From the NCBI GenBank assembly GCA_938091905.1, contig CALKOM010000020.1, forward strand, positions 1-39,156: a DNA stretch of 39,156 nt. Direction: 5' to 3'. The stretch comes from an uncultured Verrucomicrobiales bacterium. Lineage in GTDB: Bacteria; Verrucomicrobiota; Verrucomicrobiia; Verrucomicrobiales; DEV007. Both the position numbers and the translations under genes were made by a program. The notes beneath the pieces were generated by a model that saw nothing but the letters and a program-made list of their open reading frames with translations, was not told the origin of the DNA and ran no database searches. Below, one piece after another: positions 1-39,156 of the stretch; positions within the stretch are counted from its first letter, which is position 1, and each line of letters begins with the position of its first letter.

Positions 1-164
1 GCTCGTCCTTCCTGGGCTGATAAACACAGAATCCCCCCCCTTCGAAGCATTCCCGAAAGTCACGACGCCGCGAAAGATTTGCAGGCCGGCAGACAGAGCC
101 GCAATCCACAGCGGTTTCCACTGGATTCATAGCTCAGTTCCGGCATGCTGGCGACCACGAGACG

Positions 165-2138
165 ATGAAGAACCTTTGGAATGATCAGAACGCGGCAGCG
201 CTGGGCGACGATTTGTTGGCCCAGCGGGTCTACACCTCGCAGTTGTTGGGACAGGACCCAAAATTGGTGCTCCACGGAGGCGGAAACACCTCGGTAAAGA
301 TCCGGGAGAAGACGTTTTTCGGAGAAGAGGAAAACATCCTCTATGTGAAAGGTTCCGGCTGGGACTTGGAGACCATTGCCAAGGAAGGCTTTGCACCCAT
401 TCGGATGGACGTGCTCATGAAGCTAGCCGCCTTAGAGATGCTTTCGGATGCTGATATGGTGGCTCAGATGCGCGCAGGCATGACCAACCCAGCAGCGCCC
501 ACGGGCTCTGTCGAGGCCATCCTCCACGCAGCCCTCCCCTTCGCTTTTGTCGATCACACCCACGCCAATGCCATCCTAGCACTCACTAACAATGATCATG
601 GCGAAGCTCGTGTAAAAGAGGTCTATGGTGATCGCGTGATCGTGGTGCCTTACATCATGCCTGGCTTCGTGCTCGCCCGGAAGGTGTATGAATTGATCCA
701 GAGTCAAGATTTCTCAAAGATCGAAGGCATGGTGCTCATGAGTCACGGGATCTTCAGCTTTGCAAACACGGCCAAAGAATCCTACGACCGCATGATCTCG
801 CTCGTCGCGGAGGCTGAAGCCTTTATCAGCTCGAAGTGCGCTGGCTACGAGTTCCCAAAAGCCGAGCCAGCAGACTTGAATCTCGTGAAACTCGCACAGC
901 TACGCAGCGAGGTTTCAAAAACAGCCAAGCAAGCCATGATCGCTCGATTCGATGGATCATCCGAAGCTGCTGGATTTGCCCAGCTCGACAAAGTCGCCGA
1001 TATTGCTGGTCGAGGTCCAGTGACACCCGACCACGTTATTCGAACAAAACGCGTGCCCTTGATCTTCTCCAACGATGATCTTGATGGCGCCGTTGATGGC
1101 TACACGGGCACTTACACGAATTATTTCCAACGGTTCTCAACGCCTGATATTCAGATGCTCGACACCGCTCCTCGCTGGGCGGTTTGGTTAGAGAATGGAA
1201 CGATTTCGTTTGGTCGCAATGTAAAGGACGCTGACATCGTTGGGGATATTGTGAAGACGACACGCGAGACCGTTCAGTTAGGCGAGCAGCTCGGTGGTTG
1301 GATTCCGCTAACAGAAAGTCCACTATTCGACATCGAGTATTGGGAACTGGAACAAGCAAAGCTAAAGAAAGCTCCAGCTCGCAAGCCGCTTGAGGGCAAG
1401 GTCGCCTTGATCACCGGTGCTGCTGCAGGCATCGGACGCGCTTGCCTACAGGCCTTGCATGATGCAGGTGCTGCTGTGGTCGGCGTCGACCTAAACCCCG
1501 AGATCGAAGAGCTGCAAGATGATGATCGCTTAGGAATCGTTTGCAATCTCACAGACGACGACGCCACGCGTGGTGCCGTCGAGGCAACGGTGAAGCGTTT
1601 CGGCGGACTTGATATCCTCGTGAGCAATGCTGGCATCTTTACTGCCGGGGCGTATGTCGAGAAGCTGGACCCAGCAAACTGGGACAAGAGCATTGCCGTC
1701 AATCTCACCTCGCATGTGCGTCTCTTACACCATTGCGTCCCTTACTTGCGTCACGGCATCGATCCGACCGCCATCTACATCGGGTCGCGCAATGTGAACG
1801 CTCCCGGTGCCGGGGCTGCCTCATACTCCTGTGCAAAAGCAGGGCTAACACAACTCGTCCGTGTGGCTGCGCTCGAACTCGCAGCCGAGAATATTCGCGT
1901 AAACGTGGTCCATCCAGATGCTGTGTTCGACACAAAACTTTGGACACCAGAGGTGCTCGCCCGCTCCGCTGAGCGCTATAACATGACCGTCGAGGAATAC
2001 AAAACTCGCAACCTAATGAAGACGGAAATCAAATCAGCTGACGTCGGCAATATGATCGCCACCATGGCCGGCACCACCTTTGGTAAGACAACCGGCGCTC
2101 AAATTCCCGTGGACGGCGGCAATGATCGCGTCATTTAA
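165..2138 (+). CDS. Bifunctional class II aldolase / short-chain dehydrogenase (rhamnulose-1-phosphate aldolase/SDR-like)
   Basis: N-terminal LVLHGGGNTSVK, YVKGSGWDL, SVEAILH, VDHTH and HG motifs. C-terminal SDR motifs TGAAAGIG, NAG, YSCAK and TGAQIPVDGG. Confidence 0.9.
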   Translation: MKNLWNDQNAAALGDDLLAQRVYTSQLLGQDPKLVLHGGGNTSVKIREKTFFGEEENILYVKGSGWDLETIAKEGFAPIRMDVLMKLAALEMLSDADMVAQMRAGMTNPAAPTGSVEAILHAALPFAFVDHTHANAILALTNNDHGEARVKEVYGDRVIVVPYIMPGFVLARKVYELIQSQDFSKIEGMVLMSHGIFSFANTAKESYDRMISLVAEAEAFISSKCAGYEFPKAEPADLNLVKLAQLRSEVSKTAKQAMIARFDGSSEAAGFAQLDKVADIAGRGPVTPDHVIRTKRVPLIFSNDDLDGAVDGYTGTYTNYFQRFSTPDIQMLDTAPRWAVWLENGTISFGRNVKDADIVGDIVKTTRETVQLGEQLGGWIPLTESPLFDIEYWELEQAKLKKAPARKPLEGKVALITGAAAGIGRACLQALHDAGAAVVGVDLNPEIEELQDDDRLGIVCNLTDDDATRGAVEATVKRFGGLDILVSNAGIFTAGAYVEKLDPANWDKSIAVNLTSHVRLLHHCVPYLRHGIDPTAIYIGSRNVNAPGAGAASYSCAKAGLTQLVRVAALELAAENIRVNVVHPDAVFDTKLWTPEVLARSAERYNMTVEEYKTRNLMKTEIKSADVGNMIATMAGTTFGKTTGAQIPVDGGNDRVI

Positions 2139-2166
2139 TTCATCAAGACCTATTTCCTCTAACCCT

Positions 2167-3171
2167 ATGAGAAAGACACCTAAGATCATCAACGATCCCA
2201 ACGCTTGCGCAGCGGAACTGTTAGACGGCCTCGTAGAGGCCTATGACGGTGAAGCGAAGAAGGTTGGGGCTGGTTCCATTGTTATGAGTGATTTGCCTGA
2301 TGGCAAAGTCGCTTTGCTAGTCGGTGGCGGTAGCGGCCACGAGCCCATCTATCATGGCCTCGTCGGCAGCAACATGGCCGATGGCGCTGCCTGTGGCGAT
2401 ATCTTTGCCGCTCCCCCGCCCAACATTGTACTAGAAGCCACGCAAGCCGTCGATCGCGGTAAAGGCGTGCTCTACCTTTACGGGAACTACGCTGGCGATG
2501 TCATGAATTTCGACATGGGCGCCGAACTTGCTGATGACGAAGACATCCGAGTCGAAACCGTGCTCATCTGGGACGACGTCGCTTCAGCACCGCCCGAGCG
2601 TAAAGAAGATCGCCGTGGTATCGCTGGCCTCGTGCTCATCGTAAAGATCGCAGGAGCGGCTGCATCGACAGTCGACTCTTTAGACGAACTTGTGAGAGTC
2701 ACTACGAAAGCACGAGACAACACACGCTCTGTTGGTGTGGCCGTCGCAGCAGGCTCGATTCCCGCCACTGGTGAACCCACCTTCGACCTTGCCGAAGGCA
2801 TGATGGGTGTCGGCATGGGCATTCATGGAGAGAAAGGTGTCCGCGTCGATCCGCTTTGTACCGCGGATGAGATGGCCCCTCAGTTGTTGGACATTGTCTT
2901 TGGCGACGACTTGGAATTCGGCGACGGGGATGAGGTTATCCTCTTCATCAACAGTCTCGGTGCCACCACCCAGATGGAACTACTCATTCTTAATCGTGCA
3001 CTCAAGCCCTTGCTCGCTGCCAAGGGCATCAAAGTCTATGACACCGTGATTGGCGATATTGTTACCTGTCAGGAAATGGCCGGACTTTCTGTCAGCCTCC
3101 TCAAACTTGACGACGAATTGAAGAAGTATTGGGACATGCCTTGTCAGTCTGTGGGCTATTCCAAAATGTAA
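2167..3171 (+). CDS. dhaK: Dihydroxyacetone kinase family, substrate-binding subunit DhaK
   Basis: GGGSGHEP, NYAGDVMNF, RRGIAG and GMGIHGEKG motifs. Start moved to ATG 2167 because the ORF-track start (2080) overlaps the upstream gene. Confidence 0.9.
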   Translation: MRKTPKIINDPNACAAELLDGLVEAYDGEAKKVGAGSIVMSDLPDGKVALLVGGGSGHEPIYHGLVGSNMADGAACGDIFAAPPPNIVLEATQAVDRGKGVLYLYGNYAGDVMNFDMGAELADDEDIRVETVLIWDDVASAPPERKEDRRGIAGLVLIVKIAGAAASTVDSLDELVRVTTKARDNTRSVGVAVAAGSIPATGEPTFDLAEGMMGVGMGIHGEKGVRVDPLCTADEMAPQLLDIVFGDDLEFGDGDEVILFINSLGATTQMELLILNRALKPLLAAKGIKVYDTVIGDIVTCQEMAGLSVSLLKLDDELKKYWDMPCQSVGYSKM

Positions 3172-3175
3172 CCCT

Positions 3176-3811
3176 ATGAGCAAAGCAAACCTTACACTCG
3201 ACGAAGTCGTTGCCATGCTAGACCGTGTGGCTGATAAGATCATCGCAAGCGAACCTGAACTGTCAGAGGCTGATCGCAATATTGGCGACGGCGATCATGG
3301 ACTCGGTATGCAACGCGGTCTCACCGCAGCCAAAGAAAAGCTGGCCGAAGGCGGATTCCCCTCAATTGACAAGGCCTTCATGGCTGTGGGCACAGCCATG
3401 ATGAGCTCCATGGGCGGAGCGTCCGGGGCCATCTTCGGCACCCTCTTCCGCGCTGGCGGAAAGGCTCTCAAAGGCCAAGGGGTCTTTGATAGTGCCGGAC
3501 TTGCTACCTTCCTGCAAGCGGCCGTCCAGGGCGTGCAAGATCGGGGCAAGGCCGAAGTCGGCGACAAGACCGTAGTCGATGCAATGGTACCCGCGGCTGA
3601 GAAAGCAAAAGGTACTAGCGAAGGTAACCTGACAGAAGCCTTGGCAGCTGCTGCTGATGCCGCAGAAGGTGGCAAGGAAGCGAGTAAAGACATGGTTGCC
3701 AAATTTGGGCGAGCAAAGACACTCGGCGACGGCGCCGTCGGTCATCCAGATGCGGGCGCTCTCTCCTTTACTATCATCATGCAAGCGATGCGAGACTATG
3801 TGAACGAGTAG
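3176..3811 (+). CDS. dhaL: Dihydroxyacetone kinase family, nucleotide-binding subunit DhaL
   Basis: IGDGDHG, MGGASG, GDKTVVD, GRA and HPDAGA motifs. Starts 4 nt after dhaK. Confidence 0.9.
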   Translation: MSKANLTLDEVVAMLDRVADKIIASEPELSEADRNIGDGDHGLGMQRGLTAAKEKLAEGGFPSIDKAFMAVGTAMMSSMGGASGAIFGTLFRAGGKALKGQGVFDSAGLATFLQAAVQGVQDRGKAEVGDKTVVDAMVPAAEKAKGTSEGNLTEALAAAADAAEGGKEASKDMVAKFGRAKTLGDGAVGHPDAGALSFTIIMQAMRDYVNE

Positions 3812-3823
3812 ATAAGTAAAACC

Positions 3824-3849
3824 ACCACGAAATACACCGAATACATGGA
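3824..3849 (+). repeat. Left imperfect inverted repeat flanking the GxxExxY gene
   Basis: ACCACGAAATACACCGAATACATGGA matches the reverse complement of 4278-4304 at 21 of 27 aligned positions, with one gap. Confidence 0.7.
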
Positions 3850-3873
3850 AAGGAAGTATCTAAAGGGAAAGTT

Positions 3874-4249
3874 GTGGACACCAAACTACTTTTCGAAAAC
3901 GAATCCTACGCCATTAGAGGAGCCTACTTTGAAGTGAATAAATCGAAGGATCACGGATTTTTTGAAGCCGTCTATCAGGGGGGGGTGGAGATCGAATTTG
4001 AGATTAGAGACGTCCCTTACGTCAGCCAACCCAAGTTCAATCTATCCTATCGCGGACGGCAGCTTAGCTCATACTAACGGCCCAACTTCATCTGCCACCA
4101 GAAAGATCATCGTCAATTTAAAGGCATGTTCCTGGCTCACGGACCAATATCGTGCTCAGACCTATCGTTACCTACGGGCGAGAGGTCTGCGGGTTGGCTT
4201 TTTCGTGAACTTCGGACATCATCCAAAGATTGATAGAGTCGTTCACTGA
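3874..4249 (+). pseudogene. GxxExxY family protein (PD-(D/E)XK-like), disrupted
   Basis: ESYAIRGAYFEV...GFFEAVYQ...SQP. In-frame TAA at 4075-4077, then RPNFICHQK, then a frameshift into KIIVNLKA...AQTYRYLRARGLRVGFFVNFG. Confidence 0.85.
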
Positions 4250-4277
4250 ATCGTAGCTTGCCCTTCAAAAGTAGCTG

Positions 4278-4304
4278 TCCGTGTCTTCGGTGCCCTTCCG
4301 TGGT
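4278..4304 (-). repeat. Right imperfect inverted repeat flanking the GxxExxY gene
   Basis: TCCGTGTCTTCGGTGCCCTTCCGTGGT; reverse complement is ACCACGGAAGGGCACCGAAGACACGGA. Confidence 0.7.
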
Positions 4305-4319
4305 TCTTTTCTCTCCCCA

Positions 4320-7300
4320 ATGCTCACGATCCATTCCTCCAACCGTGTCGAAACACTCGCAGCGCGTCTTGGTGGACTACTCCGAAAACCGCTCGCCGAT
4401 CCCATGGCTGCCGACGTCATCATGGTGCAAAGCCATGGGTTGGAGCGTTGGTTGTCCCTCGAACTCGCGACGACGTTAGGCGTTAGCGCCAATATTCAGT
4501 TTCCCTTCCCCATCCCTTTTCTCACCAGGGTGATGGTGGCCAATACTCCTGGATGGAATGAGGAGCACTCGGCACTACTGGACCGGGAGGCGCTTCAGTG
4601 GATTCTCATGGAAGTGTTGCCAGACGTCGCCAAGCAAACTGGCGGCGAGCCACTGGCAAACTTTCTCGATCCTGAGGCTTCTTCTCCCGATGTTAGACTC
4701 TATCAACTCGCGAGCCGTCTAGGAGAACTGTTGGATCGATATCAACTCTATCGTCCACAGATCCTTCAGCGTTGGCTAAATGGACGAGTTCTTGATGAGG
4801 AGATCTGGCAAGCGCTCACATGGCAGGCCTTGATCCGACGAACGGGCCCCTATCATCGTCTAGCCTTGCAACGTGCCTTTCTCCAAGCAATTGCTCAGAA
4901 GAAGCACGGCGACAATCTGTCAGCGCTTCCTCCTCGCATCTGTCTGTTTGGCCTATCATCGCTGGCGCCTTTCTTTGTCGACACGTTGAATGCCCTTTCA
5001 CCGCACACCGATCTGCATCTCTTCTTTCTGAACCCCTGCCAGGAGTATTGGGGAGACATCCTTTCTCGCAAACAACGCACCCGTATCTTCTCCCGCAACA
5101 AGTCTGAGCCCCTAGATCCGCTCGATCAAATGGAGCTCGGGCTCACCGCAGAGCCTGATTTCGAGAACGAACTACTCGCCTACTTTGGAAAGCTCGGGCG
5201 GGATTTCTTCGATCAGCTCGTCGATATCGAAACCGCTGATCATGATGAAGAATTTGTCTTCGCTGAAGGACGTAGTGCTCTTTCTGCGCTGCAAACGGAT
5301 ATTCTGTCACTTCAAGAAGGCCAGGGCAATATTGATGCCGAGACGGAGAGCGATGCACCGAGTCTTCAGGTCCACAGTTGCCACAGCCCGATGCGTGAGG
5401 TCGAGGTACTCAACGATGTCTTGTTAGACCTGTTTGAGAAACAACCTGATCTAACCCCGCGTGATGTGATTGTGATGGCTCCGAAGATCGACGACTACAC
5501 GTCGAAGATCCACGCCGTCTTCGGCCGTCCTCACAGTGACGAACGCTATCTTCCCTACGATATCGCGGATCGTACCCCTCGGCTTTCGCATACGTTGAGC
5601 GGTGCCTTTCTACAACTGCTCTCCCTTGCCGATACTCGATGGGAGGTGAGCGAGATTCTCGGCATCTTGGAATGCGTTCCCATCATGGAACGTTTCGGAA
5701 TCACGGAAACGGGACTGGATACTATACGCCACTGGATTGCGGTAAGTGGCACGCGCTGGGCGCGTGATGGGCATTCGAAAGCGGATTTCGACCTTCCGGA
5801 GACCTACGCAAACACCTGGCAATTCGGGTTGGATCGCCTCTTGTTAGGCTACGCAATGCCGAGTAACGAACAGGCATCCTTCGAAGGAGTGCTTCCCTTT
5901 GATCACGTGGAAGGCAGCGACCTCGAAGTCCTCAGCCAGTTTTTGAGTCTATGGGACCAACTGAGAGCGACCGCCGACCAATTGAAGGGTCTCCACCCAG
6001 CAAGCCGCTGGGCACAGTTAGGTCGGCAAATCGTGCGGCAATTCTTTGTCGATGATCCTGCCTATGCCTACGAACTTCAGTTTCTCTATCAATTGTTTGA
6101 TGAGTTCGAAGCTTCGGTCCAACAAGCCAACTTCGAGAACAATCTCAGCCTTGCCGTCGTCCGCACCTACGTTGAGGGACGGCTCGATGAATCACGCACG
6201 AGCGGCGGATTCTTTACCGGTGGTATCACGTTTTGCAATCTCCTGCCCATGCGGAGCATTCCCTTTCGCGTGGTCGTGCTGCTCGGCATGAACTCGAAGG
6301 AGTTTCCCAGGCAAGATCGCCAAGATACCTTCGATCTCATGAGCAATAATCCCGTGCGGGGCGACCGCACTCGCAAGCAGGATGACCGCTACATGTTCCT
6401 AGAGGCGATGCTGGCTGCTCGTGATCACTTTGTCATGCTCTACACAGGCCAGAGCCTGAAGGATAACAGCGAGATGTCACCCAGCGTCTTCGTGAACCAG
6501 CTTCGCGACTACTTCGAACGCGTTTATCAAATCGCCCCGTCGACCTATAGCACCACCCATCCACTCCAACCGTTCAGTCCGACCTACTTTGACCCGGACC
6601 AGCGTTTCCGCACGTTTGCTCGAGAGTATTTGGAATCCACCCCGTCACGAATCGAAGCGCCTGAGCTGCAAACCGACGAACCAACTGAAAAAATCGTGAC
6701 TATTGGTGAACTCATACACTTCCTCCAACAGCCAGTCGCGACATACTATCAGCACGTATTCGGTCTCTACAAACCGAGTTCAGGCATCGAAACCTCAGAC
6801 GTCGAACCCATCACGCTAAACGCGTTGGATTCATGGCAACTTGATCAGTGGATTCTCGAACTTCTGGAGGCCGAAACGCCAATCGATGAGATCGGCGATT
6901 TGCTTCTCGCTGGCGGTCAATTGCCGCATGGAGCCCACGGACGGAGTGAAGTTCATCACGTGGTCGCCAATGTCCGCCGTTTCCAAAAAAGCATGCAAGA
7001 GTTCTTGGCAAGTCCACTGGTCGATCCGATTGAGGTCGATCTCATGGTCGGCGAATGGCGGGTGCGTGGCACGCTCAACGGACTTCGAGAAGAGGGCTTC
7101 CGCCGCATACGATTTGGCAAGATACGGCCCAAGGACCGCTACCGACTCTGGGTCGAACACCTGGTCGCGCAAAGCCTTCCGAACCTCCAGCAAAAACCAA
7201 CCATTATTCTCGGACGCGACGATCAAAACATGGCGCTCCAAGAGTTCAACACAACGCATGCCGCCGTGCATGAGCTTCGACAGCTCGCTGAAATTAGAGA

Positions 7301-7571
7301 GGAAGCGCTCACCAAACCTCTAGCATTGTTTCCTAGGGCGTCAATGACCTACGCCGAGCAACGCAAGAAGCGCAAAGATCCAGCAGAGAGCCTCGCCAAA
7401 GCGCGTGATGACTGGCAAGGCAACCAACACCAGACCGGAGAGCGTGACGATTACTATCACCAACTCGCGTTCGGGACGACTGGAAACCCGTTCGACAAGA
7501 CGTTCACCGCACTCAGTGAACAGATCGTCCGACCCATCCTCGACAACGAGAAGAAGAATGTCGAGTTTTAG
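4320..7571 (+). CDS. recC: Exodeoxyribonuclease V subunit gamma
   Basis: MLTIHSSNRVETL, NPCQEYWGDI, QVHSCHSPMREVEVL, DVIVMAP, PMRSIPF and HPLQPFS motifs. ATG 4320 preferred as start. Confidence 0.95.
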   Translation: MLTIHSSNRVETLAARLGGLLRKPLADPMAADVIMVQSHGLERWLSLELATTLGVSANIQFPFPIPFLTRVMVANTPGWNEEHSALLDREALQWILMEVLPDVAKQTGGEPLANFLDPEASSPDVRLYQLASRLGELLDRYQLYRPQILQRWLNGRVLDEEIWQALTWQALIRRTGPYHRLALQRAFLQAIAQKKHGDNLSALPPRICLFGLSSLAPFFVDTLNALSPHTDLHLFFLNPCQEYWGDILSRKQRTRIFSRNKSEPLDPLDQMELGLTAEPDFENELLAYFGKLGRDFFDQLVDIETADHDEEFVFAEGRSALSALQTDILSLQEGQGNIDAETESDAPSLQVHSCHSPMREVEVLNDVLLDLFEKQPDLTPRDVIVMAPKIDDYTSKIHAVFGRPHSDERYLPYDIADRTPRLSHTLSGAFLQLLSLADTRWEVSEILGILECVPIMERFGITETGLDTIRHWIAVSGTRWARDGHSKADFDLPETYANTWQFGLDRLLLGYAMPSNEQASFEGVLPFDHVEGSDLEVLSQFLSLWDQLRATADQLKGLHPASRWAQLGRQIVRQFFVDDPAYAYELQFLYQLFDEFEASVQQANFENNLSLAVVRTYVEGRLDESRTSGGFFTGGITFCNLLPMRSIPFRVVVLLGMNSKEFPRQDRQDTFDLMSNNPVRGDRTRKQDDRYMFLEAMLAARDHFVMLYTGQSLKDNSEMSPSVFVNQLRDYFERVYQIAPSTYSTTHPLQPFSPTYFDPDQRFRTFAREYLESTPSRIEAPELQTDEPTEKIVTIGELIHFLQQPVATYYQHVFGLYKPSSGIETSDVEPITLNALDSWQLDQWILELLEAETPIDEIGDLLLAGGQLPHGAHGRSEVHHVVANVRRFQKSMQEFLASPLVDPIEVDLMVGEWRVRGTLNGLREEGFRRIRFGKIRPKDRYRLWVEHLVAQSLPNLQQKPTIILGRDDQNMALQEFNTTHAAVHELRQLAEIREEALTKPLALFPRASMTYAEQRKKRKDPAESLAKARDDWQGNQHQTGERDDYYHQLAFGTTGNPFDKTFTALSEQIVRPILDNEKKNVEF

Positions 7572-10500
7572 CATCATGCACGCATTCGACCCGCTCGACT
7601 GTCCGCTTCGCGGTTGCGTGTTTATCGAGGCAAGCGCCGGAACGGGAAAGACGCACAGTATCACTAGTCTTGTTCTAAGGCTTGTGCTGGAGAAAAACGT
7701 GGAGATGAAAGAATTTCTTCTCGTCACTTACACCAATGCCGCCACCGATGAACTCGGCCGCAAGACCCGCGAGCGCTTTCACCTAGCACTGCGCCAACTG
7801 AACGACACTCTTCCGGACGATCTCGCTCCAGACCCCCTAGTCACTGACCTGCTCAAAGAGCAACGCATCGAAACCACCACGGCGATCAAAAGTTTGCGTG
7901 ACGCTCTGCTCAACTTTGATGAACTCGCCATTCTGACCATCCACGGGTTTTGTCAGAGACTCCTGCGGGACCGGGCTTTTGAGAGCGGGCAGATGTTCGA
8001 CACCGAACTTGAGCCCGACGAAGCAAGCCTTGTACAAGACACCTTGCACGATTTCTGGCGCTTGCTTGTGGTACGACAGAATGAGAGTTTCTTCAGCTAC
8101 CTGCGCCAGAAGAAACTTGGGTTACCCGCGCTCATGGACCTCGCCCGCACGGCAATGTCTCAGGCCGACGCCGACATTGTCCCTGAATCAAACGAGGAAG
8201 CTCCCCATGCCGATCTAAAGTCGTGGGAAGATCTTATCGCCGAAGTTCAAGCATTTCTGGATTCCAACGAGAACGAAATCCTCGCCACCATAAATGAAGC
8301 GAAACTGAACGGCCGCGTTTACCAAGCCAAGCGCACCATCACTTGGCTCGCTGACGTTCGCGACTGGCTCGCCGAGCCGTTTCCTCTGCCGAGCACGTGC
8401 GACAAACTCAGTAGGTTTACAAACACCAAGCTTGTCGAGAATACCAAGGACGGCGAGACACCTCCTTCTCATGCCTTCTTCGACCTCTGTGACAACCTGA
8501 GTGATCAGGGAGAAGTCTTGGAAGCGATGCTTGAGCATCAATGGGTGGAAACGAAGCGCGACTTGCTACTCTTCCTTCGCCAGAGACTTCCCGAGCGAAA
8601 GCAGTTGCTCAATCGATTTGCCTACGAAGACCTTCTGCAGAACGCACGCCAGGCATTGCAAGAAGAATCCGGCACGCTCGCAGCGTCATTGGGGCAGCAG
8701 TATCCTATCATTCTTATCGACGAATTCCAAGATACCGACCCTACCCAATATGCCATCTTCAAGCATCTACACGACAGCGAAGACCATCGACTCCTTTGCT
8801 TAATAGGAGATCCGAAGCAAGCCATCTACGCTTTCCGCGGCGGCGATATCTTTACCTACACCCACGCTCGGAAACAGGCGGATCACCTGGCCACCTTGGG
8901 AGAGAACTGGCGATCATCGCCAGGACTGATCGAAGCGGTGAACACCGTCTACCGTGTGGCACCTCGGCCATTCTGGTCATCTGCAATTGACTATCATGTG
9001 GTGAATTCTCCGCCCATTTCGCTTGATGAACGCCAGCGCACGCTCGTTGGAGAGGATGCCGACATCGCACCGATGCAGCTATGGCAGATCTCGGAGAAAG
9101 GCCCTCGCGAAGCGGAGCAGCAATGCGTTGAAGCCACCTGTCAGGAAATTGCGCGACTCCTTCAGTTAGGGCGCGATCAGGCTCTCCATGTCAACGGTCA
9201 CGCAGTGGCCCCGTCAGACATTGCGATCCTCATTCGATCCCACTGGCAAGCTCCTGCATTTCAAGAATGCCTTCAACAACTGGGTGTAAAAACCGTGAGC
9301 TACGAACGGCAGCACCTCTTCCAAACGAAGGAAGCAGAGTGTTTCGACATCTTTCTACGCGTCCTCGCCTCACCTCGGGATGAGAACCTTCTCAAGGCAC
9401 TCTTGCTGAGCGAACTGATGGGATTCACCAATGAAGATCTCAAGCTAGCACTGACTGATGAAGGACGTTGGGGCAGTTTGTTAGAAATGATTGGCTCGTA
9501 CCGTGCGCAATGGCGGGCCGAGAGCTTCATCGTGATGTTCAGGCGCTTCTTGCGCGAAGAATACCTCTCTCAGCGCCTCCTCGCCTTGCCCAATGGTGAG
9601 CGCAGCCTCACCAACATTCTTCATTTGTCCGAACTGGTCGAAGAAGCCCAGGCATCGAAGAAGTTAAGTATCCATGCAACCTTGCAATGGTACCAGGACG
9701 AGCGCGATTCCTCGCTATCGGACGAGAAAGAGCTCCGACTAGAAAGCGATGATGATCGCGTCAAGATCGTGACCGTTCACAGGAGCAAAGGACTCGAATA
9801 TCCCTTCGTGTTCATGCCGTATGCATGGATGGGCACAGATCGAAGTCGAAAGGACAAAGACTACGTGAGCTTTCACCAGGCCGAACAACACGGCCACAGG
9901 CGCGTGATTGACGTGGGCTCCGAAAGCTTCGATATGCATCGCGGTCAAGCCGGTGAAGAAGCATTGGAAGAAGAACTCCGCCTTCTCTACGTGGCCCTGA
10001 CACGCGCCCAACATCGCGTCTACTTACTCTTTGCTCCAGAAACGAAGAAGTACAAGGCCTCTAGTCTTGCCTACCTTTGGCACCATTTGGAAAGCGATCT
10101 TGAGGGCTCCCTTTCAGATGTCAAAGATAGGTTAGAGAGGCACACGCCCATGCGCTTCCGAGAGGACTTGGCAAAACTGGTAGGTGCTAGCAATGGTACT
10201 ATTGCCCTCGGAACTTGGGAGAATCGGAACCAAGTGACGCTGTCTCAACATGAATCCGAGCGAGCGCAAGCACCACGCCAGTTTCAAGCTCAGCCCAGTC
10301 GCAACTGGGGCATCACAAGCTATTCATCATTGGCAGGACATGGTGAAACATTAGAAACTCCCGACCGCGACACTCCAGATCCTTTGCCAGCGCCAGAAAT
10401 CCCTGCCGAACAACTGTCCGGCATGGATGCGCTCCCTCGAGGCGCACGCACGGGAAACATGCTCCATGCTATCTACGAAAATCTTTCTTTTCAAGCTAGC

Positions 10501-11148
10501 GCCGAAGCCATTCACACCGAGGCCAAGATGCAGCTGGAGGTTCACGGCCTCTCTGTCGACGACTGGTTGGGGGAGCTGACCCACCACACACTGGATTTCT
10601 TCCACAGTGATCTCGACGGTTTCCGACTCGCTGACATCTCCGATCGCCAGCGGTTGAACGAACTCGCTTTTCACTTCCCTATCGGCAATCTCACGGTGGC
10701 TCGCTTGGAACAATTCTTCGAGGAACACCAGCTGCTGTCTCGCCAGAACGCTTTCGACTTCTTCCCGGTCGAGGGTTTCCTCAAAGGGTTCATCGATTTG
10801 GTGATCCAACACGAAGGCCGTTATTTCATCGCGGACTACAAGTCGAACTTTCTCGGAGGCCACGCTGAAGACTATCATCATGAGCGTCTACCCAGCGTCA
10901 TGGCTGAATCAAATTACGTCCTCCAGTACCATCTCTATGTCGTCGCCCTACATCGATTTCTCAGCTACCGACTCGGCAATACGTACGACTACGACACCCA
11001 CTTTGGAGGCGTGCGTTATCTCTTTGTTCGCGGCATCAGCCAGGAATCTAGTCCTATATTTGGCGTCTTCACTGACCGTCCTTCAGCCTCATTGATAGAA
11101 GACTTGTCACAGTTCCTCACAGGACCACAGGAGGTCGCTCATGGATAG
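7558..11148 (+). CDS. recB: Exodeoxyribonuclease V subunit beta
   Basis: EASAGTGKT, TIHGFC, DEFQDTD, IGDPKQAIY, TVHRSKGLE and YVALTRA motifs, plus nuclease GFIDL...DYKSN...QYHLY. Start is 7558 or 7576. Confidence 0.95.
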   Translation: MSSFSIMHAFDPLDCPLRGCVFIEASAGTGKTHSITSLVLRLVLEKNVEMKEFLLVTYTNAATDELGRKTRERFHLALRQLNDTLPDDLAPDPLVTDLLKEQRIETTTAIKSLRDALLNFDELAILTIHGFCQRLLRDRAFESGQMFDTELEPDEASLVQDTLHDFWRLLVVRQNESFFSYLRQKKLGLPALMDLARTAMSQADADIVPESNEEAPHADLKSWEDLIAEVQAFLDSNENEILATINEAKLNGRVYQAKRTITWLADVRDWLAEPFPLPSTCDKLSRFTNTKLVENTKDGETPPSHAFFDLCDNLSDQGEVLEAMLEHQWVETKRDLLLFLRQRLPERKQLLNRFAYEDLLQNARQALQEESGTLAASLGQQYPIILIDEFQDTDPTQYAIFKHLHDSEDHRLLCLIGDPKQAIYAFRGGDIFTYTHARKQADHLATLGENWRSSPGLIEAVNTVYRVAPRPFWSSAIDYHVVNSPPISLDERQRTLVGEDADIAPMQLWQISEKGPREAEQQCVEATCQEIARLLQLGRDQALHVNGHAVAPSDIAILIRSHWQAPAFQECLQQLGVKTVSYERQHLFQTKEAECFDIFLRVLASPRDENLLKALLLSELMGFTNEDLKLALTDEGRWGSLLEMIGSYRAQWRAESFIVMFRRFLREEYLSQRLLALPNGERSLTNILHLSELVEEAQASKKLSIHATLQWYQDERDSSLSDEKELRLESDDDRVKIVTVHRSKGLEYPFVFMPYAWMGTDRSRKDKDYVSFHQAEQHGHRRVIDVGSESFDMHRGQAGEEALEEELRLLYVALTRAQHRVYLLFAPETKKYKASSLAYLWHHLESDLEGSLSDVKDRLERHTPMRFREDLAKLVGASNGTIALGTWENRNQVTLSQHESERAQAPRQFQAQPSRNWGITSYSSLAGHGETLETPDRDTPDPLPAPEIPAEQLSGMDALPRGARTGNMLHAIYENLSFQASAEAIHTEAKMQLEVHGLSVDDWLGELTHHTLDFFHSDLDGFRLADISDRQRLNELAFHFPIGNLTVARLEQFFEEHQLLSRQNAFDFFPVEGFLKGFIDLVIQHEGRYFIADYKSNFLGGHAEDYHHERLPSVMAESNYVLQYHLYVVALHRFLSYRLGNTYDYDTHFGGVRYLFVRGISQESSPIFGVFTDRPSASLIEDLSQFLTGPQEVAHG

Positions 11149-12865
11149 ACGTTTATCACTGTCTTCTCTGCAAGCATCGGGAGCGATCTCTCCAGTGGAC
11201 GTCCATTTGACCAACCTCGCGGCTCGACTCACCAACGAGTCCCGCCCAGATGTGCAACTTGCCATGGCTCTTGCTAGCCAATGGCCTCAACGCGGTCATG
11301 TTTGCGTAGATCTAGCGAAACTGGTTCCAGATGACCTTTGGGAGAGCCAAGAAATAGCACCAGATGAGCAGGACGTGGTGATGCCTCAGACCGCCAACTG
11401 GATCGCCTCCCTTAAAGACAGCAAAGCGATCGGTTCACCGGGCGACCAGACTCCCTTTGTGCTGCGGAAAGATCGTTGGCTCTATCTTCGACGCCACTGG
11501 ACCTACGAGAATGAGATCTCGATACGCTTAAGATCTTGGTTAATGCGAGGACAGTCCTCCACGCCAGGGCCACTTCACGAAGACAAACAAGAGCAAGCGG
11601 TTCAACTTGCCGCAGCACATCCATTCTTTATCCTCACCGGAGGCCCAGGAACCGGCAAGACGACGACAGTGCTACGCATCCTTGGTCATCTTCTTTCACT
11701 GCATCCGGAACTCAGGATCGCGCTCGCGGCACCTACTGGCAAAGCCGCCCTACGGTTACAAGAATCGATCGCAGCGGGAGTAGCGGCTCTTGAAGTCAAT
11801 GACGCCATTGCCACGGCACTGCTTACCCAGGCACACACACTCCACCGCTTGTTGGGCTATCAACGTCACCAAACGACTTTTAAACATCACGCGGATAATC
11901 CCCTCCCCTACGACCTAGTCATCGTCGACGAAGCTAGCATGATGGATCTGGGACTCTTTGCGAAACTCTTGCGAGCGCTAAAACCTAATACCCGCCTCTT
12001 GCTCGTCGGAGATCGTGAACAATTGCCATCCGTGGATGCCGGCGCGGTCTTTAAAGCCCTGTGTTCTGAACACAGTCCACTGCCTCGCGTCGAACTCACG
12101 CGCAACTATCGCTTTGCCCAGGACACAGGCATCGGCGCTCTCGCAGTCGCCATTCGCAATGGGGATGCAGACCTAACAGAACTTCTCTTGGCCGATGACC
12201 AAGATACGTCCTGCACTCAAGAACCCCTTCCAAGCGCCAGCCAGATGCGAGACGCTCTGTGGCAGAGACTTGGAGCCTATCTAAGAACATTAGCAAATTG
12301 TCCGGAACCTGACCAAGCCTTTGAAAAGCTCGACGAGCTTCGCATCCTCTGCGCGCATCGCAGGGGTCCGTATGGCGCCGAGACCATCAACGAATACGTG
12401 CGCGATATTTTAGCGACACGCATGGGCCAGAGCCGCGCACAGCGTTGGTATCCTGGTCGCCCAATCCTCATCACTGAGAACGACTACGCCGTCGAACTCT
12501 TCAATGGCGACACTGGCATCCTGCTTCCTTGGAACGGCAAGTTGCATGCCTTCTTTCGCACTGGTGACGGCAATTACCGCCGCATCCCTCCCGCCCGCTT
12601 GCCAGCTCACGAATCCGCATACGCCATGACGGTCCACAAGAGCCAAGGGAGCGAATTTACCGACGTTCTGCTAGTGCTCTCAGATCAAGCATCTCGCCTC
12701 CTCACCCGGGAACTGCTCTACACAGGCGTGACCCGCGCTCGGAATACCGTGTCCATATGGGGACCAATCAGCAGCGTACGAGCCAGCGTGGAGCGGCCTC
12801 TCCAACGCACTTCAGGTCTAGCCGCCTGGTTCAAAACAGTGAAGTTGATCCCGAAAGAGTCCTAG
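11141..12865 (+). CDS. recD: Exodeoxyribonuclease V subunit alpha
   Basis: GGPGTGKT, APTGKAA, TLHRLLG, DEASM, GDREQL, TVHKSQGSEF and YTGVTRA motifs. Overlaps the end of recB. Confidence 0.95.
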   Translation: MDRRLSLSSLQASGAISPVDVHLTNLAARLTNESRPDVQLAMALASQWPQRGHVCVDLAKLVPDDLWESQEIAPDEQDVVMPQTANWIASLKDSKAIGSPGDQTPFVLRKDRWLYLRRHWTYENEISIRLRSWLMRGQSSTPGPLHEDKQEQAVQLAAAHPFFILTGGPGTGKTTTVLRILGHLLSLHPELRIALAAPTGKAALRLQESIAAGVAALEVNDAIATALLTQAHTLHRLLGYQRHQTTFKHHADNPLPYDLVIVDEASMMDLGLFAKLLRALKPNTRLLLVGDREQLPSVDAGAVFKALCSEHSPLPRVELTRNYRFAQDTGIGALAVAIRNGDADLTELLLADDQDTSCTQEPLPSASQMRDALWQRLGAYLRTLANCPEPDQAFEKLDELRILCAHRRGPYGAETINEYVRDILATRMGQSRAQRWYPGRPILITENDYAVELFNGDTGILLPWNGKLHAFFRTGDGNYRRIPPARLPAHESAYAMTVHKSQGSEFTDVLLVLSDQASRLLTRELLYTGVTRARNTVSIWGPISSVRASVERPLQRTSGLAAWFKTVKLIPKES

Positions 12866-12936
12866 GTCGCGCAGCAGCAGTAACCGGCAAGGGTTGACTC
12901 GCGCACCATTACGGAGTCCACTATCGAAAGTCTTCC

Positions 12937-13419
12937 ATGCTAGCAACCATCATCATCCTTCTCGTGCTAGGCGTCGTTGCGATCGGCCTGGAGTTCTTCT
13001 TGCCAGGCGGAATCCTTGGAATCGTTGGCATCGCGGCCATCGCCGGTGCCATCGTCATGTGTTTCACCGAGTATGGACCATCGACGGGACTCATCGTGAC
13101 AACGGTCGCTGTCTTCTTCATCGTCGGAGCTCTCACTCTTTGGCTAAAATACTTTCACAAGTTAGGCCCTGGAAAGGACTTCCTTCTGAGCACCTCGGTC
13201 AGCAATGATGAGGCGCTGGAGCAATATCAGCAATTTCTCGACACCGAAGGGGTGACCAAGACAGATCTTCGCCCAGCTGGCAAGGCTCAGTTCGGCGACA
13301 AACGTCTCGATGTGCTCGCTGAATCTGGTATGATCGACGCTGATACTGCGGTCCGCGTCGTGAAAGTAGAGGGTTCACGCATCGTCGTTCGTCGCACAGC
13401 GCCTCCAGCAACAGTCTAA
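12937..13419 (+). CDS. nfeD: Short NfeD-family membrane protein
   Basis: Hydrophobic N-terminal helices with EFFLPGG. C-terminal TDLRPAGKA...DV...[10 protein letters not shown]-fold motif. Lies upstream of floA. Confidence 0.85.
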
Positions 13420-13450
13420 AACATCAACTAACAACCATCTATTCAAGTCT

Positions 13451-14476
13451 ATGAACACCCCAATCTTAGCTGTAGAGGCCTGGCAATATGGTCTCTTTGG
13501 AATCGTCGCCCTGGTCGCCCTGGTCGTCGTCATCATCCTTCTCAAATTCTTCAATATCTGGCTGCGTGCCCGGGTTGCCGATGCGCCGGTAGCCATGGCT
13601 ACACTCATCGCCATGTGGTTGCGTCGCGTTCCCGTGGGACTCATCGTCGACAGCCGGATCACGGCTTCTAAAGCAGGTCTCGACCTTGTCACCACAGACA
13701 TTCTGGAAGCCCACTACCTTGCTGGTGGTGAAGTGAGCCAAGTCGTTCTCGCCATGATCGCTGCCGATAAGGCAGGTATCAAGCTGAACATCGAAAGGGC
13801 ACAGGCCATCGACCTTGCCGTGAAAGGCACGGGAAAGACTGTCCTGGAAGCTGTTCGCACAAGCATCAACCCAAAAGTGATTGATTGCCCAGGCACAGTT
13901 TCCGGAAAAGATAAGATCGATGCTGTAGCTCGCGATGGTATATCTGTGAGAGCCCGCGCCCGAGTCACCGTTCGCACGAACCTCGACCGGTTTGTCGGAG
14001 GTGCTACGGAGGAAACGATCATCGCCCGTGTGGGTGAAGGCATTGTGACTTCCATCGGCTCCGCGCCGTCTTACAAGGATGTTCTTGAGAATCCAGATAA
14101 TATCTCAAAACTCGTATTGGAGAAAGGCGTCGACGCATCCACGGCTTTTGAGATTCTCTCTATCGACATTGCTGATGTTGATCTTGGTGACAATGTGGGC
14201 GCTAAACTACAAACTGAGCAGGCAGAAGCAGACAAACAGATCGCACAAGCCAAGGCAGAGGTTCGCCGTGCTGCCGCTGTGGCGCTCGAACAAGAGATGG
14301 CTGCAAAGACGCAGGAAATGCGCGCCAAAGTGGTCGAAGCAGAGGCAGAAGTGCCGCGTGCCATGGCCGAGGCCTTCCGCAGTGGTAACCTCGGCGTGAT
14401 GGACTTCGCCCGTTACAAGAATCTCACGGCAGACACCGATATGCGTGATTCTATCGCGCGTGACGGCGAAGACTAA
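13451..14476 (+). CDS. floA: Flotillin-like protein FloA (YqfA/UPF0365)
   Basis: [49 protein letters not shown] and [13 protein letters not shown] motifs. Confidence 0.93.
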
Positions 14477-14497
14477 CAACGTCTCTTAGCTGACGCC

Positions 14498-15034
14498 ATG
14501 CCGTTCGACATTCCAGAAGAGTCGATCTTCGTTCTTATCTTTCTCCTGATCAGTTTTCTAAACTGGATCGGCGAGAAAGTGAAGAAGGCCAAGCAGGCAA
14601 GCGCGCAGCGCCGCCCTCAGGTCCGCGGCTACGAAGAAGAGCCGCCAGCTTTCCCTACCGCTCCCGCACCTCAGGCCCCTTCTCGGCCGCAGCCTTCTCG
14701 GCAGGAGGATCCGATGCGTCAAATTCTGGAATCCTTGGGTATTCCGACCGAGACGCCCCCGCCAATTCCAGAACCGTCTCCCCCCATCGCTGCCCCTCGC
14801 CAAGAGTCGAGTGTGACCGAGATCAAGGACAAGGCCCCTTGGGGATCAAAGGGCCTTTCGGATAAGGAGAGAGCCGCCATGGAGAATCTCGCAGCAGGTC
14901 GGGTTGAGGCCACACGGCATCGTGACCGTGGAAGTATCAACAAAGAAGTGCGAAAGCTCCTCACTGCTGACAATACAAAAACGGCATTCGTACTCAAGGA
15001 AATCTTGGACCAGCCCAAGTGCTTCGATAGCTAA
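14498..15034 (+). CDS. Membrane-anchored Pro-rich protein (YqfB-like third gene of the nfeD-floA operon)
   Basis: N-terminal TM segment, Pro-rich middle, C-terminal AFVLKEILDQPK. Position directly after floA. Confidence 0.65.
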   Translation: MPFDIPEESIFVLIFLLISFLNWIGEKVKKAKQASAQRRPQVRGYEEEPPAFPTAPAPQAPSRPQPSRQEDPMRQILESLGIPTETPPPIPEPSPPIAAPRQESSVTEIKDKAPWGSKGLSDKERAAMENLAAGRVEATRHRDRGSINKEVRKLLTADNTKTAFVLKEILDQPKCFDS

Positions 15035-16014
15035 CGTTCGTCATGGCGTGGCTCAACGCTCAATATATAGCGCACGGAGAAGTCTTGCCGACGGCTTTCC
15101 GCTTCCCCACACCATGATTCGCTCCAGGCTCAAAGAGAAGATCGAATTCCTTGTCGGCGTCGTTAAGCGCGTTTAACACCTGTATCGTCGAGGCCGGATT
15201 TACATCCATATCGGGTTTGCCGACGGCTAGGGATAGCTTGCCTTGCCAGCAATGAGCCTGGGTGAAGTTTTATTGCTCTGCGTAAAGCGGTTCCATAGAC
15301 CAATCGATCCAACGCTCAGTCCACCATATCTTGTCCATGCGATTGTCGTGGTAATCACAATCGGCCACTGCAGCACAATTAAACCAAGGACAGGTGTCCG
15401 CGGTGATATGTTGTGCTTATGACTGACATTTACCGAGAGTGTCGAGCATCTTGCCAGGCCAGTGCTCACCGTTGTATTCCTCCTCGGGACACTTCCTGGT
15501 ATCTAGTTGTTGATGAGACGCTGATATTCCTCTACCAGCCTTAAGCAAAGCTTCATGGCGAAGGCTGCCTCTAATCTAAGCATGGCAAAACCCAGTGCCA
15601 ACGAACACCTTGAGATCAAAACTCAATGGCCGTCTTGCCATCCCCAGAACGCACCCGGATTGATTCCATGCACAGGGGTTCGTTCGTGAATGGCTCGCCT
15701 GTCTGGTCTGTTCTCCTAGGGCGATAGCTAGCTGAGTGTGATCGGGGGCTGGTCCGCCTTTCCCTGTGGCCGACTCAATTCAGCTCAAGCGATACGATAC
15801 ACTCCCGAAGCCAGCTCACGCCTGTAGATCAGGCGCTCTGCATCGTCCAGCCAGTGGGAATACAGGTGTTCTTGACCCGATATCGCTCCTCCAGAGCCGC
15901 CTCCGCCTTGTATGCATCCGCGCTTCCTGGGTCTCTAATCGCCAATGATGCGAGCATTGCTAGGAAATGAGAACTACAGACGACAAGAGACCACGAAAAC
16001 GAGAGCGAAAGCAT
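15031..16014 (-). pseudogene. Decayed S9 family (DPP-IV-like prolyl oligopeptidase) gene
   Basis: Manual minus-strand translation gives AVADCDYHDNRMDKIWWTERWIDW...[52 protein letters not shown], then a frameshift to [17 protein letters not shown]-terminal remnants GSADAY, HWLDDAERLIYR and ATGKGGPAPDHTQLAIAL lie in shifting frames. Confidence 0.85.
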
Positions 16015-16094
16015 GGGATAGACGAAGCAACGCCGGGAATGAAGCGATACCAAGCGCACAATCGTCCCTGACCACGCACCGGGACGAGCCTTTC

Positions 16095-16150
16095 AAGTTG
16101 ACCTTAGTTATTTGCAAAAGAATATTATTATCATAATTTCTATGTTAACC
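16095..16150 (+). promoter_or_regulatory. AT-rich putative promoter region upstream of the 2945-aa gene
   Basis: TTGACCTTAGTTATTTGCAAAAGAATATTATTATCATAATTT is an AT-rich patch in a GC-rich background. Exact -35/-10 boxes cannot be assigned. Confidence 0.3.
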
Positions 16151-16233
16151 TGTGCTTGCATAGTGCTTTCCGGTTCCCGAATCAGGGGTAGGCAACTGCG
16201 ATGTACAGCACCCTCCAATGCTAGAGACTGCTC

Positions 16234-19200
16234 ATGAGTTCACCACACGCACCTATCTCCCTTACGGGAACCTTCGATTTGGAGCCCCTCCGCGGGCCTC
16301 TCGAGGCCTGGAGACAACGCTTCGGTTGGGACACTGAACTGGTGATTCGCCCCGCCGCCAGTGATCCAGGCAAACTCGTTAATGAAGGTCTTAAACGTGA
16401 AGATGCTCACTCCATCAATTTCCTGATTGTCCGTCCGAGTGATTGGCCTGATTTTACCATCTCAGACTCCGCTGCCACTCGCAGTGGATCACAAAAAGAC
16501 TCCGCTGCAAACGCCTTCGCTAGCCAACTCCTCAACCAATGTGGTGAGGCTAAACACAATGTGATCGTTCTTCTTGCTCCACCTGAGGACGCCACCGGTG
16601 ACGATGCAAAGGCCTGTGCCAAGCAAGTCGAAAATCACCTGTTTGCGTCGCTGAGCAATAATGACCACGTCCATGTGGCGCGCTCTCCAGAATGGATGGG
16701 GTCCACGAGCGGCACCGATGGAGATCAAATCCCACTCTATCCGGCGCTCGCAATGATTGCTGCGCGCTTCATCCACCAAGCCCACCATCCCGCTCCTAAG
16801 CTTCTGATTGTCCACGACCATGACACTCTTTGGAAAGAAAGCCCGACGCTAGAGAAAAGCGATCCTATCAAAATCGCAGCGGAACACCGCGAGCTTCAAC
16901 GCGCCCTCGCTAGTCAGCGAGAGTCTGGAGCTCTCATCGCCGTTCTTAGTGATGGCCCCGATCACGCTGTTAAGCGGGCGATCCTCGATCACCCGGACAT
17001 GATACTGAAAGCTGACGATATCGTGGATGTCCGTCGCCACTCAACGTCCGCTCGAGAAGCAGTAGAATTGCTCGCGAAACAGCTAGGCATTCCAGGACAC
17101 CACGTAGCCTTCTTATCCAAGAGCGCCGATTTGGTTACCGAACTGCGCAAGCAGCGGTCAGACATCATCAGTATCGTCCTGCCGGAAAATGCGAATGAGA
17201 TCCCAGACTTTCTTGGTCACCTTTGGCTACTCGACAGAGACTTGTCTAACAAAGACATGGGATTAGACGAAGCTAACAAGCAACTGGCAGAGAGCAAACG
17301 ACGCCTTCTGCGCCAAAACTCTCGATCTTTCGCAGACTATGTGGAAGCGCTTGATGTCAAGGTCACCCAAGTTTCGCCAACGCCCGAGCAACATGCCCGA
17401 ATGGCTGAGCTGACTTCGCAGGCAACTCTATTCAATGCCACGGCCCGCCGATTCTCAGAAAGCGAGATCAAGACTTGGCTGAGACGACCATACCATTACG
17501 CAACACTCTTCCGCGTGCAGGACATTCACAGCGATCTCGGCGTCGTTGGACTTATCATGTTTGAGAGAGTCAAACGGACGTTGTTGGTTCATAACTTCCT
17601 CTTGGATGACATTGCCGCGTATCGCGGGGTAGAGAACAGAATGCTCGCTGACCTCTCCGAGATTGCTACGCAGCATAACTGCCTAGATATCGACCTGCCC
17701 TTCCTCTCTTCGGAAGACAACCGGAACACTCAAACGTTTCTTGACCAAATGGTCAGCCACTGCAGACAGGACCTCCCAGAAGAAGGTTGGAGCGTCTTTC
17801 AGGTTCCTATCAAACTAGCGAAGACGCTCGGCGATCGAGACACAGTAGAATTGAAAGAAGCCTACACATCGCCTTTGGACACTGAGGGTCATGTCGCACC
17901 ATCTGAAGCCATTCAGCGAATTGCAAGCACGTGGCGGACACTCTCTCAGTTAGACCACCAAAACTCTATCATCGAATCAGAGGCGTCCTCCTGCGCCCCG
18001 AGCGAAGATAGCCCACTTGTATCACCATTCATCGTCGTAAGCCCACCAGCAACCGACGACGCCGGCAAGGAATCGGCACCCGCGCCTCCAGATGGACCGT
18101 TTGCTCTCTCTCCGATTCAGTCATGGTTCTTCCATCAGAATATTGAAGGGCGAGATCATTGGAACAATGCGCTTATGCTCCAAACGAAGAAGCCTCTGGA
18201 TTGTAAGCTGCTTGAGAGGTCTCTCACGGAAGTGTCAAATCGACATGCTATCTTCCGTTTGAAGTTTCATCTCAAGACCGGCGAGTGGCGACAGGAATAT
18301 AGTAAGACCACTGGTGGCGACCTTCTCAGGGTTGTCGATCTAAGAAAGGCTTCTGACAATGGTATCCAAGACCAGATTGAGACGATCGCTGCGGCTACGC
18401 AAGGCAGACTGAACATTCGCCAAGGAGCTCTCTTACGCGCCGTCTACTTCGATCTAGGCGCGAAACGACCAGCAAGACTGCTCTTAGTCGCCCATCAACT
18501 CGTGATTGATTCCACCTCGTGGGGAATCTTCTTGAAAGACCTTGCTACGGACTATGAAGCTCGTTCCCATGGAGCCGATCCGCAATTCCCAGCAAAAACA
18601 GCTTCCTATGCGACGTGGCTTGAAGAGATCAGTCAAGTACCCAGAGTGGCTCGTGAGGCCTACATGGATGTTCTCGCGGATAGCGCTAGCGCCTCCATTG
18701 GCATTCCCGCAGACTTCGAGAATCCCGGCAGAAACATTGAGGGGAGTCAGGAGCAATTAGAAATAAGCCTCGATGAGGAAAACTCCAAAGTCTTGCTCAG
18801 CCAATCGCAGCCTGTTGAAGCCATCTTGGCTGCAAGCTTGGCCCATACGTTCCAGGCTCTAGAAGCAAAACCGACACTGGCCAACTGGACTTGGGAAGAC
18901 CGTAAGACCGTTACTAACGTTAGTCAGACTATAGGATGGTGCGAGCAATCGGCGCCCATCCTTCTTTCACCTTCTGGTAGCTTCGAAGACACCGCGAACA
19001 ATCTAGGCAAACAACTTGAAACGCTTCAGGAGATTCATGGAATTGGAAACCCCGACACAGATCTGCCTGCGCCGTGGATGAGCTTTCGTCACCGCAAAGC
19101 GACTACCACTGAGCTAACCGCAGAATGCTTGTTCCAGCCCTCTCAAGAAGCCGTTGGTGCATTGCACAGTCCGAGAGCCCTCCGTAGCTACAAAGTTGTC

Positions 19201-22200
19201 TTAGAATCACGAGAAGCAGATGGCAAATTCGTCTTTCGATGGAGCTACAGCCGGCATTTACATAAGCGCGAGACGATCGAAAACCTTGCCAATAAGCACC
19301 TTTCCGAACTGCAAAAGCACCTGGCCAGCAAGCACGGGGCGCTTGATCCCGATCTTAACCTGACCCAGCGAATCATCGAAAGCCCATTTACCATAGTTTC
19401 GGACAAAGCGGATGGCCTCACGCCAAAGATCAAACCGCAAGAGAAGGCTCTCACGCAACTGTCGAACAAGATTCCGAGCGAAAATTCAAATGCTGCCGTT
19501 ACGCTTATAAAGGAAGCACGCCTCGCTAAAGATGCATGGCTTAAGGAGGAAGCACACCGCGCTAAAGAGGCTCGGCTTGCCGAAGAAGAACGTCTTGCTA
19601 AAGAGGTTCACCTCGCTGAGGAGGCTCACCTACTAAATCAGGCAGCTGAAAAGGTCAGCCGTCCAGCACTTCTCATCGCGTCCGAAAACACTAACGAACT
19701 GCTAAATACTGAACGTGTAACTCTCGCCAAACAGCTTCCTCTTCAAAATACAGAAGGCCTTCAGGAGATCGCTAGCATTCTAGCAACGAGCAAACACACC
19801 AAGGCACATCGCTCCAGCATGGCAATGACAGATCTTGACCAGACAAGGCTTCTGCTCAATCAATCGATCAACACGCTTGCAGCAACGCCCCAACCTCCGA
19901 CCGTCTTCCTCTTTCCCGATTCCTGGGCAGCCCACCCCCTCATGGGTAAGGGGCTCTACGAGTGTGAGGCGACATTTCGCGAAGTCATTGACTGGTGCGG
20001 TGACACACACCGTCAACTAAACGGCCACGATTTGAGAGAGACCCTCTTCGATCCCAAGCAGTTCAGCCAGACGTCGATCCACACAGACGCCGCCGTATTC
20101 GCCATGGAATTCGCGCTCGCACGCCTCTGGATGTCTTGGGGAGTCTATCCTGATGCATGTCTCGGTCAAGGAATTGGCGAGTATGTCGCCGCATGCCTGG
20201 GCGGCGTGTTTACAATTGAAGAAGGTCTAGCACTCATCGCTAAACGAGCCGAACTCATCTCCAAGCGTTGTCCTGAGGGACGGGTTCTCAAGGTGAATGC
20301 ACCAGCTAAAGAAGTGAAACCCTTCTTAAAACAGCAAGTCGACGTCGCTGCGTATCAGTCGACCAAGTGTACCCTAATTACAGGGCCTACCCGACGTGTC
20401 GAAGCTCTTGAGGAAATCCTGCAGACCCAAGGCATTGCATTCACTGCTCTCGGTTACTCCACCCCTCGCCAGAGCAATGCCATGGACGTGATCGAAGACG
20501 CTTTCGAAACCGTTCTCTCTTACGTCGATCTCCAGCCCACTCAAATTCCATTTATCTCTGGAGTCACTGGGGATTGGGTGATGGATGAGGCTGCAAGCGC
20601 TCCTACTCATTGGATTTCACAACTCTCAAAGCCTTTGCGTATTAGCGAAGGTCTCAACCATTTGGAGGGAGCGTTCTCTGGTCTGGCTCTCGAAGTAGGA
20701 CCGGGAGATACACTCACCGATAGTTTGAAACAGTCCGATGTCACTGGCCTTAGAGCATTCAGTGGAACCACCCAAGGCCCACAAGACGAAATGCACCACA
20801 TCGTTTCGACCTTAGGGAAGCTTTGGGAACAAGGCGTTCCTGTCGATTGGCATGCATTCCATGGTGTCGACACCGTAGCTCTCTCCAAAGCACCATCCGA
20901 AGAAACCGAGCCAGGAGCTGCAGACACGTCGCCCGAAATTCAATATGCTGAACCTGCTAGTGAAGAAAAAACAGATCCACCAACGATAAATCGCCCACCC
21001 TTAGGAGCCCAAGCTGCCGCTCAACTTCTTCTGAGCCAAGATCCCCTTCGAGAGTCGTCGCAGGAGCCTTCGGAGAATGCCCCCATTCAAGAAAGTTTTG
21101 AGGAAGTAGAGATCGATCAGACCACGAACGACTCCTTCGACTCTACTGAGGAATCCAACTCGACCACTCTTGCAGACCTTCCAAATAACGAGGCCCGAAG
21201 TGACACGCCACCAAGCGCGCCAGACAGCCAGGAGGAGGTATCTCAAGCGCCATCAAACACACCCCTAGGCGATCCTGCCAAGCTTCACTGTAGATTCGAA
21301 CAAATTGAAAATGCCCTCGACGACCTTCGTTCAGCAGTCTTCCCGTCAACGCCCGAGACCGCAGGCCCAGAAGATGCACCGCTTCCTGCAGGGATTGCAG
21401 ACTACATGGAAGAAGTTAATGCCCGTATCCGCGAAGCCGCCCCGCAAAGCCAGCAACGGATCGCTTCTACAAAAGCCCTCTTAGGGGAACCAGCTTCAAA
21501 CAACGCTGACATTCTAATTATTCGCCAACTCGGTGGCCAAGCTTGGGATGCGGACGAGAGAAACTACGTTGATATCTCCCCCTCAGTTTCCAAGCATTTG
21601 TTAGGATATTCAGCACCGGAGATCCTCAAAGCCTACCGTCACCATCTCCAGCCAGCAGCGACATCAGATGCTCTCCACGCCCTCAAGTTCGAGGTCAGTA
21701 AAGCAATCTCCTCACAGAATGGATCTGACAGGGTCACCTTCACCCAATCTTCTGCGGATGCTCTGAGCCTCAGTTTCATGCTCGCTAAGGAGCATTCGAA
21801 TCGGCCTGCAATCGGCCTGGTAAAGCCAAACCAAGGAGGGAACGTCGGCCACTGTCTAACTTTGCCAGCCGACGCCTCCCAACTCACCTCACAAATCTAT
21901 CGTCGTCGTCGCGAACTTGCCGCCATCGTGGTGAATCCTCTTGATCTTATTCAGTTGGAAGAAGATGAGCGCACAAAGATCCTTCAGACCGTTCGCGAAG
22001 AAACTGAGCGTTGGAATATCGCATTCATCCTCGATGAACGGGACACTGCATTCCGGTGGAATATTCTAGGTCACTCCAAGCACGCCCCGATCAAACCTGA
22101 CATCGTCATCTACGGTGAGCCCCTCGCTGATGGACTTCCCCTGGGAATCGTCAGTGGCAATGCCGAATGGTTCGATGGACGTCGAAGCACAGAGGATGAG

Positions 22201-25071
22201 TTTGCAACGTTATCGAACACTCTCCCTTTGGTGGCGGCTCACGCGACACTGAACGCGATCAACCGTGCTTCTGCCGAACGCATCCCTCAGTGGCAAGAAC
22301 GCACCACACACCTCCTAGCAGGACTCAAGGCGGTCGCAAACGAACTAGACGCTCCTCTGAAAATCCGTCGCCTAGGCGCACTATTCACGCTTGAACCTAG
22401 TAGTTCTCCTGACGAATCGCGTCTATTTGAAGCCGAGAGCCTACTGCAGGGCGTGCGGCTTTCTACCAGTGCGGTGAATGCCACTACACTATCGCATACA
22501 GAACAAGACCTTGCCCGCGTACACAACGCTTTCATCGAGAGCTTTCACGCTCTACAAGATCGGGGATTCCTGCTCGTAGACTTTGCTGCTTATCAAGCCC
22601 GACTTGCAGGGAAAAAGGACAAGAAGCTATTGGGGTATTGGGAAAATCACCTAACAGGTGCACAGGGCTCTTGGCCAGCTGATTATGTAGACAAATCTGA
22701 AAAGTCTCAAAAGACACTTCGCTATGCGCTGCCCACGCAACTTGCTCAAGCCCTGGACACACGGGCCAAGGCTCTCAACGGCCAATACGAGAATCTTCTC
22801 CTCGCCTGCTTCCAAAGACTCTTCCAAGCCTGGAGCGGCACGGACCGAATTGCGTTCCTGGCAAATATCGAAGGAGTCAATACACCGCTCTGCTCTGCCC
22901 GCGAACCTGACACCATCAATCAATCCATTGAACGAATCTGTGAAGCGAAAGAGCTGGCAATTGAGAATACATTGTTCCAACCAGAGACTTTCGTGGCTTG
23001 GCTAGCCAACCACGGACCAACCTGTGGTTTCTCTCTCGACGAAATCCCAGAAGAACTGGCCATCCATTGGCAGATCACCTCAAGCTCCGTCCTCTGCGAC
23101 TACGACGCGTCAAGGTATCACGAAGACACTATCGCGCGTTGGATGGATTGCTTCATTGTACTTCTAGAAGGATTTGCTACAATGCCTATGGAGACCCTCG
23201 TAGAGGAACTTCCTCTTGTCTCCAGCAGCGATTTCCAGAATCTAGTCATTAGCCGAAATCTTACCACCACAGGAAGCTTTCCCAATGAGCCAGTTCACAA
23301 GTTGTTCGAATCGGTTGCGGCCAAAACGCCAAGTAGAATTGCTGTCCGCTACGGACACGATAAGCTTTGCTATGGAGACCTCAATACTCGAGCAGATCAA
23401 CTCGCAGCCGCCTTGCTGCAGCAGGGGGTCGATACCGGCGATACGATCGCCGTCCTAGCTGAGCCTTCACCCCTTATGTTAGAGGCATGGCTGGCCATTC
23501 TTAAAGTTGGCGCTGCCTATCTGCCTTTAGATCCTCAGCATCGCGCTGATCCTGACACTCTGAAAATGGCGCAAGTCAAACTCCTCCTTTCCGACCAGCC
23601 GGTCTCCGACTCGCAAGAGTGGACAAGCAAAGAACTAGAGATTCAGGACCTTAATCTACTTTCTAAGGGCATCCAGCCAACTGCCAATGAGACGCCCACC
23701 TCGCATTTTGGAAGTTTGAACGCTTCCGCCACCGTGCTCTTCGATTGGACAAAGCAGTCCTCAGCTCCAGTCAGCCTGCCTCATCGAAGTCTCGTTCGCT
23801 TGGTCAAGAATACAGACTATGCCACGCTAAGCCCTCATGAAGTGTTCTTGCTAGGAGGATCACCTTCATCGGATCGATGCTTACTAGAGGTCTGGGGAGC
23901 CTTGCTCAACGGAGGAGTCCTCGCTATTCCCCAGGGAATGCGTTCCACTGCGAATCTGGCTGAAACGATAGGCAAACAACGGGTCAGCTCGCTGGTCCTC
24001 ACCTCTGAAGAACTCACAAATTTAATGGAGCGCCATGCGGAAGACCTATCCTGGATCCGCCAAATCGTCATCACAGACAAACGCCCCGCTCGCGAGATCG
24101 TTGCCCGTATTCTAGAAGAACTCCCTGTCAGCCTCACCATTGGTTACGGCTCCCTGTATAACTCTCTCCTGACATGTTGTCACACCATCACTGAGGAGGA
24201 TTTAGAAGCAGAATTCACCAACCTGGGCTCTCCGATCCCACATACTCAAATCTACCTGCTTAACGAAGCCCACCAACCAGTACCAACAGGCATGACTGGA
24301 GACGTTTGGGTAGGCGGAGACGGGCTCGCACTCTTCCAGGATACAGATCAGCGGAAAGACGTGGTCAAGAGCAGATTCACACCCTCCGAAGGAGTGCTCT
24401 TCCACACTGGCACACGTGCCATGTGGCACGAGGACGGTTCACTTATTCTTGCCAAGGACGGTCTACGATCTAACATCCACCCAACCAGCAACCCCCTAAG
24501 CGTAACGCCGCTGTCCACTAGAACAACGGGCCAGCCCATCTTCTTCATTGCAGCCAGCCCCTCAGATAAGGATATTTGTCAGGAGATTGCGGATAGCTCA
24601 ATCAGTGATCGTCCCGCCTATCTCATCGTGACCGACTTTGTTCATGCCTCCGAAAAGTGCGTCGAGAGCATGGCTGAAGCGTGCCTGGCAGAGATTCGGA
24701 GCCGCATTGGAGGGGAATCCTTCATTGTCACTGGTGGGCCACTAGGAGGGACTATAGCCTACGAAGTTGGCCAGCAGGCGATGGACCAGGGAGATTCCTT
24801 GGACTCCGTGGCTTTATTCGATACGATTAATCCAGCTGCTGAAGAAAGTGAGGGACAACACGATTGCCCGCCGCTTCAGGCTTATGTGCCCAGAGCGTAT
24901 CAGGGTGCCATCACACTCTTCCGCCACGACACCCACACCGGACTGCATCAACTCGGTTGGGACGGTCTCGTGAGAGGTGGCATGACGGTGATATCCACAA
25001 GGGACACCTCAGATGTTGCAGCGAAGTTCAAAGGCCTATTAAGCAATAGCACACTGCTAGAATCTCCGTGA
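16234..25071 (+). CDS. Hybrid FkbH-like / E(C) / AT / class-III aminotransferase / C-remnant / A / TE multidomain protein with degenerate catalytic motifs
   Basis: Approximate domains: FkbH-like 16250-17800; epimerisation-type C 18100-19320 (LSPIQSWFF, PAKTASY); AT 19900-20850 (VFLFP, LARLWMSWG, LEVGPG, GVPVDW); aminotransferase 21500-22570 (WDADERNYVDI, FILDE); C remnant 22570-23200; A 23290-24450 (LKVGAAYLP, EVWGALLNGG, GSPIPHTQIY); TE 24490-25050. Confidence 0.85.
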   Translation: MSSPHAPISLTGTFDLEPLRGPLEAWRQRFGWDTELVIRPAASDPGKLVNEGLKREDAHSINFLIVRPSDWPDFTISDSAATRSGSQKDSAANAFASQLLNQCGEAKHNVIVLLAPPEDATGDDAKACAKQVENHLFASLSNNDHVHVARSPEWMGSTSGTDGDQIPLYPALAMIAARFIHQAHHPAPKLLIVHDHDTLWKESPTLEKSDPIKIAAEHRELQRALASQRESGALIAVLSDGPDHAVKRAILDHPDMILKADDIVDVRRHSTSAREAVELLAKQLGIPGHHVAFLSKSADLVTELRKQRSDIISIVLPENANEIPDFLGHLWLLDRDLSNKDMGLDEANKQLAESKRRLLRQNSRSFADYVEALDVKVTQVSPTPEQHARMAELTSQATLFNATARRFSESEIKTWLRRPYHYATLFRVQDIHSDLGVVGLIMFERVKRTLLVHNFLLDDIAAYRGVENRMLADLSEIATQHNCLDIDLPFLSSEDNRNTQTFLDQMVSHCRQDLPEEGWSVFQVPIKLAKTLGDRDTVELKEAYTSPLDTEGHVAPSEAIQRIASTWRTLSQLDHQNSIIESEASSCAPSEDSPLVSPFIVVSPPATDDAGKESAPAPPDGPFALSPIQSWFFHQNIEGRDHWNNALMLQTKKPLDCKLLERSLTEVSNRHAIFRLKFHLKTGEWRQEYSKTTGGDLLRVVDLRKASDNGIQDQIETIAAATQGRLNIRQGALLRAVYFDLGAKRPARLLLVAHQLVIDSTSWGIFLKDLATDYEARSHGADPQFPAKTASYATWLEEISQVPRVAREAYMDVLADSASASIGIPADFENPGRNIEGSQEQLEISLDEENSKVLLSQSQPVEAILAASLAHTFQALEAKPTLANWTWEDRKTVTNVSQTIGWCEQSAPILLSPSGSFEDTANNLGKQLETLQEIHGIGNPDTDLPAPWMSFRHRKATTTELTAECLFQPSQEAVGALHSPRALRSYKVVLESREADGKFVFRWSYSRHLHKRETIENLANKHLSELQKHLASKHGALDPDLNLTQRIIESPFTIVSDKADGLTPKIKPQEKALTQLSNKIPSENSNAAVTLIKEARLAKDAWLKEEAHRAKEARLAEEERLAKEVHLAEEAHLLNQAAEKVSRPALLIASENTNELLNTERVTLAKQLPLQNTEGLQEIASILATSKHTKAHRSSMAMTDLDQTRLLLNQSINTLAATPQPPTVFLFPDSWAAHPLMGKGLYECEATFREVIDWCGDTHRQLNGHDLRETLFDPKQFSQTSIHTDAAVFAMEFALARLWMSWGVYPDACLGQGIGEYVAACLGGVFTIEEGLALIAKRAELISKRCPEGRVLKVNAPAKEVKPFLKQQVDVAAYQSTKCTLITGPTRRVEALEEILQTQGIAFTALGYSTPRQSNAMDVIEDAFETVLSYVDLQPTQIPFISGVTGDWVMDEAASAPTHWISQLSKPLRISEGLNHLEGAFSGLALEVGPGDTLTDSLKQSDVTGLRAFSGTTQGPQDEMHHIVSTLGKLWEQGVPVDWHAFHGVDTVALSKAPSEETEPGAADTSPEIQYAEPASEEKTDPPTINRPPLGAQAAAQLLLSQDPLRESSQEPSENAPIQESFEEVEIDQTTNDSFDSTEESNSTTLADLPNNEARSDTPPSAPDSQEEVSQAPSNTPLGDPAKLHCRFEQIENALDDLRSAVFPSTPETAGPEDAPLPAGIADYMEEVNARIREAAPQSQQRIASTKALLGEPASNNADILIIRQLGGQAWDADERNYVDISPSVSKHLLGYSAPEILKAYRHHLQPAATSDALHALKFEVSKAISSQNGSDRVTFTQSSADALSLSFMLAKEHSNRPAIGLVKPNQGGNVGHCLTLPADASQLTSQIYRRRRELAAIVVNPLDLIQLEEDERTKILQTVREETERWNIAFILDERDTAFRWNILGHSKHAPIKPDIVIYGEPLADGLPLGIVSGNAEWFDGRRSTEDEFATLSNTLPLVAAHATLNAINRASAERIPQWQERTTHLLAGLKAVANELDAPLKIRRLGALFTLEPSSSPDESRLFEAESLLQGVRLSTSAVNATTLSHTEQDLARVHNAFIESFHALQDRGFLLVDFAAYQARLAGKKDKKLLGYWENHLTGAQGSWPADYVDKSEKSQKTLRYALPTQLAQALDTRAKALNGQYENLLLACFQRLFQAWSGTDRIAFLANIEGVNTPLCSAREPDTINQSIERICEAKELAIENTLFQPETFVAWLANHGPTCGFSLDEIPEELAIHWQITSSSVLCDYDASRYHEDTIARWMDCFIVLLEGFATMPMETLVEELPLVSSSDFQNLVISRNLTTTGSFPNEPVHKLFESVAAKTPSRIAVRYGHDKLCYGDLNTRADQLAAALLQQGVDTGDTIAVLAEPSPLMLEAWLAILKVGAAYLPLDPQHRADPDTLKMAQVKLLLSDQPVSDSQEWTSKELEIQDLNLLSKGIQPTANETPTSHFGSLNASATVLFDWTKQSSAPVSLPHRSLVRLVKNTDYATLSPHEVFLLGGSPSSDRCLLEVWGALLNGGVLAIPQGMRSTANLAETIGKQRVSSLVLTSEELTNLMERHAEDLSWIRQIVITDKRPAREIVARILEELPVSLTIGYGSLYNSLLTCCHTITEEDLEAEFTNLGSPIPHTQIYLLNEAHQPVPTGMTGDVWVGGDGLALFQDTDQRKDVVKSRFTPSEGVLFHTGTRAMWHEDGSLILAKDGLRSNIHPTSNPLSVTPLSTRTTGQPIFFIAASPSDKDICQEIADSSISDRPAYLIVTDFVHASEKCVESMAEACLAEIRSRIGGESFIVTGGPLGGTIAYEVGQQAMDQGDSLDSVALFDTINPAAEESEGQHDCPPLQAYVPRAYQGAITLFRHDTHTGLHQLGWDGLVRGGMTVISTRDTSDVAAKFKGLLSNSTLLESP
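19510..19635 (+). repeat. Seven degenerate 18-bp (6-aa) tandem units encoding a charged helix
   Basis: KEARLA KDAWLK EEAHRA KEARLA EEERLA KEVHLA EEAHLL. Confidence 0.8.
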
Positions 25072-25081
25072 GGAGAGTAGT

Positions 25082-26602
25082 CTAGTGACGGTCAATCGTG
25101 AGGATCTCTTGAGTCTCCTCATTTCGAATGAGAAGTTGATGGGGACGCATATCGGTCACGGTGTAGGACTCTTGTGTCTCCGCAATCGTGAACACATCGC
25201 CCAGCCGCGCCGCAAAGCGCTGCTTAGAGCGTTTCGCCTCCACCACAAGATGAGTGGCCTCGTCGCGAGGCAACGTATTGCGAACGAATCGTTGCTCACC
25301 GTCTTTCTGGCTACTCTTTACGTAGACCTCTGAGATGTCGAGCATACCACCACCCTTGGTAGGCCTTACCCGCTTGTTCACTCGTGTCACTTCGTAAGAG
25401 GTGTTGGGAATACGCTGACCAACGAGAACCGTAATCATCGCCTCTTCCGGAGGACGTCCGAGAAGGCGCATACTTGCTTTATCACCATCTACGTCGGTGA
25501 CTAATAGAGGTTCGAACCGCTCTTCGAATCGTCCCAACTGCAACTCAGTCTGTAAATCAACAGGCTTCGAAGTGGCAGCAGAACTGGTTCCGATCGGATC
25601 ACCCTTCTTGATAATCACAGGTTTCACCAATAAAGTAGGTGGTCGGGGATTCGCCGGATCCACGTCACTTTCTTCCATCGATTCCTCATCAGGGGATTCT
25701 AATACTGGCCGCTCAGGCTCAATAGGATCGAGAGAGCCCACAACGTCATTCATCATCGGCTCGGAAAGCAATACAATGAGTTGCCCATCTAGGCTGGGAA
25801 GGAATTCGTTGTTGGCCGGCACACCTGAGGCAAGAAGATTGGAGGTGTCACGCAGAATGGCGGCCAACGCTGGTAGATTGGCCGCCTCCGCACGATCTGC
25901 CGCCGTTCTGCCATTATCATCTAGGGCGAAACGGTTCGCATGGTGACGGAGCAAGAGCTGCGTGGCCTCCATGTGCCCCTTGCCAGCAGCATACATCAGC
26001 GGCGTCTGTGTATCATGACTACGGCAATTCACATAGGCACCACGTTCAATGAGAACCTCAAGGCAATGCGTGTAACCCTGTGCCGAGGCCAACATAAGCG
26101 CTTTGTCAAGCGAACGAACATCCCGTTCTGACAATCGCCTCACCCCATCGACATTGCCAGCAAGCGCAGACACCATGAGTGATGTCATGCCACTACTGTC
26201 CACCGCGAGAGGATCGGCACGATTCTCAAGAAGAAACTCTAGCATACGCAAATCACCACCGACACGATCGGCCACACGCATTAGCATCGTGCGCCCATTC
26301 GCAAGGCGCTGATCTGGCGAGGCTCCTGCCTCGATCAGAACTCGCACAAGCTCATCGTGATCTTCCGACGCAGCGTTTTGAAATGCGGTTAGGCCGTTCT
26401 CTCCCTCAACATCGACAGCCATACCCGCTTCGAGGTACTCTATCACGGCAGGAGCATCTCCGTTGGCTGCGGCACCATGGTAAGCACTCACAGCGAAGCT
26501 ATAGCCTCGCTCTTCCAGCTGACTGAGCGCCACCTCTTCCCGATCTCGACAAGCCGTCAAAGGTAGGAAGAGACCAAGACTAAGGAGAATAAGGACACGC
26601 AT
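25082..26602 (-). CDS. Ankyrin-repeat lipoprotein with a C-terminal beta-rich domain (possibly Amuc_1099-like)
   Basis: Signal peptide with lipobox LTAC from ATG 26602. Ankyrin repeats GLTAFQNAA, GRTMLMRVA, GMTSLMVSA and QTPLMYAA. Acidic/Pro linker, then DISEVYVK...LGDVFTI...YTVTDM. Confidence 0.75.
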   Translation of the reverse strand: MRVLILLSLGLFLPLTACRDREEVALSQLEERGYSFAVSAYHGAAANGDAPAVIEYLEAGMAVDVEGENGLTAFQNAASEDHDELVRVLIEAGASPDQRLANGRTMLMRVADRVGGDLRMLEFLLENRADPLAVDSSGMTSLMVSALAGNVDGVRRLSERDVRSLDKALMLASAQGYTHCLEVLIERGAYVNCRSHDTQTPLMYAAGKGHMEATQLLLRHHANRFALDDNGRTAADRAEAANLPALAAILRDTSNLLASGVPANNEFLPSLDGQLIVLLSEPMMNDVVGSLDPIEPERPVLESPDEESMEESDVDPANPRPPTLLVKPVIIKKGDPIGTSSAATSKPVDLQTELQLGRFEERFEPLLVTDVDGDKASMRLLGRPPEEAMITVLVGQRIPNTSYEVTRVNKRVRPTKGGGMLDISEVYVKSSQKDGEQRFVRNTLPRDEATHLVVEAKRSKQRFAARLGDVFTIAETQESYTVTDMRPHQLLIRNEETQEILTIDRH

Positions 26603-26725
26603 GGCTCGAACATCACTAGCACGAAGCTCAACGGATAACACGGAAAATCTTGACTCGACTCGGTGAGAGTTTCTCGTTAGACTTTTTAGAAATATACAAA
26701 ATTTTATCCAACACACATTAACCTC

Positions 26726-27679
26726 ATGCGTCATTGCCTCCCACTCTTCTTATTCCTTGGACTCAGCATATTCGCCGCAGAGGCTCAGGAACACCGCTAC
26801 GCAATCGCTATTCATGGGGGCGCTGGCTCGGCACCTTCAAACTTTAGCAAAGAAGCCAACATCAAGCGCGCTGCTTCGATGAAAGCAGCTCTGGAGACCG
26901 GCACCAACATTCTCAAAGACGGCGGCACGAGTCTCGACGCGGTGGAAGCCGTCGTGCGCCTGCTTGAGGACGATGCTCAATTCAATGCCGGTCGCGGTGC
27001 GGTCTTTAATGCAGCTGGCGGTCACGAGCTCGACGCCTCGATCATGGATGGCAGGACGTTGGCCTGCGGAGCTGTGGCCGGGGTCACCACCACAAAGAAT
27101 CCCATCACCCTCGCTCGTCTCGTCATGACGGACACCCGACACGTGCTCTTGTCAGGACCTGGTGCCGATAAGTTTGCCGAGGAGAAGAAGGTGCCTCTAG
27201 TAACCCAAGACTACTTTCACACCCTCGCCGCACGCAAAGCCTGGCAAGACAGCCGCGCGAAACACAGCAAAGGCACGGTCGGATGCGTTGCGCTGGACAG
27301 CCATGGCAATCTTGCTGCAGCGACGTCCACGGGTGGACTCTCGAACAAAAAGTTTGGTCGCGTAGGCGATTCGCCGATCGTTGGCGCAGGCACCTACGCG
27401 GACAATACCACCTGCGCCGTGTCGTGCACTGGCACCGGCGAAGAGTACATTCGCCGTGCAATCGCCTACGATATGGCAGCCCAAATGCGCTACGCCAGTA
27501 CCCCAATTGATAAGGCAGCAAACGAAATCCTAACTCAACGCCTAAAGAAGAACACAGGAGGAATCATCGCCGTAGACAAAGACGGCAAGATCACGATGCA
27601 ATTCAACACAGGAGGCATGGCACGCGCAGCGGCCGATTCCAAAGGGAGATTCGAAGTGATCTGGGGCGAAGAAAAGTAA
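26726..27679 (+). CDS. iaaA: Isoaspartyl peptidase / L-asparaginase (Ntn hydrolase) with a signal peptide
   Basis: [25 protein letters not shown], autocleavage site GTVGCVA, STGG, GRVGDSP and SCTGTGE motifs. Confidence 0.92.
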
Positions 27680-27685
27680 TCTAGG

Positions 27686-28690
27686 CTAACCAATCGCCAC
27701 AGGACGATGCTCCTTCGTCGACTGCAACGCCGCCACACCTAGCTTCAGAGCTTTAAGCCCATCCTCCCCACCAACGGGAACCGGCTTATCTCCGTTCACC
27801 GCCTCCACAAACGCCTGCATCTCTGCCCGATACGCTAACGCATAGCGCTCAAGGAAAAAACTTTCTAGCAAAGGCCCCTGCTGACCTGCCGCTGTGAACA
27901 ATTCATGACGATCAGGAGTATCATTGCCTATCGACGCCATTCCCTTCGTACCGAACACCTCGGCCCGCTGATCATAGCCGTAAACCGCCCTGCGACTGTT
28001 ATCGATCACTGCCGTAGCCCCATTCTCGAAGGTGATCACGCATACAGCCGTGTCAACATCGCCTGCTTCGCCGATGGCGGGATCTAACAAGTTCGATCCC
28101 TGCGCGTAGACCTCGACCGCATCACACCCGGCAAGGTGTCTTGCCATATCGAAATCATGGATGGTCATATCAAGAAAGAGGCCACCCGAGTGCTTGATAA
28201 ACTCAAGCGGGGGCGGGGCAGGATCACGACTGGTTAACTTGATGATATGAGGCTCACCCACGCTACCTGAAGCCACGAGTGACTTCAGCTTTGCAAAGTG
28301 TCTATCAAAACGTCGATTGAAACCTAACATGAGTTGCACACCCGTCTCTTTCACCACGCCAAGCGTCTCTTCGACGCGATCCACAGAGAGATCGAGCGGT
28401 TTCTCGCAGAAGATGTGTTTTCCAGCACGGGCCGCAGCGATGACATGATTGGCGTGTTCATCTGTGGGAGAACACACCGCCACTGCATCCAAATCCGGAT
28501 GCCCGATCAGTTCCTCAAAACTTTCATAGGAAGCCACACGAGACTGTTCAGCATAAGCACGACCTTCAGCAGAAGGATCAGCCACGGCCACGAGTTCCGC
28601 CCCTGAAACATGATTGCGTAGGTTATCAAAATGAATCTTCCCGATACGGCCAAGTCCAGCGACGCCGATGCGCAATGCGTTTGTGCTCAT
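27686..28690 (-). CDS. iolG: Inositol 2-dehydrogenase (Gfo/Idh/MocA family)
   Basis: GLGRIG, FCEKP, GFNRRFD, SRDP, SGGLFLDMTIHDFD and YGYDQR motifs. ATG 28690 overlaps the upstream stop. Confidence 0.9.
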   Translation of the reverse strand: MSTNALRIGVAGLGRIGKIHFDNLRNHVSGAELVAVADPSAEGRAYAEQSRVASYESFEELIGHPDLDAVAVCSPTDEHANHVIAAARAGKHIFCEKPLDLSVDRVEETLGVVKETGVQLMLGFNRRFDRHFAKLKSLVASGSVGEPHIIKLTSRDPAPPPLEFIKHSGGLFLDMTIHDFDMARHLAGCDAVEVYAQGSNLLDPAIGEAGDVDTAVCVITFENGATAVIDNSRRAVYGYDQRAEVFGTKGMASIGNDTPDRHELFTAAGQQGPLLESFFLERYALAYRAEMQAFVEAVNGDKPVPVGGEDGLKALKLGVAALQSTKEHRPVAIG

Positions 28691-29586
28691 AGTGATAGTC
28701 CTTTCAAATAGTCTCGATTGTGTTGGGCACATGCCTTAGGATCGCCCATGCCCGGCAGCACATCCTGCTCCACGACAATCCATCCATCATAGTTCTGATC
28801 CCGTAACTCATCTGCAAAGGCACGGAAATCCACCTGCCCTGCTCCAAGCTTGCAGAAGACGCCTTCTTGGACTGATCGTAGGTAGTCCCAGCTCTCTACA
28901 CGACCACGCTCGGCGATGCCTGCATGAAAGTCTTTAAAGTGAACATGCCAGATCCGATCCGGCACCTTTTTCAGAACATCTAAGGCATCGCCACCGCCAA
29001 ACGCGTAGTGGCCAGTATCGAGCACAAGTCCAACGAGATCAGGATCCGTCTCGTCTAATAGGCACTGAACCTCACGAGGCGTTTCGACATAACCTCCCGC
29101 ATGATGGTGAAACGCGGATCGCAAACCCGTTTCTTCTCGAATCTGCCCAGCAAAGTGATTGATTGCCTTCCCAGCAGCTTTCCACTCCGCACTTGTCCAG
29201 CCTTGCTCGGACAGCACCCGTCCTGCTTCGGCTGACCGCACACGGTCCGTCCCATTGTCATCAGCAAGGACAATAAACGCATCAGCAAACCCAGCGTCCC
29301 GCATCAGAGAAGCCGTCTTCACAGCAATCTCCAGCGCTTCCGCATGCATGCTAGGCTCCGCCCAACGCACGGGGACAAACGCACCTAACAAAGCGAGTTC
29401 TCTCTTGCCTAGCTCCGCAGCAAGCTTCGCTGGTTCAGTCGGCATGAATCCCCAGTCTCCCAGCTCCGTGCCAGCATAGCCTGTTGCACGGATCTCATCC
29501 AGAACCTGCGCACAACCTGCCGCTTCTCCTTGGAGGTCGAATTCCAATACCCCCCAAGAACATGGCGCATTCGCTATTTGAATCAT
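28687..29586 (-). CDS. iolE: Myo-inosose-2 dehydratase-like TIM-barrel protein (IolE/MocC family)
   Basis: ANAPCSWG, GTELG, FHHH, LDTGH, HVHFKD and WIVVEQD motifs. Lies between iolA and iolG. Confidence 0.7.
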   Translation of the reverse strand: MIQIANAPCSWGVLEFDLQGEAAGCAQVLDEIRATGYAGTELGDWGFMPTEPAKLAAELGKRELALLGAFVPVRWAEPSMHAEALEIAVKTASLMRDAGFADAFIVLADDNGTDRVRSAEAGRVLSEQGWTSAEWKAAGKAINHFAGQIREETGLRSAFHHHAGGYVETPREVQCLLDETDPDLVGLVLDTGHYAFGGGDALDVLKKVPDRIWHVHFKDFHAGIAERGRVESWDYLRSVQEGVFCKLGAGQVDFRAFADELRDQNYDGWIVVEQDVLPGMGDPKACAQHNRDYLKGLSL

Positions 29587-29600
29587 GGACAACGAACTGT

Positions 29601-31076
29601 TTAGAACTTGCGACTCCACTCTTTCGGCCAACGCTCCACCACAACCTTAGTCTGAGTGAAGAACTCAATCGCATGCCTCCCCTGCCCATGCAGGTCTCCA
29701 AAGAAGCTTTCCTTCCAACCGCTGAACGGAAACTGAGCCATGGGTGCGGCCACCCCGATATTGATACCAATATTCCCCGCGTCGGCACGGTAGCGAAACG
29801 CCCTAGCATGCGCGCCACTGCTCGTGAAAAGACAAGCCATGTTGCCATAGTTACCGCGATTAATGAAATCGATCGCTTCGTCGATCGTTTTCATATGAAT
29901 CAGGCTCATCACAGGCCCAAAGATCTCGGTCTTCACCAGTTCACCATCGATCGGAACGTCTTCCAGGACCGTCGGCGCGATAAAATGCCCTTTCTCGTAG
30001 CCAGAAACCGACACGCCACGGCCGTCGATGACCGGCTTGGCACCTTCTTTCACGCCTTGGTCGATGAGCCCCTCCACGCGACTCTTGCTCTCCGCTGAAA
30101 TCACCGGCCCCATGTCCGCACCCTCGTCCAAGCCATAGCCCGTCACTTTGGCTTCAGCGCAGGAGACAATTGCATCGCGCACTTCCCCCTTCTCATCACC
30201 CACCGTAACGATATTAGAAGCTGCCAAACAGCGTTGTCCCGCACAGCCATAAACACTGTCACCAACGATCTTTGCCGCCATTTCCAAATCAGCGTCTGGC
30301 AGGATGATGATGGGGTTCTTCGCTCCTCCCTGGGCCTGAACTCGCTTTCCGTGCTCCGAAGCCTTAGCGTAGATGTAACGGGCGACTTGAGAACTCCCCA
30401 CAAAGCTCACGCTCTTGATATCAGGATGCGCTAACAAGGCATCGACAGACTCCTTGCCTCCGTGAACCATGTTCACGAGCCCCTTCGGCAATCCAATCTG
30501 GTCAAGCAACGCAAAGACCTTCATCATGGTCAATGGCACTTTCTCCGACGGCTTCACGATGAACCCATTCCCACAGGCAATCGCGTAGGGCAGAAACCAG
30601 AACGTGATCATGCCTGGAAAATTAAAAGGCGCAATACAACACCCCACACCAATCGGCTGACGGATCATGAACTCATCGATCCCACGCGCAATGTTCTCAC
30701 TAAACTCGCTCTGCATCAGCGCAGGAGTGCCGCAAGCCATTTCAACATTTTCAATCGCACGCTGCATCTCACCACGAGCTTCGCCCAAGGTCTTCCCACA
30801 TTCTTGTGTGATCGTCTTGGCAATATCTTCGCGATGCTCCTCAAGAAGTTGCTTCAGCTTATAGAGAGGCTGCACGCGCTCGATCACTGGTGTATCTCGC
30901 CATTCCTGCTGCGCCTCCACCGATGCTGCCACCGCCACGTCCACATCAGTCGCGGTGGCCGCTCCCATGGGAACTTGCGCCAACACCTCCAACGTCGCCG
31001 GGTTCTCGACAGCCAATTGATCGGCACAAACGCTGTCCCGCCATTCTCCGTGGATGTAGTTCTGAAGTGTTGTCAT
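29601..31076 (-). CDS. iolA: CoA-acylating (methyl)malonate-semialdehyde dehydrogenase
   Basis: [38 protein letters not shown] and [16 protein letters not shown] motifs. Confidence 0.9.
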
Positions 31077-31141
31077 CTGCCAAAGGTTAAATCAGGACCA
31101 TCAAACTAAGGAAAGTCCATTTATTCGAAGTGCCACTCTAG

Positions 31142-32341
31142 CTACGGCAGTGAGCGAAACAACTCTCCAAGGCGAGCAATGCCCTCTTCGATGCGCTCCA
31201 GCGAGGCATTGCTGAAATTCAAGCGCACCGTATCTTGTCCCGTGCCGTCCACGGTGAAGTTATCGATCGTCACATACGCCACGTTGGCTTCGAGAGCAGC
31301 AGGCAAACTTGCAGCCGCATCGATTCCATGGGGTAATTGCGCCATGAGAAACATACCGCCTTGCGGTGTCGTCCAGGTGGTACCTCCGGGGAAATGCCTC
31401 CCCACAGCGTCGTCCATCGCGTCTCGACGCGCCCCATAGATTTTTCGCAAATGGGTTAGATGAGCTGGAAAGGAGTCGTCGCGGACCACCTCTAGCATGA
31501 TTCGCTGACCAAGCATATTCGGGTGGAAATCAGCCGCCTGCTTCATCTTCACTAGCGCATCGTGCAACGCGGGCGGAGCTGTGAGCCAGCCCACCCTGAA
31601 CCCTGGAGCAACCACCTTCGAGAAGGAGCGCAAATGCACGACCCTATCCGCCAGGCCTCGATCCGTAGCTAGGCTCAGAAGACTCGGCAAGGGCTCGCCA
31701 TCGTAGCGTAAGTCGCCATAGGGATCATCCTCGAGGATCAGCAAGGCGTGTTTCTCCGCTAGACTGATCAGCCTTTCGCGACGTTCCAACGACAGCACGG
31801 CCCCGGCCGGATTGTGAAAGTTGGGCATCGTATAGAGAAACTTTGGGCGTTCCGTTTCTAGAATCTTCTCTAACGCGTCCACGACGAGACCATCGCCGTC
31901 GATCACTACAGGCGCAAAGCGCACTCCTTGCGGACGCCAAGCTCCCAGTGCACCAAGATAGGTAGGATTCTCCACAGCAATAACATCACCCGAATCTAAC
32001 AAGACACGTCCTAGTAAATCCAAGCCTTGCTGTGCACCTGAAGTAATGAGTACATCTTCGACCGGACGTGAAACTGAATTCCCGAGATGCTCTCGTAACT
32101 CAGCCAATCCTTCGGACTCACCATACTGTAGACAGCTGCGACACTCATCCTTACCCAGCAAGCGCGCCGACGCGGAAGCGATGAGTTCACTCGGAAAGCA
32201 CTCCGGAGCTGGCAACCCACCAGCAAACGAAATCACCTCAGGACGGACCGCCACCTTGAGAATCTCGCGGACAGCACTCCGCTTAAGTCCCTGACTGTGT
32301 TTGGCGAGGTGTTGGCTCCAATCGAGAGAGGGTGCAGGCAT
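31142..32341 (-). CDS. PLP-dependent class I aminotransferase (LysN/2-aminoadipate transaminase-like)
   Basis: ISFAGGLP, TSGAQQG, ENPTY, FHNPAG, EDDPY, SFSKVVAPGFRVGW and RLNFS motifs. Confidence 0.88.
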   Translation of the reverse strand: MPAPSLDWSQHLAKHSQGLKRSAVREILKVAVRPEVISFAGGLPAPECFPSELIASASARLLGKDECRSCLQYGESEGLAELREHLGNSVSRPVEDVLITSGAQQGLDLLGRVLLDSGDVIAVENPTYLGALGAWRPQGVRFAPVVIDGDGLVVDALEKILETERPKFLYTMPNFHNPAGAVLSLERRERLISLAEKHALLILEDDPYGDLRYDGEPLPSLLSLATDRGLADRVVHLRSFSKVVAPGFRVGWLTAPPALHDALVKMKQAADFHPNMLGQRIMLEVVRDDSFPAHLTHLRKIYGARRDAMDDAVGRHFPGGTTWTTPQGGMFLMAQLPHGIDAAASLPAALEANVAYVTIDNFTVDGTGQDTVRLNFSNASLERIEEGIARLGELFRSLP

Positions 32342-32378
32342 GGTCTACATTCCTAATCACAAACTCCAGCAAACCGCA

Positions 32379-33539
32379 TCATGAAATCGAGCGGATCGCT
32401 GACGTGAATCGCTCAAATCCTTCCGTCAAGACCGCGCGTGTGCAGCCAAGATTCCATCGGAGATAACCGGGCGCACCAAAGTCACCCCCATCCGAAAAGG
32501 TCAACCCATGTTCTTGAAAGAACAGCCGAGGCTTCTCGATGTCTAGCGGACGCATATCCAGCCAAGCCAGATAAGTCGCCTGAGCAGGAGTCAAGTTGAT
32601 CTCAGAATGATGCTCTTGCAAATACTCACCCAGTAACCGGTGATTCCCCCGCAAATACTCGATAAGATCTTGCCTCCAAGGCTCGCCGTGTCTGTAGGCC
32701 GCTTCGGTCGCCGGATAGCCAAAGACACTCACCGGTGGCACCCAGCCGCCCGATGCCTTGCGATAAGCAGTGCGCAGCTTTCCATCAGGAATCAGGGCAT
32801 AGGCGCAACCAATCCCAGCAATATTGTATGTCTTACTCGCTGCCATCAACACAATCGTTCGCTCCTGAAGCGACTCCGAAAGATGGAGCGCAGACACATG
32901 CGGCGTCTTCTCTTCATCAAGGATAAGATCGCAATGAATTTCATCAGAGCAGAGCAATAGGTCATGCCGCTCACAGAAATTGCCTAACCATTCAAGCTCA
33001 TCCCGCGTGAAGACCGTACCCACCGGATTGTGCGGGTTGCACAAGATAAACAGACCTGTATCTGGACGCACAGTGTTCTCCAAAGCATCACGGTCAAACG
33101 TCCAACGCCCATTCATATCCTGGCAAAGAGACACCGACAACGACTCTAAACCAGCATCACCAGGAGATTTAAGGAAAGGCGGATAAACTGGCGTCGTGCA
33201 GAGCGACGACAACGCCCCGCGCTCCCGCGCCACCGCAGCCGCAACACTAAGCGCGGGCACCATCCCCGCCAACCAGACCATCCAAGCCCCAGGTGCCTGG
33301 ATGCCGTGGACTCGATAGAGATACTCCAGAACGGCATCTTTCTCCCCTTGGGTCGCATAGGCATACCCAAACACACCGTGCGCCACCCGCGCCTGTAGCG
33401 CCTCAATCACCTCCGGCGGCGACTCGAAATCCATGTCGGCGACCCAGAAAGGAAGGGTCCCCCCCTGATCGAAGATATCCCACTTTAATGAGCCGGTTCC
33501 ACGCCGGTTCGGTGCCTTGTCGAAGTCGGTTGATGCCAT
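32379..33539 (-). CDS. PatB/MalY family C-S lyase (cystathionine beta-lyase-like)
   Basis: SLKWD, WVADMDF, PVYPPF, CNPHNPVG, SDEIHCDL, ASKTYNIAG and TYLAWLD motifs. Confidence 0.9.
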   Translation of the reverse strand: MASTDFDKAPNRRGTGSLKWDIFDQGGTLPFWVADMDFESPPEVIEALQARVAHGVFGYAYATQGEKDAVLEYLYRVHGIQAPGAWMVWLAGMVPALSVAAAVARERGALSSLCTTPVYPPFLKSPGDAGLESLSVSLCQDMNGRWTFDRDALENTVRPDTGLFILCNPHNPVGTVFTRDELEWLGNFCERHDLLLCSDEIHCDLILDEEKTPHVSALHLSESLQERTIVLMAASKTYNIAGIGCAYALIPDGKLRTAYRKASGGWVPPVSVFGYPATEAAYRHGEPWRQDLIEYLRGNHRLLGEYLQEHHSEINLTPAQATYLAWLDMRPLDIEKPRLFFQEHGLTFSDGGDFGAPGYLRWNLGCTRAVLTEGFERFTSAIRSIS

Positions 33540-33549
33540 GAACGAAATG

Positions 33550-34602
33550 CTAGCGAAGAAAATTCTCCGCTAGCCAATCGCGATCCTCCTTGGAAAGCTT
33601 GACCACCGGATACGAGTATCTCTTCCCCGCTTCATCCAATAACACAACCGTCTTCTCTTTCCGGGACACCGCCATTGCCTTGGCAAAGATGGGCTCTTTT
33701 TTGTAGTTGATCCATTGCCGGTAACCAGAGTTGGCCAACTTCTCATGGCGATGATTCTCTTTCCGCACAAAGACCTCCGCCTGGTAGCCCAACTGGTCAA
33801 TGATCTCTGGGAATCGTCCGGATCGATAGCCTACGTGCCGCCAGAGCTCCTCTGAATCCGGCGAGAAGAGAACGAGAACTGGATAGCCCATGACCTTCAG
33901 CTTATCTTTCAGATACTTGGTATACTTGTGTGACGCAATGTCGGGATCCGCGAAATCGAGCTTTGTCAGGACCATATAGTCCTTCATCAATCGAAGAAAC
34001 TTGCCATGCCGAAAGACCTCCGTGGCCATCGGCTTGGAACTTCCACTGCGAACGGAGTCGGTGATCCAGAGCAGGAGCATCTTTCGCTCAGCTCGAGCCT
34101 GGGTCATGGCCTTCCGTGGATCACGCTTCCAACGACGTAATTCACTCTCCATCAGGCCACTGTCAAAACCCCCACCACCTTGAGAACTCCGAGCCTTCAC
34201 ACCAGACATCCGAGGACCATACTTCGCTCTCTCTGCTTCAAGCCGCGACTCAGCCTCTTCCCTGCGCATGCGCTTCGTCTTCCACGGTAGCCAGGACCGC
34301 TTTGCCTTTGGCTGTTCCGGCTTGGCCTCTGGAACAGAACTTTCCTCAACCGATGGACTACCGGGGATCGACTCGCCCGGTGTGGGCGAAGGCGGCGGCT
34401 GAGGTAAGGGAGTTGAGCCCGTTAAAGCCTCGGGAGCGTCCTCGATCACCATCCAGTCCTCACCCGTTTCGAGACTATCGGGAATCGCAGGGCCAAGATC
34501 CTCTCCAAACAGCGTAGTATCAATCTGAGCAGACGAGGTTCCCGCGCTGATCCCGAGTAAACCGGCAGCAATCAAGGGAAGAAAATCGTTCCAGAAACGC
34601 AT
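33550..34602 (-). CDS. Exported protein with a thioredoxin-like fold lacking CxxC and a C-terminal SHD1-like domain
   Basis: Signal peptide and Pro-rich linker. W..D...AM.QARAERK.LL.WITDS, LTKLDF and VMGYPVLVLFSPD. C-terminal YRQW...AK...VVL...G.....P..KLSKEDRDWL. Confidence 0.65.
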   Translation of the reverse strand: MRFWNDFLPLIAAGLLGISAGTSSAQIDTTLFGEDLGPAIPDSLETGEDWMVIEDAPEALTGSTPLPQPPPSPTPGESIPGSPSVEESSVPEAKPEQPKAKRSWLPWKTKRMRREEAESRLEAERAKYGPRMSGVKARSSQGGGGFDSGLMESELRRWKRDPRKAMTQARAERKMLLLWITDSVRSGSSKPMATEVFRHGKFLRLMKDYMVLTKLDFADPDIASHKYTKYLKDKLKVMGYPVLVLFSPDSEELWRHVGYRSGRFPEIIDQLGYQAEVFVRKENHRHEKLANSGYRQWINYKKEPIFAKAMAVSRKEKTVVLLDEAGKRYSYPVVKLSKEDRDWLAENFLR

Positions 34603-34654
34603 GGGCTATCTCTACACCCATCCATCAAGAGCGGCAAGCTTAGCGGTTCGATGA

Positions 34655-34670
34655 ATGACACCGTTGTCAT
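34655..34670. promoter_or_regulatory. Palindromic operator-like site ATGACA-N4-TGTCAT
   Basis: Perfect 6-4-6 palindrome in the intergenic region between two divergent genes. Confidence 0.4.
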
Positions 34671-34756
34671 CAAAGGGCCATTTTCGCGTCATCTAGGCGT
34701 GGTTTCTTCTCATAGGTCAAAGAAAGACCCCCAATGAACTCAATCAACCACACTAC

Positions 34757-35215
34757 ATGAAACGACACATCATTACCATCATCACCCTCAGCAGTATCCT
34801 CACCAGCGGCCTCATGGCCCAAGACGAGAAACGCAAGGGCCCCAGAGGCGAGCGCGGCAAGGCTAGAAAAGAAATGCTCAAGAAACTTGATTCCAATAAC
34901 GACGGCAAGCTTTCAGCAGATGAGAAAGCGAAAGCTCAGGCCGGAGCCAAGAAGCGTCGCGCCTCCCTCGACACCGACGGCGATGGCAAGATCTCCAAAG
35001 GAGAACGCCTCGCTGCACTCAAGAAACGCGTCGCCTCCGACGAGAAACTCGCTAAGCGCATCAAGGCGCGTTTTGATGCGGACAACAACGACAAACTCTC
35101 GGACCAAGAACTAACCAAAGCCGCAGCAGCGATGCACAAGCGCCAGGGCAGAGGTAAGGAAGGCAACGGCAAGAAGCCCAGGAGAGGAAAGAAGGGCAAG
35201 AAGTCCCAAGAATAG
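34757..35215 (+). CDS. Secreted basic EF-hand domain protein
   Basis: Signal peptide. Three EF-hand-like loops (DSNNDGKLSADE, DTDGDGKISKGE, DADNNDKLSDQE). Lys/Arg-rich tail. Confidence 0.85.
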   Translation: MKRHIITIITLSSILTSGLMAQDEKRKGPRGERGKARKEMLKKLDSNNDGKLSADEKAKAQAGAKKRRASLDTDGDGKISKGERLAALKKRVASDEKLAKRIKARFDADNNDKLSDQELTKAAAAMHKRQGRGKEGNGKKPRRGKKGKKSQE

Positions 35216-35230
35216 ACATTTCACGCTAAC

Positions 35231-35266
35231 AAAGGCCTCGAATTCCAATGGAGTTCGGGGCCATTT
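35231..35266. terminator. Probable intrinsic terminator between convergent genes
   Basis: GGCCTCGAATTCC-AAT-GGAGTTCGGGGCC forms a 13-bp stem with two G-U pairs, flanked by AAA and ATTT. Confidence 0.65.
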
Positions 35267-35291
35267 GCGCTTATGAAAGTGTCTCTCGAAG

Positions 35292-35891
35292 CTATCGCCT
35301 TCTCAAGACTCGGAAGAGTTCGCGATTCTTTCGTCCCTCAAACGCTCTTGCAGGAACTTGCGAGACCAACGTTTCAAACAGCTCATCAAACAAGCCATTC
35401 AGTTCAGGCACCGAGCACCCCCACGGAGGACCATCGTCCGGATCGCCCTCCGTCTCTTCAGGATGGAGATAAAACACAGCAATCAAAAGGCCTCCGGCCC
35501 GCAATCGCCTTGCCGCTGTATCGCGGTAGACCGGGCGGAGTTCCGGAGGTATGGCACAGAAGCAGGTGTGCTCAATGATCGCCACCAAATCATCTTTGCC
35601 GCTCGCGGCAAAGAAGTCGCCTGTATCATACCGCAGGTTAGGAAAAATATAACCCTCTTGCGCTTCGCGAACAGCTGTCTCTGACAGATCGACACCAACC
35701 ACGACCGCTTCAGGCCATTTATTGGCAACAGCAGCGGCCTCATGCCCCCGCCCACATCCAGGCACTACCACCTCGCCAGTCACTGGCGGTTGATCAACTA
35801 ACCAATCTTCAAGGGCGGGAACAACTTCCCCGAAATCCCAACCTGCCGTATCTTCACGGTAGCGCGCTTCCCAATCGAAGTCGTCGCTCAT
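35292..35891 (-). CDS. SAM-dependent methyltransferase, thiopurine/thiol S-methyltransferase family
   Basis: DWEARY...WDFG, VPGCGRGHE, GDFF, EHTCFCAIPP and GPPW motifs. Confidence 0.88.
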   Translation of the reverse strand: MSDDFDWEARYREDTAGWDFGEVVPALEDWLVDQPPVTGEVVVPGCGRGHEAAAVANKWPEAVVVGVDLSETAVREAQEGYIFPNLRYDTGDFFAASGKDDLVAIIEHTCFCAIPPELRPVYRDTAARRLRAGGLLIAVFYLHPEETEGDPDDGPPWGCSVPELNGLFDELFETLVSQVPARAFEGRKNRELFRVLRRR

Positions 35892-37036
35892 TTAGCAAGA
35901 GCGCTAGGCACATTGCCATCACCCGTGGATTCCCCCCCAAGAAGCCAAGCCAAATTAAAACGCGCCACCGTTGAACCTCCCTTGGGCCCCCCTTCAAAGT
36001 TGAGGTAAATCCACCCTTCGCTGGGCGTCCCAGGCCGGCCAGCATTCAAGGAAGAGTAACCGTGGGCACCTTCAAAAACGAGACGTTTTAACGGCCAGGT
36101 CCTCCCGCCATCGAAACTCGCCCAGACCGTCCCGCGCTCGCGCTTAGCGTTCTTCGTGTCAACGTTACTAAAGATTAGCACATCCTGCCCCTTTACTGGC
36201 AAACGCACCAACCCACCCATGCAACCGTAGGAACGGTGTTGGTGCCCATCAGGGAGCACCTCGACAACCTGCCAGTCCTTCCACGTCTTGCCGCCGTCCT
36301 CACTAAAAGCGTGACGACGTCTCGTGTTCTTTGGGCGTTCTTGCCAGTGCACCCGCGAATTGTAGTAGAGCCGACCGTCAGACAACTCGGCAATCGCCGC
36401 CTCCCCCGTACCATTCTCTGGAAACGGATCGCTCGTGTGCCAGGTCTTCCCTCGATCATCACTGTAAATCGCATTGGTGTAATGATTGGGCCATTCATCC
36501 TTGTGATTGCGCTTCCCATAAAAGCGGGAAGGTCGGATCAATCGTCCAGCATGCTCACCATGCCGTAGAGTAAGGCCATGCTCATTCATGTGCATGGATG
36601 GCACATTCCCTTTACTATCTACATGGACGACTGGCTTCTCCGCAGCCCACGTCTTGCCGTCATCCTGACTCCGGTACACTGCCAGGGGAGCCGGCGGATG
36701 TTGCTCCTCAACAAAGACGAGAATATCCCCCGTCTTCTCGTCAACCGTTGTTCCCCCACCCTGAAATCCCGGTTTAGCGATGACCATTTCATCTCCCCAA
36801 GTCTTTCCACCATCCTCGCTGCGACGCACACGGACTTGAGTATTTCCCCAGGTCACCAATACCGTCCCTTTCATCGTGACGACGATGTTAGGAAAGCGCT
36901 CGCCTTGAAACACTTGCTGCATTTCAAGACTAGGCGAGGTCAGGAAAGACTTGAGTTCACCTTCAACAGCCCGTTCAGCATTTGCGAAGGCCAATGCTGC
37001 CAGCAGATAAAAACTTGTAATCAGGGATAGTCGCAT
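35888..37036 (-). CDS. Sialidase-family (BNR/Asp-box) secreted protein
   Basis: Signal peptide and RFP motif. Five Asp-boxes (SEDGGKTW, SQDDGKTW, SDDRGKTW, SEDGGKTW, SFDGGRTW). GYS near the C-terminus. Confidence 0.85.
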   Translation of the reverse strand: MRLSLITSFYLLAALAFANAERAVEGELKSFLTSPSLEMQQVFQGERFPNIVVTMKGTVLVTWGNTQVRVRRSEDGGKTWGDEMVIAKPGFQGGGTTVDEKTGDILVFVEEQHPPAPLAVYRSQDDGKTWAAEKPVVHVDSKGNVPSMHMNEHGLTLRHGEHAGRLIRPSRFYGKRNHKDEWPNHYTNAIYSDDRGKTWHTSDPFPENGTGEAAIAELSDGRLYYNSRVHWQERPKNTRRRHAFSEDGGKTWKDWQVVEVLPDGHQHRSYGCMGGLVRLPVKGQDVLIFSNVDTKNAKRERGTVWASFDGGRTWPLKRLVFEGAHGYSSLNAGRPGTPSEGWIYLNFEGGPKGGSTVARFNLAWLLGGESTGDGNVPSALAK

Positions 37037-37093
37037 CCCTATGGAACTAGCAAACGATTCCCTGAAAAAGCCAGCCAGAAATCGCTCATCGGT

Positions 37094-37837
37094 CTAAATC
37101 TTTCCCTCACGACGGAGATCTTCGGCAAGTCGCTGCTGGTATGCAGCATGGGCAGCCGAGTCTTCTTGGGCCCTCTCACTGTAGTAGATCAATCCAAGTG
37201 CACGACGAGACCTCGTCTGCGAGCGATTGCCATCCGCCCAATGAATGGTCAGCGCATCATGGGCAAGCAGGTCCCCTGGCTCAGCCGGACATGGCACCTC
37301 GGCAAGCCGATCATTCTTTTGCGGGAAATCCACGATCCCTTGGCTAAAACCCAAGGTTCGCGTGCGCCCATGTTCACGCATTCCTAAATCGTGAGAGCCT
37401 CGCACATACCGCACACAACCGTTCACCCTATCCACATGGTCCAACGCAAGCCACATTGTCACCGCCTCACAAGGAGCCAGCTTAAAATAATAACCATCCT
37501 GATGCGGAGGTGTCGGCATCCCCACGCCAGGCGGCTTGTTGAAATACTGAAAGTTCTTCGGCACGACCGGTCCCCGCAAGAGTTCCTCAGCGAGGAGGCG
37601 AAAGGACCCTTTTTGAAACAGCTCGCCAAACCACTCATCATGCTGGTTCAAATGCTGCAACTGCTTCAACGTGGACGGGTCATCCTTGTTTTCATAGAAG
37701 ACATGCTCCGAGGGCATCGCAGGAACGACGTCACGAACCACCCGATCCAACTGCACCGAGACCTCGCTGACCGCGGACCCATCAAGAAAGCCTGGCAACC
37801 TGACGAAACCATCGTGGGCATAGGACTGGGAAATCAT
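37094..37837 (-). CDS. Phytanoyl-CoA dioxygenase (PhyH) family Fe/2OG enzyme
   Basis: FNKPP...TPPHQD, WLALD, NGC...GSH and H...IHWADGNRS...RR motifs. Confidence 0.88.
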   Translation of the reverse strand: MISQSYAHDGFVRLPGFLDGSAVSEVSVQLDRVVRDVVPAMPSEHVFYENKDDPSTLKQLQHLNQHDEWFGELFQKGSFRLLAEELLRGPVVPKNFQYFNKPPGVGMPTPPHQDGYYFKLAPCEAVTMWLALDHVDRVNGCVRYVRGSHDLGMREHGRTRTLGFSQGIVDFPQKNDRLAEVPCPAEPGDLLAHDALTIHWADGNRSQTRSRRALGLIYYSERAQEDSAAHAAYQQRLAEDLRREGKI

Positions 37838-38106
37838 AGAATCACTTCCTACCCAATACGAGTTCCAAGATCAATCTAGAAGTCGTTTCCTCACGAAACC
37901 AAACAGATTATCATTACGTTGTTAGACAAAATCCAAAAACTAATAAAATCGACCAAAGCAGATAGAATAGCCAATCCAACCATTCGCCTTCTCAATCACT
38001 TCCCTCTGTTAATTTATGAAACCCTGTAACTCTATCTAAAACAGGCCTATCTCCCTCGCGTGAATCCCTCCGCCAAGCATCAAATTCACCAGTACTCATT
38101 CGCGAC

Positions 38107-38871
38107 TCACCCCAGAATCAGTTTCATCGCCATAACAAACAGGGCGATCAAAAGCACGCGCCGGATAAAGGTCTCTCCCTTACTCACCGTGAGGTGCGAT
38201 CCCAACCAGCCACCTAATGAATTCCCCACTGCTACGGAAATTCCAAGGAGCCACCAAACCTTACCATGAGAAAGGAAGACAACAAAAGCCACCGCCGTGA
38301 AGACGCCCACAATGAACACTTTATGCATGTTCACCCGGACCAGATCGAGCCGCAGAACTTTGTGAAGCACCGCCATGAGCAGAAAACCCACCCCCGCCTG
38401 AATGAACCCGCCGTACAAGCCCACACCCACCATAGCGATGTGCCCCCAGACGAACCGCCCTCGTGAGAGGGCCACCTCAGAGTTCGTATTCGCAATCACT
38501 GGCTTCTTCGGTTTGCGAGCCATAAGCACGATCACACACAACATCACGCCTGCCAGAATCTGATTGAAGAGTTCGCCGCGAATGAGCACCCCCATTCTTG
38601 CGCCCACATAAGCTCCCGGAACCGAGGCCAAAGCTAGCGTCAAACTCAGTTTGAAGTCAGAAAAACCCTGTTTCCGAAAAGCCGAAACAGCACTGACATT
38701 CTGCGCAAGAATTGCCAATCGATTCGACCCGTTGGCAACAGATTCCGGGATACCCATGAAAATCATGGACGGCAGCGTGATGAGTGAGCCACCCCCAGCA
38801 ATCACATTGAGGATCCCTGAGACGAAGCCAAGCAGCGCAAGCAAAGAGATCTCCCAGGGTTCCAATGTCAT
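38107..38871 (-). CDS. Sulfite exporter TauE/SafE family membrane protein
   Basis: NVIAGGGSLITLP, ANGSNR, YGGFIQAGVG and GNSLGG motifs with multiple TM helices. ATG 38871 preferred as start. Confidence 0.88.
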   Translation of the reverse strand: MTLEPWEISLLALLGFVSGILNVIAGGGSLITLPSMIFMGIPESVANGSNRLAILAQNVSAVSAFRKQGFSDFKLSLTLALASVPGAYVGARMGVLIRGELFNQILAGVMLCVIVLMARKPKKPVIANTNSEVALSRGRFVWGHIAMVGVGLYGGFIQAGVGFLLMAVLHKVLRLDLVRVNMHKVFIVGVFTAVAFVVFLSHGKVWWLLGISVAVGNSLGGWLGSHLTVSKGETFIRRVLLIALFVMAMKLILG

Positions 38872-39156
38872 GACCGTGGCTATAACGTCCTTTCGCTGAC
38901 CTTTCCAGTCAGAGTGTCCTGAAGCCGAATAAGAAGCCAATCCTATTCCGGAGGGCCGCGACTCCTTTGAGCATCTGCAATGCCAGACCTACTCCCCCCC
39001 CTTTCCAATGATGCGGCCTAGGAGTCTGTCGGAGTTAGACTGACGGCTCCGAGTGATTTGGTTGTGACGGGTGATTCCAAGGACGTCTTTGGAGGCCGCG
39101 CTGATTGATGCCCTTGGTAATAGTGGTTGCGATGATGGGCGCTTTGGCTCGAATCT

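Follow-up and report, generated by a model that had tools for sequence, protein, structure and literature searches.

Can the folds of an entire biosynthetic assembly line be kept by selection once its chemistry has gone? The question is raised by one gene in the window (the whole stretch of DNA analysed, 39,156 nucleotides from an uncultured Verrucomicrobiales bacterium), whose product, P0001, runs for 2945 aa from an ATG start with no internal stop, where random codons of the same number and base composition would be expected to hold about 119 stops and would stay open with a probability of about 1.5e-53. Its domains follow each other in the order FkbH-like, condensation/epimerization-like (C1), acyltransferase (AT)-like, class-III aminotransferase-like, half condensation (C'), adenylation core and lid-less thioesterase (TE)-like (Table 1). 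The initial annotation had described an intact frame in which every catalytic motif listed is replaced, close to a pseudogene of an S9 peptidase, and we found each of these observations to hold, the motifs by alignment to an active paralogue. It had understated the extent of the loss: beyond the broken motifs, all carrier domains, the ketosynthase (KS) and the C-terminal subdomain of the adenylation (A) domain are missing as well.

Table 1. The P0001 gene, its parts and flanking features (positions in the window; residues numbered in P0001)
Feature	Residues	Positions	Strand	Remarks
S9 peptidase remnant		15046..15383	-	C-terminal ~115 codons in two frames; true pseudogene just upstream of the gene
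Sigma-70-like promoter match		16098..16126	+	TTGACC-17-AATATT, ~108 nt before the ATG; consensus match only
Whole gene, P0001		16234..25071	+	2945 codons plus stop; carrier-less, motif-dead megasynthase relative
FkbH-like region	1-505	16234..17748	+	
Linker 1	506-619	17749..18090	+	Matches ACP position of the active paralogue; no Pfam family
C1, condensation/epimerization-like	620-1030	18091..19323	+	
Linker 2	1031-1214	19324..19875	+	E/A/K/R-rich helical stretch, then remnant KS-AT linker; no KS
AT-like domain	1215-1545	19876..20868	+	
Linker 3	1546-1719	20869..21390	+	Acidic, Ser/Pro-rich, low complexity; position of the paralogue's second ACP
Class-III aminotransferase-like domain	1720-2105	21391..22548	+	
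C', condensation C-terminal lobe only	2106-2340	22549..23253	+	HHxxxDG lobe absent
Adenylation core	2341-2740	23254..24453	+	No A8-A10 subdomain, no PCP after it
TE-like alpha/beta-hydrolase core	2775-2945	24556..25068	+	
Ankyrin-repeat gene		25082..26734	-	550 aa; convergent; syntenic with the P0001-type gene in 3/3 carrier congeners

At the level of fold, homology to assembly-line domains is clear. Pfam recognises Condensation (E 4.9e-47, residues 624-1028 and a second stretch; 161.1 bits), AMP-binding (E 4.7e-39, residues 2358-2699; 134.7 bits), Acyl_transf_1 (E 1e-23, residues 1237-1499; 84.8 bits) and Aminotran_3 (E 7.3e-18, residues 1891-2075; 64.9 bits), against cut-offs of about 30-33 bits, while Thioesterase scores below its cut-off of 26.4 bits on the whole protein (E 9.1e-05, 23.2 bits) and reaches 27.0 bits on the segment alone. 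The closest solved relatives of C1 are PvdL and the TycA E domain, C' covers profile positions 177-275 of the condensation domain, and the KS-AT linker yields Pfam matches in the orthologues of genomes G028 and G005. The N-terminal region matches the NCBIfam FkbH model TIGR01686 with E 7.6e-32 at 110.7 bits, below the cut-off of 146.65; the FkbH family is recognised from ESM features at 0.95, residues 1-620 fall exclusively in FkbH/HAD-IIIC clusters of the ESM Atlas, and the sole match in a solved-structure search with residues 1-560 is a weak one to the HAD structure 3slr (E 0.044).

Motif columns were read from MAFFT alignments against P0122, an intact paralogue in the same genome. FkbH, a HAD-IIIC glyceryl loader, is characterised by the DxDxT HAD motif, SKN, FIDD and an acyl-accepting Cys; in P0001 DADNTLW is replaced by HDHDTLW (residue 194, nt 16813), SSKN by LSDG, FIDDN by FLSKS and the acyl-Cys motif LSCRA by LLDDI (about nt 17596), so that all four motifs by which an FkbH enzyme is known are gone. 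Further along the chain, HHLVCDG of the condensation fold reads HQLVIDS in C1 (residue 754, nt 18493), and in the AT-like domain PGQG reads PDSW, GHSVG reads GQGIG (residue 1311, nt 20164) and HGFHS reads TPRQS. The aminotransferase motif YGKVIGGG has become YGEPLADG (nt 22117), and HMMER alignments to the solved structures of GSAM (2e7u) and the MycA AMT domain (6kfm) place a Glu in the column of the PLP Lys, the initial annotation having reported that Lys as lost; about 28 residues including the DYHGN loop are deleted in addition, such that the Schiff-base Lys and the PLP-site loops of a class-III PLP aminotransferase are absent and its fold is kept. In the adenylation core A3 changes from YTSGSTGNPKG to F-DWTKQSSAP (nt 23740), A5 from YGPTE to YGSLY and A7 from RTGD to HTGT, and the thioesterase motif GYSFGG reads GGPLGG (nt 24733), with Pro for the Ser. 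About 67 lid residues are furthermore missing from the TE-like part, as is the stretch with the His; the change from Ser to Pro and the loss of both lid and His stretch are common to all three family members that have the domain.

The losses extend to whole domains. PP-binding (PF00550), ketoacyl-synt and AMP-binding_C gave no Pfam match at E <= 0.01 over the whole of P0001, and no PP-binding match at E <= 1 appeared when linkers 506-620, 1031-1215 and 1546-1719 were each scanned alone or when residues 2741-2945 were scanned together with the TE-like part; a GxDS-type carrier motif is likewise absent from P0001, against three in P0122. The gap of about 185 residues between C1 and AT contains no KS, and the adenylation core reaches the TE-like part after about 35 residues. 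Of what makes a functional NRPS/PKS megasynthase, P0001 thus lacks the carrier, the A motifs with the C-terminal subdomain, HHxxxDG, the AT Ser/His, the KS and the TE triad. With carriers and domains lost and catalytic residues replaced, loading, carrying, extension, amination and release by the ancestral chemistry are therefore all precluded, and we infer that P0001 probably has no activity of any kind.

This state is not peculiar to one genome. Intact orthologues in which the same motifs are replaced are found in two congeneric species and in one other genus, and no stops interrupt those of G001 (2947 aa), G028 (2564 aa) or the two pieces from G005; the copies of the window genome (G000) and G001 are both open over about 2945 codons at 44% identity. 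Among the family members compared, HQLxxD, YGExLxDGLP and GGP(L/F)GG are each found in 3/3, G(Q/V)GxGEY in 4/4, and the P-loop is missing in 4/4, while the fragment P0145 (458 aa, 74% identity) carries HDRDTLW, LSDG and LLDD. Hence carrier-less relatives with common catalytic losses, which the initial annotation had suggested looking for, do exist, and the dead state is old and maintained. The uniform intactness conveyed by that annotation applies to the frame and motifs of P0001 and does not extend to all its relatives: the G005 orthologue is devoid of C1 and the TE-like part, that of G028 of the aminotransferase-like part, all of these deletions being in frame, and in congener G002 the syntenic position next to the S9 peptidase holds no more than a 259-codon N-terminal stump.

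The gene is rare and dispensable, being present in 4 of 134 family genomes and in three of the six of its genus. A HMMER profile of the FkbH-like and C1 part returned 62082 matches at E <= 0.001 from 1.84 billion representatives, and among the best 150 of these, of which seven underwent a domain scan, only P0003, P0140 (from G028) and fragment P0145 could be recognised as belonging to the carrier-less family; in a word-based protein search, the architecture was common only to the protein's own cluster and P0003 among the best 120 of 666 matches. A recent duplication of P0122 within the same genome was considered as the origin and is ruled out by a tree of AT domains, in which a single clade unites the four AT-like domains (SH-aLRT 98-100; a quick method, with a long stem to the clade) and the P0001 AT does not branch with that of P0122.

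Purifying selection acts on the gene, more strongly on domains than on linkers, and constraint is at the same time relaxed. In the comparison of G000 with G001, divergence at four-fold sites is 0.73, which is saturated, and dN is 0.57, the corresponding dN values being 0.27 (active paralogue), 0.37 (ankyrin gene) and 0.23 (asparaginase); by region, dN ranges over 0.41-0.73 in domains and 0.70-0.90 in linkers. Relative to the active paralogue, most domains of P0001 evolve 1.6-3.4 times faster (AT, aminotransferase, C-lobe and TE 2.6-3.4 times), the FkbH-like part being close to the paralogue's FkbH (dN 0.46 vs 0.44). Within the population, dN/dS is 0.49 (26.5 synonymous and 41.5 non-synonymous changes; synonymous excess p = 0.0025-0.0054), with a second estimate of 0.54 and a value of about 1.0 for L020, a short piece with 13 changes, and across nine full-length population variants 4.0 residues per 100 vary in domains and 8.1 in linkers (p = 2e-4). 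Identity between the congeners peaks at the former active sites, with 71% at residues 401-500 of the FkbH-like region (among the best-conserved parts, at 51% overall to the G001 orthologue), 56% at 701-800 and at 1301-1400, 50% at 1901-2000 and 63-66% at 2501-2700. Catalytic residues lost in common with orthologues and a coding sequence under purifying selection are the marks of a pseudoenzyme. The suggestion in the initial annotation that selection may retain the fold in the absence of the chemistry is supported by the shared losses, by a dN far below the saturated synonymous divergence, by a population dN/dS of about 0.5 and by domains that vary half as much as linkers.

We predicted residues 1700-2125 with AF2, obtaining a model of moderate confidence from a five-row alignment (pLDDT 69.7, pTM 0.70). 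Foldseek matches it best to 6kfm_A, the AMT domain of MycA (E 9e-27, TM 0.78), which phmmer also retrieves with the aminotransferase-like part at E 6.5e-17, in line with the descent from a MycA/McyE-like line put forward by the initial annotation. A complex prediction for two copies, built on our own five-row alignment, scores 0.79, with 0.00 for the best of three controls. It thereby passes a mark attained by 20 of 30 proteins whose solved structures are one-chain pairs, and by 1 of 23 whose solved structures are single chains; at least 87% of contacts are common to the runs, with a partner pLDDT of at least 82. These models suggest that P0001 is probably homodimeric via its aminotransferase-like part, with the qualification that class-III aminotransferase dimers have already been solved and the two-copy pass may therefore reflect likeness to them. 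The predicted interface includes Glu1962, at the position of the former Lys, and DGLP 1966-1969, which would explain conservation of the former active-site stretch without chemistry, at least for this domain.

The surroundings are not those of a biosynthetic cluster: neighbours encode RecBCD, NfeD/flotillin, the ankyrin protein, asparaginase and sugar or amino-acid enzymes. Synteny with the S9 peptidase (of which a congener has an intact 755-aa copy), the ankyrin gene and the asparaginase holds within the genus and is broken in G028, whose copy lies next to genes for a Ser/Thr kinase-WD40 protein and HemD/CobA-HemC. No operon partner emerged from genomic context within the genus and G028, and a PADLOC defence-system scan matched 0 families in P0001, the ankyrin neighbour being matched via its repeats only. 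Metatranscriptomes from four runs (three studies), chosen with the P0001 gene, low in depth and assembled into contigs of 151-299 nt that are not strand-specific, place at least 21 pieces (21 of the 32 listed) within the gene at 97-100% identity. Pieces also cover the broken intergenic stretch 15355-15606, so that these short, shallow contigs do not prove transcription and DNA carry-over is possible; bins without cover (e.g. 22458-23519) are uninformative.

The loss of catalytic residues and carriers in a gene that is nonetheless intact in several marine Verrucomicrobiales points to a job that is probably non-enzymatic. We favour, with a rough probability of 0.72, a model where P0001 is a selected, non-catalytic multi-domain pseudoenzyme, probably homodimeric, derived from a MycA/McyE-like hybrid line, and where the folded domains bind rather than convert. 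The gene product would descend from an FkbH-primed hybrid NRPS/PKS line of MycA/McyE type with the ancestral order FkbH, (ACP), C, (KS), AT, (ACP), aminotransferase, C, A, (PCP), TE. All carriers, the KS and the A C-terminal subdomain would have been lost in an ancestor common to at least two Verrucomicrobiales genera, together with the TE lid and one half of the second C domain; in each of the domains that were left, the catalytic residues would have been replaced, and selection would afterwards have maintained an open frame and the folds of the domains. The outcome would be a large 'beads-on-a-string' pseudoenzyme whose domains may bind partner proteins or ancestral-type ligands, and we infer such a binding or scaffold role. 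In a bolder version, conceivable and at present speculative, the whole hybrid line would have turned into a stand-alone, non-catalytic homodimer whose seven dead domains, their binding surfaces preserved, jointly serve as a multi-ligand sensor, buffer, regulator or scaffold for partner proteins; this would make P0001 the first 'pseudo-megasynthase' to have its own biological role, as opposed to a dead domain inside a working line.

The most serious competitor, which we consider unlikely, is a non-canonical enzyme that has kept or gained a carrier-free activity through other residues, with the C-terminal portion of the FkbH-like part, the adenylation core and the HQ-type condensation domain as candidates. 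It would account for congener identity peaking exactly around the former active sites, for replacement motifs that are themselves conserved, for an FkbH-like part as slow as that of the active paralogue, and for the survival of the A4-column Asp (in 3/4), of the Asp of the aminotransferase F/LDE motif and, as read from translations, of an Arg about 25 residues past the AT nucleophile position. Such an enzyme would have to work with the HAD Asp pair, the acyl-Cys, the second His of HHxxxDG, the AT Ser/His, the PLP Lys and the TE Ser/His all gone, without the ATP P-loop and the entire A C-terminal subdomain that would bear the A10 Lys, and without the DYHGN loop; moreover, the aminotransferase stretch sits in the predicted dimer interface, and the domains that would be required vary between orthologues.

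A decaying relic, that is, a functionless dead duplicate still free of stops and frameshifts by chance, would fit the loss of all chemistry, the faster evolution relative to the active paralogue, the patchy distribution with its G002 stump, the whole domains missing from G005 and G028 and a population dN/dS of 0.5-1.0. We regard it as very improbable: G000 and G001 are saturated at synonymous sites and yet both frames are open, as are those of G028 and G005, when a single such frame has a chance of about 1e-53; the same saturation leaves recent horizontal copies unsupported. None of the domain deletions in the orthologues breaks the frame, variation within the population shows domains under twice the constraint of linkers, and the adjacent S9 pseudogene displays real decay over the same period. 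That a chimeric contig or sequencing errors mask the true motifs deserves mention since the window genome is a draft of 212 contigs, and has next to no chance of being right: several sources have independent assemblies on which the same 2945-aa protein or variants at >=96% identity are called, half or more of the sampled P0001 words are present in each of 16 DNA runs (at least 10 studies), two to three independent metagenome contigs at 98.6-99.2% carry no stop or indel, and orthologues are found in three other species.

If the pseudoenzyme model is correct, megasynthase folds would be re-usable beyond assembly-line chemistry, and the family would offer natural 'carrier-less' domain boundaries and in-frame deletions useful for engineering. 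Dead single domains in NRPS/PKS enzymology and pseudoenzymes elsewhere are already known; a whole multi-domain megasynthase stripped of carriers and catalytic residues and kept across species is different from these cases, and we found no description of a whole dead, carrier-less megasynthase under purifying selection in the literature searched. The narrow distribution limits immediate impact. For genome miners there is a caution, as databases name P0001 'FkbH-like protein' or 'aminotransferase class III-fold PLP-dependent enzyme', so that a domain-based match does not imply a product.

Among known systems, the hybrid PKS-NRPS modules of MycA and McyE type with an embedded class-III aminotransferase share the order AT, aminotransferase, C, A with P0001, and the AMT domain of MycA (mycosubtilin synthase subunit A; 6kfm) is the most similar to the corresponding P0001 part in both sequence and modelled fold. 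Unlike them, P0001 is without KS, ACP/PCP, PLP Lys or any catalytic residue, and carries, in addition, an FkbH-like head as well as a further C/E-like domain. The paralogue P0122 (contig C52 of the window genome, 3622 aa) is an FkbH-ACP-KS-AT-ACP-AmT-C-A-PCP-TE line with every canonical motif and three carriers, of a type found as frames of 3.6-3.9k aa in at least 10 of 37 family genomes. P0001 is colinear with it (FkbH ... AT ... AmT ... C ... A ... TE) at local identities of 19-32% (FkbH 29%, AT 30%, AmT 19%, A 32%), with the C/E-like domain at the place of its ACP-KS. The FkbH-PCP-C-A lines P0169, P0197 and P0220, which among the matches listed are the top non-family profile matches with FkbH followed by condensation, have PP-binding between FkbH and C and complete A-PCP modules, both missing from P0001. 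Inactive single domains within working lines are also familiar as the KS0/AT0 type. In the albicidin line, a non-functional A domain with degenerate core motifs retains its fold (PMC8949500). Working lines with such inactive domains are complemented in trans and keep their carriers, whereas P0001 has nothing left to complement. The clearest precedent in the class for a fold without chemistry is the X domain of glycopeptide-antibiotic NRPSs, an inactive condensation fold with a mutated HHxxxDG that recruits proteins (PMC8949500). There, one dead domain serves an active line through its partner P450 Oxy enzymes; in P0001 every domain is dead and no active module accompanies them.

The gene at 16234-25071, which encodes a carrier-less, motif-dead relative of megasynthases (hereafter the dead protein), is a single uninterrupted frame of 2945 codons, as initially annotated, opening at the first ATG three codons past an upstream stop; the probability of such a frame staying open is ~1.5e-53, since ~119 stops are expected over this length at this base composition. 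As motif reference we used P0122, a 3622-aa paralogue encoded on a separate contig (C52) of the same genome (G000), outside the window, with the domain order FkbH-ACP-KS-AT-ACP-AmT-C-A-PCP-TE and canonical motifs in all domains. P0122 is a single-protein hybrid line; of the 37 listed genomes of the family, at least 10 carry a frame of 3.6-3.9k aa that is matched in the same three parts. Upon domain-by-domain MAFFT alignment, all motif replacements described in the initial annotation were found at their positions (Table), and independent HMMER alignments to solved structures of GSAM (2e7u) and the MycA aminotransferase (6kfm) both place Glu in the PLP-lysine column.

Table. Features of the locus and of the dead protein, with motif replacements and non-synonymous divergence (G000 vs congener G001)
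Feature	Position	Description and evidence	Motif, P0122 → dead protein	dN, dead (active counterpart)
RecC-RecB-RecD-like row	4281-12865 (+)	1096, 1247, 574 aa; overlapping ends; named from translations
NfeD-like and flotillin-like genes	12937-14476	after Rec row; named from translations
Pro-rich ORF	14498-15034	178 aa; no Pfam family matched
S9 peptidase remnant	15046-15383 (-)	fragments in two frames; weaker piece ~15654-15779; prolyl oligopeptidase/DPP-IV type
Dead-megasynthase gene	16234-25071 (+)			0.57 (0.27)
FkbH	res 186-506	NCBIfam, E 7.6e-32, 110.7 bits (cut-off 146.65)	DADNTLW → HDHDTLW; SSKN → LSDG; FIDDN → FLSKS; acyl-Cys column → LLDD	0.46 (0.44)
Condensation/epimerization-like (C1)	res 624-1028	profile E 4.9e-47, with second stretch; closest solved: PvdL, TycA E domain	HHLVCDG → HQLVIDS	0.61
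E/A/K/R-rich helical stretch	~19500-19630 (res ~1090-1130)	between C1 and AT-like part
Acyl_transf_1 (AT)	res 1237-1499	profile E 1e-23; solved relatives: trans/cis-AT structures 5yda, ZmaA, CurL	PGQG → PDSW; GHSVG → GQGIG; HGFHS → TPRQS	0.47 (0.18)
Aminotran_3 (AmT)	res 1891-2075	profile E 7.3e-18; solved relatives: GSAM, MycA AMT domain	YGK → YGE	0.58 (0.17)
Second condensation piece (C')	res 2106-2340	profile positions 177-275 only		0.65 (0.25)
AMP-binding (A core)	res 2358-2699	profile E 4.7e-39; solved relatives: TycA, LgrA	A3 P-loop → absent; A5 YGPTE → YGSLY; A7 RTGD → HTGT	0.41 (0.26)
Thioesterase (TE), weak		profile 23.2 bits (cut-off 26.4), whole protein; 27.0 bits, segment alone; 37.3 bits in G028 orthologue	GYSFGG → GGPLGG	0.73 (0.27)
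Linkers				0.70-0.90
P0122	L013:2056-12924 (+)	intact paralogue
G002 stump	L022 (contig C13) ~2690-3470 (+)	35% identity to dead-protein residues 8-200
Ankyrin-repeat/YkuD L,D-transpeptidase fusion, G001	L017 / L016:18773-19954 (-)	393 aa, upstream of orthologue

The listed motif losses thus stand, and further losses had been overlooked. No carrier domain (PF00550) was matched at E <= 0.01 in the whole dead protein or at E <= 1 in its linkers scanned separately; it has no GxDS-type motif (vs three in P0122), and profile searches found neither a KS nor an A C-terminal subdomain. Where the ACPs once lay there are now two linkers, one of 114 residues and one of 174 residues that is acidic and of low complexity, and the second condensation piece is a C-terminal lobe without the HHxxxDG-bearing one. 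Missing from the TE-like part are ~67 residues of the lid and the stretch with the His, and from the AmT-like part ~28 residues including the DYHGN loop. With carriers, KS, A C-terminal subdomain and these lobe, lid and loop parts gone, the dead protein cannot act as an assembly line, irrespective of which single residues survive. Its KS-AT-linker remnant is preceded by an E/A/K/R-rich helix. This stretch looks like a single-alpha-helix spacer, with ~40 residues here vs ~90 in the G001 orthologue (L016 res ~1060-1150), and is short in G005 and absent from G028.

The gene is rare. Against 5.8 billion proteins, a word-indexed search returned 666 matches, and among the best 120 the carrier-less Pfam set was confined to the 90% cluster that contains the protein itself (44 members, under source names such as 'FkbH-like protein' and 'aminotransferase class III-fold PLP-dependent enzyme [Verrucomicrobiales bacterium]') and P0003 (2947 aa, 43% identity). 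Likewise, among the best 150 matches of an HMMER profile of the FkbH-like and C1 parts to 1.84 billion representatives, only P0003, P0140 (the G028 orthologue) and P0145, a 458-aa fragment with 74% identity and dead motifs identical in kind, were recognised as carrier-less family members; in each of the five non-family matches scanned, FkbH and C are separated by a PP-binding domain. Of the 134 family genomes available, searched after a first set of 61 related genomes, four carry the gene: G000, the congeners G001 (2947 aa) and G005 (1052 and 1196 aa, as two pieces at contig ends that abut in the AT region), and G028 of another genus (2564 aa), the three orthologues being stop-free. Homologues of like carrier-less make-up, which the initial annotation proposed seeking, thus exist, although content varies: G005 is without C1 and the TE-like part, and G028 without the AmT-like part.

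The replaced motifs recur across these orthologues, as HQLxxD (3/3), G(Q/V)GxGEY (4/4), YGExLxDGLP (3/3) and GGP(L/F)GG (3/3), together with the missing P-loop (4/4) and the TE lid and His deletions (3/3), so that the losses are indeed common to homologues; variation is minor, with A7 TGD retained in G005 and A5 reading YGPLE in G001 and G005. In a 45-row AT tree the four dead ATs group as a single clade with a long stem (SH-aLRT 98-100), and the dead state therefore arose once. The ATs of P0122 and its G001 orthologue branch away from this clade, which rules out a recent copy of P0122.

Gene neighbourhoods revealed no operon partner or cluster context; the neighbours are RecBCD, NfeD/flotillin, an ankyrin-repeat gene, asparaginase and sugar/amino-acid enzymes, with a different context in G028. 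The ankyrin-repeat gene, syntenic in G000, G001 and G005, is convergent, and the two stops lie 10 bp apart (25069-25084), leaving no space for separate terminators; in G001 the YkuD fusion adds another ankyrin gene to the locus. Directly upstream, the gap 15035-16233 holds no ORF of note. Its S9 peptidase fragments, correctly called a pseudogene from the outset, exemplify genuine decay at the locus: G005 has a complete 755-aa peptidase gene in divergent orientation, and G002 has the gene too. At the syntenic site in G002, divergent from the peptidase gene, lies only a 259-codon N-terminal stump, ending shortly past the ex-HAD motif (IDDPETLW), which may be what is left of a truncated gene or, alternatively, an N-terminal domain that stands alone.

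In the G000-G001 comparison, four-fold sites diverge by 0.68-0.73 in all four genes examined, and synonymous sites are therefore saturated. Amino-acid identity is 44% for the dead protein and 66% for P0122, vs 58% (dN 0.37) for the ankyrin neighbour and 72% (dN 0.23) for asparaginase; by these values the dead protein is clearly under weaker constraint than its active paralogue. Identity peaks at residues 401-500 (71%), 701-800 and 1301-1400 (56%), 1901-2000 (50%) and 2501-2700 (63-66%), and dips in linkers. At shorter range, the full-length metagenome contig L018 (99.2% nucleotide identity) carries 26.5 synonymous and 41.5 non-synonymous changes, a dN/dS of 0.49 (synonymous excess p = 0.0025-0.0054). 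The ratio, which the initial annotation had proposed measuring, is 0.54 in L019 (residues 1-1861) but ~1.0 in L020 (299 codons, 13 changes); none of the three contigs has stops or indels. Across nine full-length protein variants 138 columns vary, at a density of 4.0 per 100 residues in domains vs 8.1 in linkers (Fisher p = 2e-4); ex-motif stretches account for four of these columns.

An AF2 model of residues 1700-2125 (5-row alignment, pLDDT 69.7, pTM 0.70) matches best in the PDB, by Foldseek, the AMT domain of the MycA hybrid PKS/NRPS (6kfm_A, E 9e-27, TM 0.78), followed by class-III aminotransferases and GSAMs. Two-copy prediction of this part scored 0.79 (best of three controls 0.00), with contact agreement between runs of at least 87% and partner pLDDT of at least 82; the score mark is reached by 20 of 30 solved one-chain pairs vs 1 of 23 solved single chains, counts that are only approximate here because our own alignment was used. 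Class-III dimers being already solved, the score may mirror likeness to them rather than dimerisation of this copy. The predicted interface contains Glu1962, the former lysine, and DGLP 1966-1969, so that this stretch could be conserved for a cause other than catalysis.

These data favour, with a probability of roughly 0.7, a model where the dead protein descends from an FkbH-primed hybrid line resembling MycA/McyE and persists under selection as a non-catalytic multi-domain pseudoenzyme, probably a dimer. The motif losses, dN values, domain-linker difference and 6kfm match agree with the original proposal of a fold kept without its chemistry and of such descent; uniform conservation does not hold, given the G002 stump and the G005 and G028 losses. 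Counting against the reading are these losses, the rarity of the gene, a constraint weaker than on P0122, a neighbourhood in which neither operon partner nor cluster was found, and metatranscriptome contigs that are short and shallow and extend over the decayed intergenic region too, as carried-over DNA would. Conservation at ex-active sites and slow evolution of the FkbH-like and A-core parts would also suit a carrier-independent, non-canonical enzyme, which we consider unlikely; the predicted dimer interface could account for the Glu1962/DGLP stretch. That the gene is a relic in decay is far less probable, with frames open in four species despite saturated synonymous sites, and an artefact, contradicted by independent assemblies and runs, is scarcely credible.

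The pseudoenzyme reading has partial precedents. Dead single domains within working lines are established, and PMC8949500 describes two cases, namely the X domain, a C-type fold with inactivated HHxxxDG that recruits P450s, and a non-functional A domain in the albicidin line. In the full-text literature searched, which does not cover subscription journals, we found no account of an entire megasynthase that lacks carriers and is dead in every domain, and nothing combining 'pseudoenzyme' with NRPS; for 'pseudoenzyme' with polyketide synthase, nothing on point appeared at the level of titles and abstracts. The dead protein would extend the theme of pseudoenzymes and dead assembly-line domains to an entire megasynthase.
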